This document shows positions 1 to 64,000 of a stretch of DNA of 64,000 nt, in pieces. A program made the position numbers and the translations under genes. Origin of the DNA: an uncultured Burkholderiales bacterium (GTDB lineage: Bacteria > Pseudomonadota > Gammaproteobacteria > Burkholderiales > Burkholderiaceae_C); contig CAIZSE010000078.1 in NCBI GenBank assembly GCA_903935585.1, forward strand, positions 36,866 to 100,865, written 5' to 3'. The notes under the pieces are model-generated. The model worked only from the letters and a program-made list of their open reading frames with translations. It made no database searches and was not told the origin of the DNA. Each line of letters starts with the position of its first letter. The first letter of the stretch is position 1.

Positions 1-126
1 GTGATTCCGCGTCAGGACTACGACTTTTTGTACGAAGCCGGTGTCAAGGGCATCTATGGCCCCGGTACACCGATCCCGGTCAGCGCCAAAGACGTGCTGG
101 AGCAAATCAAGAAGGCGATCAGGTGA
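1..126 (+). CDS. scpA: Methylmalonyl-CoA mutase, C-terminal end (partial; B12-binding domain tail)
   Basis: Frame 1 reads [41 protein letters not shown], the typical MCM C-terminus; directly upstream of meaB (GTGA overlap). Confidence 0.85.
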   Translation: MIPRQDYDFLYEAGVKGIYGPGTPIPVSAKDVLEQIKKAIR

Positions 127-1163
127 ACCCTGTGCAGTTGCTCGATGGCCTGCTGCACGGCAACGCTGCCGAGCAGCGCCGCGCCATGGCCAAAGCCATC
201 ACGCTGCTCGAATCCACCCGCTTGGACCACCGTGCACTGGCCGATGAGCTGCTCACGGGCATGCTGCCGCACACCGGAAAATCCTTTCGACTCGGCATCA
301 GTGGGGTGCCCGGTGTTGGCAAATCAACTTTCATTGAAGCGCTGGGCTTGTTCTTGATTGGCCAAGGCCACCGCGTGGCGGTGCTGGCGGTGGACCCGTC
401 GAGCACGGTGTCTGGCGGCGCCATTCTGGGTGACAAAACCCGCATGGAGTTGCTCAGCGTGCAGAGCCAAGCCTACATTCGCCCCAGCCCCAGCAGCGGC
501 ACCTTGGGTGGCGTGGCCGAAAAAACCCGTGAATCCATGCTGGTGTGTGAAGCCGCCGGCTACGACATCGTGATTGTCGAGACGGTCGGTGTGGGCCAGT
601 CCGAGACGGCTGTGGCCAACATGACCGACATGTTTGTGCTGATGCAACTGCCCAATGCGGGCGATGACCTGCAAGCCATCAAAAAAGGCGTGATGGAGTT
701 GGCCGATCTGGTCGTCATCAACAAGGCCGACATTGATGCGATCGCTGCCACCCGTGCCCAACTGCAGATCACCAGCGCCTTGCAACTGCTGGGCATGCAT
801 GGTGGCTCGGGTCACGCACATGCTGACACCACGCTGTGGCACCCCAAGGTGGTGCAGCTGAGCGCCTTGCTGAATCAGGGCGTCGACAATTTCTGGGCTG
901 CCGTCAGTGAGTTCAAGGACCTGCAAACCCGCAATGGCCGATTTGCCCTTCGCCGCCAAAATCAAGCCTTGTCGTGGATGTGGGAGCGCATCGACGCGGG
1001 CCTCAAACAAAACTTCCGAACGCAAGCGCGTGTGCAAGCACTGCTGCCCGAACTCAGCCAACAAGTCGCAGCGGGCCAACTGGCAGCCTCAACGGCCGCC
1101 CGCCAACTGCTCAGCGCCTACCCAGGGCTGAATCCCAATCTTCCTGAAGAAAAGAAAGCGTAA
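123..1163 (+). CDS. meaB: Methylmalonyl-CoA mutase-associated GTPase MeaB/ArgK
   Basis: [13 protein letters not shown]-loop, [20 protein letters not shown] motifs; adjacent to mutase. Confidence 0.95.
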
Positions 1164-1165
1164 CC

Positions 1166-2698
<1,533 letters not shown>

Positions 2699-2718
2699 TT
2701 GCCAAGGAGAAGAACAAG

Positions 2719-4767
2719 ATGTTTACCAAAATCCTGATCGCCAACCGTGGCGAAATCGCTTGCCGCGTGATCGCAACCGCCCAAAAAATGGGCATCAAAA
2801 CCGTGGCCGTTTACTCGGAAGCCGACAAGGAAGCACGGCACGTGTTGCTGGCCGACGAGGCTGTGCTGATTGGGCCTGCCGCTTCGCGCGAGTCGTACTT
2901 GGTCGCTGACAAGATCATTGCCGCAGCCAAGGCCACGGGCGCGCAAGCGATTCACCCCGGTTATGGTTTTTTGAGCGAGAACGCCGAGTTCTCCAAGCGC
3001 TGCGAAGACGAAGGCATTGCCTTCATTGGCCCGCGCCACTTCTCGATTGCCGCCATGGGCGACAAGATCGAATCCAAAAAGCTGGCGGGCGCTGCCGGTG
3101 TGAACTGCATTCCCGGTGTCAACGACGCCATTGAAACCGCAGAAAAAGCCGTCGAAATTGCCAAGGGCATTGGCTACCCCGTGATGATCAAGGCATCGGC
3201 CGGTGGCGGTGGCAAGGGCCTGCGCGTGGCCATCAATGACAAGGAGGCCTTTGAAGGCTTCACTTCTTGCCGCAACGAAGCGCGCAACAGTTTTGGCGAT
3301 GACCGCGTGTTCATTGAAAAGTTCGTCGAAGAACCCCGCCACATCGAAATCCAGGTGCTGGGCGACAGCCATGGCAATGTGGTCTATTTGAACGAGCGCG
3401 AATGCTCGATCCAGCGCCGCCATCAAAAGGTGATCGAAGAGGCGCCATCGCCTTTCATCTCCGAAGCCACCCGCAAAGCCATGGGCGAGCAGGCCGTTCA
3501 ATTGGCCAAGGCCGTGAAATACCAATCGGCCGGTACGGTGGAGTTTGTGGTCGGCAAAGACCAGAGCTTTTACTTCCTGGAGATGAACACCCGCTTGCAG
3601 GTGGAGCACCCGGTCACCGAAGCCATCACGGGCCTCGATTTGGTCGAGATGATGATCCGTGTGGCCGCTGGCGAGAAATTGCCGATCGAACAAAAAGACG
3701 TTCAGCGCAATGGCTGGGCGATCGAGTGCCGAATCAATGCAGAAGACCCGTTCCGCAGCTTTTTGCCATCCACCGGCCGCTTGGTCCGCTTTCAGCCGCC
3801 CAAGCAAACCATGTTCCAGGGCAACACCGCTGACCTGTATGGCGTGCGTGTCGATACGGGCGTGCAGGATGGCGGTGAAATTCCGATGTTCTATGACTCG
3901 ATGATCGCCAAATTGATCGTGCACGGCAAAGACCGCAACGATGCGATTGCCAAGATGCGCGAAGCTCTGAACGGCTTTGTGATTCGGGGCATCAGCTCCA
4001 ACATCCCGTTCCAGGCCGCTTTGTTGGCGCACCCCCGCTTTGTATCGGGTGACTTCAACACAGGTTTCATTGCCGAGCAATACAGCAAGGGTTTCCGTGC
4101 AGAAGACGTGCCGCATGACGACCATGACTTCCTGGCTGCACTGGCTGCTTTTGTGCGCCGCAAGTCACGCCAGCGTGCCGCCAACCTGAGCGGTCAGTTG
4201 CCGGGCTACGACGTCAAAATCGGCCAAGACTACGCGGTGGTCGAGCTGGGGCAGGGCGGTCAAAACCGTTATGTGTCAGTGCATGTGGACGAGTTCACCG
4301 GCAAGCCCGGTGTCGCGCAAATCACGGTCAACGGCAAAACCTACGTGATTGAAAGCAACTCCCGCTTGAACGACATCCGCATTGAAGGCATTTGCAACGG
4401 CAAGCATTTCACGGCACAGACAGAGCGCGGCACCGTGAAGAACCCGCTGGCGTTGCAGGTACAGCACAACGGAACCCGCATTGAAGCGCTGGTGATGTCC
4501 CCCCGCATGGCGGACTTGCACAAACTCATGCCGTACAAGGCCCCACCGGACCTGAGCCGTTATGTGCTCTCGCCCATGCCCGGTTTGCTGGTCGAAGTGT
4601 CGGTGCAGGTGGGGCAAAAAGTGCAGGCCGGTGAGCGTGTGGCCGTGATCGAAGCCATGAAGATGGAAAACGTCCTGTTTGCAACGCAAGACGGTGTGGT
4701 CAAAAATGTGGTCGCCGCCAAGGGCGAATCGCTCACCGTTGACCAGTTGATTGTGGAGTTCGAATAA
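2719..4767 (+). CDS. pccA: Propionyl-CoA carboxylase alpha subunit (biotin carboxylase + biotin carrier)
   Basis: MFTKILIANRGEIACR start (AGGAGA RBS), HPGYGFLSEN, EMNTRLQVEHPVTE, EAMKMEN biotin site. Confidence 0.95.
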   Translation: MFTKILIANRGEIACRVIATAQKMGIKTVAVYSEADKEARHVLLADEAVLIGPAASRESYLVADKIIAAAKATGAQAIHPGYGFLSENAEFSKRCEDEGIAFIGPRHFSIAAMGDKIESKKLAGAAGVNCIPGVNDAIETAEKAVEIAKGIGYPVMIKASAGGGGKGLRVAINDKEAFEGFTSCRNEARNSFGDDRVFIEKFVEEPRHIEIQVLGDSHGNVVYLNERECSIQRRHQKVIEEAPSPFISEATRKAMGEQAVQLAKAVKYQSAGTVEFVVGKDQSFYFLEMNTRLQVEHPVTEAITGLDLVEMMIRVAAGEKLPIEQKDVQRNGWAIECRINAEDPFRSFLPSTGRLVRFQPPKQTMFQGNTADLYGVRVDTGVQDGGEIPMFYDSMIAKLIVHGKDRNDAIAKMREALNGFVIRGISSNIPFQAALLAHPRFVSGDFNTGFIAEQYSKGFRAEDVPHDDHDFLAALAAFVRRKSRQRAANLSGQLPGYDVKIGQDYAVVELGQGGQNRYVSVHVDEFTGKPGVAQITVNGKTYVIESNSRLNDIRIEGICNGKHFTAQTERGTVKNPLALQVQHNGTRIEALVMSPRMADLHKLMPYKAPPDLSRYVLSPMPGLLVEVSVQVGQKVQAGERVAVIEAMKMENVLFATQDGVVKNVVAAKGESLTVDQLIVEFE

Positions 4768-5244
4768 ATGACACGTCCCTTCAAGGTTTTGGGTGTTCAG
4801 CAAATCGCCATTGGTGGTCCTGACAAGGGCCGTCTGCAAAAGCTCTGGGTCGACATGTTCGGCCTGGAAGTGACCGGCACCTACAAGAGTGAGCGCGAAA
4901 ATGTGGACGAAGACATTTGCGCCATCGGCAGCGGCCCGTTCAAGGTCGAAGTCGATCTGATGCAACCGCTGGACCCAGAAAAAAAGCCCGCCGTGCACAC
5001 CACGCCACTGAACCACATCGGTTTGTGGATCGATGATTTGCCTGTGGCCGTGGAATGGCTCACAGCCCAAGGCGTGCGCTTTGCACCGGGAGGCATTCGC
5101 AAGGGTGCCGCCGGTTTTGACATCACGTTTTTACACCCCAAAGCGAACGAGGAGTTTCCGATTGGCGGAGAGGGCGTGCTGATTGAGTTGGTGCAAGCGC
5201 CGCCTGAAGTGGTCAGTGCTTTCGAAAAGCTGGCCAACGCCTGA
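4768..5244 (+). CDS. VOC/glyoxalase-family protein (methylmalonyl-CoA epimerase-like)
   Basis: [30 protein letters not shown] pattern; sits in the propionyl-CoA operon. Confidence 0.75.
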
Positions 5245-5246
5245 TT

Positions 5247-5945
5247 TCAGGCCGATCCCTTGCGTGCCTTGGCTTTGGCCAGCGCGGCTTCGAGGATTGC
5301 GCGCTTGCGATCGATTTCGGTTTGGGCGCCTGGCCCTGGAACGATCTTGGTGTGGGTGGGCAGATCTGCCAGTTTCATTTCGACCTGGGCCTGCTGGTGT
5401 GCGTTGTGCGCCTGCAGCTCAGTTTGCATGCGCGATTTGCGATCTTGGTAGCGCTGGCGGGATGTTTCGGCTTCTGCCGGTGACCAAGCCGCCCAGCCCG
5501 TGCGTTCGCCGGTCACGTTTTCCAGGGAAATGCAGTCTACCGGGCATACCGGGAGGCACAGTTCGCAACCTGTGCACCAGGGCTCGATCACGGTGTGCAT
5601 CAGCTTGTTGGCACCTAAAATCGCGTCGGTCGGGCAGGCCTTGATGCACAGCGTGCAACCGATGCACCAAGCCTCGTCGATGATGGCCATCCGACGCGGG
5701 CCTTCGGTGCCGTGTTCTGAATTGAGGGGGATCACCGGTTGACCCGTCAGCGCTGCAAGCCGCTCAATGCCCGTTTGGCCGCCGGGGGGGCATTGGTTAA
5801 TGGGGGCTTGCCCTTCGGCCATCGCGAGGGCGTAACTGGCGCAGTCGGGGAAGCCGCAACGCGTGCACTGCGTCTGAGGCAGTGCGTCGTTGAGCAATAG
5901 AAAAAGCGCCCGGGTTTCAGGCGCTGATCTTGTCGAAGCGGGCAT
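5247..5945 (-). CDS. rsxB: RnfB/RsxB-like electron-transport Fe-S protein
   Basis: LPQTQCTRCGFPDC...NQCPPGG plus two CxxCxxCxxxCP ferredoxin motifs. Confidence 0.85.
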   Translation of the reverse strand: MPASTRSAPETRALFLLLNDALPQTQCTRCGFPDCASYALAMAEGQAPINQCPPGGQTGIERLAALTGQPVIPLNSEHGTEGPRRMAIIDEAWCIGCTLCIKACPTDAILGANKLMHTVIEPWCTGCELCLPVCPVDCISLENVTGERTGWAAWSPAEAETSRQRYQDRKSRMQTELQAHNAHQQAQVEMKLADLPTHTKIVPGPGAQTEIDRKRAILEAALAKAKARKGSA

Positions 5946-5950
5946 GAACC

Positions 5951-7459
5951 TCAGGCTTTTTTCTTCGGCTCAACCCAGGTGGTCTTGACCGAGGCCTTGG
6001 GCTTGCTCACCGCTGTGACCTTGCTGGTTGCCTTTGCAGGGACTTTGACCACAACCGCTTTGGCAGTTGGCTTTTTGCTGGCCTTGGCCGCTGGAGTGCT
6101 TGCTGCTTGCGCTGATTTGGCGGTCTTCAAGGCCACAGACTTGGGGGCTGCAACCGGTGTCAACTTGACAATCGAGGCTGTTTTGCGTGAGGGCTGGGCT
6201 GCATGGCTCTTGATGAACTTGACCAGTTGGGGGTACACAATTTCTCGCCAGCGGCGGCCGCTGAAGATGCCGTAGTGGCCAGCGCCTTCCACTTCCAAGT
6301 GTTGGCGTTCGCTGGCCAGCACGCCGCTGCACAAGCCTTGGGCCGCACGTGTCTGGCCAGAGCCTGAGATGTCGTCCAGCTCACCTTCGACGGTCAGCAA
6401 GGCGGTGTGCTTGATGTCTTGAGGGCGCACACGCTCCACGCGGCCATCCACACCCTTGACGTCCCAGGTTCCGTTGACCAGCTTGAAGTCCTGGAACACG
6501 GTCTGGATGGTTTCCAGGTAGTAATCAGCGTCCATGTCGAGCACGGCGTTGTACTCATCGTAGAACTTGCGGTGGGCTTCGATGCTGGCGTCGTCACCCT
6601 TGATCAGGTCTTTGAAGTAGTCGTAATGGCTGGTGGCGTGGCGGTCGGGGTTCATGGCCACAAAGCCGGTGTACTGCAAGAAACCAGGGTAGACGCGACG
6701 CCCTGCACCCGGAAAATTGGCCGGTACCCGGTAGATCACATTGTTTTCAAACCAGGAAAAGCTTTTGTTGGTGGCCAGGTTGTTCACCGAGGTGGGCGAT
6801 TTGCGCGCATCGATCGGACCACCCATCATGGTCATGGTCAGCGGGGTCTTTTCGCCACGGCTGGCCATCAGGGACACCGCAGCCAGGACGGGCACGGTGG
6901 GCTGGCAAACACTCACCACATGGCATTGGCCATAAGTGGCCTGCAGGTGGCGGATGAATTCCTGCACGTAGTTGATGTAGTCATCCAGGTGAAATTCACC
7001 TTCAGACAGAGGCACCAGGCGGGCATTTTTCCAGTCGGTGATGTACACCTTGTGGTCGAGCAGCATGGTTTTGACGGTATCGCGCAACAAGGTGGCGTAG
7101 TGACCAGACAGGGGCGCAACGATGAGCACGGCAGGCTGGGCCTTGAGCTGGGTCAGGGTGGCCGAGTCGTCTGAAAAGCGCTTGAAGCGGCGCAGCTCGC
7201 AAAAGGGCTTGTCGATCTCGATGCGCTCGTGAATCGCCACGTCGGTTTTGTTGATCTTGACGGTCCGAATGCCGAACTCGGGTTTGACATAGTCTTTGCC
7301 CAGGCGGTGCATCAGGGCGTACCCGGCGGATACACGTTGCGCCAAAGGCGTTTGTGCCACGGGGTTCATGGGGTTGCTGTACAGCTTGGCCGCAGCCTGT
7401 GCCAGATCGGAAAAAGGTTCCATGATCGAGCGTTGTGTTTCGAAGATCTGGTAAAGCAT
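5951..7459 (-). CDS. phaZ: Intracellular polyhydroxyalkanoate depolymerase with Lys/Ala-rich C-terminal tail
   Basis: APLSGHYATLLR, SVCQP, EGELDDISG, AGHYGIFSG motifs of intracellular PHB depolymerases. Confidence 0.9.
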   Translation of the reverse strand: MLYQIFETQRSIMEPFSDLAQAAAKLYSNPMNPVAQTPLAQRVSAGYALMHRLGKDYVKPEFGIRTVKINKTDVAIHERIEIDKPFCELRRFKRFSDDSATLTQLKAQPAVLIVAPLSGHYATLLRDTVKTMLLDHKVYITDWKNARLVPLSEGEFHLDDYINYVQEFIRHLQATYGQCHVVSVCQPTVPVLAAVSLMASRGEKTPLTMTMMGGPIDARKSPTSVNNLATNKSFSWFENNVIYRVPANFPGAGRRVYPGFLQYTGFVAMNPDRHATSHYDYFKDLIKGDDASIEAHRKFYDEYNAVLDMDADYYLETIQTVFQDFKLVNGTWDVKGVDGRVERVRPQDIKHTALLTVEGELDDISGSGQTRAAQGLCSGVLASERQHLEVEGAGHYGIFSGRRWREIVYPQLVKFIKSHAAQPSRKTASIVKLTPVAAPKSVALKTAKSAQAASTPAAKASKKPTAKAVVVKVPAKATSKVTAVSKPKASVKTTWVEPKKKA

Positions 7460-7568
7460 GTGGCAGTTTCCGTGGGGAGCAATATGGTGCGGTGCAGCAA
7501 TACTACAGGACTCAAGTGATTATTTATGGAGTACCAACCCTAATCGGCAGTCACATTCCGGACCGACC

Positions 7569-7597
7569 AAAAAAAAACCGCCCCTTTTGGGGCGGCT
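7569..7597 (-). terminator. Rho-independent terminator downstream of the aminotransferase
   Basis: Minus strand reads GCCGCCCC-AAAA-GGGGCGGT followed by a T run. Confidence 0.8.
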
Positions 7598-7618
7598 GAA
7601 AGCTTGATGTCAGTCAAG

Positions 7619-8815
7619 TTAAACCACTTTGGCAATCGAGGCGCAGACGTAGTCGATATTTTTGCTGTTCAGCGCAGCCACGCACATGCGGCCTGTGTCT
7701 GTGCCATACACACCGAATTCGTTGCGCAGACGCACCATCTGCTCTTTGGAGAGGCCCGAATAGCTGAACATGCCGATTTGGCTGGTGATGAAACCCATGT
7801 CCTGCGTCACGCCTGCGGCTTTGAGACCATCAACCAGCTTTTGGCGCATGGCCTTGATGCGAACTCGCATCTCGCCCAGTTCTTTTTCCCAAAGTGCACG
7901 CAATTCGGGGTTGGTCAGCACGGCGGCGACCACTGCGCCACCGTGGATGGGCGGGTTGGAGTAGTTGGTGCGAATCGCAATTTTGAGCTGCGACAGCACG
8001 CGGGAGGCTTCTTCCTTGTCAGAGGCGACCACCGACAGGGCGCCCACGCGCTCGCCATAAAGGCTAAAGCTCTTGGAAAAGGAGGTAGAGACAAAAATGT
8101 TCAGCCCCGCAGCCACAAATTTGCCGATCACGGCGCCGTCTTCGGCAATGCCGTGCCCGAAGCCCTGGTAGGCCATGTCCAGAAAAGGGGTCAGGCTACG
8201 GGCCTTGACCACGGCAATCACCTGGTCCCACTGCGCATCGGTGATGTCGTAGCCGGTCGGGTTGTGGCAGCAGGCGTGCAGCACGACGATGGTGCCTGGG
8301 GCTGCGGCATTCAGGCTGGCCAGCATGCCTTCGAAGTTAACGCCGCGCTTGGCGGCATCGTAATAAGCATAGGTGTCCACTTTGAAACCGGCATTCATGA
8401 AAATGGCGCGGTGGTTTTCCCAGCTTGGGTCAGAAATCAGGACCGTGGCGTTGGGGCTGATTTTTTTCAGGAAGTCGGCGCCAACCTTCAGGCCGCCGGT
8501 ACCGCCAATGGCCTGCACGGTGGACACGCGGCCGGACTTGACCACATCGGATTCGGCACCAAACACCAGCGCCTTGACAGCGTTGTCATAAGCCACGATG
8601 CCGTCGATCGGCAGGTAGCCACGCGCTGTTGGGCTGGCCATCATGGCTTTTTCTGCGGTTTGCACGCATTCCAGCAAAGGCAGTTTGCCGTTGTCGTCGT
8701 AGTAAACGCCCACGCCCAGATTCACTTTTTTGGGGTTGGTGTCGGCATTGAACTGTTCGTTCAGGCCCAAAATCGGATCGCGCGGGGCCATTTCGACGGC
8801 GGAAAACAGAGACAT
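7619..8815 (-). CDS. tyrB: Aromatic/aspartate aminotransferase (class I, PLP)
   Basis: NLGVGVY, HACCHNPTG, DMAYQGF, SFSKSFSLYGERVG PLP-lysine motif; tyrB versus aspC not separable by eye. Confidence 0.85.
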   Translation of the reverse strand: MSLFSAVEMAPRDPILGLNEQFNADTNPKKVNLGVGVYYDDNGKLPLLECVQTAEKAMMASPTARGYLPIDGIVAYDNAVKALVFGAESDVVKSGRVSTVQAIGGTGGLKVGADFLKKISPNATVLISDPSWENHRAIFMNAGFKVDTYAYYDAAKRGVNFEGMLASLNAAAPGTIVVLHACCHNPTGYDITDAQWDQVIAVVKARSLTPFLDMAYQGFGHGIAEDGAVIGKFVAAGLNIFVSTSFSKSFSLYGERVGALSVVASDKEEASRVLSQLKIAIRTNYSNPPIHGGAVVAAVLTNPELRALWEKELGEMRVRIKAMRQKLVDGLKAAGVTQDMGFITSQIGMFSYSGLSKEQMVRLRNEFGVYGTDTGRMCVAALNSKNIDYVCASIAKVV

Positions 8816-8932
8816 GGAAAGTCCTCGGATTGTTCATGGGTGGCAGGAATCCCGATCCTCGGTTAGGCTTTCGGGTTGTCCCTGATTTTAACGGTCTGCC
8901 CGCCGGGTTTGACCAGAGGTTGTTTACCCAAG

Positions 8933-11059
8933 ATGTCCAATGTGTCCAAAGTCTCAGTTGTTGAATCTGTATCTGAAGCTGATCCCTATGCCGAGGGGCA
9001 GTTTTTAAGCTACCCCGATTCGCCATTCGAGCTGTTTCAGCCCTACCCGCCAGCCGGCGACCAACCGGCGGCCATCGATCAACTGGTGGAAGGCGTTCAC
9101 GACGGCGAGGTGTTTCAAACCCTGTTGGGTGTGACTGGATCGGGCAAGACATTCACCATGGCCAATGTGATTGCCCGTCTGGGGCGCCCCGCCATTGTTT
9201 TTGCGCCCAACAAGACGCTTGCCGCCCAGCTGTACAGCGAATTTCGGGAGTTTTTCCCCAAGAATGCGGTCGAGTATTTCGTCAGTTACTACGACTATTA
9301 CCAGCCTGAGGCCTATGTGCCCCAGCGCGATCTGTTCATTGAAAAGGACAGCGCGATCAACGAGCACATTGAACAGATGCGCTTGAGTTGCACCAAAAGC
9401 ATCATGGAGCGGCGTGACGTGGTCATCGTGGCCACGGTGTCGGCCATTTACGGTATTGGCGAGCCCGAAAGTTACCACCGCATGATCATGACCCTGCGCA
9501 CCGGCGACAAGCTGGGCCAGCGCGACGTGATCACGCAGCTGATCCGGATGCAGTACCAGCGCAACGACACGGAGTTCAGCCGGGGCAAATTCCGGGTGCG
9601 GGGTGACACGATCGATGTTTTCCCTGCTGAGCATTCAGAGCTGGCCATCCGCATTGAATTGTTTGACGACGAAATCGAGAGCCTGCAACTGTTCGACCCA
9701 CTCACCGGGCGCATCCGCCAGAAGATCCCTCGCTTTACGGTCTACCCCTCCAGCCATTACGTCACCCCGCGAGACAAGGTGCTGGCTGCGGTTGAAACCA
9801 TCAAGGTGGAACTGGCCCAGCGCCTGAAAGAGCTGGTGGGCATGGGCAAGCTGGTGGAGGCGCAGCGCCTGGAGCAGCGCACGCGGTTTGATTTGGAAAT
9901 GCTCTCCGAAGTGGGTCACTGCAAGGGCATTGAAAACTACACCCGGCATTTGTCGGGCGCAGCTCCTGGCGATCCGCCCAGCACGCTGACCGATTACATG
10001 CCATCTGACGCCATCATGTTTCTGGACGAGAGCCACCAGATGATTGGCCAGCTCAACGCCATGTACAACGGCGACAAGGCGCGCAAAACCACGCTGGTGG
10101 AGTACGGCTTCAGGCTGCCCAGCGCGCTCGACAACCGCCCGCTCAAATTTGAAGAGTTTGAAAAGCGCATGCGCCAGTGCATTTTTGTGTCTGCCACGCC
10201 CGCCGATTACGAAAAGACCCATGCCGGCAAGGTTGTCGAACAGGTGGTGCGCCCCACGGGGCTGGTCGACCCGCAGGTTGAGGTGCGTCCGGCCACGCAC
10301 CAGGTGGACGATGTGCTGCAGGAAATCCGCATCCGCGCCGAAAAGCACGAGCGTGTGCTGATCACCACCCTGACCAAGCGCATGGCCGAACAGTTGACCG
10401 ATTACCTGAGTGACAACGGCGTCAAGGTTCGCTATTTGCACAGCGACATCGACACGGTCGAGCGGGTTGAAATATTGCGCGATCTGCGCTTGGGCGCTTT
10501 CGATGTGCTGGTGGGCATCAACTTGTTGCGCGAGGGACTGGATATTCCCGAAGTCTCGCTGGTGGCGATTCTGGATGCCGACAAAGAGGGGTTTTTGCGC
10601 GCCGAGCGCAGCCTGATCCAGACCATCGGCCGGGCGGCGCGGAACATCAATGGCCGCGCCATTTTGTACGCCGATCGCATCACCGAGTCGATGAAAAAAG
10701 CCATGGGCGAGACCGAGCGTCGCCGCCTCAAGCAAATCGAGCACAACAAGTTACACGGCATCACGCCGAAAAGCATCGTCAAAAAGGTGAAAGACCTCAT
10801 TGACGGCGTTTACAGCGAAAAGTCTGGCAAAGAGGCCGAACGCCTGGAGCAGGCAGCGCTGCAAAAAGCCAAGATAGAGGACATGAGCGAAAAAGACATC
10901 GCCAGGGCCATCAAGCAACTTGAAAAGCAAATGATGGAGCACGCCCGCAATCTGGAGTTTGAAAAAGCCGCTCAGGTGCGCGACCAACTTGGTATCCTGA
11001 AAGAGCAGGCTTTTGGTGCCGATGGGGGCGACAACATCGTGCCCTTGATTCGGGCCTGA
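8933..11059 (+). CDS. uvrB: Excinuclease ABC subunit B
   Basis: [46 protein letters not shown] and C-terminal UVR domain; start placed at ATG 8933. Confidence 0.97.
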
Positions 11060-11068
11060 ATAACCCCT

Positions 11069-11123
11069 TTACTTGACTGTTTTAATCGGGATTGATCTAT
11101 ACTTGACTTGTTTAGTCGGGAAC
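11069..11123 (+). promoter_or_regulatory. Two tandem type-1 IscR operator sites (isc promoter)
   Basis: TTACTTGACTGTTTTAATCGGGATT (11069-11093) and ATACTTGACTTGTTTAGTCGGGAAC (11099-11123) resemble the E. coli type-1 consensus ATASYYGACTRWWWYAGTCRRSTAT; directly upstream of iscR. Confidence 0.8.
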
Positions 11124-11172
11124 CTGCTCAGGCAGGTGAACGATCAAGTTTCATCTACTTCAGGAGTCTGCC

Positions 11173-11709
11173 ATGCGTTTAACCACCAAAGGCCGTTTCG
11201 CCGTCACCGCCATGATCGATTTGGCTTTACGCCAGGATGCGGGCCCAGTGACATTGGCCGCCATCAGCCAGCGCCAACAGATTTCACTGTCTTACCTCGA
11301 GCAGCTCTTTGGCAAGCTTCGTCGCCACAATCTGGTCGAGTCCACCCGAGGCCCTGGCGGTGGCTACACCTTGGGCCGCAAATCCACCGAGATCACCGTG
11401 GCCGACATCATCTTGTCGGTGGACGAACCCATCGATGCCACCCATTGCGGCGGCAAGGAAAACTGCCATGGCGGCGAAGGTCGTTGCATGACACATGACC
11501 TGTGGGCTTCGCTGAATTCCAAAATGGTCGAATTTCTTGACTCGGTGTCGCTGCAAAAGCTGGTGGATGACCAACTGGCCAAAGGCTTGGTGGTCGAGCA
11601 AAAGCCCAGCTTGCGCCGCGCCATCTCCCCCATGCCGATCAGCAAGCCCATACGCCTGACAGGCCCCAATTCAGTGTTTGACCTGGGCAACGTGTTTGCC
11701 AAATCCTGA
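11173..11709 (+). CDS. iscR: Fe-S cluster assembly regulator IscR (Rrf2)
   Basis: MRLTTKGRFAVTAMIDLA, SYLEQLF, RGPGGGY, three Cys plus THDLW. Confidence 0.96.
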   Translation: MRLTTKGRFAVTAMIDLALRQDAGPVTLAAISQRQQISLSYLEQLFGKLRRHNLVESTRGPGGGYTLGRKSTEITVADIILSVDEPIDATHCGGKENCHGGEGRCMTHDLWASLNSKMVEFLDSVSLQKLVDDQLAKGLVVEQKPSLRRAISPMPISKPIRLTGPNSVFDLGNVFAKS

Positions 11710-11728
11710 TTGAAAAGCAGTACCCACC

Positions 11729-12946
11729 ATGACCACGCCTCACTTTCCCATTTATCTTGATTACGGCGCCACCAACCCCTGCGACCCTCGGGTGGTAGAC
11801 GCCATCGTTCCTTGGTTGCGTGAACACTTTGGCAACCCCGCATCGCGCACCCACGCCTGGGGCTGGGAAGCCGAAGCAGCCGTCGAAAAAGCCCGTGAAA
11901 ACGTGGCCGAACTGATCGGTGCCGATCCCCGTGAAATTGTCTGGACCAGCGGTGCCACCGAGTCCAACAATTTGGCCATCAAAGGCGCAGCGCATTTTTA
12001 CAAGTCGCGTGGCAAACACCTGATCACCGTCAAGACCGAGCACAAGGCTGTTCTCGACACCATGCGTGAGCTGGAGCGCCAAGGCTTTGAAGTCACCTAC
12101 ATGGACGTGCAGGCCGATGGTCTGCTCAACATGGACGCGCTCAAGGCGGCGATTCGCCCGGACACCATTTTGATCAGCGTGATGTTCGTCAACAACGAAA
12201 TCGGTGTGATCCAGGATGTGACCGCGATTGGCAATCTGTGCCGTGAGAAAGGCATCATCTTTCACGTCGATGCCGCGCAAGCCACGGGCAAGATCGAGAT
12301 CGACATGACCCAGTTGCCCATCGATCTGATGAGCCTGGCCTCGCACAAAACCTACGGCCCCAAAGGCATTGGCGCGCTGTATGTGCGCCGCAAGCCCCGT
12401 GTGCGCCTGGAAGCGCAAATGCACGGTGGTGGCCATGAGCGCGGCATGCGCTCGGGCACCTTGCCCACACACCAGTGCGTGGGCATGGGCGAGGCCTTCC
12501 GCATTGCCAAGCTGGAAATGGCCCAGGACAACGCCAAGGCCCGCGCCTTGCACGACCGACTGATCAACGGCCTCAGCGACATGGAGCAGGTGTTTTTGAA
12601 CGGTCACGCCACCCAGCGTGTGCCGCACAACGTCAACATGAGTTTCAATTTTGTTGAAGGCGAATCGCTGATCATGGGCATCAAGGGCCTGGCGGTGTCG
12701 TCGGGTTCGGCCTGTACCTCGGCCAGCCTCGAGCCAAGCTATGTGCTGCGCGCCTTGGGCCGCAGCGATGAGTTGGCACACAGCAGCTTGCGCATGACGA
12801 TTGGCCGATGGACTTCCGAAGAAGACATCGACTATGCGATCAAAACCATCCGCGAGAACGTAGCCAAACTGCGCGAGCTGAGCCCTTTGTGGGAAATGCA
12901 CCAAGACGGCATCGATTTGAGCACTATTCAGTGGGCAGCCCATTGA
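11729..12946 (+). CDS. iscS: Cysteine desulfurase IscS
   Basis: [36 protein letters not shown]. Confidence 0.97.
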
Positions 12947-13008
12947 ATGGACGAATTTGCGGGACAGATTTTTGACGCTGTTCCCATCTGACTTAAGGAG
13001 AAAACACC

Positions 13009-13395
13009 ATGGCATATTCTGAAAAAGTGGTTGACCACTACGAGAACCCCCGCAATGTCGGCTCTTTTGACAAGGGCGACGACAGCGTCGGCACGGGCAT
13101 GGTCGGTGCGCCCGCATGCGGCGATGTGATGAAGCTGCAGATCAAGGTCAACCCGAAAACCGGCGTGATCGAAGATGCTCGCTTCAAGACCTATGGCTGC
13201 GGCTCGGCCATTGCGTCCAGCTCGCTGGTCACCGAATGGGTCAAGGGCAAGACCCTCGACGAAGCGGCGGCCCTCAAAAACAGCCAGATCGCCGAAGAGC
13301 TGGCGCTGCCGCCCGTCAAGATCCACTGCTCCATCCTGGCCGAAGACGCCATCAAGGCCGCTGTGGACGACTACAAAAAGAAACACCTGAACTGA
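13009..13395 (+). CDS. iscU: Fe-S scaffold IscU
   Basis: [36 protein letters not shown]. Confidence 0.97.
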
Positions 13396-13396
13396 C

Positions 13397-13720
13397 ATGG
13401 CCATCTCACTGTCTGCTGCCGCAGCCCGGCATGTGACCCGCTACCTGGCCAAACGTGGCTCGGGTGTCGGTGTGCGCCTGGGGGTCAAGACCACTGGGTG
13501 CTCTGGACTGGCTTATAAGCTGGAGTATGTGGACGACATCTCCCCTGAAGACGTGGTCTTTGAAGGCCATGGCGTCAAGGTGCTGGTCGACCCGAAAAGT
13601 TTGGCCTACATCGATGGCACCGAACTCGACTTCGTGCGTGAAGGCTTGAATGAGGGGTTTCGCTTCAACAACCCCAACGAACGTGACCGCTGCGGTTGCG
13701 GCGAATCGTTTCGCGTGTGA
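13397..13720 (+). CDS. iscA: Fe-S assembly protein IscA
   Basis: TTGCSGLAY and CGCGESF motifs. Confidence 0.96.
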
Positions 13721-14235
13721 TCAGCCTGCAAGCCAACGATTTCGAGCTGTTTGATGTGCCTGCGCAGTTTGCGCAGGACAGGGCACTGCTCGATGCCCGT
13801 TGGAAGCTGCTTCAGCGTGAAGCCCACCCTGACCGCTTTGCCGCCGAAGGCGCTGCCGCCCAGCGTGTGGCCATGCAGTGGTCCGTGCGCATCAACGAGG
13901 CATACCAGAGACTGAAAGACCCGCTCAAACGCGCAGCATATTTGTGCGAACTGCAAGGCGCTCCCGTGCAGGCCGAGAACAACACAGCCATGCCAGCCGC
14001 GTTTTTGATGCAGCAAATGGCCTGGCGTGAAGGCTTAGAAGACACCGAAAGTGCTGAGGGCTTGGAAGCCCTGGCGGAGCAGGTCAGTGCCGAGCAGCGC
14101 CGGGTTCAACTTGAACTGGCCGACCTGCTTGACCAAGCCAAAAAACCCGAACTGGCCGTGGGGCAGGTGAGGGCGCTGATGTTCATTGAGCGCTTCATGC
14201 AAGAAGTGAACGCTAAACTTGACCGATTGAATTGA
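13717..14235 (+). CDS. hscB: Co-chaperone HscB
   Basis: J-domain HPD motif, [11 protein letters not shown]; GTG start overlapping the iscA stop. Confidence 0.93.
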
Positions 14236-14251
14236 CCTGAACCGACAGACC

Positions 14252-16117
14252 ATGGCGCTATTGCAAATTTCCGAACCGGGCCAGTCGCCCGATCCTCACC
14301 AGCGCCGCATTGCCGTGGGCATTGATCTTGGCACCACGCATTCCTTGGTGGCCTCGGTGCGCAATGGGGTGGCCGAATGCTTGCCGGACGACGATGGCCG
14401 GGTCATCCTGCCGTCGGTTGTGCGCTTCATGCCTGGGCAGGGCCGCCAAATCGGGTTTGATGCGGTGCAGGCCGCAGCCACCGACCCGGTCAATACCATC
14501 GCTTCAGTCAAGCGTTTCATGGGGCGTGGCCTCAAGGACATCGCTGACCGCAGCAAACTACCCTACCAATTCACAGACAGTGATACGGGCATGCTCAGCA
14601 TCCAGACGGTGCAAGGCCCCAAATCGCCAGTGGAAGTCAGCGCCGAAATTCTGGCCACCTTGCGCTACCGTGCTGAAGACACGTTCAACGACGACCTTTA
14701 CGGTGCAGTGATCACCGTCCCCGCCTACTTTGACGACGCCCAGCGCCAAGCCACCAAAGACGCCGCCCAACTCGCGGGCCTGAACGTCTTGCGGCTCATC
14801 AACGAGCCCACTGCCGCCGCCATTGCATACGGCCTGGACAATGCCAGTGAAGGCGTTTACGCCGTGTTCGACCTGGGTGGTGGCACGTTCGACATCTCCA
14901 TCTTGCGCCTCACACAAGGCGTGTTCGAGGTGCTGGCCACGGGCGGCGATTCTGCTTTGGGTGGCGACGACTACGACCAGGCGCTGGCCGATGCTGCGCT
15001 GGCGCTTCAGCCTGGATTGTTGGCCGTGACCGCAGAAGACAAAACGCTGCTCAAGGCGGCCTCCCGTGCGGCCAAAGAGGCTTTGACAAACGCCGAGTCG
15101 GCTTCACTGGATGTGCCCTTGTCGGCCGGCAAGTTGTCGGTGCAAATGAGCCGTGCAGACTTCGAGCTGGTGACGCAATCCCTCACGGCCCGCTGCATCA
15201 CCGCTGTGCGAAAAGCGCTGCGTGATGCCCAGTTGACCAAATTAGAGATTCAAGGTGTGGTCATGGTTGGCGGCTCCACACGCATGCCGCAAATTCAGCA
15301 GGCTGTGGCCGACTTTTTTGGCCAGGCCCCACTGAACAACCTCAACCCAGACGAAGTCGTGGCGCTGGGTGCGTCCATCCAGGCCAACCAGTTGGCCGGT
15401 AACAACGCGGCCGGCGAAATGCTGTTGCTGGATGTGATCCCGTTGTCACTGGGCATCGAGACCATGGGGGGACTGGTCGAGCGCATCATCCCGCGCAACC
15501 AGACCATCCCCACCGCCATGGCGCAAGACTTCACCACCTACCAGGACGGGCAGACCGCGCTGGCCCTGCATGTGGTTCAAGGTGAGCGCGATCTGGTGCA
15601 AGACTGCCGCAGTCTGGCCCGTTTTGAGTTGCGTGGCATCCCGCCCATGGCCGCTGGCGCCGCCCGTATCCGGGTGACCTTCACGGTGGACGCTGACGGT
15701 CTGTTGAGCGTGGGCGCCAAAGAGCAACTCAGTGGCGTGGAAGCGCACATCGATGTCAAGCCCTCTTATGGCTTGAGCGACGATCAGATCGCCACCATGC
15801 TGCAAGAAAGCTTCACCACAGCGCAAGCCGATATGAAGGCCCGCGCGTTGGTCGAGGCGAGGGTGGACGCCGACCGCATGCTGCTGGCCACGCGCAGCGC
15901 CCTCCAATCAGATGGCCACTTGCTGCAAGCCGATGAGCGCAACGCCATTGATGCCCTGGTGGCCACTTTGCAAGCCGCTGTGCAAACCGAACAAGAGGCC
16001 CAAGCGCTGGAAGACCTGACCCAGGCATTGGCCAAAGGCACCGAAGCCTTTGCTGCTGAGCGCATGAACCACAGCATTCGAAAAGCTTTGGCAGGCCAAA
16101 ATATCCAAGCCTTGTAA
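14252..16117 (+). CDS. hscA: Fe-S chaperone HscA (Hsp70)
   Basis: [19 protein letters not shown], isc operon position. Confidence 0.95.
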
Positions 16118-16150
16118 ACGCCTGATCTGACCCGAATTCAAAAGACACCT

Positions 16151-16489
16151 ATGCCCGTCATCAAAATTCTCCCCCATCCCGAATACTGCCCCAGCGGCGC
16201 AGAAATTACCGCACCAGCAGGCACCAGCATTTGCGAAGCTTTGCTGGACAATAAAATCAACATTGAGCACGCCTGCGACATGAGCGCGGCCTGCACCACC
16301 TGCCATGTGGTTGTGCGCGAGGGCTTCAAAAGCCTGAACGAAATGCAAGAGACAGAAGAAGACCTGCTTGACCGCGCTTGGGGCCTCGAGCCCAACTCTC
16401 GCCTGAGTTGCCAGGCCTTTGTGGCCAAGCAGGATCTGGTGATCGAGATTCCGCGTTACACCATCAACCACGCCAAAGAACTTCACTGA
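16151..16489 (+). CDS. fdx: ISC 2Fe-2S ferredoxin
   Basis: EHACDMSAACTTCH, SRLSCQ. Confidence 0.95.
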   Translation: MPVIKILPHPEYCPSGAEITAPAGTSICEALLDNKINIEHACDMSAACTTCHVVVREGFKSLNEMQETEEDLLDRAWGLEPNSRLSCQAFVAKQDLVIEIPRYTINHAKELH

Positions 16490-16508
16490 ACTGCGAAGCA
16501 AAAAAACC

Positions 16509-17225
16509 ATGCGCCAAATCGTTTTAGACACTGAAACCACAGGCCTTTCAGCCGAAGGTGGCGACCGCATCATCGAACTCGGTTGCGTTGAACTGTATGC
16601 CCGCAAGCTCACTGGGAAAAACCTTCATTTTTACTTCAACCCAGAGCGTGACAGCCACGAAGATGCCCTCAAGGTGCATGGCATCAGCAATGATTTCTTG
16701 CGGGACAAACCCAAGTTTTCCGAGCTGGCTGAAGAAATTTTGAACTACCTCAGTGACGCCGAAATCATCATCCACAACGCTGCGTTTGACGTCGGTTTTC
16801 TGAACAAGGAGTTGGAGCGTGTAGGCAAGAAGCCACTGAAGGCCTATGTGGACAACGTGATCGACACGCTGGCCATGGCCAAGGAAATGTTCCCAGGCAA
16901 GCGCAACAGCCTGGATGCCCTGTGCGATCGTCTGGAGGTTGACAACTCGGGCCGCACCCTGCACGGCGCCTTGCTGGATGCCGAGTTGCTGGCCGATGTG
17001 TACATCAACATGACGCGCGGCCAGGAAGCCCTGCTGATTGACGCGGGCGATGCCCCCAGCGATTCGAAAACTGTGTCGGTCCAAGTTGACCTGAGCCAAT
17101 TCACTTTGCCCATCGTCTTGGCCAACGCGCAAGAACTTGCCGTCCATGAAGATGTTTTGACCCAACTCGACAAATCCAGCGGTGGGCAAACTGTCTGGCG
17201 CCAAATCCAAGTTGCGTCAGCTTGA
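16509..17225 (+). CDS. dnaQ: DNA polymerase III epsilon subunit
   Basis: VLDTETTG, IHNAAFD, HGALLDAELLA (DEDDh exonuclease). Confidence 0.96.
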   Translation: MRQIVLDTETTGLSAEGGDRIIELGCVELYARKLTGKNLHFYFNPERDSHEDALKVHGISNDFLRDKPKFSELAEEILNYLSDAEIIIHNAAFDVGFLNKELERVGKKPLKAYVDNVIDTLAMAKEMFPGKRNSLDALCDRLEVDNSGRTLHGALLDAELLADVYINMTRGQEALLIDAGDAPSDSKTVSVQVDLSQFTLPIVLANAQELAVHEDVLTQLDKSSGGQTVWRQIQVASA

Positions 17226-17302
17226 GACGTCAATTCTTGCTTGTCAGACGCCAGTTAGTCATATTTTTCATGCAATAATATTGGTCTTCGCTGAGAAGCG
17301 TG

Positions 17303-17377
17303 GGGCGATTAGCTCAGGGGTAGAGCACTGCATTCACACTGCAGGGGTCGCAAGTTCGAAACTTGCATCGCCCACCA
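17303..17377 (+). tRNA. tRNA-Val(CAC)
   Basis: Acceptor stem GGGCGAT/ATCGCCC, D-arm AGCTCAGGGGTAGAGC, anticodon arm CTGCA-TTCACAC-TGCAG, T-loop GTTCGAAAC, encoded CCA. Confidence 0.96.
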
Positions 17378-17397
17378 AAAATTCCCAATGAAATCAA

Positions 17398-17430
17398 GCA
17401 CTTAGAGGAAACTCTAGGTGCTTTTTCTTT
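17398..17430 (+). terminator. Rho-independent terminator after the tRNA
   Basis: GCACTTAGAG-GAAA-CTCTAGGTGC hairpin followed by TTTTTCTTT. Confidence 0.75.
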
Positions 17431-17464
17431 GGTTCAAAGTAGTATGGTCCGGGTTTACTACTTC

Positions 17465-17499
17465 TCATAGATTTTTCGATGTCTTTTCATAGATTTCGG
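17465..17499. repeat. Tandem TCATAGATTT repeats; member of a motif family also at 54512-54545 and 62110-62126
   Basis: TCATAGATTT at 17465 and 17487; CTTTTCATAGATTTCGG (17483-17499) recurs exactly inverted at 62110-62126; TTTTCATAGATTTC recurs at 54532-54545. Confidence 0.7.
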
Positions 17500-17840
17500 A
17501 ACAGTCAAACAACCCCATTTCAATGAGTCAACTGTGACGCCAGCATGGTGTCAATGCTGCATTGATTTTTGCCTCTGCTCAGACGCAGCTAGCGCTGTGC
17601 TCAACTTGAAAAAAACGCTACGTTTGTTTTGAAGCGACACCTGCTATCAGCCCAGCGAGCCCAAGAAAAAACGCTTTGTAGGGCTTTTTTGATGCCCGCA
17701 CGGGTGCCAGCTGCAAAGGAGCACTGCCTTAAGCAGACTTTGCGCGCAAACATTCGCTAAAGGCTGGGAGCGGACCATTACCTAGTGCATATGACCGTCG
17801 GTTGCCGCCTTAGGGATCTACTTGTGGCACCATATTGATC

Positions 17841-18527
17841 ATGACCAGCAGACCCAGCGCACTCTCGAAATTGCCAACTCCTGGCCAAGAGCCTCCCTCA
17901 CTCAACGAGGAAGCTTATCGCCGCATTGAGGAGATGATCGTGACTCTTGAGCTCGCTCCAGGCAGCGTGGTGTCGGAAGCCATGCTCAGCGAACGCATTG
18001 GCATTGGACATACGCCGATCCGTGAAGCTTTGCAGCGTCTGGCGCGTGAACACCTTGTTCAGATCCTGCCCCGTCGTGGGGTGGTAGTGACCGCCATCGA
18101 CGTGGGTCATCAACTCCAGATCCTAGAGACACGACGCGAACTCGACCGCTTGATCGCTCGTTCTGCAGCCACGCGTGCCACTCTGGCTGAACGCGAAGCC
18201 ATGGCAGCTGTCGCACATGGCATGGAAGCTGCTGTGAAGTCTGAAGACCTTGTGTCATTCCTGCAGTGGGACAACGAAATGAACAGGCAGTCTGCACTAA
18301 GCGCTCGAAACATGGTGGCTGCTGCGGCCGTGTCCGCCCTTCACTCGGCCTCACGGCGTTTCTGGTTCTACCATCATCATGGCCAAGTCAACGCGACACT
18401 GCGTCTGCATGTGGCCCTTGCACGTGCGATGGCCTCCGGCAAACCTGAGAAGGCTGCCGATGCCAGTGATCGGGTGATTGATGATCTATTTGATTTCGCC
18501 CACAGGACCCTGATTACCCGTACTTGA
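17841..18527 (+). CDS. GntR/FadR-family (FCD) transcriptional regulator
   Basis: AYRRIEEMIVTLELAPG...GIGHTPIREALQRLA wHTH followed by FCD-like helical domain. Confidence 0.88.
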   Translation: MTSRPSALSKLPTPGQEPPSLNEEAYRRIEEMIVTLELAPGSVVSEAMLSERIGIGHTPIREALQRLAREHLVQILPRRGVVVTAIDVGHQLQILETRRELDRLIARSAATRATLAEREAMAAVAHGMEAAVKSEDLVSFLQWDNEMNRQSALSARNMVAAAAVSALHSASRRFWFYHHHGQVNATLRLHVALARAMASGKPEKAADASDRVIDDLFDFAHRTLITRT

Positions 18528-18553
18528 CAACTGGCATGCCAGTCACATACCAT
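18524..18553 (+). promoter_or_regulatory. Putative sigma70 promoter with palindromic operator in the spacer
   Basis: TTGACA (18524-29), 18 nt, TACCAT (18548-53); perfect 14-bp palindrome ACTGGCATGCCAGT at 18530-18543. Confidence 0.6.
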
Positions 18554-18578
18554 GAACTCCTGTTTAAGGAGTTTGCCT

Positions 18579-19397
18579 GTGCGCCTCACCCATCTGCAGA
18601 TCGAAACCTACCACCGAGATGGATTCATTACCCTCGATGGCCTTTTTTCCGCCTCCGAGGTAGCGGCCATGAGAGCCGAGCTTGAGCGAATTCAAGAGAT
18701 CGAAACGGATCACCTGGTACGGGAAAAGGGCAGCAATGCTGCCAAAACTATCTATCGGGTCCACGAGGCGGATGGCCCTACGGCTTCACCGGTGTTTCAT
18801 GCCGTCTCGCGTACTTCACGCGTGCTCGAGCCCGCGCAGGATCTGCTTTCCGAGCAGCAGTTGTACATCCATCACACGAAATGCAATTTGAAGACCGCCA
18901 TTGACGGCTCGGTGTGGGCGTGGCACCAGGATTACGGAACCTGGAAGCGAGATGGCATGCCTGAGGCACGTCCAACTACTGCGCTGGTCATGTTGGACGA
19001 GCCCACAGAGATGAACGGCTGCTTGTACTTTATTCCGGGCAGCCACAAGGAGGGCAGTCTGGAGCCTGAATTCAACGAAGCTACGGGCTACAAGTTTTAT
19101 GTGACGCCAAAGGACAAGCTGTTAGAAATCATGGCCCGCAGCCCCGAACCAGTGGCGATCACTGGCAAGCCCGGCACCGTGGTGTTCTTTGACTGCAACA
19201 TCCTGCACGCCTCGGGACATAACTTGTCCCAGCACAATCGTTGGGCGATTTATGTGGTTTACAACCCGGTAACCAACCGGTGTCGCGATGTTCCCAACCC
19301 ACGGCCTGATTACGTCCGGTCGACCAATACAAAACCACTCATCATGGGAAGCGAGCACATTTTCTCGCTTGAAAGCTCGACGCAGGAGGCCCGATGA
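18579..19397 (+). CDS. PhyH-family Fe(II)/2-oxoglutarate dioxygenase (EctD/proline-hydroxylase-like)
   Basis: WAWHQD (HxD), NGCLYFIPGSH, LHASGHN distal His; GTG 18579 follows an AAGGAG RBS (ORF track starts at ATG 18552). Confidence 0.85.
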   Translation: MRLTHLQIETYHRDGFITLDGLFSASEVAAMRAELERIQEIETDHLVREKGSNAAKTIYRVHEADGPTASPVFHAVSRTSRVLEPAQDLLSEQQLYIHHTKCNLKTAIDGSVWAWHQDYGTWKRDGMPEARPTTALVMLDEPTEMNGCLYFIPGSHKEGSLEPEFNEATGYKFYVTPKDKLLEIMARSPEPVAITGKPGTVVFFDCNILHASGHNLSQHNRWAIYVVYNPVTNRCRDVPNPRPDYVRSTNTKPLIMGSEHIFSLESSTQEAR

Positions 19398-20260
19398 ATA
19401 TCCGTCATCAACGCATCCTCTCCCCTGAACAGATCAGGGATTACCACGATACGGGTTACCTCAATCTCCGACAGGTACTTGATCCCAAATTGCTTGCGAG
19501 GCTGATCGCGACCACTGAGCGACTGTACGATGAGGGCCGATCACTCCAGCAAAAGTCGAAACATTACGACCTGGAGCCTGCGCATACCGCCCAGGCGCCG
19601 CGCATACGGCGAATCTCCAGCCCGACCGAGCTTGATCCGGTCTACGTTGCAACTGCTTTTGAGTCGATTCTTGGTGACATCGCCGCAGACCTGCTTGGTG
19701 GAGCGGTCAAGTTTTACCACTCGAAGATCAATTTCAAACTGCCTCATGGAGGTGCAGAGATTGGCTGGCATCAGGACTGGCCGGTGTTTCCTCACACCAA
19801 CACCAATCTTGTCGCTCTGAGCGTACCTTTGAATCCGTCCCGCGCCATCAATGGCTGCCTTCAGACGATCCCCGGCAGCCACAAGTTGGGGCCGCGCAGT
19901 CATTGGGAAAACGGCATCTATAAACTCAATTGCAACCACACGATGACGCGGGAAGACTTTGAGAACGTAGTCGACAATGAGCTGGATGTGGGAGATGTGG
20001 TGGCACATCACGGCCTCGCAGTGCACGGCTCCAGTCAAAATCGCTCGGACACCTTGCGCACGACCTACATCATTCAGTACGCCGCTGCTGACTCATTCGC
20101 CTATACCGCACCCGTTGTAGACAGCATCCATCGCAACCAGATGGTCAGGGGCGAGCCGGCTACCCATGCACGCGTGGAAGCTGGAGTGATCGAATTACCG
20201 CCGGATTTCTCGGCGGGATATTCAGGCATTTACGCTTTGCAGACGGCAGGTAAGAGCTAG
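19394..20260 (+). CDS. PhyH-family Fe(II)/2-oxoglutarate dioxygenase
   Basis: GWHQDW, NGCLQTIPGSH, VHGSSQNRS; ATGA overlap with previous gene. Confidence 0.85.
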   Translation: MNIRHQRILSPEQIRDYHDTGYLNLRQVLDPKLLARLIATTERLYDEGRSLQQKSKHYDLEPAHTAQAPRIRRISSPTELDPVYVATAFESILGDIAADLLGGAVKFYHSKINFKLPHGGAEIGWHQDWPVFPHTNTNLVALSVPLNPSRAINGCLQTIPGSHKLGPRSHWENGIYKLNCNHTMTREDFENVVDNELDVGDVVAHHGLAVHGSSQNRSDTLRTTYIIQYAAADSFAYTAPVVDSIHRNQMVRGEPATHARVEAGVIELPPDFSAGYSGIYALQTAGKS

Positions 20261-20341
20261 GGCTTTTCGATGAGTACATCGGTGGAGCCACTTCGAGCTA
20301 TCGGCCGCAACCACTGCATAGCCGTCGTCAACTCTGACTCT

Positions 20342-21691
20342 TTACTCCCAAGGCCGTGGCCGACGTTTGCTCTGCAGTTCACCCACGTTCATCTCCCCTT
20401 GCAGTGGTGCAGCGTAGAAGCGGTCAATCATCTCGGGGCTAGTTCGGGCATTGCGAGCCAAGGTCAAGGTGTCAACGGTACGGCCAAACATCAACCGGAA
20501 CATGATGCTGCTGTGGCGCAGGCTGTAAAGCGTTCTGGTTTCTCCTGCAGTACTCAGCTTCAAGCCTGTGACTTCCAGCACGATTTCAAACTGCCTTGCC
20601 AGCAGCTTCATGGCGTTGTCGCGTGATGCCGCTTCTGGCATGAACACATAGTCCTCGGGGTGAATGTCGCGACCAAGTTCCAGCACCTGTCTGCGCCTGA
20701 TGCGTTCATACACTTTCACAGCCCATGGCATGGTGGTGATGGGAAATGTGTGCCCCTTGCTGGGTGGCAAGCTGAGCCGCAGGTATGTCCACTCCCGTCG
20801 AATGATTTCCACATGCTTGTGCTGCATGTTGCGAATGTCAGTAGGGCGGATGTAGCTGTTGACCATGAACACGATCAAGTCCGCCAAGTCCTTGGTCATC
20901 TCGATGCGCTTGATCAATCGGTCAGAAGGTCCCAACTTGCCACCAGGCTCGCAAAAGTAGGATCCCTTGGTTTCTTCGGAATGTGCCCGCCATTCAACTT
21001 TCTTGCCAGCCAGTTTTTTGGCCACCTTGGTAATTTCTTTGTATTCACCCACGTTGAACCAGCCTCGCGGCTTGTCCTCAATGCCAACCTTGGGAAACTC
21101 GGGGATGTGCTGGATAAAGCTGTGTCTGGCCGCGTGCTGCAAAACTTTGCGCGTGAGGCCCATGTAGGCACCCAGCGTGCTCACACTCAGCTTGGGCACT
21201 TGGTTGGACAGCTTCTGCAGAAATTCGTCCAGCATCTTGTAGTTGATGCTGAGCACATCCGTTTGACCGAAAAAGGGCAGGATGTGTTTGTCGTAGCGCA
21301 GCTGCATGTTGTCGTAACTGATCTTTGACAGTTGGCTTCGGTTCAGCTTGGCTAATTCACTGTCCATCAGCATCTTGGTGGCCTTGGCGAAAGTCACAAC
21401 TTCTGCAGCGTTGACCTCGATGGGCAAGCCTTCAAAGTTGCCACCCCTTATGCGAATGGTGATGTCATCGTAAAAGCGCTTGGCCGCTTCCAACGCGTCA
21501 CGCTTGATTTCGGTCTTGGTGGTGCGCTTGAAGATGTGGCTCTCGGCGTAATACCTGACCCACCAGTAGCTGGACGCTGGAATTTTGAAGATCACCAGCT
21601 TGCGTGGGTACCCTGGAATTCGCGTGATGGTTTCCTTGATGGGCACAGACCTGTGCCTTTCGTGTGAGTCGGGTTCAATGGCGCGTGGCAT
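20342..21691 (-). CDS. Tyrosine recombinase / phage-type integrase
   Basis: Catalytic pattern YIRPTD (R), LYSLRHS, RTSPEMIDRFY (Y); N-terminal WWVRYY arm-binding-like region. Confidence 0.85.
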   Translation of the reverse strand: MPRAIEPDSHERHRSVPIKETITRIPGYPRKLVIFKIPASSYWWVRYYAESHIFKRTTKTEIKRDALEAAKRFYDDITIRIRGGNFEGLPIEVNAAEVVTFAKATKMLMDSELAKLNRSQLSKISYDNMQLRYDKHILPFFGQTDVLSINYKMLDEFLQKLSNQVPKLSVSTLGAYMGLTRKVLQHAARHSFIQHIPEFPKVGIEDKPRGWFNVGEYKEITKVAKKLAGKKVEWRAHSEETKGSYFCEPGGKLGPSDRLIKRIEMTKDLADLIVFMVNSYIRPTDIRNMQHKHVEIIRREWTYLRLSLPPSKGHTFPITTMPWAVKVYERIRRRQVLELGRDIHPEDYVFMPEAASRDNAMKLLARQFEIVLEVTGLKLSTAGETRTLYSLRHSSIMFRLMFGRTVDTLTLARNARTSPEMIDRFYAAPLQGEMNVGELQSKRRPRPWE

Positions 21692-21844
21692 GTCAATTTC
21701 TCGGCTGTATTCATAAAGTTTGTTTTCTGAACAGCTGACCAGTCAACCTGAAAGGGGCAGGGCTCGGGTTGATCTGTGGCTTTTAAACGATCAATCTCTT
21801 AAAGAATCGCCCTGCAAATTCGGCAATCATTTGCAGGACGTTAT

Positions 21845-22486
21845 TCACACGGTTTCAGCCTCATCTTCAGGTTCGGCAGAAGATGCTTTCTTGAAAGGTG
21901 AGGCGACCTTCCATCGGTTTGACTCGTACCAATCAAGAATGGCTTTTTCGATGATGGCCAGTTGCGCATCACCGTAGCCTTCAAGTAAGTTGTTCAAGGA
22001 TGTCACATCAGGCTGCAATAGAGTTATGTCTGTGAACCCCTTTTCAACAGCAGTGTTCCTTTGATCTTCAAGGGTTCGGGACATGTATTGAACCGACTGA
22101 ATCATTGAATGGATTTCGTAAAAATGATCGATGAGATTGGCCAGTTGATCAAAATTCTGCTCAGTCAGATTGAAGCCTTCAATGACTTCAGCGTCGTACT
22201 GAAGTTTCATAAACAGATTGGAATGAACTTCGGCCACGGTGATCAAAAAATCTGAGCTGCGAAAGTCCGATTGCTTCTTTCCCGTCTTTTCTATTCGGGC
22301 AACAATTCCCAGTAGGTCTGTTAGCCGATGAATGCTGTTGGAGAAATTGCCTCTGCTCTTGTAGTACCTGCCGTCTGGAATCGACAAGATTCTTTTCAGG
22401 TCTTTCAACTTGGGAAGTTCAGTGTCGAAGTGGGCCTTCATCAAGATCACAGTGGCTTTACCACGGGGTCCTAAAAATTCGCTCAT
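21845..22486 (-). CDS. Hypothetical protein
   Basis: 213-aa ORF, co-oriented with integrase; no motif recognised. Confidence 0.6.
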   Translation of the reverse strand: MSEFLGPRGKATVILMKAHFDTELPKLKDLKRILSIPDGRYYKSRGNFSNSIHRLTDLLGIVARIEKTGKKQSDFRSSDFLITVAEVHSNLFMKLQYDAEVIEGFNLTEQNFDQLANLIDHFYEIHSMIQSVQYMSRTLEDQRNTAVEKGFTDITLLQPDVTSLNNLLEGYGDAQLAIIEKAILDWYESNRWKVASPFKKASSAEPEDEAETV

Positions 22487-22561
22487 TGGGTTCTCCTGGT
22501 TTTATTTCAAGTTGGGCGGATTGATCCCCAGACCCTCATCGGCTGGGGATCAGGCTTGCAG

Positions 22562-23605
22562 TTAAAACATGGCTTCTTTAACCGTCACGCCAGCGACGTT
22601 TGCATTCATAGGCGCATTGATCATGGCTTCTGGCTGCACAGTTGAGTTGAGGGCAGGCAGTCCCGCAGGCTGATAACCCTTGTCACCCGGTTGCATGCCC
22701 CAACCGGAGGTGATGCCCCATTTCTCGCGCAGCACATCCAGTTTGTCTTCCATGCTTTTCAAGTCGTCAGAAAGGCTGGCTTCAGCCACCATGGCGAGGA
22801 TCTGGGTTTCCATTGCTTCATTGAGCCGGATAAAGCGAACCACGCGGCGCTCGTGTCCCATGGGGTTCACGCACACTGCGAATTCAAAGGTGCCTTCCTT
22901 TTTGCCTTCGCCCACGGTGTTGAGCACGAACTTGTCCTCCACCTGAACCACGGTGTCTGCAACCTTGGCATTGGCCAGTAAGATTTTGCGCAGCAGTTTG
23001 GTCTTGGCCTCCTTGTGTTCCTTCACAGCCTTGGCTGTGCCTGCGTCCTCCTTGGTGGCTGTGATCTTGGCAATGCCACCCCGGTCCTTGATGTAACCAG
23101 GCAATTCAGTGGCGTCCAAGTTTTCCTCGTACGCCACCTGCAGAACCTTCGAGTAGTTGTAGGCTGTTTGGCGATCGGTGGGCAGGATAAAGCGCAACAC
23201 CGTGGTGATCCAAGGTGTGTTGATCTGGGTCTTGATGTCGTGCTCGCTTTCCAGCCGATCGCGCATGCGCTGCAGGATGTGATCTTTCAAAACGGATTCA
23301 TTGATTTGCAGCGCATAGCTGTAGATTGCACCCAGCAGTGCGTACAACTCTTTTGTGCCGCGCACTACGTAGGTCTCAACGTACTGATTGTTCATCTTGG
23401 CCAGGTTCTGGGCCTGACCGAGGATCATGTCCACCTGCACTTCGTTGGCGCTTTTGTCACTGGGCCGGCGCTTGTCTGAGCCACCTAAGGCGCGGTTCAT
23501 CAACAGACCAAAGGAAAACTCATCCACTTGTGAGGTGGTTGCCGGGGTATCGACGGGTGCCCCATTTGCTGCGGGTGGGGCGCTGTTTGTGTTTTCTAAG
23601 TTCAT
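22562..23605 (-). CDS. Hypothetical protein (mobile-element type)
   Basis: 347-aa ORF with AGGAG RBS on the minus strand and biased codon use. Confidence 0.75.
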   Translation of the reverse strand: MNLENTNSAPPAANGAPVDTPATTSQVDEFSFGLLMNRALGGSDKRRPSDKSANEVQVDMILGQAQNLAKMNNQYVETYVVRGTKELYALLGAIYSYALQINESVLKDHILQRMRDRLESEHDIKTQINTPWITTVLRFILPTDRQTAYNYSKVLQVAYEENLDATELPGYIKDRGGIAKITATKEDAGTAKAVKEHKEAKTKLLRKILLANAKVADTVVQVEDKFVLNTVGEGKKEGTFEFAVCVNPMGHERRVVRFIRLNEAMETQILAMVAEASLSDDLKSMEDKLDVLREKWGITSGWGMQPGDKGYQPAGLPALNSTVQPEAMINAPMNANVAGVTVKEAMF

Positions 23606-23721
23606 TTCAAACTCCTGTTAAATTTCATAACCATGGGTTCCGTCGACCAGAATTGGTGCGACACGCTGAGGTTAGGTTTTGGGACAGGGAGTCAGTTCCT
23701 TTTTTCGAGGGGTTCGAAAAA

Positions 23722-24465
23722 ATGAAGTTGGAAACTCAGATATCTGCTAGTGGTGTAAAGCCATTGATGCAGGCAATTGCTTCGGGTGGCATGACCGCCG
23801 CTGGGAGTGAGCCATTCATTTATGGCGGCTACTTGGAAGTCTGGTTTCGATGTCTGAAGCTGTCCAAGCAGTACATTCAGAACTGCCGAACTGGGATCTT
23901 TGGTTCACAGGGGGCGGCCACTACCTTTAAGCTATTCGGTTGCCTTGAGCACTGCACATTGCGAGAGTGGTGGCATGAGCGAGGCTGCGAAAACTTTGGG
24001 CGCAGTATGGCTACATTCAAAGTTCGGTTGGTTGTGGCTCAGCGAAAAAAGACCAGTTGCCGAATCACTATAGACGCCGATGACGAAACACCTACGGAAA
24101 TGGTCGGCGAAGAGGTCAGTTTTCTGGTTCAGCAGATGAGACTGCTTGAGGGGCAAAGTGGCATGCTTTCTTCGGCACCCAAAGCATGGTCAATTTACAA
24201 AAGCCGAATCACACCCGAAGCCATCAAGCTACACCTGGATGTACTGGAGGCACATGACACCATCAAGCACAGCGCTCCAAGAACCAAGTTGTGGCGAATC
24301 GGTGAACAGATGCGTCTCAATCCCAAGGCCATGACCAGATCCGGAGACTCTCCCAACGAGCAAACTGCTAAGCACATCACCATGGGCCAAACAGTCAGCG
24401 AGATGGTCAGGAAGGGGCAGGGCTTGGTGGCAAATGCTTGCGAGGGTGTCTTCCCGAGGTATTGA
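23722..24465 (+). CDS. Hypothetical protein, possibly DNA-binding
   Basis: Open frame to 24465; start uncertain (ATG 23722 chosen); basic helical C-terminus. Confidence 0.55.
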   Translation: MKLETQISASGVKPLMQAIASGGMTAAGSEPFIYGGYLEVWFRCLKLSKQYIQNCRTGIFGSQGAATTFKLFGCLEHCTLREWWHERGCENFGRSMATFKVRLVVAQRKKTSCRITIDADDETPTEMVGEEVSFLVQQMRLLEGQSGMLSSAPKAWSIYKSRITPEAIKLHLDVLEAHDTIKHSAPRTKLWRIGEQMRLNPKAMTRSGDSPNEQTAKHITMGQTVSEMVRKGQGLVANACEGVFPRY

Positions 24466-24561
24466 TGACCTCACCAGCTGATTAAAACTACGCACGCTGC
24501 TAACACCAAAGCGTGTTCTCGAAACGCTGATCCCCATCCTGTATTTTTGAACAGTTCTAGT

Positions 24562-24578
24562 GGCTCTTAGCGTGAGCC
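24562..24578. promoter_or_regulatory. GGCTCA-N5-TGAGCC-type palindrome, copy 1 (candidate WYL operator)
   Basis: GGCTCT-TAGCG-TGAGCC, upstream of the SprT-like ATG at 24622. Confidence 0.6.
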
Positions 24579-24621
24579 CCGATGGTTTCACTATGGTGGT
24601 TTGATAACTTTGAGGACCACC

Positions 24622-25206
24622 ATGACTGCCTTCTCAAACCGTGAGGCGTGGCTGCTTGCAGCTGTTCAACTGCTCAAACCTATCTTTGCTGCAAAAAAAC
24701 ACCTTGTTCCGGAAGACTGTCAGGTCTCATGCGGATTTGCCAGCACTGGAACGCGCAGTCACCACATCGGGCAGTGCTGGTCCCGCCGCAGCAGCACCAA
24801 TGAAAGAAATCAAATCTTCATTTCCCCAGCCCTGGGTGACCCTGTCCAGGTTCTAGACACACTGGTTCATGAATTGGTCCATGCTGTTGATAATTGCGAG
24901 CACAAACACGGCAAAGAGTTCAAAAAGATAGCTTTGAGCATCGGTCTTGAGGGGCCTATGCGCAGTGCCGGTGCAGGCAAAGCACTCAAAGAGGAATTGG
25001 CCAAAATAGCTGACGCTTTAGGACCCTATCCGCATGGGCAATTGAAGGTCCACCATGTCCGAAAGATCTCCGCCCCACGTCCCCGTGCACGTTGCAAAAG
25101 CTGTGGCTTTGAGGTGCCCATGTACAAAAAGTTCCTGACCTTTGGGCCGCCCTTGTGCCCTCAGCACAAAACAGTGATGGAACAGGTTGGCCCTTGGGAG
25201 GACTGA
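24622..25206 (+). CDS. SprT-like zinc metalloprotease
   Basis: TLVHELVHA (HExxH), HGKEFK, and C-terminal CxxC...CxxH zinc-binding motif; GAGGA RBS. Confidence 0.75.
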   Translation: MTAFSNREAWLLAAVQLLKPIFAAKKHLVPEDCQVSCGFASTGTRSHHIGQCWSRRSSTNERNQIFISPALGDPVQVLDTLVHELVHAVDNCEHKHGKEFKKIALSIGLEGPMRSAGAGKALKEELAKIADALGPYPHGQLKVHHVRKISAPRPRARCKSCGFEVPMYKKFLTFGPPLCPQHKTVMEQVGPWED

Positions 25207-25378
25207 ATTTCTCCCAATGAGTCCAACTAAAGGGCTTTGAGGCGTTGATGGGCTCAGTTTTCCTGAGATTCAAAGGGACTTCCTCATGAATGCATGATTT
25301 GCCGCCATCTCAATCGGTTTACCGGGTTTTCATCAGAACCGCAGCCACAATAGCCATTAAAAAATCACTCCCAAGCTC

Positions 25379-27127
25379 ATGATCCTTGATGAATACCCAC
25401 TCAGTGACGAGATGCTGGCCTTTTGTAAGGCCGCAATAGAGGACATGCCCGATGCTCTCTTGGTCAGTGGCGCGCGAAAAATGCCGGATTTGTTCAAGGG
25501 CCTTAAACAGGACAAGCCCAATATAGAAATGCTGCAGCAGCGGGTGCTGGCCAAGCTGCAACTCAAATCACCCCCCCCGCCCATCCTTGACATCTTGCGC
25601 ACGGCCACTTTGTCCGAAGCGCTGGTAGACGTCCTCAGTGAAAAAGCGCTGCAGCAAGGCCTGCCCGCCCTGTTGGACCACTTTGGCCCTGTACCTATCC
25701 TTACATCCATGCTGCTGGATACCCGCGACAGCATTCGGAAAATGGCCCACGAAGAACTGACCAAGCCCAGCAAAGACGCTGCGAAAGCCAAGCTTCAAGA
25801 GCAAGATACCTTCAAGCACCGCTTCAAACCGCTGATCGACACCCTGCGATCAGTGCTGCAAGACACTCCTTACCAAGCGCCCGCACCTCGAACATCATTG
25901 AGCACCGCCAAGATCGCTGCGCCCGCCCTCAGCAAAGAACAGCAGGAACGCGATATTCTGGCCAGTACGCCCTACCGCCAACTCCAAAAGGAGCGCAATG
26001 CCCTGGTTGCAGAACGTGACAAGCTGCAAACCCTGAACACCAAACTGGCCACCGACCTTGCTGGCCAAACCAGCCGCGCCAACGCCCTGGGTAGTGAGCT
26101 AGATGCACTGCAAAGCCTATGGCGTACCAGCATTGCGCAAGGTATTGCAGATGGATTGCAGCACCGCCTGGCTCCCTGGCTGGACTCCAGCGAAAGCCTG
26201 GCCCAAAGCCTGCCTGCCAGCCAAAACGCCCTAGAGCGCGCCCAACAAGTACTGACCCGGCAAGCGCAACAGGACAAGCGTTACGGCACTCGCGCCCAAG
26301 TCACCGAAGAACTGGCCCAAGCCCGCAGCCTGCTGGCCGCACTCCAAACCGCCCAGCAAGAATCCCTGCGCCCATTGCCCCAGCTGGCCGATGAAATCCG
26401 GGCTCTGGCCACCAACATTGCCAGCACCGAAGCCCGCCTGAACCAAACCAGCCTGCAGCCGCAAGCCCCCCAACTGCGGGCATTGGCGCAGTCCCTGCAC
26501 ACCTTGCACGATATTGACGCCCTGCAAAACCACAAAAAAACGCTGGAACGTACCATGTTGGCTGAAGCCTGGGGCCTGCCCCTGTGCCAACAAGCCTATG
26601 CGCTCATTGACCGCCAGGCCATGGCCATCTATGCCGAACACCACCACGACCCCAAAGACATTCCACCACCCGTCACGCCCACGCAGCACCTGGCTGACTG
26701 CCTGCTGCACGCCCGGCCTTGCCGCCTGCTGATTGACGGCCACAACCTCTTACCCAAACTCAAGCCCCTCATTGGGGCCAGTTATTTCAAAGCAGGGCAG
26801 GGGCCAACCGCCCAAGCCCGCGCCTTGCTTATTGAGCGGGTCAAAGCCTTGACCGACTTGCACCCGCTGCTGCAAGCGGACATTTGGTTTGACAGCCCCG
26901 ACGACCAACACTGGAGCGAAACCGACAACCTGAGGGTTTGGTTTTCTGGGGGGCAGGGATCTGACCGCGCCGATGGCCGGATTCTTGAAAGCCTTCAATC
27001 CGAGGTTTATAGGGGTACCCAAACCACCCGCCTGGTTGTTACCGAAGATCGCGACCTACTCGTAAAGGCGCAAGCAAGGGGAGCGATTGGCGTATCCCCG
27101 CTGGAGATGTGGGCGATGGTGGCTTAA
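25379..27127 (+). CDS. Coiled-coil protein with C-terminal NYN/PIN (YacP-like) RNase domain
   Basis: LLIDGHNLL, DIWFD, DRADGRI, LVVTEDRDL acidic motifs; Gln/Leu/Ala-rich heptad middle region. Confidence 0.7.
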   Translation: MILDEYPLSDEMLAFCKAAIEDMPDALLVSGARKMPDLFKGLKQDKPNIEMLQQRVLAKLQLKSPPPPILDILRTATLSEALVDVLSEKALQQGLPALLDHFGPVPILTSMLLDTRDSIRKMAHEELTKPSKDAAKAKLQEQDTFKHRFKPLIDTLRSVLQDTPYQAPAPRTSLSTAKIAAPALSKEQQERDILASTPYRQLQKERNALVAERDKLQTLNTKLATDLAGQTSRANALGSELDALQSLWRTSIAQGIADGLQHRLAPWLDSSESLAQSLPASQNALERAQQVLTRQAQQDKRYGTRAQVTEELAQARSLLAALQTAQQESLRPLPQLADEIRALATNIASTEARLNQTSLQPQAPQLRALAQSLHTLHDIDALQNHKKTLERTMLAEAWGLPLCQQAYALIDRQAMAIYAEHHHDPKDIPPPVTPTQHLADCLLHARPCRLLIDGHNLLPKLKPLIGASYFKAGQGPTAQARALLIERVKALTDLHPLLQADIWFDSPDDQHWSETDNLRVWFSGGQGSDRADGRILESLQSEVYRGTQTTRLVVTEDRDLLVKAQARGAIGVSPLEMWAMVA

Positions 27128-27290
27128 AGCAGTAATAAAGAAGTAATATTAAGTCTTTGAGTTTTGCAAATTGGCTTGTTCCAAAACCGTCAAAACCTCT
27201 GAAGGTAAGGGCATTTCTCCCTCCAATATTGGATTTTCCTCAGGTAAGCTCATAGACAATTTATGTTTTCTACGAATAACCAAAAGCCGC

Positions 27291-28091
27291 ATGTCCGACC
27301 GCCGCAATGATCTGCTCACCCAATACGGTTTCCGGTTTGGGACAAATGGCCCGCACGCTGCCCGGACCATGATGCTGGATGACTTGAAGGTGCTGCTTTC
27401 TGCGGTTCCGCAAGAGGCCAATGAACCCGAGTACGCCCATCAAGTTATCGATTTGAATGTGCTGGGCAAACCCACCAAAAAGGCGAGAGAACTCGCGTAC
27501 AGGCATCTGGTCACCTTGTATGGACTGGATCCCAAATTTCCTTTGTTTCGAATGTTTCGCCGTCTCTGGGCTGCCGACGAGCAAGCTCAGCCGGTGTTGG
27601 CATTGACCGTGGCCCTTGCCAGAGATCCATTGTTGGCTGGTACTCAAGAATTCATCTTGCAAAAACATGACGGTCAACATGTGAGCCGTGAAGACCTTGA
27701 AGCGCTTTTGGTGCAGTCCCACCCAGACCGCTTCAGCCCAGCTTCATTGAAATCATTCGCTCAAAACGTCAATGGCACTTGGACATTTGCTGGGTATTTG
27801 TCGGGTCGTAGTCGCAAAACACGCTCTCAGCCAGTCATCACGCCAGCCAACGTAGCCATGTGCTTATTCATGGGGCACTTGCAAGGCATGTCTGGTCAGC
27901 GCCTATTTACTTCCAGTTGGTGCAAGCTCATTCCCGGCTCAGAACAAGACATTGAATCGCTGACGAATGCTGCTTATCACCGCGGGCTGATCGTTTTTCT
28001 CAATGCTGGGGGCGTCAAAGAAGTGCGTTTCTCAGACAGCTTGACCCCCACAGAAGACCAAATTCGCCAGGAACTAGCCCATGAGCTCTAA
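27291..28091 (+). CDS. brxA: BrxA-like BREX protein
   Basis: First gene of the operon, overlapping brxB; assigned mainly by position; ATG 27291 chosen. Confidence 0.55.
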   Translation: MSDRRNDLLTQYGFRFGTNGPHAARTMMLDDLKVLLSAVPQEANEPEYAHQVIDLNVLGKPTKKARELAYRHLVTLYGLDPKFPLFRMFRRLWAADEQAQPVLALTVALARDPLLAGTQEFILQKHDGQHVSREDLEALLVQSHPDRFSPASLKSFAQNVNGTWTFAGYLSGRSRKTRSQPVITPANVAMCLFMGHLQGMSGQRLFTSSWCKLIPGSEQDIESLTNAAYHRGLIVFLNAGGVKEVRFSDSLTPTEDQIRQELAHEL

Positions 28092-28650
28092 AGTCAGCAA
28101 ACTGGCCGCCACCTACAAACAGCACCTAAGCGTGCCTTGGCAAGAGGGTATTGCGGGCATTCAGCGTGTCATCTTTGCGGTCTATGACAAGACAGATGAA
28201 CTGCGCCTGCGAGCGAATGTTGGTGAATTCCAGCTGGCCACGCAACAAGCCCAAAAGAAATGGTTGTTGATTGATGTGACCAACGCCTTTCCAGAATGGA
28301 TGGCCAAGCAAGAGTACCGCGACGCCTACTTTGAATCTCCTGAAGACTTGGCCGGTTACCAAACCGGTGAATTGACGCAATTCGTCAATGAGTTGATCGA
28401 TCAGCTCAAGCAACAGATACAGCAAGCATCCGACAACAACACCGTCGTGGCGTTGCTGGGAGTTGGAAGTCTATTTGGCCTGGCACGGGTGTCTACCGTT
28501 GTTGAAGGCATCAAGGATGTCATTCAGGGCCGACTATTGGTCTTTTTCCCGGGTGAACATCACCCCGATAGCCACACCTACAGACTGCTGGACGCACGCG
28601 ACGGCTGGAATTACCTGGCCATTCCGTTGACCGCCAACGAATCGAACTGA
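28081..28650 (+). CDS. brxB: BREX protein BrxB (DUF1788-like)
   Basis: 189 aa, VALLGVGSLFG...GRLLVFFPGE...LLDARDGWNYLA pattern; precedes brxC. Confidence 0.75.
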   Translation: MSSKVSKLAATYKQHLSVPWQEGIAGIQRVIFAVYDKTDELRLRANVGEFQLATQQAQKKWLLIDVTNAFPEWMAKQEYRDAYFESPEDLAGYQTGELTQFVNELIDQLKQQIQQASDNNTVVALLGVGSLFGLARVSTVVEGIKDVIQGRLLVFFPGEHHPDSHTYRLLDARDGWNYLAIPLTANESN

Positions 28651-28667
28651 ACAAAACCTAAAGAGCA

Positions 28668-31600
28668 ATGACCATGATCAACAGGGACATTTACAACAAA
28701 GCACCGCAAGACAACCGCTTGGTGAACAACGGTGTGGCTGAAGTATCCGAGGACCATTCCGAGGCGGCTCAGTCGATTTTGCGCTATGAACTTGAAACCT
28801 TTGTGTGCGACGGTCAGTACGAAAAAGGAATTGAGACCATCTTGGACAAGTTCTTGATGAACTTGAGCTCGAAGACCGAGCAGCCAGGCGTCTGGGTCTC
28901 TGGCTTTTACGGCAGCGGTAAATCCCATTTGGCCAAAATGCTCCGGACTTTGTGGACTGATTACACATTTGCGGATGGAGCAGCCGCAAGAAGCATTGCC
29001 AAATTGCCAGATGGCGTCATTGAGCACCTGAAAGAACTCACGACACAGGGCAAACGTCTGGGGGGGGTACATGCAGCTGCGGGCAAGTTGGGTGCTGGTG
29101 CGGGCGACAAAGTGCGCTTGGCATTGCTGAGCATCATCTTCAAGTCCAAAGGTTTGCCTGAGCAATACAACCAAGCGCAGTTTGTGCTCTGGTTGCAAAA
29201 AGAAGAACTGGTCGACAAATTACAAGCAGAGCTGAAAACAGTGGGTAAAACTCTGGAGCAAGAACTGCCGCACATGTATGTGTCTGGGCACTTGGCCAAA
29301 GCGCTTTTGAAGGTCCAACCAGACCTGGGGTCTTCCGAAGCGGATGTTAAGCAAATATTGAAAGCGCAATTCCCGCAGGTCACCGACATCACCAGCGAAC
29401 AAATGGTCGCAGCCATTGAGTCCACCCTGTCAAATAACGGCAAGTTCCCCTTGACCTTGGTGGTTTTGGATGAAGTGCAGCAATACATCGGCACCGATGC
29501 AGAAAAGGCTTTTCAAATCCAAGAAGTGACCGAGACACTTTCCAAGAAGTTCAATGGCCAGCTCTTGTTTGTAGGCACGGGCCAATCGGCCCTTTCTGGC
29601 ATGCCCAATTTGCAGCGACTTATGGGTCGCTTTCCAGTGCAAGTCATGTTGGGCGACTGGGACGTTGAGAACGTTACTCGCCAAATCATCCTGGCAAAGA
29701 AGCCATCAGCACAACCTCAGATCGAGACCATTTGGCGAGCCAACCTTGGCGAGATTTCTCGCCATTTACGTGGTACCAAGTTGGAGCATGTGACTGAAGA
29801 CGAATTACAGATGACTTCGGATTACCCGCTCCTGCCTGTCCGCCGTCGTTTTTGGGAGCGTATCCTGCGCACTATTGACACCACGGGCACCGTGTCACAG
29901 TTGCGGAGCCAATTGCGTGTGGTGCATGAGGCTGTTTTAGCCACCGCCAATGAGCCTTTGGGTCATGTGGTTTCTGGTGACTTTTTGTATGACCAAATTG
30001 CTCCCAACTTGGTATCGACAGCCCAGTTACCCAAAGAGGTTTTTGAGAACGTCCAAAAATTCGCTGCTGGTGATGCAGACAGTCAACTCAAAGCCAAACT
30101 GCTCAAGTTGATTTACCTCATCAACAAACTGCCAGCCGATGCGGCAGTGGACTTGGGCCTCAAAGCTACCGAAGAAGTATTGGCCGACCTGTTGGTAACC
30201 GATCTTTCCGCTGGCTCCGCAGAACTCAGAAAAAGTCTGCCCACCTTGTTAGACCAGCTGCAAAACAAAGACCGCCTCGTCATGGCTTTGGCGGGTGGTA
30301 CGGGCACCGAATACCGCTTGCAAACCCGTGAATCCAGCGCTTGGTACGACGAATACCGAGCCCAAGAGGCTGACTTCAAGTCTTCGCCCCAGCGTGTAGA
30401 GCAAAAGCGGACCGAACTGCTGAAAGCCCGTTATGGCGAAGTCCTGAGAAAAGTCCGCGTCACGCAGGGCAAAGACAACGTTGAGCGCAAGCTCACGCCC
30501 AGCTACGACGAAACCCTGCCGCGTGACAACGACAAAAACCTCATTCTGTGGGTGCAAGACGGCTGGCAAACCGAAGAGCGCTCACTGATTGCAGAGGCCA
30601 AAGCCAAGGGCGCGGACAACCCGACCTTGTTCGCCTTTTTGCCTGCGGAAAACAAAACAGCGTTGACCAACGCCATCGTTGCGCTCGAGGCAGCTCGTAA
30701 CACGTTGCAAAAGAAGGGTAGACCGTCTACCGAAGAGGGACGCGACGCCCAGCGTTCTATGGAAAGCCGACAGCGCAACGCTGAAAAGGAATTGGCCGAC
30801 CTGCTCGACAAATTGATGGTCGGTGCGCGCCTGTTCATGGCAGGTGGTCAAGAAGCCACGGAAGGCCAAGACCTGGCCGATCGCATCAACCGTGCTGCCA
30901 AATCTTCAGTCATTCGTCTGTACAACCAGTTTGACGCGGCTGACCACGACCAATGGAGCAAAGTGCTGGATGAAGCCCGTAAGGGCAACCTGGAAGCCAT
31001 GAAGGCGGTAGGTCACAACCAAGAGGCAGACAAACATCCCGTGTGCCAAAAGCTGCTGGCCTTCATTGGGCTGAACAAAAAAGGATCAGACATACGGGAG
31101 CAGTTTGAAAGCCCTCCTTATGGCTGGCCCCGTGATGCCATTGACGGTGCGCTCTATGCTTTGCTGGCCGCTGGCCACATCAAAGCGACTGATGCCACAA
31201 GCAAGGCCGTGGATGTGAAAAGCTTGGATCGTGCTCGCTTAACCCAGGCCAATTTTCAGCGCGAATCCATCACCATCACGCCGCCGCAGCTCATCAAAAT
31301 CAGGCAGCTGTTCAGCCAAGTGGGCGTGCCCTGCCAACCCAAAGAAGAGCAAGCCAAAGTGCCTGCTCTGCTCGCTAAATTGCGTGACCAGGCCAGTAAA
31401 GCAGGGGGGCATGCCCCTGCACCTGAGTCACCCAAGCTCACCGTGGTTGAGGCCATTGAAGCCCAGTCAGGAAATGCACAGCTGTTGGAGCTGTTCAACC
31501 GATACGACGAGTTGCAGACTCTTTCCAAAGAATGGGGCCAAACCGCAGAAGCCATTTCCAAGCGCCTGCCTGTTTGGAGTCAGCTCAAGGAATTGTTGCG

Positions 31601-32135
31601 TCACGCGCAAACCCTGGGGCCTTATGCCAACCTGAAGGCCGAACTGGACGCCATCGAATTGCAACGCAGTCTTCTGGTCGATCCTGACGCCGTTCGCCCG
31701 CTGCTGGATAAAACGGTTGACCTGTTGCGCCAGGCCCTGAACGCCAAATTAGAAGCTTTTGGCCAGGCCTATACCCAGCAACAAAGCCAACTCTTTGCCG
31801 ATGCCGAGTGGAAGAAGCTGACCGACGCACAGCGCGATGACCTGAGCAGCAAGCACCACCTGACTGCGCCAGATGCTGTGCAACTCAGCACGCCAGAACA
31901 ATTGCAAGACGCATTGGATGATTGCGACCTGGACCACTGGGTGTCAAAAACCCAGGCGCTGCCCAGCCGCTTTGAGGCCGCACGCCATGCCGCCGTTCAA
32001 CTGCTCAAGCCCAATGTGATCCGCGTTGATCTGCCCAAGCGCACCCTCAACGACGAAGCTGAACTCATGGCCTGGTTGAGCCAAGTCGAAACTTTGTTGA
32101 GCGACAAGCTCAAACAAGGCCCTGTGTCGCTGTGA
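28668..32135 (+). CDS. brxC: BREX P-loop ATPase BrxC
   Basis: VWVSGFYGSGKSHLAK Walker A, LVVLDEVQQY Walker B, 1155 aa with coiled-coil C-terminus. Confidence 0.9.
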   Translation: MTMINRDIYNKAPQDNRLVNNGVAEVSEDHSEAAQSILRYELETFVCDGQYEKGIETILDKFLMNLSSKTEQPGVWVSGFYGSGKSHLAKMLRTLWTDYTFADGAAARSIAKLPDGVIEHLKELTTQGKRLGGVHAAAGKLGAGAGDKVRLALLSIIFKSKGLPEQYNQAQFVLWLQKEELVDKLQAELKTVGKTLEQELPHMYVSGHLAKALLKVQPDLGSSEADVKQILKAQFPQVTDITSEQMVAAIESTLSNNGKFPLTLVVLDEVQQYIGTDAEKAFQIQEVTETLSKKFNGQLLFVGTGQSALSGMPNLQRLMGRFPVQVMLGDWDVENVTRQIILAKKPSAQPQIETIWRANLGEISRHLRGTKLEHVTEDELQMTSDYPLLPVRRRFWERILRTIDTTGTVSQLRSQLRVVHEAVLATANEPLGHVVSGDFLYDQIAPNLVSTAQLPKEVFENVQKFAAGDADSQLKAKLLKLIYLINKLPADAAVDLGLKATEEVLADLLVTDLSAGSAELRKSLPTLLDQLQNKDRLVMALAGGTGTEYRLQTRESSAWYDEYRAQEADFKSSPQRVEQKRTELLKARYGEVLRKVRVTQGKDNVERKLTPSYDETLPRDNDKNLILWVQDGWQTEERSLIAEAKAKGADNPTLFAFLPAENKTALTNAIVALEAARNTLQKKGRPSTEEGRDAQRSMESRQRNAEKELADLLDKLMVGARLFMAGGQEATEGQDLADRINRAAKSSVIRLYNQFDAADHDQWSKVLDEARKGNLEAMKAVGHNQEADKHPVCQKLLAFIGLNKKGSDIREQFESPPYGWPRDAIDGALYALLAAGHIKATDATSKAVDVKSLDRARLTQANFQRESITITPPQLIKIRQLFSQVGVPCQPKEEQAKVPALLAKLRDQASKAGGHAPAPESPKLTVVEAIEAQSGNAQLLELFNRYDELQTLSKEWGQTAEAISKRLPVWSQLKELLRHAQTLGPYANLKAELDAIELQRSLLVDPDAVRPLLDKTVDLLRQALNAKLEAFGQAYTQQQSQLFADAEWKKLTDAQRDDLSSKHHLTAPDAVQLSTPEQLQDALDDCDLDHWVSKTQALPSRFEAARHAAVQLLKPNVIRVDLPKRTLNDEAELMAWLSQVETLLSDKLKQGPVSL

Positions 32136-32162
32136 TCAAGAACGTGAAAGACAAGTCCTAGC

Positions 32163-35100
32163 ATGAGTGCTCTCAACAACCAGCCCCTCTCCAAACTCCT
32201 GCGCACGCAGCTAGAAAACACCGTCAAAGTCGCCCGTGATGTGGCTGAGGTGGCTGCTACTGCCGCCTTGGCACAACTGGCTGTGGGCGAGGGCAAAGCG
32301 CCTGACTATTTAAGCGACCCACAAAAAGTCCTGCGCCGTCGCCTGCGTGCACACGGCCGAGCCTTGGGTGATGTCAAAGCCTCAGACGGCAGCCAAAGCA
32401 TTCGCCACCTGGTGTGGGAAACCGCTTACGAGCACTGGCACCGCATGCTGTTTGCCCGCTTCTTGGCTGAAAACGGTTTGCTGCTGTGGGAGCCGGGTGC
32501 ACCTGTGACCCTCGCCGAGTGCGAAGAAATGGCGGAAGACCCAGCCACCAGCTTGGGCGCTAAAAGTGGCTGGGACTTGGCAGGCAAGTTGGCCGCTCGC
32601 ATGCTGCCCCAGGTCTTCAAGCCGCAACACCCCGTGTTTGACATGGCCTTTGCCATTGAGCACCAGCGCAAACTCGAAACGTTGTTGGCCGCCTTGCCCG
32701 AAGAAGTCTTCAAAGCCAGTGACAGTCTGGGCTGGGTGTACCAGTTTTGGCAAGCCAAACGCAAGGACGAGGTCAACGCCTCTGAAGTCAAGATCGGCGC
32801 AGACGAGCTGTCCGCCGTAACTCAGCTCTTCACCGAACCTTACATGGTGGACTTCCTGTTGCACAACTCGCTGGGTGCCTGGTGGACCACTCGTCATCCA
32901 GGTAAAACTTGCCCAGTACCGCTGACCTATTTACGCACCTTGTACGATGGCATGCCCGCTGCGGGGAAGTTTGAAGGCTGGCCAGATACCCTAGAGCAAT
33001 TCAAGCTGCTGGACCCGTGCTGCGGCTCGGGCCACTTCTTGGTAGCTGCCTTCTTGCTTCTGGTGCCCATGCGCATGGCAGCCGAAGGCCTGACCGCCAT
33101 GGACGCGGTGGACCTGGTGCTGCAAGACAACTTGCACGGCCTGGAGCTGGATGCACGTTGCGTGGAGATTGCAGTGTTTGCCTTGGCCTTGGCGGCCTGG
33201 CGCTACCCAGATGAAAACGGAGACTCGCTTGGCGTGCGAGCAGACATGCCAGCGCCAAACATCGCTTGCTGCGGCTTGAAGGTGGGAGCCAAGTCTGCTG
33301 AGTGGACGGCGCTAGTCCCTGACCATGTTGAGAACGCCGATGAACTGAAGAATGGACTGCGGCAGCTACACAAAGCGTTCACGCAAGCACCCATTCTGGG
33401 AAGCTTGCTCGATACAGGCAAATCAAGTGGCGACCTGTTCACGGCCGATTACAAATTACTGTCCAGCTTGTTGCAACAGGCACTCAAGGCCGAGCAGCAA
33501 CCTGACTTGTTGGAGGACGCCTCTGCCACCTGGAACAACGCGTTAACAGCTCTCGGCTTGCTCGATGCTGCACGCTTGTTGGATAACCGATATCACTTGG
33601 TTATTACCAACGTGCCTTACTTGGCACGTGGCAAGCAAAACGACACGCTGAAGGAATACTGCGAAACGCATTACGGGGACGCCAAGAATGATTTGGCCAA
33701 TGTCTTCTTGGAGCGGTGTCTTGAGTTAAGCCAAGAACAAGGTGCGGGTGTTGTGCAAATCGTGATGCCGCAGAACTGGTTGTTCTTGCCAAGTTATAGG
33801 AAACAACGTGAATCTTTACTGAAGCGCGTTCAGTGGAATTTATTGGCGCGATTAGGCCCAGGGGCTTTCGAGACAATTGGCGGTGAAGTTGTACAGGTTG
33901 TCCTTTTAGTACAAACCCATGATATTGCACATGATGGATACTTACTCAGAGGTATCGATGCCAGTGTGTCTAAAGATGCACAAGAAAAGTCAATTGCGCT
34001 GAGACAATCGGTAATAGTTGAAGTCTCACAGAAAAGTCAGCTTGCTAATGGTGCACGGGTGAATCTCTCATCTGATTTAGATGCTGTTCGCCTCGGGAAG
34101 TATGGGCGCGCATGGCAAGGTTTAGTCACAGGTGATGACATGCGTTATGTTATTCGACACTGGGAAATAGTCGACCGTTTTAATATTTGGTCTAAATACC
34201 AAACACCACCTGATCGGTCTTTGCTGTACGCAGGAAGACATTCATTTGTCAGATGGGAAAATAAGCAAGGGGACTTGCATCTAAATTCAAAGGCCCATAA
34301 TTTTCCCCCGGCATCATTGATTGGATCTAAAGGTGTTGCAATTCAGCAGATGAGTTCCCTCTTTGTGACGCTCCATTCAGGTGAAATTTTTTCACCTACA
34401 GTTTCACCTTTTATTATTAAGGATGAAAAACTACTTCCAGCACTTTGGTCTTTCGCAGAGTCCCCAGAGTTTGCAATTGAAGTTCGAAAGTTAAATCAGA
34501 AGGTTAACGTCACAAACGGCACTTTTAATGATCTACCTTTCGACGCTGCGCATTGGCAACAAGTGGCCGTTGAGCGCTATCCCAACGGATTGCCCAAACC
34601 ATATTCGGATGATCCCACCCAGTGGCTGTTTCACGGCCACCCACAGCCTTCAATCGATCCGCTTCAAGTAGCAGTTGCCCGCCTGGCCAGTTACCGCTGG
34701 CCCGCAGAAACCGATGCATCCATGGAGTTGTCCGACGAGGCACGCTCGTGGATTACACAGTGCGACAAACTGTCAGAGCACACCGACGATGACGGCATCA
34801 TCTGCCTGCCCTCGGTACGCGGCGAGCCAGCAGCACATGATCGCTTGCTCAAGCTCTTGATTGCTGCCTGGGAGACAGTACAGCCCGGCAGCTGGAAGCC
34901 CGCTGTGCTCGACAAGCTGCTGACTGACGCCGACTGGGCTGGCAAGGGCCTGGACACTTGGTTGCGCGAAAAGTTTTTCGAGCAACACGCCAAGCGCTTT
35001 CACCACCGGCCTTTCATCTGGCATGTGTGGGATGGCCTGAAAGACGGCTTTGCCGCGCTGGTTAACTACCACAAGCTCGACACCAAAAACCTGGAGCGCT

Positions 35101-35519
35101 TGATCCACACCTACCTTGGTGACTGGATTCGCCAGCAAGAAGGTGGCGTGCGAGATGGTGTGGACGGAGCCCCAACACGACTGGCCGCGGCACACGACCT
35201 TAAGCGTCGATTGGAATTGATCTTGGAGGGCGAAAAGCCCTACGACATCTTCGTGCGCTGGAAGTCCCTGTCCGAACAACCCATCGGCTGGAACCCCGAC
35301 CTGAACGACGGCGTGCGCATGAACATCCGCCCCTTCATGACCGCCGAAGTCCTGCGCCACAACAAAAAGCCCAAGCTCAACATCGCCTGGGACAAAGACC
35401 GGGGCAAGGATGTGGAGAGCGCGCCTTGGTTCAAGGTGTACAAAGGGGAGCGCATCAACGACCATCATTCGTCATTGGCGGAGAAGCAAGAAGCTCAGAT
35501 CAAGGCTGGGAGAAGCTGA
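32163..35519 (+). CDS. pglX: BREX adenine methyltransferase PglX
   Basis: VTQLFTEPYMV, LLDPCCGSGHFL (motif I), LHGLELD, ITNVPY (motif IV variant), RPFIWHVWDG, DLNDGVRMNIRP. Confidence 0.9.
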   Translation: MSALNNQPLSKLLRTQLENTVKVARDVAEVAATAALAQLAVGEGKAPDYLSDPQKVLRRRLRAHGRALGDVKASDGSQSIRHLVWETAYEHWHRMLFARFLAENGLLLWEPGAPVTLAECEEMAEDPATSLGAKSGWDLAGKLAARMLPQVFKPQHPVFDMAFAIEHQRKLETLLAALPEEVFKASDSLGWVYQFWQAKRKDEVNASEVKIGADELSAVTQLFTEPYMVDFLLHNSLGAWWTTRHPGKTCPVPLTYLRTLYDGMPAAGKFEGWPDTLEQFKLLDPCCGSGHFLVAAFLLLVPMRMAAEGLTAMDAVDLVLQDNLHGLELDARCVEIAVFALALAAWRYPDENGDSLGVRADMPAPNIACCGLKVGAKSAEWTALVPDHVENADELKNGLRQLHKAFTQAPILGSLLDTGKSSGDLFTADYKLLSSLLQQALKAEQQPDLLEDASATWNNALTALGLLDAARLLDNRYHLVITNVPYLARGKQNDTLKEYCETHYGDAKNDLANVFLERCLELSQEQGAGVVQIVMPQNWLFLPSYRKQRESLLKRVQWNLLARLGPGAFETIGGEVVQVVLLVQTHDIAHDGYLLRGIDASVSKDAQEKSIALRQSVIVEVSQKSQLANGARVNLSSDLDAVRLGKYGRAWQGLVTGDDMRYVIRHWEIVDRFNIWSKYQTPPDRSLLYAGRHSFVRWENKQGDLHLNSKAHNFPPASLIGSKGVAIQQMSSLFVTLHSGEIFSPTVSPFIIKDEKLLPALWSFAESPEFAIEVRKLNQKVNVTNGTFNDLPFDAAHWQQVAVERYPNGLPKPYSDDPTQWLFHGHPQPSIDPLQVAVARLASYRWPAETDASMELSDEARSWITQCDKLSEHTDDDGIICLPSVRGEPAAHDRLLKLLIAAWETVQPGSWKPAVLDKLLTDADWAGKGLDTWLREKFFEQHAKRFHHRPFIWHVWDGLKDGFAALVNYHKLDTKNLERLIHTYLGDWIRQQEGGVRDGVDGAPTRLAAAHDLKRRLELILEGEKPYDIFVRWKSLSEQPIGWNPDLNDGVRMNIRPFMTAEVLRHNKKPKLNIAWDKDRGKDVESAPWFKVYKGERINDHHSSLAEKQEAQIKAGRS

Positions 35520-35521
35520 GC

Positions 35522-36634
35522 ATGGGGTTTTGGCACACTGGCTACGAAGAGTTTCATGAGCCCGTGGGCTTGGACGATGTCGTCTTTACGCCTTCCCCAC
35601 CTAAACGCTTTTATTGCGAGCAATGCACTAAGCATTTCGGTGATTTGGAGTCTCTAAGACGTCACCGGTTTGAGTCTCATCCCTTGCGGCAGCCCACATT
35701 GATGGTACGTGGCCAATCTGTTGGCCAATTGCCATTGAAGGTGATGATGCCTCTTCAGTCGAAAGATGTGGCAGTTGAGGACACGCTTGTTTGTCGATTC
35801 AATGGACTGTCAATTGACCCAGCTGAATTGGGTAAAAGACTGGCATCTTTGAGAAGGGAATTTGTCGAAGTTGAATTGGGCAATTCAGGAGCAATGACTC
35901 GCTGTGCTTTGGATTTTTGCGTTGCGGATGTCTTTGACTTAAAGGGGGTTGAGGCCGCATTCTTGCGCATGGCGCGAGATAGGAGTCTCAGTATCGATGC
36001 GATTGCAGGATTCAATCAAGATTGCAAATCCTTTACGAGCGCAGGCATGTATGCACATGGCGTTAGTCAATACCTCTACGGTGTCATGGCTAAAGAGCGT
36101 GCACCAGATTCGGGCATTCCAATTGATCAGTACACGGAAAAGTTTCTTCAGGCAAATGACGTTTTATCTGGGTTTGATCGGCCACTATCAAACAGCATCA
36201 GAGCGTTGGTAGCATTCCATTTCAACCATTTTGGCGATGCTCAAGTCTTGGCCCCTGAGGGGGCTTTGCGCCATACGGCTGCTGTTTTCAAAGGTTTGTT
36301 ACTGGGTGACCCATGGCATTTTGAACAAGTACAAATTACCTTGGGGCCGGTTGAAAATTTACTCACGGATCAAGACACCTTGTATTTACTCAGGGATGCG
36401 AGCTTGGGGCAAACCCAGCTGAAAGAGCACGCTCAGGATATTGTGAGCAGATACAACAGACTCCCCGGTGGTTATGACCATCTCAAGCGATCGTTGTTGG
36501 CTACAGAGGCCCTGATGCTGTGTGGCGATCAAGAATCGATGCTCCAAGCACGTCAAATAGCCCGCAGGTGGTCGAGTACGGCGGACGCCAGCGCTTGGGC
36601 TCAAGCCATGCTAGAAAAATTAGGTAGATCATGA
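35522..36634 (+). CDS. C2H2 zinc-finger-containing hypothetical protein (insert gene 1)
   Basis: FYCEQCTKHFGDLESLRRHRFESH (C-x2-C-x12-H-x4-H); ATG 2 nt after the pglX stop. Confidence 0.75.
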   Translation: MGFWHTGYEEFHEPVGLDDVVFTPSPPKRFYCEQCTKHFGDLESLRRHRFESHPLRQPTLMVRGQSVGQLPLKVMMPLQSKDVAVEDTLVCRFNGLSIDPAELGKRLASLRREFVEVELGNSGAMTRCALDFCVADVFDLKGVEAAFLRMARDRSLSIDAIAGFNQDCKSFTSAGMYAHGVSQYLYGVMAKERAPDSGIPIDQYTEKFLQANDVLSGFDRPLSNSIRALVAFHFNHFGDAQVLAPEGALRHTAAVFKGLLLGDPWHFEQVQITLGPVENLLTDQDTLYLLRDASLGQTQLKEHAQDIVSRYNRLPGGYDHLKRSLLATEALMLCGDQESMLQARQIARRWSSTADASAWAQAMLEKLGRS

Positions 36635-37875
36635 GCAAACACCACGAAAAACGACAAGTTCAAATTACCAATGTCACGACTGGGCAAACCCGACTTTCAG
36701 AACCAATGCCAGTGCAAGGCCCACGCACAGAAGCAGAAATCGATTCTGTCTTGTCACAAGATGCTGAGTCTGCACCCGTTGTGATGGTCCAGCAGGAGGT
36801 GATTAGCAGTCCTGATGAGAAGAAGTCCACCCCGAAGAAGTCGAAGCCTGAAATTGAGACGCTTGAACAGTTCATCTCTTATGTCTATTCACGTAAGGGG
36901 CAGCGTGCCTCGCTGTCATCAAAGGTAGAGCGTCTGATCGCAGAAAACCCTCGGCTCAATGACGAAGCTGAGTTGCGTTTATCGGGCCTAGCTCAAGCCG
37001 ATGAATGGTTGGCTGTACCGCGTGAACTTCTGCTCATTAGTCGTGAGGTGGTCGGTTTTCCGGCCTTGAGAGAGGCGTTTACATCGTTCGTTATGGATGT
37101 GATGTTGAAGCACCCAGCATTCGCTGCAGAGAGTTTGCAGGCGACAGTGCGTCACTTGCCTGACGCACCGTCCCCATTTGAGGCCCTAACAATGCTGTCA
37201 ACGTGGCAGCCGGCCCCCAAAAAAGCCGAAGAAGACAAGGAGGTCGCTTTCAAGCCTGCTGAAGTCCACGCAGGACGACGCAACGCGGTTAATCTTTTGG
37301 TGACATGGTTTTATTGTCACCGCAGTTTGAATTTAGAGGAGTTGGCTGGCCTGTTGATGCAGGTGTCATGGCAGGAGTCTGGGCGAACTCTGGAAACCGA
37401 TGCCGACAAGATTCGGGCATTGACGAGCCTGGACGACTCTGCTGTGCTTGGATGGCTTGGCCAGCGGTGGCGTCAGCAAATGATGGATGCACGCAACGCT
37501 CAAGCCCATTCAGTCAGGGAGTTTGAATCGGCTCGTACCCAAGTCGAAGCATTAAATGCTGAAATTACTCAGTTGCGCAGTGATCTTGTAGATCGTGATG
37601 CTCAGTTGATCAATTCGCGTGAGCAGAGTACCCAAGCCCTGACCGAACTGACAACACGCCATGCCGCAGAAACAATGCATTTGAGCCACGAGATTGAAAC
37701 GTTGCGTGGTCGTTTGGTGCGTCGTTTGAATGAAAGTACGGAGATGCTGGAGGTCGGCTTGTCTGCTTTACGTAGCAACACACCGAACATCAACGTCATG
37801 GTCCAACGCGCTGAGCGCGTGGTTGATGCTTTGCGTTTAGAACTCAAAAGCTTAGGGAGTGATGAAAATGCCTAA
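36631..37875 (+). CDS. Hypothetical protein with C-terminal coiled coil (insert gene 2)
   Basis: 414 aa, ATGA overlap with previous gene; heptad-rich C-terminal third. Confidence 0.75.
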   Translation: MSKHHEKRQVQITNVTTGQTRLSEPMPVQGPRTEAEIDSVLSQDAESAPVVMVQQEVISSPDEKKSTPKKSKPEIETLEQFISYVYSRKGQRASLSSKVERLIAENPRLNDEAELRLSGLAQADEWLAVPRELLLISREVVGFPALREAFTSFVMDVMLKHPAFAAESLQATVRHLPDAPSPFEALTMLSTWQPAPKKAEEDKEVAFKPAEVHAGRRNAVNLLVTWFYCHRSLNLEELAGLLMQVSWQESGRTLETDADKIRALTSLDDSAVLGWLGQRWRQQMMDARNAQAHSVREFESARTQVEALNAEITQLRSDLVDRDAQLINSREQSTQALTELTTRHAAETMHLSHEIETLRGRLVRRLNESTEMLEVGLSALRSNTPNINVMVQRAERVVDALRLELKSLGSDENA

Positions 37876-39694
37876 TAAAGAAGTTGTTCTCGGATTCGAC
37901 TTTGGCACAACGAACAGCCTCGCCTCAGTGGTCGTGGGTGATTCGGTCATTACTTTTCTAGACAATGAACAGCCCATACCTTCTGTTGTGAGTTTTGAGG
38001 GGGGTAAGGTTGAGGTCGGTCGTAAGGCTCGCGACAAACTGACAAGTGCAGGTTTGGGTGTCCAGGGCAGTACCGTACGCTCGCCAAAAACCTTGTTGGG
38101 CCGTGAAGAATTCATCATTGATGGCGTCAGAAGAGATCCGGTCAAGATGGTCGAGCACGTCTTGGAGCACGTTCGGCAGTTCGTGTTGCAAACCAGAGTC
38201 GGCCAAAATTTGAAGATGAATCGTGTCGTTGCGACCATTCCTGTAAACATGGAGGGTAGGCGACGTGCACTGTTGCGCCAGGCGTTCAGGCAGGCCGGTA
38301 TGAGTGTTGTGCAATTTGTTCACGAGCCACTGGCTGCTCTTTATGGCTACTTGCGTAATTCACAAGCTACCGATGATTTGGTTCGGCGTTACAACGGAAA
38401 ATTAGTCTTGGTTTTCGATTGGGGCGGTGGCACACTTGATTTGACTCTTTGCCGTGTTCTGGATGGTCTATTGGTTCAAGTTGCTAACGACGGCACTGAC
38501 GACGTTGGCGGTGACATCTTCGATGAAGCACTGCGCAATGAGGTCGAAAAAAGATCAATTCGACAATTAGGCCTAGGAGATGACGTTGAGGTCCTGCCCG
38601 AGGCAAGAAAACGTTTGTTGCATGAGTGCGAGCAAGCAAAAATTCAGCTCAGTGGCAAAAGCAATTGGACTGTTTATGTTGATCCTTACTATCAAAGTGA
38701 AAATAAATCTACGTTGGATGTCACTTTGTCCAGGGAGGATTTGCAGGACATCGTGGGTGGCCTGATAAGCAACGGTGTAGGTCGTATTGAACGTTTGCTT
38801 GAGCGTGAAGGATATTCCACCGCTTCTATTGAACTTTGTTTGGCTACGGGCGGTATGGTCAACATGCCAATGGTCAAAAATCGTTTAGATGAACTTTTTG
38901 GCCCAGGCCGTGTGCATGTTTCGAAAAACAGTGCTTCGGCGATTGCAGATGGGGCTGCTTGGGTTGCGCATGATGAGGCCAGGCTGCACTTGGCTAAAAA
39001 TATCGAGTTGACGCTTGCGCGTAACTCTTATTTGCCTCTTCTTACTGCTGGGGTAGAAATGCCCTTGGAGCGTGAGCAGCGTAAAGAACGTTTTTCGCTT
39101 TATTGCGTTGATCCAACAGATGGGTTTGGTAAGTTCAATGTCGTGAGTCCGCATCGTCCTGGACCACGTGTTCTTCCCGACGATAAGCGGCGGCCACTTT
39201 GCAGCATGCTTTTGAAAGTTGATTCAAAAGCAAACCCTTTCCGCGAACGAATCGAACTTGACTTGAGCATTGATGAGGACTTGGTCCTGAATTTAAATGC
39301 TTGGTCAATGAACCAAAAAGGCCAGGTTGTTGCACAGGTACATGATTTAGAGTTCGCCTTGGCTACACCCGGCGCTCATTCAGGATGGATCACTTCAGCC
39401 ATCATGGATGGCCAAGGTTCCTCAGGTGGTGGGCACGAAGCTGGTGACTTGGTTGCTCGATCAAACCTTGCTAATCGCGAGGACAACAGCCTGGTCCCAG
39501 GCGAGGTAATGTACAGAGCAGATCCAACTTATTTCTGGACTCACACAGGAAAACGGCCGCCTCAAATTCAAGAGGATGAACGTTTGTATTACGAGCCGTG
39601 TGTCATCTGTGGCCGATCATCAAACGATCCTTTGTGCATTTGCTCTAGTGGCACTGCTTACAGGCCGAATCATCCATCGAGCCCTTCAGTATGA
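37868..39694 (+). CDS. Atypical Hsp70/DnaK-family ATPase with C-terminal Cys cluster (insert gene 3)
   Basis: GFDFGTTNS, HEPLAA, VFDWGGGTLD, VGGDIFD, ATGGMVNMP Hsp70 motifs; ends CVICGRSSNDPLCIC; AGGGAG RBS before ATG 37868. Confidence 0.85.
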   Translation: MPNKEVVLGFDFGTTNSLASVVVGDSVITFLDNEQPIPSVVSFEGGKVEVGRKARDKLTSAGLGVQGSTVRSPKTLLGREEFIIDGVRRDPVKMVEHVLEHVRQFVLQTRVGQNLKMNRVVATIPVNMEGRRRALLRQAFRQAGMSVVQFVHEPLAALYGYLRNSQATDDLVRRYNGKLVLVFDWGGGTLDLTLCRVLDGLLVQVANDGTDDVGGDIFDEALRNEVEKRSIRQLGLGDDVEVLPEARKRLLHECEQAKIQLSGKSNWTVYVDPYYQSENKSTLDVTLSREDLQDIVGGLISNGVGRIERLLEREGYSTASIELCLATGGMVNMPMVKNRLDELFGPGRVHVSKNSASAIADGAAWVAHDEARLHLAKNIELTLARNSYLPLLTAGVEMPLEREQRKERFSLYCVDPTDGFGKFNVVSPHRPGPRVLPDDKRRPLCSMLLKVDSKANPFRERIELDLSIDEDLVLNLNAWSMNQKGQVVAQVHDLEFALATPGAHSGWITSAIMDGQGSSGGGHEAGDLVARSNLANREDNSLVPGEVMYRADPTYFWTHTGKRPPQIQEDERLYYEPCVICGRSSNDPLCICSSGTAYRPNHPSSPSV

Positions 39695-42021
39695 GCGATA
39701 AGTTACTTGACCGACTTGTATCGGCCTTAAACAAAGCGGCGGCAGTGAACAGTCAAGCTGCCGTTCCGCCTGCGGTTATTTTGTGGCCTGACAAAGACAA
39801 ACAATGGGAATCAGTCATTGCGCCATTGATGGCGTTAATGCCCCATGTATATAAATTGGGGCAGTTCAATCCTGCACTTCACTCAGGTCCGGCTATTTGG
39901 TTGAAATGTGCCATAGCGGGTTTTATGGATGACGCTACGAGAACTGAAATTCCAGTGATTTATTTGCCTGGTGTTGGACGTTCAGAGTTGAGGGCTATAG
40001 AGTCTTGCTCACGTGAGTTGCAACCGCTTGCTGAACTTCAATACCGTGGTGTTTTCTGGAGCCAGGTTAGTGCGAAAGATTGGACGATTGGCGCCTTTTT
40101 ATCCTCGAAAAATGGTGGTCTTGGGTTGGATGTGGCTCAAGATAGAGCGACTCAAGAGGCCTTAATTCAAGCGGTTGAAGCAGGGGTTCTGTTGGAGCGC
40201 TCAGTGTTAGAGCTGATGGGGCGTCCGATCAATGCTGCTTGGCTGAACAGTTTGTTGGCCCCTAATCCGACCCGTGATTTGTTGGTGTGGATGAATGACC
40301 CTGAGGCTGCCCATGCGAAGTGGTCCAAACAGCAGTGGGCAATTTTTGACAAGCGGGCTAAGGCTGATTTCGGTTTTGACCCCAAAGCTGATGGCGTTTT
40401 GGTTGCCGCAGAGAAGTTGGCCAAAGCAGAGGGCCAGTGGGCGGCTGTTTCTGAGCTGTACAAAGATTCGTTTGGCAGCTTTCCAAAGATTTTTGATTTG
40501 TTGGCTCAGGTTCAACCGCCTCAGCGTAATTTGTTTGATGGCTTTGAGGGGCAAGAGGGTTATCCACAGGCCAACGAAGGTGGAGAGTCTTCTTTGCGTT
40601 ACGCCCTGGCAGCTTGTGGTCCCATGATGCCTGACCAAGCGCGAGATGAAATTGCCAAGATCGAAAGAGATCATGGCGTTCGTCGCACTTGGCTTTGGGC
40701 GCGCATGGGGCAAGCACCTTTGGCCACGGCCCTGGAATTTCTGGCCACAGTGGCTGCCGCAAGCAAGCAATTGCCCGTGGGGGCCACCCCAGATGCATTG
40801 GCTTTGAGTTACCAACAAACCGGTTGGCAAGTAGATTTCGCCGCCATGCGGGCTTTGGCTGCGGTCACTTCCAAGGTGGATGTCGACGCCGTTTCATTGG
40901 CATTGCGTGCGGTCTATTTGCCTTGGCTTGAAGAGTCGGCCAAGCGTTTGCAAGACGCCGTCAAGACGGCTGGCGGTTTGCGTGTCGGTGCTCAAGCCAA
41001 TGGGGCAGAACCCGTTGCGGGTGTTTGCACTGTTTTTGTGGATGGTCTGCGCTATGACGTTGCCACACGATTGCAAGAGCTGTTGGGAAGTGTTGGAACG
41101 ACAACTTTGGATGCTGCATGGACCAGCATGCCTTCGGTGACGGCATCCGGCAAAGCGTGGTGTTCTCCCGTGGCACGTTGGATCAGCGGTGACCCAGCAG
41201 ACACAGAGTTCCAGCCGCGTGTATCTGCTGACGGCAAGCCGCTTTCAACTCACAACTTCAGAAAATTGTTGTCAGACCATGGTGTGCAGTTCTTAGACAA
41301 GCACGAGACTGGAAATGCTGCTGGTGCTGCTTGGACCGAGACTGGGGATTTGGACCACTATGGTCACCAACACGGTATCAGACTGGCCCGTGACATGGAA
41401 GTTCAGTTAGCCCAGGTAGTAGAACGAATTTTGGAGCTTGAGCAAGCGGGTTGGAAAAAGTTCCGCATAGTGACTGACCATGGTTGGTTGCTGCTGCCTG
41501 GTGGATTGCCCAAGTCAGAATTACCCAAGCATCAAGCTGAAACGCGCTGGGGGCGTTGCGCTGTCTTGAAGGATTCTGCCCATGGCACGCCGCTGACCTT
41601 TGGCTGGGATTGGTGCAATGACGTCCAAGTGGCTTACGCGCCTGGGGTTTCATCTTTTGTGGCAGGCAGCGACTATGCGCATGGGGGCATCAGCTTCCAA
41701 GAGTGTTGGGTGCCTGTTGTAACCCTGGAATCGGGAATGAGCGCTGTTGGCCAAGCCAAAGCCACCATTGACTCCGTGACCTGGAGGGGACTGCGGTGTA
41801 CGTTACTGGTGTCGTCACTGTCAGGTGACTTGAGCTTGGATATTCGTACCAAGCCCGCCCAGTCATCCAGCAGTCTGGTGTCGCAGCCCAAGCTGTTGGT
41901 GGATGGCAAGGCCAGTTTGGCCATCGTTGATGATGACCAATTGGGCGCTGCTGCTGTAGTGGTAGTCCTTGATACTCAAGGCAATGTGATTCAGAAAATG
42001 GCGACGACTGTCGGCGGATAA
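39691..42021 (+). CDS. pglZ: BREX PglZ alkaline-phosphatase-superfamily protein
   Basis: FVDGLRYD, TSMPSVTASGK, IVTDHGW, YAHGGISFQE. Confidence 0.88.
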   Translation: MSDKLLDRLVSALNKAAAVNSQAAVPPAVILWPDKDKQWESVIAPLMALMPHVYKLGQFNPALHSGPAIWLKCAIAGFMDDATRTEIPVIYLPGVGRSELRAIESCSRELQPLAELQYRGVFWSQVSAKDWTIGAFLSSKNGGLGLDVAQDRATQEALIQAVEAGVLLERSVLELMGRPINAAWLNSLLAPNPTRDLLVWMNDPEAAHAKWSKQQWAIFDKRAKADFGFDPKADGVLVAAEKLAKAEGQWAAVSELYKDSFGSFPKIFDLLAQVQPPQRNLFDGFEGQEGYPQANEGGESSLRYALAACGPMMPDQARDEIAKIERDHGVRRTWLWARMGQAPLATALEFLATVAAASKQLPVGATPDALALSYQQTGWQVDFAAMRALAAVTSKVDVDAVSLALRAVYLPWLEESAKRLQDAVKTAGGLRVGAQANGAEPVAGVCTVFVDGLRYDVATRLQELLGSVGTTTLDAAWTSMPSVTASGKAWCSPVARWISGDPADTEFQPRVSADGKPLSTHNFRKLLSDHGVQFLDKHETGNAAGAAWTETGDLDHYGHQHGIRLARDMEVQLAQVVERILELEQAGWKKFRIVTDHGWLLLPGGLPKSELPKHQAETRWGRCAVLKDSAHGTPLTFGWDWCNDVQVAYAPGVSSFVAGSDYAHGGISFQECWVPVVTLESGMSAVGQAKATIDSVTWRGLRCTLLVSSLSGDLSLDIRTKPAQSSSSLVSQPKLLVDGKASLAIVDDDQLGAAAVVVVLDTQGNVIQKMATTVGG

Positions 42022-42030
42022 GGAATAAAG

Positions 42031-44076
42031 ATGCAACTCGATGAATTGGACAGCAAGTCGACTAAAGCTTTTGAGGGCTATGTGGTCAGGAAAGATTTGG
42101 TTCGTACGTTCAGTCGCCAATTTCCGGTGCCAACGTACGTGGTGGAGTTTTTACTCGGGCGTTATTGCGCGACGACGGATGAAGCTGAAATCCAAGAGGG
42201 CATTGAAATCGTCCAACGCCAGTTGAGCTCCAGAACTGTCAAAGCCGGAGAGGAAGAGCTGTTCAAGGCGCGGGCCCGTGAATCTGGTTCAGTCAAGATC
42301 ATTGACATCATCACGGCTCGTTTGGATTCCAAAACCGACTCTTACGTTGCCACCTTGCCCAGCTTACGTCTGAACGATGTGCGCTTGACACCAGAGATGG
42401 TCAAAGACAATGAGCGCATGCTGACGGGTGGTTTTTATGCGGAAATCACCTTGGAGTACGACGCCTCCATAGCTCAAGAAAAAGGTGGTCGTCCATTTGG
42501 CGTCGAGTCATTGCGTGCGATCCAGCTGTCGAAACGTGAAGTGTTGGATGTGCTGGCTAAGGGCCGTGAAAGCTTCACCACTGCTGAATGGCGCGACTTG
42601 TTGTTGCGCAGTGTGGGTTTTGAGCCTGCGACTTTGTCTGAACGGGCCAAGGATGCGCTGTTTCTGCGAATGGTTCCATTCGTTGAGCGCAATTACAACC
42701 TGGTGGAGTTGGGGCCGCGTGGCACTGGTAAATCTCACTTGTTTCAACAGGTTTCACCTTACGCTCATTTGATCTCTGGCGGCAAAGCCACAGTAGCGCG
42801 GATGTTTGTGAACAATTCCAATGGGCAACGTGGTCTTGTCTGCCAATACGACGTGGTTTGTTTTGATGAGGTATCCGGGGTTTCTTTTGACCAAAAGGAT
42901 GGCGTCAACATCATGAAGGGCTACATGGAGAGCGGTGAATTCTCTCGTGGCAAAGAAAGCATCCGTGCAGATGGTTCCATAGTGCTGGTAGGTAACTTCG
43001 ATGTGGATGTGGAGCACCAGCAACGGGTAGGTCACCTGTTTAGCCCACTGCCACCAGAAATGCGTGATGACACAGCGTTCATGGACCGCATCCACTGCTT
43101 CTTGCCAGGCTGGGATGTACCCAAGCTGAACCCGTCGTTGTTTACAGAACATTTCGGCTTGGTCAGCGACTTTTTGTCGGAATGCTTTACGCAGCTGAGA
43201 AACCAGAGTCGTGTTTCTTCACTTCAGGGGCAAGTATTTTGGGGTGGTGCGCTTTCTGGGCGTGACATCAATGGGGTGAATAAAACCGTTAGCGGCTTGC
43301 TGAAGCTGATGTATCCAGACGCCAACAGCAAGGTCTCGCCGGAAGACCTGGAGTGGGCAGTACGTCTGGCATTGGAAGTGCGTCGTCGCGTCAAAGAACA
43401 GCAAAAACGCATTGGCGCTGCCGAGTTCAGAAACACACATTTCAGCTACACCATAGGGACCGAGGGCGTAGAGAAGTTTGTTTCAACACCTGAGTTGCAA
43501 AGCCAAGGCGGTATCGGCGATGAACCATTGGAGTGTGGACAAGTTTGGACTATTTCCCCTGGCGGTCAAGATGAACATCCTGGTCTTTTCAGACTTGAGG
43601 TGAATGAGGGGCCTGGCAGTGGTGTGAGGGTTCTTAATAACCCTGTTCCTCAGGCATTCAAAGAATCGATTCGTTGCGCAGAGCAAAACCTCTATGCACG
43701 CGCCATGCAGCTGGTTGGCGACCGCGATCCGCGCTCGCATGAATTCTCTGTACAGCTACGTGGCTTTGATGCTGCAAAGTCCGGTTCAAAAACAGGCGTT
43801 GCTGCCCTCATCGCTTTGTCAGGTGCTTTGCTCAAAAAGTCAGTGCGAGGCGGATTGATTGTGGTCGGCGAAGTCACTCTTGGCGGCACTATTGAGCCGA
43901 TTCATAACGCAGTGTCATTGGCTGAAATTGCTATTGAGAAAGGGGCCAAGGCTTTATTGCTGCCGGTGTCTTGTCGCAAACAACTATTTGACCTTTCAGA
44001 TGAAATGGCGACAAAGCTGGACATTGAGTTCTACCAAGATGGACGGGATGCATTGTTGAAGTCGCTGGCTGAATGA
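42031..44076 (+). CDS. brxL: BREX AAA+/Lon-like protein BrxL
   Basis: FPVPTYVVEFLLG, ELGPRGTGKSH Walker A, VCFDEV Walker B, C-terminal Lon-like domain (GEVTLGG). Confidence 0.9.
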   Translation: MQLDELDSKSTKAFEGYVVRKDLVRTFSRQFPVPTYVVEFLLGRYCATTDEAEIQEGIEIVQRQLSSRTVKAGEEELFKARARESGSVKIIDIITARLDSKTDSYVATLPSLRLNDVRLTPEMVKDNERMLTGGFYAEITLEYDASIAQEKGGRPFGVESLRAIQLSKREVLDVLAKGRESFTTAEWRDLLLRSVGFEPATLSERAKDALFLRMVPFVERNYNLVELGPRGTGKSHLFQQVSPYAHLISGGKATVARMFVNNSNGQRGLVCQYDVVCFDEVSGVSFDQKDGVNIMKGYMESGEFSRGKESIRADGSIVLVGNFDVDVEHQQRVGHLFSPLPPEMRDDTAFMDRIHCFLPGWDVPKLNPSLFTEHFGLVSDFLSECFTQLRNQSRVSSLQGQVFWGGALSGRDINGVNKTVSGLLKLMYPDANSKVSPEDLEWAVRLALEVRRRVKEQQKRIGAAEFRNTHFSYTIGTEGVEKFVSTPELQSQGGIGDEPLECGQVWTISPGGQDEHPGLFRLEVNEGPGSGVRVLNNPVPQAFKESIRCAEQNLYARAMQLVGDRDPRSHEFSVQLRGFDAAKSGSKTGVAALIALSGALLKKSVRGGLIVVGEVTLGGTIEPIHNAVSLAEIAIEKGAKALLLPVSCRKQLFDLSDEMATKLDIEFYQDGRDALLKSLAE

Positions 44077-44122
44077 TTCGGATTCATGGTTTAGAGCTTT
44101 TTTGAATGTCAAGAGGTTCCAT

Positions 44123-45271
44123 ATGCAATGGATGATTTCGATCAATCAGCTGGGCGCTCAACAAGCCCGTATTTTGGATGATGTGTCCAAGGATGACACA
44201 CGGACGCATTGGATTGCAGGGTATGCGGGAACTGGTAAGACGGTTGTTATCACGCACCTGATAGAGCGCATGATTTCGAGAACTCGCAGTCCCTATATTT
44301 GCTTTTTGACTTACACCCATGCCCTCAAAGATCTTGTCCATTCCGGGCTTAGTCAGAGGGCGCTGGCGCGCGTGACGATCCAAACAGTCGATACTTTTTT
44401 GACGACTCGAGAAAATTTCGATTACATCCTTGTGGATGAAATTCAAGATATCAAAGAAGATGTAATCGGTAGGATTTTTGCTCGAGCAAAACATGTTGTG
44501 GCAGCCGGTGATCCGGATCAATCCATTTATCTTGGGCGAGTGGATCCAGCCAACTTACGCCGTCTCCTAGGGGGCGCACGCAAACATACGTTGAAGCATA
44601 TTCAACGGCTTACATTGAAAAACTATCAGTTGGCGACCGCCATACTGCCTGAGGCTGAAATCGTAAGAGGTGCAGAGGTCAGGGGCGATGGCAACAATGC
44701 CCGCGTAATAAAAGGAACCAGTAAAAGGGACGAATTCGCCAAGGTTTACGCAGAGGCGTTTCGTGTTTCCTCTATCGAGCAACCAAGTGCCATTCTTTTC
44801 CCTTTTCACGAGCAAATTCATGAATTTGCATCCGTGATTTCGGGCGCTAATGGTTGGGGTAGCCCGCCTGAACGCGAGAAAACTGGACGTGTCACGAGTT
44901 ACGAAGCATTCAACGATTTCTTTACACGCAAAGGATCACCTTTGAGGTTTCTTGGCAGCAACAATGGATCCTTGCCAGAAAGTGACTCAGCTCGACTGGT
45001 CTATCTCATGACTTATCACAGCGCAAAAGGGCTGGACTTCAACAATGTTTTCTTGCCCGACCTCACTGATGACGTAAAGCTTGATGCCAAAGATCGCCGC
45101 TTTAGTAATGGCGACAACGAGCGTCGCCACTTTTTCGTGGCAATCACACGCAGCAAAGAAAATTTGTACCTTTCATATCACGGCACCAAGCATCACTTGC
45201 TGGATTTGTTGCCGGACGAATGCCTTGAAGACTTTGTTGCGCCACGTTCAACATTCCGACGTCCTGCCTAA
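44123..45271 (+). CDS. Compact SF1 (UvrD-like) helicase
   Basis: GYAGTGKT, LVDEIQD, AGDPDQSIY, YHSAKGLDF, FVAITRSK; GAGG RBS before ATG 44123. Confidence 0.82.
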   Translation: MQWMISINQLGAQQARILDDVSKDDTRTHWIAGYAGTGKTVVITHLIERMISRTRSPYICFLTYTHALKDLVHSGLSQRALARVTIQTVDTFLTTRENFDYILVDEIQDIKEDVIGRIFARAKHVVAAGDPDQSIYLGRVDPANLRRLLGGARKHTLKHIQRLTLKNYQLATAILPEAEIVRGAEVRGDGNNARVIKGTSKRDEFAKVYAEAFRVSSIEQPSAILFPFHEQIHEFASVISGANGWGSPPEREKTGRVTSYEAFNDFFTRKGSPLRFLGSNNGSLPESDSARLVYLMTYHSAKGLDFNNVFLPDLTDDVKLDAKDRRFSNGDNERRHFFVAITRSKENLYLSYHGTKHHLLDLLPDECLEDFVAPRSTFRRPA

Positions 45272-45274
45272 AGT

Positions 45275-46384
45275 ATGAACAGCTTTACATGCCTAACAGC
45301 CAGTGAATGGAGAAACCTCTGTTCCATGGGCAGAATCCGCATTCACGAATCTAGAGCCGCATCAGGTCAATTGAACCCCGATTTCTTTGATGTTCTATTT
45401 GCCTTAGCTCCAGACAGGTTCGCTTTGGGAGACACTTCGGACTTCCTGGTTGTTGAATTCATACAGCTTCAGCAAAAAATTGATGGTCATCATCCCCCCG
45501 GTTTTAATCAAGGCGTCTTTTGGCTGTTGCTAGATCAGGTTGTTCAATTTTTCCCAATCAAGTCTGATGACGCCTGGACATTTGAAGGTGATGCAGACAA
45601 AGCTCGTGTTGCGATCAGTGCAGCAGTTTTCGAGCCCCAATGGGTTGAGTGGTCCAAAAATCAAATGGTGAACCAGGCATGTATGAATGGCTTGTCTTTA
45701 TGTCGAAGCTTTGGTCTAGGCAATGGCACATCTATTGATGAAAGCGAGCTTTCTCATTGGCGTGGACTGGCTTTGCGCTCATGTTACCCATCTGCGCCTG
45801 GACTCGGATTTGAGGACATCCAGGAGCTTCTCCTCAAAAGTACAGAGTGTCTGTTTGACTTGGTGAGAGAAGATTCAGCAAATGGGTCGATTTTTATCTC
45901 TGGACCAATCGAATGGATCAACCTTCGATCCAATACCAATTTTCTTGAGAATGATCTCGATTTGGCCGAACAAGCTCAAGGACTTCACGAAAAATATTGG
46001 AGTCATGCATTTGACCCATGTCTTGCTGACTCTGAAGACATTACCCTGTTCTCGAGCTCATTGAAAGGAAAGTTTCCGAATATGTTTCCGGGACCTTGGT
46101 CCCCTGAGCTGATTGCGCTTTATGTGCGCTACAGCCACTTGATTAAATTCGGTTCAGTGCCACCCGAGGAGATCATCGCTGCTGTGAACGCAATCAGGAA
46201 ACCGGATGACCAAAGTTCGGCTCAACTGCTTGCATTTTTAATTGGTGTCTCACTTGGAGCCAATAAAGTTCATGCCCTTGATCGCTTACTGCACCCTCTA
46301 AGTTTCAAGGTTGCAATGTCAAATGTAGACACGGCACAAGTTTCTGGCCCAATAAGTACGGTCAATTCATTGCAAACCCTATAG
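45275..46384 (+). CDS. Hypothetical protein coupled to the helicase
   Basis: 369 aa, starts 3 nt after the helicase stop; AT-rich. Confidence 0.7.
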   Translation: MNSFTCLTASEWRNLCSMGRIRIHESRAASGQLNPDFFDVLFALAPDRFALGDTSDFLVVEFIQLQQKIDGHHPPGFNQGVFWLLLDQVVQFFPIKSDDAWTFEGDADKARVAISAAVFEPQWVEWSKNQMVNQACMNGLSLCRSFGLGNGTSIDESELSHWRGLALRSCYPSAPGLGFEDIQELLLKSTECLFDLVREDSANGSIFISGPIEWINLRSNTNFLENDLDLAEQAQGLHEKYWSHAFDPCLADSEDITLFSSSLKGKFPNMFPGPWSPELIALYVRYSHLIKFGSVPPEEIIAAVNAIRKPDDQSSAQLLAFLIGVSLGANKVHALDRLLHPLSFKVAMSNVDTAQVSGPISTVNSLQTL

Positions 46385-46435
46385 TTTGCATTTCGATTCG
46401 TATCCGACCTAACTGAAACCAAAATATCCGAAGCA

Positions 46436-46807
46436 TTAACGCCCAATGATGGTCAAACCGTTCCCATAAGGGTTGTTTGGACTGTCTTGGTTGTATCTGC
46501 TTCCTGCGCCATATGGGTTGTTGATGCTGTCCGTCGAATACTGACTTCCGTAACGGCCATAGGGATTGGCGACGCTGTTGGCGTCATAAGGGTTGGCATT
46601 CAGGTTGCCTCGAAACTGGCCTTGGCTATTGAACAACTGCGGGCTGTTACTGCTGTTGCCATAAGGGTTATTAAATGTGTTCGCAGGCTGTGGCGGTGCC
46701 TTGGGCAAATAGGGGTTGGCGCTCAGGTTGCCCAGATAGGTCTGGGCAGTTGCGTTGGTGACAAGTGTTATGGCCACGACAGCCAGAGTGATCAAATGTT
46801 TTTTCAT
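46436..46807 (-). CDS. Small secreted protein with NPY(G) repeats
   Basis: MKKHLITLAVVAITLVTNATA signal-peptide-like start; NPY occurs six times. Confidence 0.75.
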   Translation of the reverse strand: MKKHLITLAVVAITLVTNATAQTYLGNLSANPYLPKAPPQPANTFNNPYGNSSNSPQLFNSQGQFRGNLNANPYDANSVANPYGRYGSQYSTDSINNPYGAGSRYNQDSPNNPYGNGLTIIGR

Positions 46808-46870
46808 GATGAGCCTGCAGGATATTGTTCAAGTGTTCAAAGGGCGAGCGTTAGATCTTCTTACATGCGT

Positions 46871-46887
46871 GGCTCACCAGGCGAGCC
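46871..46887. promoter_or_regulatory. GGCTCA-N5-TGAGCC-type palindrome, copy 2
   Basis: GGCTCA-CCAGG-CGAGCC in a divergent intergenic region; TACGAT 10 nt to the right. Confidence 0.62.
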
Positions 46888-47012
46888 TTTAGTTGGCTAC
46901 GATTCGGCAAACAGAGACGCCAAAACGAACACATCAGGCGAACACTTTGCAGGGGCTAGGCAATGGAGCCAGCCCTGGCGTATTGACAAGCCGAACAGAC
47001 AAGGACCATGAG

Positions 47013-47318
47013 ATGCTGAATACCGAAACCGTTGATCTGGACATGGGCATTTTGATGAGCACTATGGCCGAGGACACAGCCAAGTTCGCCCCAGAAAAGC
47101 GTGCCCACTTCATGCACGTTTTACGCGCCTTGGTGGACTGCTATTCGTCCGATTCCAAGCAGGGAATTGTCTTACTCCGGGATAGCGCATCAGATTCTGA
47201 GACTATGACACTGATGGCCATCAACGCCGATCCATCTCAAGCCGATGACATGATCGATACGCTGTGCCAACTGCGTGGTATGGGCACTGATCACAGTGCT
47301 GGTGGAGCCGTCAATTGA
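47013..47318 (+). CDS. Hypothetical protein
   Basis: 101 aa from ATG 47013 after AGGA; upstream of DUF2779. Confidence 0.55.
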   Translation: MLNTETVDLDMGILMSTMAEDTAKFAPEKRAHFMHVLRALVDCYSSDSKQGIVLLRDSASDSETMTLMAINADPSQADDMIDTLCQLRGMGTDHSAGGAVN

Positions 47319-47340
47319 TGGCGTGAGATAGAAAATACCG

Positions 47341-49287
47341 ATGCGATACCTCACCAAATCACGGTTCAAATTGGCCGTGGAATGCCCGACCAAGCTTTTC
47401 TACACCGGTAAGCCCAAGATCTACCGGGACAACAAGCAAGAGGACAGTTTTCTGCAGATGTTGGCCGAAGGGGGCTACCAAGTGGGCGAGCTGGCCAAGT
47501 GCCAATACCCTGACGGGGTTGAGGTTGAAGCCACTGATCATGCAGGCGCTTTGGCGCAAACAGCGCTGTTGTTGCAACAAGATCGAGCGGTTGTGTTCGA
47601 AGCTGCCATTGCCTTTGGCAACTTCTTTGTGCGCGTGGACATCTTGGTCAAAGACGGCAACCGGTACGAGCTGATCGAGGTAAAAGCCAAGTCTTATGAC
47701 AGCACTCGCCTCGACATCGCTGGCAGCCGCGTGCCCATCAAGTCAGGTATGCGTCCTTATATTGAAGACGTCGCTTTTCAGGCTTGGGTCATGCGCCAAG
47801 CGTATCCAGGCGATGAGATCAGCACTTTTTTGATGATGCCCGACAAGTCAGTCAAGGCGACACAAGACCGCTTGAACCAGCTTTTCAAGATCGTCAGGGA
47901 CGGCAAGAAGGTTAGGGTGACCCGATCAGCCGATGCAGCCAACTTCGCCCCTCAGACGAATCTTTTGGCCAAGGTACCCGTGGAGGAGTTTGTGGAGATG
48001 GTTTACAAACATGGCGTGGGGACCAACGGCTTTCTGCAACCTCTGGACCAGGCGGCCAATGACTGGGCCAAAGCCTATGCCGATGACCACAAAATCACGC
48101 CTTTGCCAGGTGCAAAGTGCAGCAGCTGCGAGTTCAAGGCCAAAAGCGACGATGAACTGCAAAGCGGATTCCATGAGTGCTGGTCTCAGGCCTATGGCTT
48201 CACTGCCCAGGATTTCGCCCAAGGCACGGTGTTGGACTTGTGGAATTTCCGGAAGAAAGACGACTTGATCTCGCAAGGGCGGATACGCCTATCAGCCGTG
48301 CAGCCAGGAGACATCGATGTCAAAGACGGCGGAGAAATTTTGACGGTCAGCGAGCGCCAGTGGATGCAGGCCAAAGGCATACCCCCAGATGAAGACCGGG
48401 GCGGGTACTGGCTGGCCGAGGCGTACATGCGCAGAGAAATGGCATCTTGGCGCTTTCCGTACCATTTCATCGACTTTGAGACCAGTGCGGTAGCCATTCC
48501 GTTTCACCAAGGCATGCGGCCTTATGAGCAGGTGGCCTTTCAGTATTCCCACCATTTGATGCACGAAGATGGGCGCGTCGAGCACAAGGGTCAGTTTTTG
48601 CTGGCCGAGCCTGGGGTGTTTCCAAACTTCGAATTTGCCCGCGCCCTGAAGGCAGAGCTGGAAGGGGACTCTGGCACGGTGTTCATGTGGAGCCACCATG
48701 AAAACACGATCTTGAACCGGATCATGGTGCAGCTCGATGAAAGCCTGAGCCCGCCAGCTGATGCGGATGAGCTGAAGGTCTTCTTGGAGTCTTTGATTAA
48801 GTCTGGCGAGCGAGCCATGTACGACCTGTGCGATTTGGCCAAGGCCGCTTACTTTCATGTGAGCACCAAGGGCAGTGTCTCCATCAAGAAGGTGCTGCCC
48901 GCCATGCTGGCCAGCAATGCTTGGCTACGGCAGCACTATGCCCAGCCAATCTATGGCGCAGAGGGCGGAATGCCCAGCCTCAATTACAAGGATTTCTCAT
49001 GGCTGCCCACCGACGATCACGGCCAGAGCATCGATGACCCCTATGAAATCCTGCGCGACTTGGGCGCTGAGATGCTGGGTGAATCACTGCCAACAGGTCA
49101 GGACCCGGATGATCTGGTCATCGCTGAAGGTGGTGCCGCCGCAACGGCCTATTCACGGCTCCAGTTTGAAGACCTGCAGGACGCGCAAAGGGAAAAAATC
49201 AAGCAAGCTCTGCTGCGTTACTGTGAGTTGGACACCCTGGCGATGGTGATGGTGGTGCAGGGGTGGCAGCAAGAGATCCAATATTGA
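47341..49287 (+). CDS. DUF2779-domain protein (N-terminal PD-(D/E)XK/RecB-like plus C-terminal RNase H-like domain)
   Basis: YLTKSRFKLAVECP, RVDIL...LIEVKAK, HFIDFET, YEQVAFQYSHH, YCELDTLAM. Confidence 0.8.
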   Translation: MRYLTKSRFKLAVECPTKLFYTGKPKIYRDNKQEDSFLQMLAEGGYQVGELAKCQYPDGVEVEATDHAGALAQTALLLQQDRAVVFEAAIAFGNFFVRVDILVKDGNRYELIEVKAKSYDSTRLDIAGSRVPIKSGMRPYIEDVAFQAWVMRQAYPGDEISTFLMMPDKSVKATQDRLNQLFKIVRDGKKVRVTRSADAANFAPQTNLLAKVPVEEFVEMVYKHGVGTNGFLQPLDQAANDWAKAYADDHKITPLPGAKCSSCEFKAKSDDELQSGFHECWSQAYGFTAQDFAQGTVLDLWNFRKKDDLISQGRIRLSAVQPGDIDVKDGGEILTVSERQWMQAKGIPPDEDRGGYWLAEAYMRREMASWRFPYHFIDFETSAVAIPFHQGMRPYEQVAFQYSHHLMHEDGRVEHKGQFLLAEPGVFPNFEFARALKAELEGDSGTVFMWSHHENTILNRIMVQLDESLSPPADADELKVFLESLIKSGERAMYDLCDLAKAAYFHVSTKGSVSIKKVLPAMLASNAWLRQHYAQPIYGAEGGMPSLNYKDFSWLPTDDHGQSIDDPYEILRDLGAEMLGESLPTGQDPDDLVIAEGGAAATAYSRLQFEDLQDAQREKIKQALLRYCELDTLAMVMVVQGWQQEIQY

Positions 49288-49348
49288 GCGGTATGGATAC
49301 TTGGCTCGATAAATCCAAATCAATCAGAATATTTTTGGAAAGAATTTG

Positions 49349-49900
49349 ATGGCTACGAAAATACCCAAAAAAGTTCAACTGTTAATTGATGATGCCATTA
49401 GGCATCTTTGGGATCCAAAATTCCCGAAGCCTGATTTGTCTTTACTTTCAGAATGGTTGGTGGATGAAGCATGGGACAACGTGGTCAATGGGATTTGGGG
49501 TGGCTATATTGACCGTGATCGTTTGGTTGAATTCCTTGATGACGCAACAATGATGGATTACATCGATGTCGATGAAGGAAATGGCATCACTGATCAGATC
49601 AGAATTGATTTCGCTCGAGGTCGCCTAGATTCCCTCTTAGAAGAGACTATGTGTTCCATTCATGCGATTGATGTCACTTCAAAGGCAATGCCACCGGCAT
49701 CGCTTTGCTTGATGATGTATTACCACGGGCAGGGAGGGGCGAGCTTTTACGATATGACTGTATGTCATTCGATAGAGGATTACCTCGCTTCACTAAAGCA
49801 TGAGAACATCTTGGCAAATGGCGATTTAAGTGATGACGAATTATTGAAGCTTTGGAGAAAACCCAAGGCTCCGCGAAAGCCAAAGTCAAAATTGTCGTGA
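49349..49900 (+). CDS. Hypothetical acidic protein (AT-rich)
   Basis: 183 aa from ATG 49349; no motif recognised. Confidence 0.6.
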   Translation: MATKIPKKVQLLIDDAIRHLWDPKFPKPDLSLLSEWLVDEAWDNVVNGIWGGYIDRDRLVEFLDDATMMDYIDVDEGNGITDQIRIDFARGRLDSLLEETMCSIHAIDVTSKAMPPASLCLMMYYHGQGGASFYDMTVCHSIEDYLASLKHENILANGDLSDDELLKLWRKPKAPRKPKSKLS

Positions 49901-49932
49901 CCGCAACTTTGATCATTGCGACGTGCGGTCTT

Positions 49933-51567
49933 TTAAAGTATCTCGTTTAACGCCAGTGCCGCTCGCTCGCTGAGCACAACATCCACCCGCATTTGAGCGC
50001 GAGTGAGGCCAACAAAGAGTTTGCGTTTGTCGCGCTCGGTCAGGGTTTCAAAATCGACTTCGCACAGCACCACGGCCGGGGCGCTTTGGCCTTTGAAGCG
50101 GTAAAGGCTTTCGGCCAGCAGCGGACCTTCGCTCCACTGCGCGTTGCCCGCGCTGTCGTATTGGCCCGTGAAGCGCCGTGTGGCTTGTCCGCCCAAGCGG
50201 TCTTGGCGCAGCGCTTCAGACTGCTGTACACCCCGGTAGCTGATGACAGCGACTTGGTCTGGGATGTAGCCGCTTTGCCATAACTTGGCTAAGCATTCGT
50301 TTAGTTTGCCCTGTGCACTGCTTTGACCAGCTTCCCAAATATGAAAATACGGCATTTCGCCAGCGTGCGCGCTGCGTGCCAGTACGGGCTCGGGTGTCAG
50401 GCCCAGTTTGTTGATCATGTGCACAACGCGCTGTGGGCTGCGGAAGTTGTCCATGCAGCGCACTTGCACAGCGTTACCTAATGAAAATGGTTCGCGCTCG
50501 TAAAGCTGTTGCTGGCTGTCGCCCATAACGTACAGCTGGCCGGTCGGCTTCAAGGATTGTGTGAGGGCATCGACCCAGTCCAGGTTCAGGTCTTGTGACT
50601 CGTCCAGGATCAGCAGGTCCAGGCGGGCAGGGAGGGCCGCTGCGTCCTGCAGGTATTGTTGGGTGATGCGCTCGAAAACCGTGGGGTCTGCAAAGTCCAA
50701 ACTGAGGCCTTGCCTCTCAGCGTGGTCACGGCACAGTTGATGAAAGGTGGTGACTTCGCATCGGGCTGGTGCCAAGCGTGAAAGGTGATCGGCCAGTGGT
50801 CGGTTAAAGCACACATAACGGGCCTTGCGGCCTTGAGCGGCTGCTTGAGCAAGCAATGCCAGAGCCAATTGTGTTTTGCCCGAACCGGCCGTGGCTTCGA
50901 TTTGATAAAGCTGCTCAGCGTGGGTGATGCGCGGCACCCAAGTGGCAAGTCCGCTGGCCAGCTGGGTGGTGGCTTGCTGCACTTGGCCAATGTGGGTGGC
51001 GACATCGGGGAGTACCTCAAAGCGGTTGGCCAAAAAGTCCAGCACACGCTGGCGTTGGTCCGCTGGCAGGGTTTGAGGGGGAAAGCTTGCCGTGATGCGC
51101 TGGCAAAGTTGGTCAATTTGGCTTGCATCGACCAGGCGTTCTGGCGGGTAGCTGACACTTGCACTTTGGATTTTGTGGTCCGGCAAAACCAACATGGCGC
51201 CCACATGGACTTGGGGCAAGTCACTGCTGTCGATGCGTTGTAACAAACTCGAATGCATGCGACGCATTTGGTAGCCGATGTCTTTGGGACCATGGCGTCC
51301 GTAGTTCTTGGTCAGGCCATCGTCGCTTTCGGTCACGTCTCCTGACTTGATTTCCAGGATCAGCAGTTGCCCTCCGGGCGATACGATCACAAAGTCGTAT
51401 TCGCCGAAGCTTTGCTGCTCACCTTGCATGCCTGACCAGGGCAGGTTATGGAAAACATCAAAGCGGTTGTCCAGACCGTTCTCTAACATTCTGAGGATGT
51501 CGCGTTCGCGGTAAGCACCCAGATGGGTGGGTACATGAAGGGGAAAACTGGGGTGAATGCGGGCCAT
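49933..51567 (-). CDS. NERD (PD-(D/E)XK) nuclease fused to SF1 helicase
   Basis: GEYDFVIV...LILEIKSG, ATAGSGKT, LILDESQD, GDSQQQLY, RFKGQS, VGLTRA; ATG 51567 chosen. Confidence 0.85.
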   Translation of the reverse strand: MARIHPSFPLHVPTHLGAYRERDILRMLENGLDNRFDVFHNLPWSGMQGEQQSFGEYDFVIVSPGGQLLILEIKSGDVTESDDGLTKNYGRHGPKDIGYQMRRMHSSLLQRIDSSDLPQVHVGAMLVLPDHKIQSASVSYPPERLVDASQIDQLCQRITASFPPQTLPADQRQRVLDFLANRFEVLPDVATHIGQVQQATTQLASGLATWVPRITHAEQLYQIEATAGSGKTQLALALLAQAAAQGRKARYVCFNRPLADHLSRLAPARCEVTTFHQLCRDHAERQGLSLDFADPTVFERITQQYLQDAAALPARLDLLILDESQDLNLDWVDALTQSLKPTGQLYVMGDSQQQLYEREPFSLGNAVQVRCMDNFRSPQRVVHMINKLGLTPEPVLARSAHAGEMPYFHIWEAGQSSAQGKLNECLAKLWQSGYIPDQVAVISYRGVQQSEALRQDRLGGQATRRFTGQYDSAGNAQWSEGPLLAESLYRFKGQSAPAVVLCEVDFETLTERDKRKLFVGLTRAQMRVDVVLSERAALALNEIL

Positions 51568-51614
51568 AGCCAATTTTGGCACGCTAAGTTGAGCAAACAA
51601 GTTCTCTCCAACGT

Positions 51615-51631
51615 GGCTCACGCCTTGAGCC
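51615..51631. promoter_or_regulatory. GGCTCA-N5-TGAGCC palindrome, copy 3 (perfect)
   Basis: GGCTCA-CGCCT-TGAGCC centred between the divergent NERD-helicase and macro genes. Confidence 0.7.
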
Positions 51632-51671
51632 TCTCTTTGGTCAAGATTCTGTCGTTCACAGGAGTTAACCC

Positions 51672-52196
51672 ATGAAGATCGAAATCGTCGTTGGCAACAT
51701 CGTCAAGCAACCCGACATGGAGGCGGTGGTCAACAGCGCTAATGCCAATTTGCGTCTAGGCTCGGGCGTGGCAGGTGCCATTCACATGGCTGCTGGCCCC
51801 AAGCTGGAGGAGTATTGCAAGCCCTATGCGCCCTTGGCCTTGGGCGCTGGATTGATCACACCCGGTTTTAAATTGGCCAACCCGTGGATCATTCATGTGC
51901 GATCGGCTCACTACATCAACAACGACGAGCCAGAGAAATACATGCAGATGGCTTTGGAGTCGATGCTCCGATTGGCCAATGACAATGACATCCGAAGTTT
52001 GGCCCTACCTGCCATTGGTACGGGCATGTTCAAGTTTCCCGCCGTGTTGGCGGCTCGAATTATTTGCCAATCGCTCCACCGTGCAGATGAATTGGCCCCC
52101 TTTTTGCAAACCGTGCGCATTTGCCTGACCGATGCGGACATGGTTCAGCTGTTTGAATCTGCGAACGCCGAAGTTCAAGCTAGCACTATTCAATGA
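51672..52196 (+). CDS. Macro-domain protein (ADP-ribose binding/hydrolase)
   Basis: GNIVK, AVVNSANANLRLGSGVAGAIH, SLALPAIGTGMF; AGGAG RBS. Confidence 0.9.
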   Translation: MKIEIVVGNIVKQPDMEAVVNSANANLRLGSGVAGAIHMAAGPKLEEYCKPYAPLALGAGLITPGFKLANPWIIHVRSAHYINNDEPEKYMQMALESMLRLANDNDIRSLALPAIGTGMFKFPAVLAARIICQSLHRADELAPFLQTVRICLTDADMVQLFESANAEVQASTIQ

Positions 52197-52209
52197 TGTG
52201 GAGTCAACT

Positions 52210-52452
52210 ATGAAATTCTGGAATATTTTCGGGTCTCTTGCCAGCACAGACACGGGTGAGGTCATCAACAAAATAGATGATTCAACGTTTCTGCGGAATG
52301 ATGGGACTGTCTACCGACAAGAGGGGAATCTGATCACCGGCTCGGATGGTTCAGTGATGTCAGTTGTGGATACGGGCGCTGACGCAGGAAGCGGTCTGCC
52401 TGGCATGGCCATCACCACTTTCGGCGGTTTTCGCAAGGATGAAGAATGGTGA
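52210..52452 (+). CDS. Small hypothetical protein
   Basis: 80 aa from ATG 52210, downstream of the macro gene. Confidence 0.5.
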   Translation: MKFWNIFGSLASTDTGEVINKIDDSTFLRNDGTVYRQEGNLITGSDGSVMSVVDTGADAGSGLPGMAITTFGGFRKDEEW

Positions 52453-52453
52453 A

Positions 52454-53416
52454 TCAGGTTTTGTACTGATTGAGCGCTTTGGACAATTCTTTACTGAGCT
52501 TTTGCTGCAGCGACGACGGCGCTAGCACTTTGACCTCTGCGCCAAAACGCAAGATGTCACCCAACAGCTCGCGTTCATCGGAATAAGGCACTTTAAGTGT
52601 GTACCGACCATCGTCGTGCAAGTTGCCTTCTTGCTCAGGGTGCCAAGACTCATGGCGCACCCACTGCGCTCTGCTAGGAGAAAACTCCAGTACCGCCCAG
52701 TCCTTAGGTATGCCACCAAAAATGCCGTAGCCGCCGTCAAGTTGCTGCCGCATGGAGATCAGATCGATGTTTTTGGCTGCTTTGCTGAGCAAATGGGCGC
52801 GCTCGATGGCGTCAATGGAAAAGCTTCGGAGGCCTCCGCGCAAATGGCACCATGCATCCACATACCAGTTGTCTCGGTAGTGGACCAATTGCTGGGGAGA
52901 GATGTCGCGCAGAACGATCTCTCCGTTTTGCCGGTTCAGATGTTCGATTTGGACTTGCTTGCGCTCCAGGGTGGCTTTGGCCACTGTCTCAAAACTGGTA
53001 AGTGTCAGGTGGCGTTTGCCTGCATGGACGGCCCTGACGCGCTGGGTCAAAGTGGCTGCGTCCAGCCCTTGGCTGGCCAGCATGTCATCCAGCCGCTTTT
53101 GAAAGGGTTTGAGCTTGGGGCCTAACAGACCGGGTTCTAGCTGAACAATCATGCTTTGAATGGTCAGTAGGGCGAGCATTTCGTCCTGACTGAACCACAG
53201 ACCCGGCAGTTCCGTCCTGTCGGATTGTTCTAGTCGATAGCCACCCAGATCGCGGTCAAAAACTATGGGGGTGTGCAACTGGTCCCGCAACTTGGCGATG
53301 TCACGTTTGAAGGTGGCCAGAGAGATCTCGAGCTTCTGCATGATGTCTTCGCGTGACATGGCCCTGCGGCCGCTCAGCAGGGTTTTGTATTGGTAGAGGC
53401 GATCGATTTCTGACAT
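52454..53416 (-). CDS. HTH-WYL-WCX transcriptional regulator (YafY/PafBC-like)
   Basis: N-terminal wHTH (LEISLATFKRDIAKLRD), HYRDNWYVDAW...LRSFSIDAI WYL, ELLGDILRFGAEVKVLAP WCX. Confidence 0.92.
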   Translation of the reverse strand: MSEIDRLYQYKTLLSGRRAMSREDIMQKLEISLATFKRDIAKLRDQLHTPIVFDRDLGGYRLEQSDRTELPGLWFSQDEMLALLTIQSMIVQLEPGLLGPKLKPFQKRLDDMLASQGLDAATLTQRVRAVHAGKRHLTLTSFETVAKATLERKQVQIEHLNRQNGEIVLRDISPQQLVHYRDNWYVDAWCHLRGGLRSFSIDAIERAHLLSKAAKNIDLISMRQQLDGGYGIFGGIPKDWAVLEFSPSRAQWVRHESWHPEQEGNLHDDGRYTLKVPYSDERELLGDILRFGAEVKVLAPSSLQQKLSKELSKALNQYKT

Positions 53417-53704
53417 GTCTGTGGTCGTTTCTAATTTTTACCAGTTTAATCGGGCGGCCCAACTGGGCATATTCAACGCCCGACCGTGGCCTTGTAAAGT
53501 TCCGCCCGACTGCGCTTGTGCAGCTTGAAGGGCTGCCCATACTCGAACAGCATCATCTTTTGCTTTTCCAACGCCACGTACTTTTGCACCGGAGTAAACA
53601 TTGCAGGGGATAAGGTGGGTGGAGCTAATAAAACCAGGAAAAAAGTCAGGACCATGATTGCTGCATCGGTTGTGTTCTAGACACAGTGATGCTCTTGCTT
53701 TGCA

Positions 53705-53721
53705 GGCTCACCCTGTGAGCT
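53705..53721. promoter_or_regulatory. GGCTCA-N5-TGAGCC-type palindrome, copy 4
   Basis: GGCTCA-CCCTG-TGAGCT, plus an extra TGAGCC at 53726; upstream of the WYL gene on the minus strand. Confidence 0.62.
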
Positions 53722-53761
53722 TGGTTGAGCCCCAAAGGCAAAATATTCGAGTCCTTGAGCT

Positions 53762-54334
53762 TTAAGCCAACTCGACCGCAGCCTTCAACTGGCTTGGACT
53801 GCTGTACAAATATGCGGCAGTGGTTTGGATGCTGCGATGGCCGGCCAAAGTTTTGAGGATATGAATCGCAGTTCCCTTGTTGGCCAGTGAGGTCAAAAAC
53901 GTCCTGCGACCGCTGTGGCTGCTGGCGCCTTGCAGTCCTGCACCCGCGTACAACAAAGCAAAAGTCTGCGCCAGGCTGTTTGCGCTGAACCCAGTGAGGA
54001 TGCTTTTTTGACTGGCAAAGAACGGATAGCTTCTGTCTACACACTTAGCCTGTGCAGCATAAGCCTGCAACTCTTCACGCAATTTGATGTTGACGAAAAC
54101 TGTGCGAGCGTGTCTGCCCTTGGTCATGTCGGGTAGCAAGCGAATTTCTTCTTTGACAGTGCCATCTGTGTTGATTACGTCGCTCCAGCGCAAGCAGGCT
54201 ACTTCCCCAATGCGCAAACCCGCCAGGTGGGTGAGCAACATCATGGCCCGGTTGCGTTGCGCAAAGCGTCGCGTGTCTATGTAGTCCAGTACCTGAGCCA
54301 GTTCGTCTTTTGTCAGTGTTTTTGCCTGTGCCAT
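53762..54334 (-). CDS. Small tyrosine recombinase (catalytic domain only)
   Basis: GLRIGE (R), TKG (K), SHSGRRT (HxxR), LAGHRS, TAAYL (Y); AGGAGA RBS; 190 aa. Confidence 0.9.
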   Translation of the reverse strand: MAQAKTLTKDELAQVLDYIDTRRFAQRNRAMMLLTHLAGLRIGEVACLRWSDVINTDGTVKEEIRLLPDMTKGRHARTVFVNIKLREELQAYAAQAKCVDRSYPFFASQKSILTGFSANSLAQTFALLYAGAGLQGASSHSGRRTFLTSLANKGTAIHILKTLAGHRSIQTTAAYLYSSPSQLKAAVELA

Positions 54335-54878
54335 TTCAGTTCTCCTGTAATCATGTGTTTGCGTTAATTGCATTGTGTTTTCACATATTTATCTGGACAA
54401 CCGGAGACCCGCCAAAGTGGCGGGTTTCAGGCTAGATCTGCCTCAGGATGAACTTCCTGTGGATAACTTTTTCACTGAAATTTTCTTCAATGATTTCAAC
54501 GCTCAACCGGTGAAATCTTGTAAAAGCATGTTTTTCATAGATTTCCGCCGCGATCTCGCACTCTTTCAGTGCCCAGCAGAGCAGGGCGTCAAATAAGCCC
54601 TACAAGCGCTGATCGGTTGAGTCAGCACTCTGAGTATTCGGACCCAGAGAAAAACGTGTTGTAGGGCGTTTTACGCATGGACTTTTTGTGTGTGCTGCTT
54701 GGCGCATGTAAGCCTTGAGCGCCGAACAAATAACACACAACTACAACTCAATGCCAAAAACGAACAGACTCAAAAAGCGGTGTTGAGTCGGTATCCGTCC
54801 AATCTGTCGGGACTCTTGAAATCGGTTGTCCATCTGCTTGTCTGACACAAAACTGTGGTCACACAACGAGGACTACAG

Positions 54879-55235
54879 ATGAAAAAATTCGATGCAAACC
54901 AACTGTCACACTTCACCGGCACAGAGCGCTATTACCGAATCAGCCGCAAACACTTGCTAACCGATGGGACCAAATACCTGGCTGAAGAGGCAGAGTGTTT
55001 TTGGATGATGGATGCCGTGGCCAGTCACCTCATCGAGATTGGAACAGCGGATTGGTTTGTACAGATTCGCGTGACGGTGAAAGGCACCCGAGTAACCATG
55101 GTCTATGAGGACGGGAACGGGCATGAACATGCTCGCCAAGAGATTCCGTTCACCGACTTTCCCCTGGTTGAGCAAACGCTGTATGCATGCTGGGATGGGG
55201 ATCACTGGGTGATCATGTTGCCGAGTGAATATTGA
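54879..55235 (+). CDS. DUF6876-like protein
   Basis: LTDGTKYLAEEAECFWMMDAVAS...EDGNG...QEIPFTDFP...MLPSEY pattern recalled for this family. Confidence 0.65.
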   Translation: MKKFDANQLSHFTGTERYYRISRKHLLTDGTKYLAEEAECFWMMDAVASHLIEIGTADWFVQIRVTVKGTRVTMVYEDGNGHEHARQEIPFTDFPLVEQTLYACWDGDHWVIMLPSEY

Positions 55236-55357
55236 TTTCTTGTATCTGAATGGCTGGTTTATAGTTGTTTGAGCGAAGCTAGCTAGTTTGCATTTTTGCC
55301 GCTGACTTGGCTATTTGATTGGGCTCAGACCTGTTTTCAGAACATTGGTATTTCAAC

Positions 55358-56752
55358 ATGCAAGAAATCAATTGCCCGCACTGCGGCAAAGCCTTCAAGA
55401 TTGACGAATCTGGATATGCGGACATCCTCAAACAGGTTCGAGATAGTGAGTTTGACCAGGCCCTGCATGATCGACTCGCATTGGCCGAGAAAGAAAAGCA
55501 ATCGGCCATCGATTTGGCCATGGCTAAAGCGGCCAGTGAGCTGCAAAAAAGAGCGGCTACCAAGGATGCTGAAATTCAAGAGCTGAAAGCCAAACTGGAT
55601 GCCAGCGAGATTACTAGGCAGCTCGCTGTCAACGAGGCTTTGAGCCAAGTTCAAAAAGAGCGCGACGCTTTGGCAAATCAGCTGGAGCAAGCCAAGCACG
55701 ACCAAGAAGCTGCCGTTCAGCTTGCAAAAGCCAAGTCACTAAATGAATTGCAAAAGGCTGCTGGGACAAAAGACGCCGAGATCCAAGCCTTGAAAGCCCA
55801 ACTGGATGCGATTGAGACCGCCAAAAGGCTTGCTATCACGGAAGCTGTCAGCGCCGTTGAAAAGGAGCGTGATCAATTCAAAGGGGGCCTTGAGCGCGCC
55901 GAGTTAGAAATGGAGCTGGCCAAAAAAGCCCTCAAGGACAAATACGAGACCCAGATCAAGGACCGCGAGGACACGATCGAGCGCCTCCGTGATTTAAAAG
56001 CCCGTTTGTCTACCAAGATGATTGGCGAGACCTTGGAGTTGCATTGCGAGACGGAATTCAACCGTGTGCGCGCAATGGCGTTTCCTCAGGCGCACTTCGA
56101 GAAAGACAACGACGCTCGCTCAGGAAGCAAGGGCGACTACATTTTTAGAGAGTTGGATGGCGCGGGTACAGAAATCGTCTCGATCATGTTCGAAATGAAA
56201 AATGAGAGCGATACGACTACTACCAAGACGAAGAACGAAGACTTTCTGAAAGAGCTGGACAAAGACCGCAATGAAAAAGGCTGCGAATATGCAGTTCTGG
56301 TGTCGCTCTTGGAGCCGGAAAGTGAGCTTTACAACACGGGAATCGTTGACGTATCTCACCGTTATCCCAAGATGTACGTCGTGCGTCCCCAATTTTTCTT
56401 GCCCATCATTTCTTTGCTTCGGAACGCTGCAATGAACTCATTGCAGTACAAGTCGGAATTGGCCCTCGTCAAGAGCCAGAACATTGACATCACCAATTTC
56501 GAGAACGAGCTGGACATATTCAAAGCGGCCTTCGGTAAAAACTACGATCTAGCCTCCAAGCGTTTCCAGACTGCGATCGATGAAATCGATAAGTCGATTG
56601 ATCACTTGCAAAAAACCAAGGAAGCCTTAATCGGAACCGACAGAAATTTGAGACTGGCCAATGACAAGGCGCAAGACGTGACCATCAAGAAATTGACGCG
56701 TGGTAACCCGACCATGGCGCAAAAGTTTGCCGACTTAAAAGCTGGGGAGTGA
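55358..56752 (+). CDS. DUF2130-domain coiled-coil protein
   Basis: [11 protein letters not shown] zinc-ribbon start, [31 protein letters not shown]. Confidence 0.85.
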
Positions 56753-56816
56753 GACGATCAAAGGCTTTATTTAAAGAGGCAGGGTGGTCTAGAAGTCCTC
56801 TGGTCAGACCTAATTG

Positions 56817-57419
56817 TCACTGATCACTCCAAGATTTTGACCACATGTGCTCCAAACCTTCGCGTAATTTGTGCTCAGGTGTGACGACAAAAGCAGGGGC
56901 GTAAATGTTGGGGGAATACGGCAACTTATCGGCCGCAGCCTGATCATTCTTTTTAGCCCAAGTGTGTGCCGTCACAAGTGATATGGCCAAAACACTGCCA
57001 GTAAGCCACATTGCAAACAAGCGCAGATTCAACCCTATGCGGCTTGCCAAGTGAATGTGAATCAATGCGGTCAGCGTTATAAGTACTGCATTTGGGATGT
57101 TGTGTATGTCAGTGGGCCATGGCCAGCCCAAGTTAAAGAACATCCACGGCAAGGCGTAGTTGAGAACCGCTGCGTCTATGAAGGACGCACCAGCTGCAAT
57201 GATGGTGTGTTCAGCAAGCCTTGTTCGACCTTGTTCTTGCCAAGTTACCCAGGACCATGCACTGATCCAACAAGCCAAGATGGCGATTTCCTCTATCATC
57301 AACTTAGTGATGAATGCTGTATCGGCGGCGCTGCTGTAGATTGGCAAATAGACCCACAGTTGAGCTGCTAGCCAAGCCAGGATGAAAGCGGGTGCGGCTA
57401 TGAGAGGTCTTGACATCAT
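56817..57419 (-). CDS. Multi-pass membrane protein
   Basis: Five to six hydrophobic segments; ATGA-coupled to the upstream protease. Confidence 0.7.
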   Translation of the reverse strand: MMSRPLIAAPAFILAWLAAQLWVYLPIYSSAADTAFITKLMIEEIAILACWISAWSWVTWQEQGRTRLAEHTIIAAGASFIDAAVLNYALPWMFFNLGWPWPTDIHNIPNAVLITLTALIHIHLASRIGLNLRLFAMWLTGSVLAISLVTAHTWAKKNDQAAADKLPYSPNIYAPAFVVTPEHKLREGLEHMWSKSWSDQ

Positions 57420-58717
57420 GGTTTAGCCTTCGGGGTAAAGCTCAGACTGTCCATACTTTTCAGCAAGATGGCGCGGGCGCTTTGATCATCAAAGCCAGAC
57501 ATACCGATGGCAACCAGCAATGCATCTTGGCCTGACACTAAGGGTGTGTATCGAAATCGATAGTCAAACAAGCCCGGGAGTTTTTCGACAGCACGTCTGC
57601 ATGCATGCAGTTGAATTGGCAAATCAAAACGCCCCCTCAAGCGTTGCTCCGTGCAATTCCAAGAAGCAGTAGGCCCATCGTTGTCTTTGACGTTACGCAG
57701 GCGCGTTAGTTGATCTTCAATCAACCGTGCCAAGCCATGGGCGCTCATTTTCTCGCTGCTGAACCAGAAACTGCCCATGACGATGTGGCCCGCGTTCTGT
57801 TGGTCCGAGATATACAAGCTCGTAGAAGAGTCGCACCGTTGGTCAACACGTTTGTAGTGGTCATTCGGAGTGTCTTTGCGAGCGGCAGAGCAGGGTTGAT
57901 CTCTAGAAATATCCCCTCTTACCTGAAACGGCCCAAGCCGCCTAACGCTGTGTGTTGGAAGGTCAAAACGCATCACGATCTGTTGATTGAATGCGCTGAC
58001 TTGGCGTGCGATGTCCTTGCGCAGTTCATCCAAACTGGGGGGCTTTTGAGGAGTCTTGCTGCGGATCATTTGACCCACAGCCTCAGCAGGGACTGCCAGT
58101 CCCACCAACTGGTATTGAGTACTGGTGGCCACGTTCACTCCAAGCACCCGACCTTCCGCATCCAGGGTTGGCCCACCGCTCATGCCGCCATTGATAGCGC
58201 CGCTGAAAATGATCAATGGCGTTGAGGTTTTGTCTGTGACGCCGTTAAACGTACCCGTCACGATGCTGTGTTGATAACCGCCTGGCTTGCCCATGGAATA
58301 GCCCGATTCACCACGGTCGGGCAAAGTCTCACGCATTTCCAACAAGGGGACCCGTAGGGTTTGTTCAACTTTCAAAATGGCCAGATCGTTCTGAATGTCT
58401 ACAGCCACGATTTCGGCCTTGAGCTCGCCTTGATCCATCGACACAATTTGCAGGGTGTGATCGTCCGGCTCAAAAATTGAATCTGAGATGGCGTGGTAGT
58501 TGGTGATGACCCAGTCTTTTCGGTGGGTCACAAAGCCACTGGCCACGGAAGAAACGCCCAAGTTGGTCCGATTTTTCGTTACCACTTCAACAACAGACGG
58601 ACGGATGCGCTCGTAGAGTTGGCGAGAGTTGGGTGGCGCTGCGAATGCAGTGATCGAAATCGAGCACAGAAGCAATATGGCCAAAAAGGGAGAAACAAGC
58701 CTGTTCGGCAAATGCAT
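57416..58717 (-). CDS. Exported trypsin-like (S1C/HtrA-type, no PDZ) serine protease
   Basis: Signal-like N-terminus; triad motifs ITNYHAI, NDLAIL, GGMSGGP. Confidence 0.85.
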   Translation of the reverse strand: MHLPNRLVSPFLAILLLCSISITAFAAPPNSRQLYERIRPSVVEVVTKNRTNLGVSSVASGFVTHRKDWVITNYHAISDSIFEPDDHTLQIVSMDQGELKAEIVAVDIQNDLAILKVEQTLRVPLLEMRETLPDRGESGYSMGKPGGYQHSIVTGTFNGVTDKTSTPLIIFSGAINGGMSGGPTLDAEGRVLGVNVATSTQYQLVGLAVPAEAVGQMIRSKTPQKPPSLDELRKDIARQVSAFNQQIVMRFDLPTHSVRRLGPFQVRGDISRDQPCSAARKDTPNDHYKRVDQRCDSSTSLYISDQQNAGHIVMGSFWFSSEKMSAHGLARLIEDQLTRLRNVKDNDGPTASWNCTEQRLRGRFDLPIQLHACRRAVEKLPGLFDYRFRYTPLVSGQDALLVAIGMSGFDDQSARAILLKSMDSLSFTPKAKP

Positions 58718-58765
58718 GGCCAAAACTCTCAAAATTATCAATATTGTGATGGTAGTGGATGGGTA

Positions 58766-58782
58766 GGCTCATGGGATGAGCC
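58766..58782. promoter_or_regulatory. GGCTCA-N5-TGAGCC palindrome, copy 5 (perfect)
   Basis: GGCTCA-TGGGA-TGAGCC; on the minus strand TACCAT follows 11 nt later, upstream of the protease ATG. Confidence 0.7.
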
Positions 58783-58971
58783 AGGGAGGATTTGAACCTT
58801 TAGACTCTTACCGTATGCACCAATTTCACGCTTACTAAACGGAGCCAATGGGGCAGAGGTCCTTGGCGTCAATCTTCCTTCAGGGTATCGAAACTAGGCG
58901 GCAGGCCTATACAGGCCTGAACTTGTGTGTTGTTTATCGCTTAAATGGGCAGTTCCTGTCGTGTAGCGCGG

Positions 58972-59352
58972 TTACTTCATTGCAACAATCTTTTTGACTG
59001 CGAGCTTTGCAGCCTCTGCAGCAGCCTTTTCTATGCAGTAGTTTCTGAACTGTAGCCACACACTATTTGGGTCTCCGTGCCACTTTTTAACTATGTTCTT
59101 TACCAACCGTCTCATTTCAAGTCTCACGCACGAGCGAAAGTATTTGTCCTCGCCTTCCTCCTTGAGCATCCATTCGTGACCAAGATTTTTCATTGTGTAA
59201 CGCGCAGCGCTACTAATTTGTCCATGCTCCATTCTTTTAGAGCTTTCAAACCAAGGTCCCAGTCTTCGTTCTAAATCTTTGGCTACAAGAGTAACGAACT
59301 GCTTGGCGTTCTCTTCTGCAAGCGTGTATTTGTCTTTTTCAATGGCAGTCAT
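58972..59352 (-). CDS. Hypothetical protein (AT-rich cassette)
   Basis: 126 aa with AAAGG RBS. Confidence 0.6.
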   Translation of the reverse strand: MTAIEKDKYTLAEENAKQFVTLVAKDLERRLGPWFESSKRMEHGQISSAARYTMKNLGHEWMLKEEGEDKYFRSCVRLEMRRLVKNIVKKWHGDPNSVWLQFRNYCIEKAAAEAAKLAVKKIVAMK

Positions 59353-59380
59353 GCTTTACCTTTTGAAATATTGATTCTCT

Positions 59381-59734
59381 TCAACGAATAATTGCTACGC
59401 CCATAGTGGTACCTTTAAGACGTCTTAGCGCTTTTGCTTCAATCATTCGAATACGCTTTCGAGTTAAATCTGGGAAATTTATGTATTCAACAGGTCGCGT
59501 TGTATTTGCATGACTTCCTGGAGCGATGTAAACACAAAACTTTTTTTCGGCTGCAATTCGCAACTCAGCAACCGTCGTAGTGTGGAAAATTAGCTGCTTA
59601 CATTCGCCGCAAAAACGAATCCCTGGCTCATCAGTCGGTTCAAGCTCACTCCACTGGATTCCACAAACAACCTTCATGTCGCAGTTGGCGGCATCAAGTA
59701 ATTCTTGGGTCCCCATAGATTCGATGCTCTTCAT
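59381..59734 (-). CDS. Cys-rich hypothetical protein with a sigma70 region-4.2-like C-terminal helix
   Basis: C..C..W..L.PT....RFCGEC...C motif, then LTRKRIRMIEAKALRRLK; ATGA overlap with upstream ORF. Confidence 0.6.
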   Translation of the reverse strand: MKSIESMGTQELLDAANCDMKVVCGIQWSELEPTDEPGIRFCGECKQLIFHTTTVAELRIAAEKKFCVYIAPGSHANTTRPVEYINFPDLTRKRIRMIEAKALRRLKGTTMGVAIIR

Positions 59735-60006
59735 AGGCCGCAAAACTTCAACGCATACTGCCTGTATCGTTGCCAGACAACGTCTCGATTGCTATGTGTT
59801 TTGGGCACGTACGACAGGACTAAATCTCTGAGCCTTTGCCTAAGTTGGATTGCTTCAGCCGTCGCTGGGTACTTCTTTGCCCATTCGCAACCATGGAGCT
59901 TTGCCGCTTCTTCTGCCGAGCTCTTGATTTGCCGATATCCAAATCCAATTAAACCTTTATTGCTATCGTCTAGCAGTTCACCTATGGACTTGGCGGGTGC
60001 GTTCAT
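59731..60006 (-). CDS. Hypothetical protein
   Basis: 91 aa with GAGG RBS; first gene of a three-gene minus-strand run. Confidence 0.55.
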   Translation of the reverse strand: MNAPAKSIGELLDDSNKGLIGFGYRQIKSSAEEAAKLHGCEWAKKYPATAEAIQLRQRLRDLVLSYVPKTHSNRDVVWQRYRQYALKFCGL

Positions 60007-60112
60007 GATCTTTCCTCTGAGGTTAATTACTGAAGGGTGTTTGTTTTTTGTGCTTTTTTTTATATTAATAGAAACCCTTGATTCGTATGTACATTGTTCA
60101 TAAAATTATTAG

Positions 60113-60340
60113 ATGAACGAATCACCAACCCCCGAGCAAATTTATGAAATACGACAAAAGTTCGGTTGGACCCAGTCAGAGGCCGCAGCACTTGTGTGGG
60201 TCACCTTAAGGGGCTGGCAATGGTGGGAGTCTGGGAAGCGAAAGATGCCAATTGGCTTATGGGAGTTGCTTCTAATAAAGGCCGATTTACATCCCAATTT
60301 CAAGTGGAATAGGCAACCTCATCAGGCAAAGGATGCCTAG
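60113..60340 (+). CDS. Small XRE-type HTH protein
   Basis: IRQKFGWTQSEAAALVWVTLRGWQWWESGKR. Confidence 0.75.
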   Translation: MNESPTPEQIYEIRQKFGWTQSEAAALVWVTLRGWQWWESGKRKMPIGLWELLLIKADLHPNFKWNRQPHQAKDA

Positions 60341-60362
60341 ATTCGCACCAGATGGCTTCAAA

Positions 60363-60547
60363 TTAAATAACTGTCCATGGCGCTGCTTTGAGCCTCTCAT
60401 TAAGAAACTCAACGAGAGCCCTCACCATCGGCAGCAAAAACTTTCGTGTGGATAGACCGTGTAAATCCCCAGTGTTGCTGCCTGGTACTGTGGCAAGACT
60501 TCCACAAGAGCACCGCGTCGCAGCTGTCGCAATTGTTTGACCAAAAC
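60363..60547 (-). pseudogene. Degraded C-terminal remnant of a LysR-type regulator
   Basis: One minus frame gives LRRGALVEVLPQYQAATLGIYTVYP; after a 1-nt shift near 60450 it continues TRKFLLPMVRALVEFLNERL*, the usual LysR C-terminus. Confidence 0.5.
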
Positions 60548-60551
60548 CTAG

Positions 60552-61733
60552 GGAAGGTCTGCAAAAGTCAGCCCCGTGACGGCCTGATCTGAGACAGTTG
60601 GGCAATGAAACAAATGAGCCTTGCCACCACTGGATTTGAGCTTGTCACCAAGCGCACGCGCAAGCGGGAATTCCTCGATGAGATGAACCTGGTGATCCCG
60701 TGGTCTGAGTTGTTGTCGTTGATTGCACCTCACGCGCCTGCGGGCAAGACCGGTCGGCCTCCGTTTGCCACAGAAGTGATGCTGCGCATACACCTGCTCC
60801 AGCAGTTCTTTGGTCACTCCGACCCCGCCATGGAAGAGGCGTTGCATGACATCCCGCTGTACCAAGATTTTGCCCACCTGGACGCAGGCATGACCCGTTT
60901 GCCTGACGAAACCACTATCCTGCGGTTCCGCCACATGCTCGAAGCGCATGGGCTCGGTCAGCAGATTCTGGCCACTGTCAACGCCAAACTGATCGATCGC
61001 GGTCTGATGCTCAAGACCGGTACTGTGGTGGACGCCACGTTGATTGCTGCGCCCAGCTCGACCAAGAACGACAAAGGCGAGCGAGACCCTGAGATGCACC
61101 AAACCAAGAAGGGCAACCAGTGGCACTTTGGCATGAAGGCTCACATTGGTGTGGACGCTGAATCGGGTTTGGTGCATACGGTCACAACCACAGCGGCCAA
61201 CGCTCACGACATCACCCAAGCGCATGCCTTGCTGCACGGCGAGGAGGAAATGGTCTTTGCCGATTCGGGTTACCGGGGCGTTGAAAAGCGCGAGGAGATT
61301 CAGGAGCAACACCCTGATGTGGACTGGCAAATTGCAATGACACCAGGCAAGCGCAAAACGCTGAACAAAACCAAACCCAGTCACGCGTTGCGCGACAAGC
61401 TGGAAAAGCTCAAGGCCAGCATCCGGGCCAAGGTAGAGCACCCGTTTCGGGTGATCAAGTGCCAGTTCGGACATCGCAAGGCGCGTTACCGGGGCTTGGC
61501 CAAAAACACCAACCAGTTGCTGGTGATGTTTGCGCTGTCGAACTTGTGGATGGTGCGCAAACGAATATTGCAGGGAGCGCAGGCATGAGTGCGCCTGCAG
61601 CGTGGGCAAAGGCCCGAAAAGAGGACTCATTGAGTCCAAAAGCATGGAAATTGGGCGTGAATTCAACGCCGGTTTCAGCATGTGAACATTCACGCATCAG
61701 CTCGCGCTTTGGCGGGGGTTATGCAGACCTTCC
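60552..61733 (+). mobile_element. IS5-family insertion sequence, 1182 bp
   Basis: 12-bp perfect terminal inverted repeats GGAAGGTCTGCA (60552-63) / TGCAGACCTTCC (61722-33); CTAG duplicated at 60548-51 and 61734-37. Confidence 0.95.
60605..61588 (+). CDS. IS5-family DDE transposase
   Basis: VVDATLI, QWHFGMKAHIGVD, ADSGY, IRAKVEHPF; uninterrupted 327 aa. Confidence 0.95.
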   Translation: MKQMSLATTGFELVTKRTRKREFLDEMNLVIPWSELLSLIAPHAPAGKTGRPPFATEVMLRIHLLQQFFGHSDPAMEEALHDIPLYQDFAHLDAGMTRLPDETTILRFRHMLEAHGLGQQILATVNAKLIDRGLMLKTGTVVDATLIAAPSSTKNDKGERDPEMHQTKKGNQWHFGMKAHIGVDAESGLVHTVTTTAANAHDITQAHALLHGEEEMVFADSGYRGVEKREEIQEQHPDVDWQIAMTPGKRKTLNKTKPSHALRDKLEKLKASIRAKVEHPFRVIKCQFGHRKARYRGLAKNTNQLLVMFALSNLWMVRKRILQGAQA

Positions 61734-62170
61734 CTAGGTCGTATCCTAATCAGACCGATTCAAGCTCGTCATTCAAGGATACGACCACAGCTTCATTCAC
61801 CGACCACCGCTCTACGCCCCTCTGTAGGGCCGTCAACTCGACAGCCTCCCGGAGCCGAGAAATCAAATACTCAGGCCCAAAGCAACCAACGGGCGTCTTG
61901 TGCACTGGGCGTCCGGATTTCCGTTGTAATGACCTGACTTCGTCAGTTGACCTTGGCCTTGACTGGTTTGCACAGGACTTGATCTAAGCAAGGAGTTGCA
62001 TGCCTGCGGCATCAGGTGGCTGCGCCACTTCAAGATCCCATTTGGATCGGGTGTTTTTTCACTTGAATGATTGAAATTACTATATGCATGTGACTTTTTT
62101 TCGTAATTGCCGAAATCTATGAAAAGGCGCTAAATACATGTGAAATCCTGGATTTCCGCCATCAAGGAGT

Positions 62171-63763
62171 GTGCGCCCTGTGATCAAAGTCACCGTTCAT
62201 GAATCTGTCGAGACTGCTTTGCAAAAGGCGTTTCCTAGGCCAGCAACCTCAGCTGCGCGTGCATTGGCTAAATACATTGCTGTTGTCGAATACATGCTGT
62301 TCGATGCTCTACAGCATGGCAGAACCCCTGAACAACTCAAGCTTGATTTGTACGCGGTTTCAATGGAACAACTGGCCAATAAGGGAGGGCAAATTGGGCC
62401 TAAAAAGGTTCGCATGCACAAATGGCTGCGAGAAAACAATTTGGAGTTACTGCAAACCGTTGTTCCAGGCAGCAAATTCACCGGCCAGTACACACAGGTG
62501 AAGTTGTCGCCTTTGATCTCAATCCAGAACACTTTGACCGTACCTCCTGGATCATTGGCTACTGCAAGCACGGATGAGGAAATTGACGCATACCTGAGTG
62601 GTGATCCAGTCTCCAATAAGGCGTTGTTCGATCACCTTTACCCTGAATACGGACAGGTTTGGCAAGAAGAAAAACTGGCTGAACTTTTCCATTGGGTGCC
62701 GGTAGACGTCGAATCCGTCAAGGCCTACCTGTACTGGGTAGAAATGGAATCTACGCACATCAAGGACGCTCAAAAAGACACGATTCTTCGTCAAGCCTTG
62801 ACGATCATTAACGTTGCCACTTTTACCAAGGGCTATTACGTACAGCGGGTCAAACCCAGTCAGTTTGGGCGTACGTACTACGAAGGCACCAGCGTGCAAA
62901 ACGTCAACAAAGACTTGAGGCGTGCCATGCTGGGCAATTGCTGGGAGTACGACATCCGCAGCAGTGTGGTGGCATGGAAGATGGGTTACGCCAGAAGCCT
63001 GTTGTGTGATTCGGGATTGGATGTGGATTTGCGCAAGCATTTCTCAGCCACTTTGCTGTACCTGGAAGACAAGGCCGACTTAATGGCAACGATCAGGTAT
63101 TTCACGTTTGGCGACACGAGTCCAGTGCCCAAAGACCTGCAGCCTGTCTTGCTCAAGCAAGCTTTCACAGCCATTAGCTTTGGTGCTCGTCAAACGGCCA
63201 ATGGTTGGTTAGATGCTTCAGGCAATTGGACCAACCCAGCCTTGGTGGATATTTTGAAAAACGGAGACGATAGAAAGCGATTTCTCTCCGATAAGACCGT
63301 CAAGCTTTTCATCAAAGAACAAAACGCTTTGGACGACTACCTGTATGAGCTCGTTAAAAAGCACCGTCCAGACTTATTGCAAGAAAGCTTCCTTCAAACC
63401 GACAGTGGTAGGCCCAGCAAAGCCAAGGTCATGGCTTACCTGTATCAGCACGGCGAGACACAGGTGATGGATATCGTCAGGCACGTAGCAATGACAAAAG
63501 GTCACACACCGATTGCCAATGTTCATGACGCCATCTTCTTCAAGCGTCGTTTGGGCGTGGATTTCAAGACCGAGATTGAAATGCAGATGCGCGAGCAAAC
63601 GGGCAACCCTTATTGGCATTTGACCCCTAAGCAGTTAGAGCGTTACAAACCGCGTTCTTTGAACGCTGCTACCGAGGAAAGCGCGCACAAGAAAAGAATC
63701 GAGCAAGAGGAAGCTTTGGCCAAGGGCTACAAATCGGTGTTTCCCAACATCTTGATTGGTTAA
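62171..63763 (+). CDS. Divergent family-A polymerase-like protein
   Basis: FGRTYY...SVQN, EYDIRSS (motif A-like), KQAFTAISFG (motif B-like), NVHDAIFF (motif C-like); start may be GTG 62180 given RBS spacing. Confidence 0.55.
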   Translation: MRPVIKVTVHESVETALQKAFPRPATSAARALAKYIAVVEYMLFDALQHGRTPEQLKLDLYAVSMEQLANKGGQIGPKKVRMHKWLRENNLELLQTVVPGSKFTGQYTQVKLSPLISIQNTLTVPPGSLATASTDEEIDAYLSGDPVSNKALFDHLYPEYGQVWQEEKLAELFHWVPVDVESVKAYLYWVEMESTHIKDAQKDTILRQALTIINVATFTKGYYVQRVKPSQFGRTYYEGTSVQNVNKDLRRAMLGNCWEYDIRSSVVAWKMGYARSLLCDSGLDVDLRKHFSATLLYLEDKADLMATIRYFTFGDTSPVPKDLQPVLLKQAFTAISFGARQTANGWLDASGNWTNPALVDILKNGDDRKRFLSDKTVKLFIKEQNALDDYLYELVKKHRPDLLQESFLQTDSGRPSKAKVMAYLYQHGETQVMDIVRHVAMTKGHTPIANVHDAIFFKRRLGVDFKTEIEMQMREQTGNPYWHLTPKQLERYKPRSLNAATEESAHKKRIEQEEALAKGYKSVFPNILIG

Positions 63764-63871
63764 AGCTGCCGGTGGTGTCCTTCCAGACTGTCGGGTTACC
63801 AATGATTCGGTTGCCCAGAGCCACGGTCTGACAATAAATTTGTTATTCCTGCAACACACAAGGAGTAGCAA

Positions 63872-64000
63872 ATGTCAGGTCTTAACGCATTGAAATTCAT
63901 CGCCAGCAAGCGTCAGCAGGGCACAAGCCCAGCGCATGCAAGACGGCAAAAGCTCAGCGCCAAGCTGCACGAGCAAATTCAAATGGCCAAAGCCGTTCAG
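63872..64000 (+). CDS. DUF6641-like protein, N-terminal part (runs off window)
   Basis: AGGAG RBS; MSGLNALKFIASKRQQGTSPAHARRQKLSAKLHEQIQMAKA pattern. Confidence 0.55.
   Translation, partial: MSGLNALKFIASKRQQGTSPAHARRQKLSAKLHEQIQMAKAVQ

Follow-up and report, generated by a model that had tools for sequence, protein, structure and literature searches.

The window, the whole 64,000-nucleotide stretch of Burkholderiales DNA analyzed here, contains near its right-hand end an open reading frame (ORF) of 530 aa with a GTG start (62171..63763, forward strand). The GTG at 62180 is the likelier start, since homologues open at MIK and the position and spacing of the ribosome-binding site (AAGGAG, 62164-62169) point to it; the gene, annotated here as encoding a family A/TV-Pol-like polymerase of 527 aa, would thus occupy 62180..63763 (+), with the GTG at 62171 being that of the mechanical ORF call. 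A search of the window with the family HMM found no second or degraded copy of the polymerase. Assembled metatranscriptome contigs span pieces of the ORF, at low-level coverage.

Directly downstream lies a DUF6641 gene, of which the first 43 codons precede the window end (63872..64000, +); these match the N-terminus of the full gene at another locus (L016), and the family name is a Pfam assignment. This arrangement, with DUF6641 next after the polymerase and on the same strand, recurs in 54 of 72 loci, and one homologue (P0157) is an in-frame fusion of the two. The wider backbone has the order short recombinase, DUF6876, cargo, polymerase, DUF6641, Pro-rich protein and integrase, with tyrosine recombinases flanking the polymerase gene. 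In the window, the short tyrosine recombinase (203 aa; Pfam PF00589; cluster 3, in 42 loci) is encoded at 53762..54373 (-) and the DUF6876 backbone gene (cluster 4, in 39 loci; Pfam PF21781, assigned on the L047 member) at 54855..55235 (+); variable cargo sits between the DUF6876 gene and the polymerase gene. An earlier reading of this DNA from sequence only had placed the polymerase gene in the backbone of a mobile element, and synteny with the short integrase, DUF6876 and DUF6641 across the 72 loci bears this out. An IS5-family insertion sequence (60546..61739; 21-nt inverted repeats, DDE transposase at 60605-61588) is inserted upstream of the conserved leader described below, outside the polymerase module.

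The island belongs to Limnohabitans and is inserted at tRNA-Val, with its boundary at the 3' end of the tRNA-Val gene; only part of the lake population carries it. Its cargo includes defense genes, namely a full type 1 BREX system and a pair of genes that contains a protease. The polymerase homologues form over 1049 clusters at the 90% identity level and 610 at the 50% level, mostly from freshwater Burkholderiales and always within the syntenic island backbone, and several genomes hold 2-3 copies of the gene. Isolates with the island include Limnohabitans sp. 2KL-51, Bal53, Rim28 and G3-2. No homologue was matched in GenBank phages or PLSDB plasmids by tblastn, and a scan of IMG/VR found no relative of the polymerase. 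We considered an amplified state of the island and saw no sign of over-replication, its depth being below chromosome depth in four source-lake metagenomes; as for an extrachromosomal form, the 10.4-kb contig L028 lacks terminal overlap and ends within a gene.

The same reading had called the gene an orphan, which, given the number of homologue clusters, is true of its annotation only. Pfam (searched for a polymerase match at E up to 10), PHROGs, NCBIfam, PADLOC and PDB sequences were queried with the single sequence or a 105-sequence profile, and none recognizes the polymerase; the profile, run against PDB sequences with an E cutoff of 10, matched none. Alignments with individual polymerases all fall below significance. 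With hhalign, E. coli Pol I aligns weakly (E 0.28), T7 DNA polymerase aligns over motif-level stretches only (E 0.48) and T7 RNA polymerase over 26 residues around motif C (IHDS; E 0.15), while hmmsearch against Pol I aligned motif C (VHDE).

The polymerase was modeled with AlphaFold2 (pLDDT 81, pTM 0.60), and the best 50 Foldseek matches of the model in the PDB are all family A DNA polymerases, led by Klenow (E 3.4e-6, probability 1.00) and followed by apPOL, Taq, T7 DNA polymerase and Pol theta, with TM values of 0.3-0.38. This agrees with the palm fold that had been proposed from the motifs. Among the viral models of BFVD, the best matches are uncharacterized phage proteins and, next, virophage replication proteins. 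The best annotated matches are replication proteins of virophages and giant viruses (Zamilon, Qinghai Lake virophage; E 1e-10 to 1e-7), and canonical phage PolA scores worse than these. We take the virophage replication proteins to carry the polymerase domain of the transposon-virus polymerases (TV-Pols). In the model, a thumb of two helices (180-192 and 199-218) is followed by strands 222-229 and 235-238 around R234; the palm and fingers comprise strand 257-263 with D261, the fingers helices within 266-442, and strands 447-451 and 454-457, between which lies H452-D453.

Residue invariance was assessed in an alignment of 105 diverse homologues (25-49% identity). Eleven residues are invariant in 105/105: G233, R234, R250, D261, K329, F337, G338, Q426, E429, H452 and D453. 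The four motifs quoted in the sequence-only reading, all present in the translation in the order given there, are therefore not chance matches. The first, FGRTYYEGTSVQN (aa 232-244; 62864-62902, +), is a beta-hairpin with the invariant G233 and R234, and in the weak hhalign register against E. coli Pol I it is the counterpart of TGRLSS..PNLQN (R668). Motif A, WEYDIRSS (aa 258-265; 62942-62965, +), places the invariant D261 in a beta-strand, and motif C, NVHDAIFF (aa 450-457; 63518-63541, +), places H452-D453 at the turn of a hairpin, each as expected for these motifs in the secondary structure of the model. Motif B, on the O-helix, is KQAFTAISFG (aa 329-338; 63155-63184, +), with K329, F337 and G338 invariant and a helix at 324-336 in the model. 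The helix preceding motif C bears YQHGET (63443..63460, +) with the invariant Q426 and E429, which, going by order and spacing, we tentatively take to correspond to the PxQGxxAD motif of Pol I (Q849).

In several respects the motifs are not canonical. The full motif B, RxxxKxxxFxxxYG, is not found, the only invariants of the O-helix being K329, F337 and G338: the position four before K329 is variable and that four after is Thr in 86/105 sequences, so the Arg of RxxxK is not conserved. Since the hhalign and hmmsearch alignments are sub-significant, the O-helix register is ambiguous (K329 may equal K758 or R754). No invariant fingers Asp is seen in the 105-sequence alignment. The steric-gate position, 266, is Val, Ala or Ser and once Met, and the residue after HD is Ala, Gly, Ser or Cys; Glu, which in Pol I is both the steric gate that excludes rNTPs and the last residue of HDE, occurs at neither position in any of the 105 sequences. 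With RxxxK reduced to one invariant Lys and the HDE Glu absent, activity could be altered. These departures could also mean that a catalytically dead polymerase fold is reused as the element's DNA-binding regulator or as a structural protein, and RRM-only, probably inactive 'Pol' proteins do occur in related elements (PMC10061031). We consider this most unlikely, however: across 105 diverse sequences there is no variation at the two metal-binding Asp positions, at the Lys of the O-helix, at the Arg of the hairpin or at the Q/E motif, and such invariance of catalytic-motif residues argues for selection on catalysis.

Ahead of the thumb, the first ~170 aa (62171..62680, +) form an extra region that is mixed alpha/beta by the secondary structure of the model and has no Pfam match at E up to 10. 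It appears to be a family-specific N-terminal domain of ~130-170 aa, with the thumb helices and the Arg-bearing hairpin starting from about residue 173 in the AlphaFold2 model. An unrelated N-terminal half had been described from the sequence; an extra region does exist, but it is confined to these first ~130-170 aa. That it might be a 3'-5' exonuclease domain was ruled out, and it is also too short for one; it may instead bind DNA. The model thus supports assignment of the protein to the family A superfamily, with a predicted palm, fingers and thumb and, as had been claimed, with no exonuclease domain. This assignment draws on one predicted structure together with the order of the motifs.

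Upstream of the gene, a terminator-like hairpin, GATCCCATTTGGATC, followed by a T-run (62034..62058, +) comes just ahead of a conserved non-coding block, AATTACTATATGCATGTGACTTTTTTT (62075..62101, +), which is a candidate cognate site: an origin or priming site, or an unusual promoter. Of the 81 loci fetched, 60 carry the pattern of the block, ACTATAWGNNTGTGAC (~25 nt); every match lies on the gene's strand, and the pattern is kept even at loci whose protein is only 37-48% identical. The block contains a GTGTGAC half-site and a T-run, and iteron- or palindrome-like repeats come next. In the window these make up an operator- or iteron-like leader (62109..62156) with GCCGAAATCTATGAAAA, CTAAATA (62130-62136), a second CATGTGA and a palindrome, GAAATCC-T-GGATTTC, at 62142-62156; at variant loci the equivalent place holds iterons of 21-22 bp or a palindrome formed from the GTGTGAC half-site. 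Inside GCCGAAATCTATGAAAA, on the reverse strand at 62112-62122, lies the repeat TCATAGATTTC, and both this repeat and the palindrome had already been noticed ahead of the gene. Allowing up to one mismatch, TCATAGATTTC has 4 matches in the window against 0.51 expected, a number reached in 0/100 shuffles. A second copy of TTTTCATAGATTTCCGC at 54532..54548 (+) is inverted relative to 62109-62125, and more copies at 17465-17497 adjoin the island's end. The leader matches no RNA family in Rfam.

A block of this kind raises the question of whether the gene encodes a small promoter-specific single-subunit RNA polymerase that follows T7-like logic, the block being the promoter of its own operon and sometimes of other genes. 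The two kinds of enzyme share a palm superfamily, and a T7-like polymerase would account for an asymmetric, orientation-locked block of ~25 nt that accompanies the gene and lies in intergenic DNA, 38-130 nt ahead of same-strand ORFs. Some elements have 2-4 copies, of which a few directly precede other ORFs, and this pattern suits a promoter no less well than an origin. The 520 bp upstream of the gene hold no sigma-70 consensus promoter, the terminator-like hairpin stands ahead of the block, and the ACTATA(A/T)G core of the block, in our view, resembles phage-type promoters, although this may be chance. In the protein, HD followed by a small residue resembles the HDS of T7 RNA polymerase and is unlike HDE, and the steric gate is Val or Ala, not Glu.

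Against this, 0/50 of the best PDB fold matches are RNA polymerases, and the protein is ~350 aa shorter than T7 RNA polymerase (527 vs 883 aa); to our knowledge, the other single-subunit RNA polymerases are about the size of the T7 enzyme or larger. The O-helix aromatic is Phe, not the 2'-OH-sensing Tyr. Most elements, the window included, have a single block, which fits an origin better, and several duplicated blocks stand 155-240 nt apart with no ORF between them. Among the assembled metatranscriptome contigs, none has a 5' end at the block, and one runs through it. On balance, we regard a dedicated RNA polymerase as unlikely.

The model of the partner protein, DUF6641 (pLDDT 70), has a helix, 5-6 short strands in a beta-meander and two further helices. 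That it is an OB-fold single-stranded DNA-binding protein is unsupported: Foldseek finds no PDB match for the full-length model at E <= 0.001, the best being prefoldin at E 0.095. As the fold search covered the full-length model, DUF6641 may still hold a small beta-barrel. Our literature search found no publication on DUF6641 or DUF6876.

The genomic setting bears on two further explanations. At loci L001, L002 and their relatives, the polymerase is closely preceded by umuD-umuC and DUF3024, and lack of proofreading is typical of specialized polymerases, as would suit a DNA polymerase of the repair or translesion type that travels as island cargo and has no role in the replication of the element. 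However, most loci, the window among them, lack umuDC, the constant neighbors of the gene are backbone genes and integrases, and neither a tightly co-conserved cis site nor a dedicated partner is expected for a repair enzyme; we hold this to be very unlikely. The defense cargo of the island and the fact that the polymerase and DUF6641 form a two-gene operon of unknown function are, in turn, compatible with a template-independent or signaling polymerase of an undescribed anti-phage system. A template-independent defense polymerase had been among the functions proposed from the sequence, and it finds no support here: neither the polymerase nor DUF6641 nor DUF6876 has a PADLOC-DB 2.0 match at E <= 0.001, the pair sits in the syntenic backbone beside integrases and not in the variable cargo slot, family A motifs presumed to contact the template (R234 and Q426, by inferred correspondence) are kept, and an upstream DNA site is conserved together with the gene. 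A defense role for the pair is, in our estimate, highly improbable.

Within the family A superfamily, the best reading is that the island polymerase is closest to the TV-Pol group, a family defined by Iyer, Abhiman and Aravind in 2008 and predicted to be the primase-polymerases of integrase-bearing elements (PMC2579912). The modeled features in common are those of a minimal family A-like polymerase: an antiparallel pair of thumb helices, an invariant Arg on a beta-hairpin, a two-Asp RRM palm and fingers inserted after the first palm strand. Like the island polymerase, TV-Pols are never linked to nucleases, are found beside lambda-type integrases in the mobile elements of bacteria, where other mobile elements and defense genes abound, and in a subset have an extra N-terminal domain; the virophage replication proteins are also the best annotated structural neighbors in BFVD. 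There are differences. The fingers have a single invariant Lys (KxxxT..FG) and no conserved Asp was seen in them, whereas TV-Pols have RxxxK and a conserved Asp; a D5-like helicase, to which TV-Pols may be fused or linked when not encoded with an integrase, resolvase or transposase, is absent from both the protein and its neighborhood; and TV-PolN is described as all-helical, in contrast to the mixed alpha/beta N-terminal region here.

According to PMC7581432, no TV-Pol other than CcPol-MP of SCCmec had been biochemically characterized as of 2020. CcPol-MP, a presumed distant relative of the island polymerase, belongs with the 'PolA-SSB' primases and is a proven A-family primase dependent on a small partner protein (PMC7581432, PMC10061031). 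The likeness extends to an A-family catalytic subunit that lacks functional proofreading, a second, small gene that comes next in the operon (here DUF6641), a place in the core of an integrative element beside a recombinase, and a specific DNA site near the module, which is a candidate in our case. DUF6641 can be likened to MP by its position only: MP is an OB fold, whereas the DUF6641 model has no OB or SSB match. SCCmec elements are found in Bacillota and use serine recombinases at rlmH or ssrA, in contrast to the tyrosine integrases and tRNA gene of the Burkholderiales island, and CcPol-MP is followed by the Cch2 helicase, whereas none was found at the island locus. CcPol is annotated as an A-family polymerase (PMC10061031), unlike the island protein, which matches no Pfam family.

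Pol I (Klenow, KlenTaq) provides the best PDB fold matches and the same order of motifs: a TGRLSS-like hairpin, an R682-like Arg, the motif A Asp, the O-helix Lys..FG, a Q849-like Gln and the motif C HD. The island polymerase differs from it in having neither a 5'-3' nor a 3'-5' exonuclease domain, in showing no significant sequence similarity, in the replacement of HDE by HDA, in Val or Ala for the steric-gate Glu, and in the lack of a conserved O-helix Arg and Tyr. The piPolB of pipolins, a primer-independent polymerase encoded by an integrative bacterial element (PMC10061031), has a family B fold, and the resemblance to it is one of analogy only.

Bringing these comparisons together, the explanation that we favor, with moderate confidence, is a minimal TV-Pol-like primase-polymerase of an integrative element that acts with DUF6641 at an origin-like leader. 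After excision of the island, the polymerase would work together with the small DUF6641 protein made from the gene directly downstream, and the two would recognize the conserved leader immediately ahead of the polymerase gene. There the pair would begin nucleic-acid synthesis without a primer and then extend the product, serving as the island's own replication initiator, much as CcPol-MP serves SCCmec. The fold, the conserved catalytic residues, the synteny, the DUF6641 fusion and the conserved DNA site have been shown, whereas we infer that the enzyme is a primase, that the leader is an origin and which nucleotides are used. Neither a helicase nor a P-loop protein nor a nuclease was found near the polymerase gene or in the conserved downstream genes, and since no helicase is encoded nearby, a host helicase would need to be recruited. 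Counting against the scheme are this lack of a helicase, the failure of every sequence comparison to link the protein significantly to a polymerase family, the missing OB-fold match of DUF6641, the low depth of the island relative to the chromosome, and the negative searches of plasmids, GenBank phages and IMG/VR. A broader idea, which we find conceivable but doubtful, is that the polymerase, its DUF6641 subunit and the 25-nt block form a pair of enzyme and cognate site that achieves a primer-free start at specific double-stranded DNA. The enzyme would then be either a mini RNA polymerase specific for a promoter or a DNA primase-polymerase specific for an origin.

Proteins of this kind have been described before, both as TV-Pols (PMC2579912) and as the CcPol-MP primase, characterized in 2020 (PMC7581432). 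Self-priming polymerases of the family A superfamily are represented by a single characterized example, CcPol-MP of SCCmec, and here a large subfamily (610 clusters at 50% identity) that no sequence library recognizes occupies the conserved core of defense-carrying islands, in this case with BREX, in abundant freshwater bacteria (Limnohabitans, Polynucleobacter). Because a well-conserved candidate site and a dedicated partner are at hand, how a Pol I-like enzyme becomes a site-specific initiator is directly testable. Were the enzyme and the block truly a cognate pair, this would be the smallest site-specific initiating polymerase known in the Pol I/T7 superfamily, widespread in freshwater Burkholderiales islands and perhaps of use as an orthogonal module for replication or transcription. 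If the polymerase replicates the excised island, it would help to explain how such islands persist and spread.

The polymerase gene appears in the ORF listing of the window as 62171..63763 (+), encoding 530 aa from a GTG start. The four ordered motifs picked out by the sequence-only reading are all present in the translation and in the order proposed: FGRTYYEGTSVQN (aa 232-244), WEYDIRSS (258-265), KQAFTAISFG (329-338) and NVHDAIFF (450-457). The real start is probably GTG 62180, since 30 out of 30 homologues have their first residue at the counterpart of residue 4 (MIK...) and an AAGGAG box (62164-62169) lies 10 nt from this codon versus only 1 nt from GTG 62171. The protein has no meaningful match in Pfam (E up to 10), PHROGs, NCBIfam or PDB sequences. 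However, the gene is not the orphan it was taken for: large protein collections contain more than 1049 clusters of relatives at 90% identity (E <= 1e-3), or 610 representatives at 50% identity, which are always called 'hypothetical protein' where any source supplies a name. A genome scan located 77 homologue loci. Most belong to freshwater Burkholderiales (Limnohabitans, Polynucleobacter, and Comamonadaceae or Oxalobacteraceae MAGs), a few to Gammaproteobacteria, and some genomes carry two or three copies. The closest genomes, at 92-96% identity, are Limnohabitans isolates, and we therefore assign the window to Limnohabitans; it comes from a lake metagenome, of which runs X25-X28 contain 98% of its sampled words. 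Metatranscriptome contigs indicate that relatives may be transcribed at a low level, with DNA carry-over as a possible source.

We built an AlphaFold2 model of the polymerase on a 31-sequence alignment (mean pLDDT 81, pTM 0.60). Its best 50 Foldseek matches in the PDB are exclusively family A DNA polymerases, which bears out the family-A-like assignment: Klenow 1kfd ranks first (E 3.4e-6), and apicoplast polymerase, Taq, T7 DNA polymerase, M. smegmatis Pol1, Pol theta and DpoZ are among the others. The probability is 1.00 throughout and the TM-scores are 0.3-0.38, the usual range for mobile multi-domain polymerases. The top matches in BFVD, at E 1e-31 and 27% identity, are true homologues: uncharacterised proteins of comparable size labelled 'uncultured Caudovirales'. 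Virophage and giant-virus replication proteins rank second (E 1e-10 to 1e-7, rmsd ~5 Å over ~340 columns), the named ones being Zamilon 'DNA replication protein', Qinghai Lake virophage 'helicase/primase/polymerase', and matches from Pyramimonas orientalis virus and Catovirus; ordinary phage PolA proteins rank behind them (E 1e-6 and weaker). The matched virophage proteins carry the transposon-virus polymerase (TV-Pol) domain fused to a D5-like helicase.

In the model, the order of secondary-structure elements fits the TV-Pol / Pol I core: a two-helix thumb (helices 180-192 and 199-218), a hairpin around R234 (strands 222-229 and 235-238), the strand bearing D261 (257-263), helical fingers (266-442), H452-D453 at a turn between strands 447-451 and 454-457, and helix 463-477 with strand 483-489 closing the palm. 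As had been claimed, an exonuclease domain is missing, and the model leaves no space for one. The extra N-terminal region also exists, as an alpha/beta region, but it spans the first 130-170 residues rather than half of the protein. Directly after the O-helix, residues 343-360 (window 63197-63250) form a family-specific Trp/Gly-rich loop, GW.D..G.W.NPALV, which is kept in close relatives, is modelled with pLDDT below 50 and may be a contact point for the template or for the initiating nucleotide.

Across 105 homologues (25-49% identity), G233, R234, R250, D261, K329, F337, G338, Q426, E429, H452 and D453 are invariant, and the view that the fold is inactive has little support. The register against Pol I and T7 RNA polymerase comes from hhalign alignments that are all weak and sub-significant: FGRTYY..SVQN falls on TGRLSS..NLQN of E. 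coli Pol I (R668), LRRA on IRQA of Pol I (R682), and IHDA on IHDS of T7 RNA polymerase or VHDE of Pol I. The O-helix register is ambiguous. While hhalign pairs K329 with R754, the predicted end of the helix and the pattern of invariance suggest that K329 = K758 and F337-G338 = Y766-G767 is the better fit. Unlike DNA polymerase I, the family has Ala, Gly, Ser or Cys and never Glu after HD, carries Val, Ala or Ser (Met once) at motif A Asp +5 in place of the steric-gate Glu, and keeps one invariant Lys and the FG pair in an O-helix without conserved Arg or Tyr. An HD followed by a small residue in motif C and a missing steric gate are in keeping with the main rival to a primase-polymerase, a promoter-specific mini RNA polymerase, whereas protein size and fold ranking argue against it, and we consider it unlikely. 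Sugar selectivity is not readable from sequence.

The leader of the polymerase gene is better conserved than the protein itself. At 62075-62101 (+) it contains a block of ~25 nt, (A)ATTACTATA[A/T]GCRTGTGACTTTTT, which 60 of the 81 fetched loci have in the form ACTATAWGNNTGTGAC, always on the strand of the gene, with the copy preceding the gene 38-105 nt before the start codon. Strand and spacing hold at 37-48% protein identity (L058, L059, L061, L068, L073, L074). There is one copy in the window; some elements carry 2-4, in the same orientation throughout, with a few of them 50-130 nt ahead of other ORFs and others spaced 155-240 nt from each other without an intervening ORF. The block's fixed orientation and its position before genes would suit a promoter for a mini RNA polymerase, but most elements have a single block and tandem blocks occur without genes between them. 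CTAAATA lies downstream of the block, as do inverted or direct repeats based on GAAATC and CATGTGA, and the palindrome GAAATCC-T-GGATTTC reported earlier maps to 62142-62156. In variant loci this place in the leader is taken by iterons (four of 21 bp in L024, three of 22 bp in L057) or by a GTGTGACTCTG/CAAAGTCACAC palindrome (L042). A terminator-like hairpin (62034-62048) and a T-run lie ahead of the block; we found no sigma-70 consensus promoter in 61740-62260 and no Rfam match in the leader region. Two short hairpins, ATGCC-TGC-GGCAT and GTGGC-TGC-GCCAC (61990-62030), also precede the block, and other lineages have different palindromes at this place, such as GACCCAT-TT-ATGGGTC and GCACATGTGC: the sequence changes, the palindromic character is retained.

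The upstream repeat that had been noted, GAAATCTATGA (= TCATAGATTTC on the - strand), is indeed there, at 62112-62122. Allowing up to one mismatch, the TCATAGATTTC 11-mer has 4 matches in the window versus 0.51 expected, a number reached by 0 of 100 shuffles. It recurs in the intergenic region between the short recombinase and DUF6876 (54535) and twice next to the island end (17465, 17487), a distribution that points to a shared DNA-binding protein encoded by the element. The motif TTTTCATAGATTTC(C/G)G, present as two tandem copies at the island end (17465-17497), at 54532-54548 and, inverted, upstream of the polymerase (62109-62125), is probably a shared operator or arm-type site for such a protein.

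ORF clustering of 72 loci, annotated with Pfam and PHROGs, gives a recurrent order: a reverse-strand short tyrosine recombinase of ~200 aa, followed by DUF6876, variable cargo, the polymerase, DUF6641 and a Pro-rich protein (143-190 aa), these four genes being in forward orientation. The order ends in one of two ways, with a 341-360-aa integrase or with five unknown genes ahead of an integrase of 460 aa. The proposed association of the polymerase with recombinase, DUF6876, DUF6641 and integrases is thus borne out. In the window the recombinase occupies 53762-54373 (-) and DUF6876 54855-55235 (+), and the DUF6641 gene starts at 63872 (+) and is incomplete at the window end. DUF6641 follows the polymerase on the same strand in 54 of the 72 loci. 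One homologue of 650 aa (P0157) is an in-frame fusion of polymerase residues 1 to ~490 with DUF6641 (504-637, Pfam E 5.7e-13), a single case that may stem from an error in sequencing or assembly. An AlphaFold2 model of DUF6641 (pLDDT 70) has a long helix, five or six short strands that include an invariant KPWWW stretch, and two helices; Foldseek turned up neither a significant PDB match nor an OB fold with it, and prefoldin came closest (E 0.095). Our literature search found no mention of DUF6641 or DUF6876.

Between DUF6876 and the polymerase, the window carries DUF2130, a trypsin-like protease pair, an HTH protein and an IS5-family insertion sequence. The pair (56817-58741, -) consists of a 441-aa serine protease, which PADLOC models of RT-Protease_XI, Avs1b and LmuA match weakly over their protease domains, and a co-oriented 200-aa protein; because it recurs as cargo (L004, L006, L022), it may be a small defence module. 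The polymerase itself has no PADLOC match, and the earlier option of a template-independent defence polymerase has little support. A repair polymerase is a further reading with little behind it. The insertion sequence (60546-61739; 21-nt terminal inverted repeats, 95% complementary; DDE_Tnp_1 transposase at 60605-61588) was inserted ~340 bp upstream of the conserved leader, and its 2-3-fold higher metagenome depth implies further copies. In several relatives (L016 at 8730-9460, L005, L006, L025, L028, L045, L054, L066), the polymerase gene is directly preceded by a probable toxin-antitoxin stabilisation pair: a P-loop protein resembling zeta toxin (170-193 aa, GPNGAGKTT) and, upstream of it, a partner of 68-73 aa. 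The window lacks this pair. The left part of the island cargo holds a complete type 1 BREX system (27171-44076, PADLOC E 0 to 1e-292) with BrxC (28668-32135), PglX (32163-35519), PglZ (39691-42021) and BrxL (42031-44076); the likely BrxA and BrxB genes are ORFs 27171-28091 and 28081-28650, and two further ORFs (36631-37875 and 37859-39694) lie between PglX and PglZ.

The left island boundary is the 3' end of tRNA-Val (17303-17377). Lake metagenome contigs diverge exactly at 17377-17379, and also at 17426, and island depth in three source lake samples is roughly half that of the chromosome (~18, 31 and 85 versus 25-50, 45-100 and 100-220); only a fraction of the Limnohabitans population therefore carries the island. 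Depth in these metagenomes gave no excess island copy number, and no amplified or circular form was seen. Depth is ~4-fold higher over 54006-54672, which takes in the 5' portion of the short recombinase gene plus adjacent intergenic DNA, with small alternative joints at 54402/54594 and 54500-54515/54587-54595; this segment appears common to several elements or variants in the community. Between the tRNA and a 449-aa integrase of the 460-aa class (cluster 7; 20342-21691) lie GntR and two PhyH dioxygenase genes (17835-20260), cargo in L006 and L076 too. The integrase adjoins 213-aa and 379-aa proteins, relatives of which flank polymerase homologues in L069 and L078. This stretch (20342-24465) contains no polymerase gene or remnant and may be a second, reduced element or rearranged backbone.

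Polymerases of this kind are already known as TV-Pol and PolA-type primases of mobile elements. The TV-Pol family was defined by Iyer, Abhiman and Aravind in 2008 (PMC2579912): its members, with predicted primase-polymerase activity, are never linked to nucleases and either have a fused or linked D5-like helicase or combine an N-terminal domain with neighbouring lambda-type integrases, resolvases or transposases. CcPol of SCCmec, the one tested member, extends primers unaided, but its de novo priming requires MP, a small protein for which an OB fold was later predicted. The preferred priming site coincides with a nearby site bound by Cch2, the helicase encoded next to it (PMC7581432, PMC10061031). 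The present subfamily differs in having no match to any existing sequence model, a KxxxT..FG O-helix and HDA motif C, no helicase encoded nearby, tyrosine integrases at a tRNA gene and a strikingly conserved 25-nt site, and its partner DUF6641 gave no OB-fold match in a full-length search. Taken together, five features fit a module that would initiate replication of an integrative element: the fold, the invariant catalytic residues, the place in a backbone linked to integrases, a dedicated partner, and an iteron-like leader conserved along with the gene. We lean, with moderate confidence, towards a TV-Pol-like primase-polymerase.
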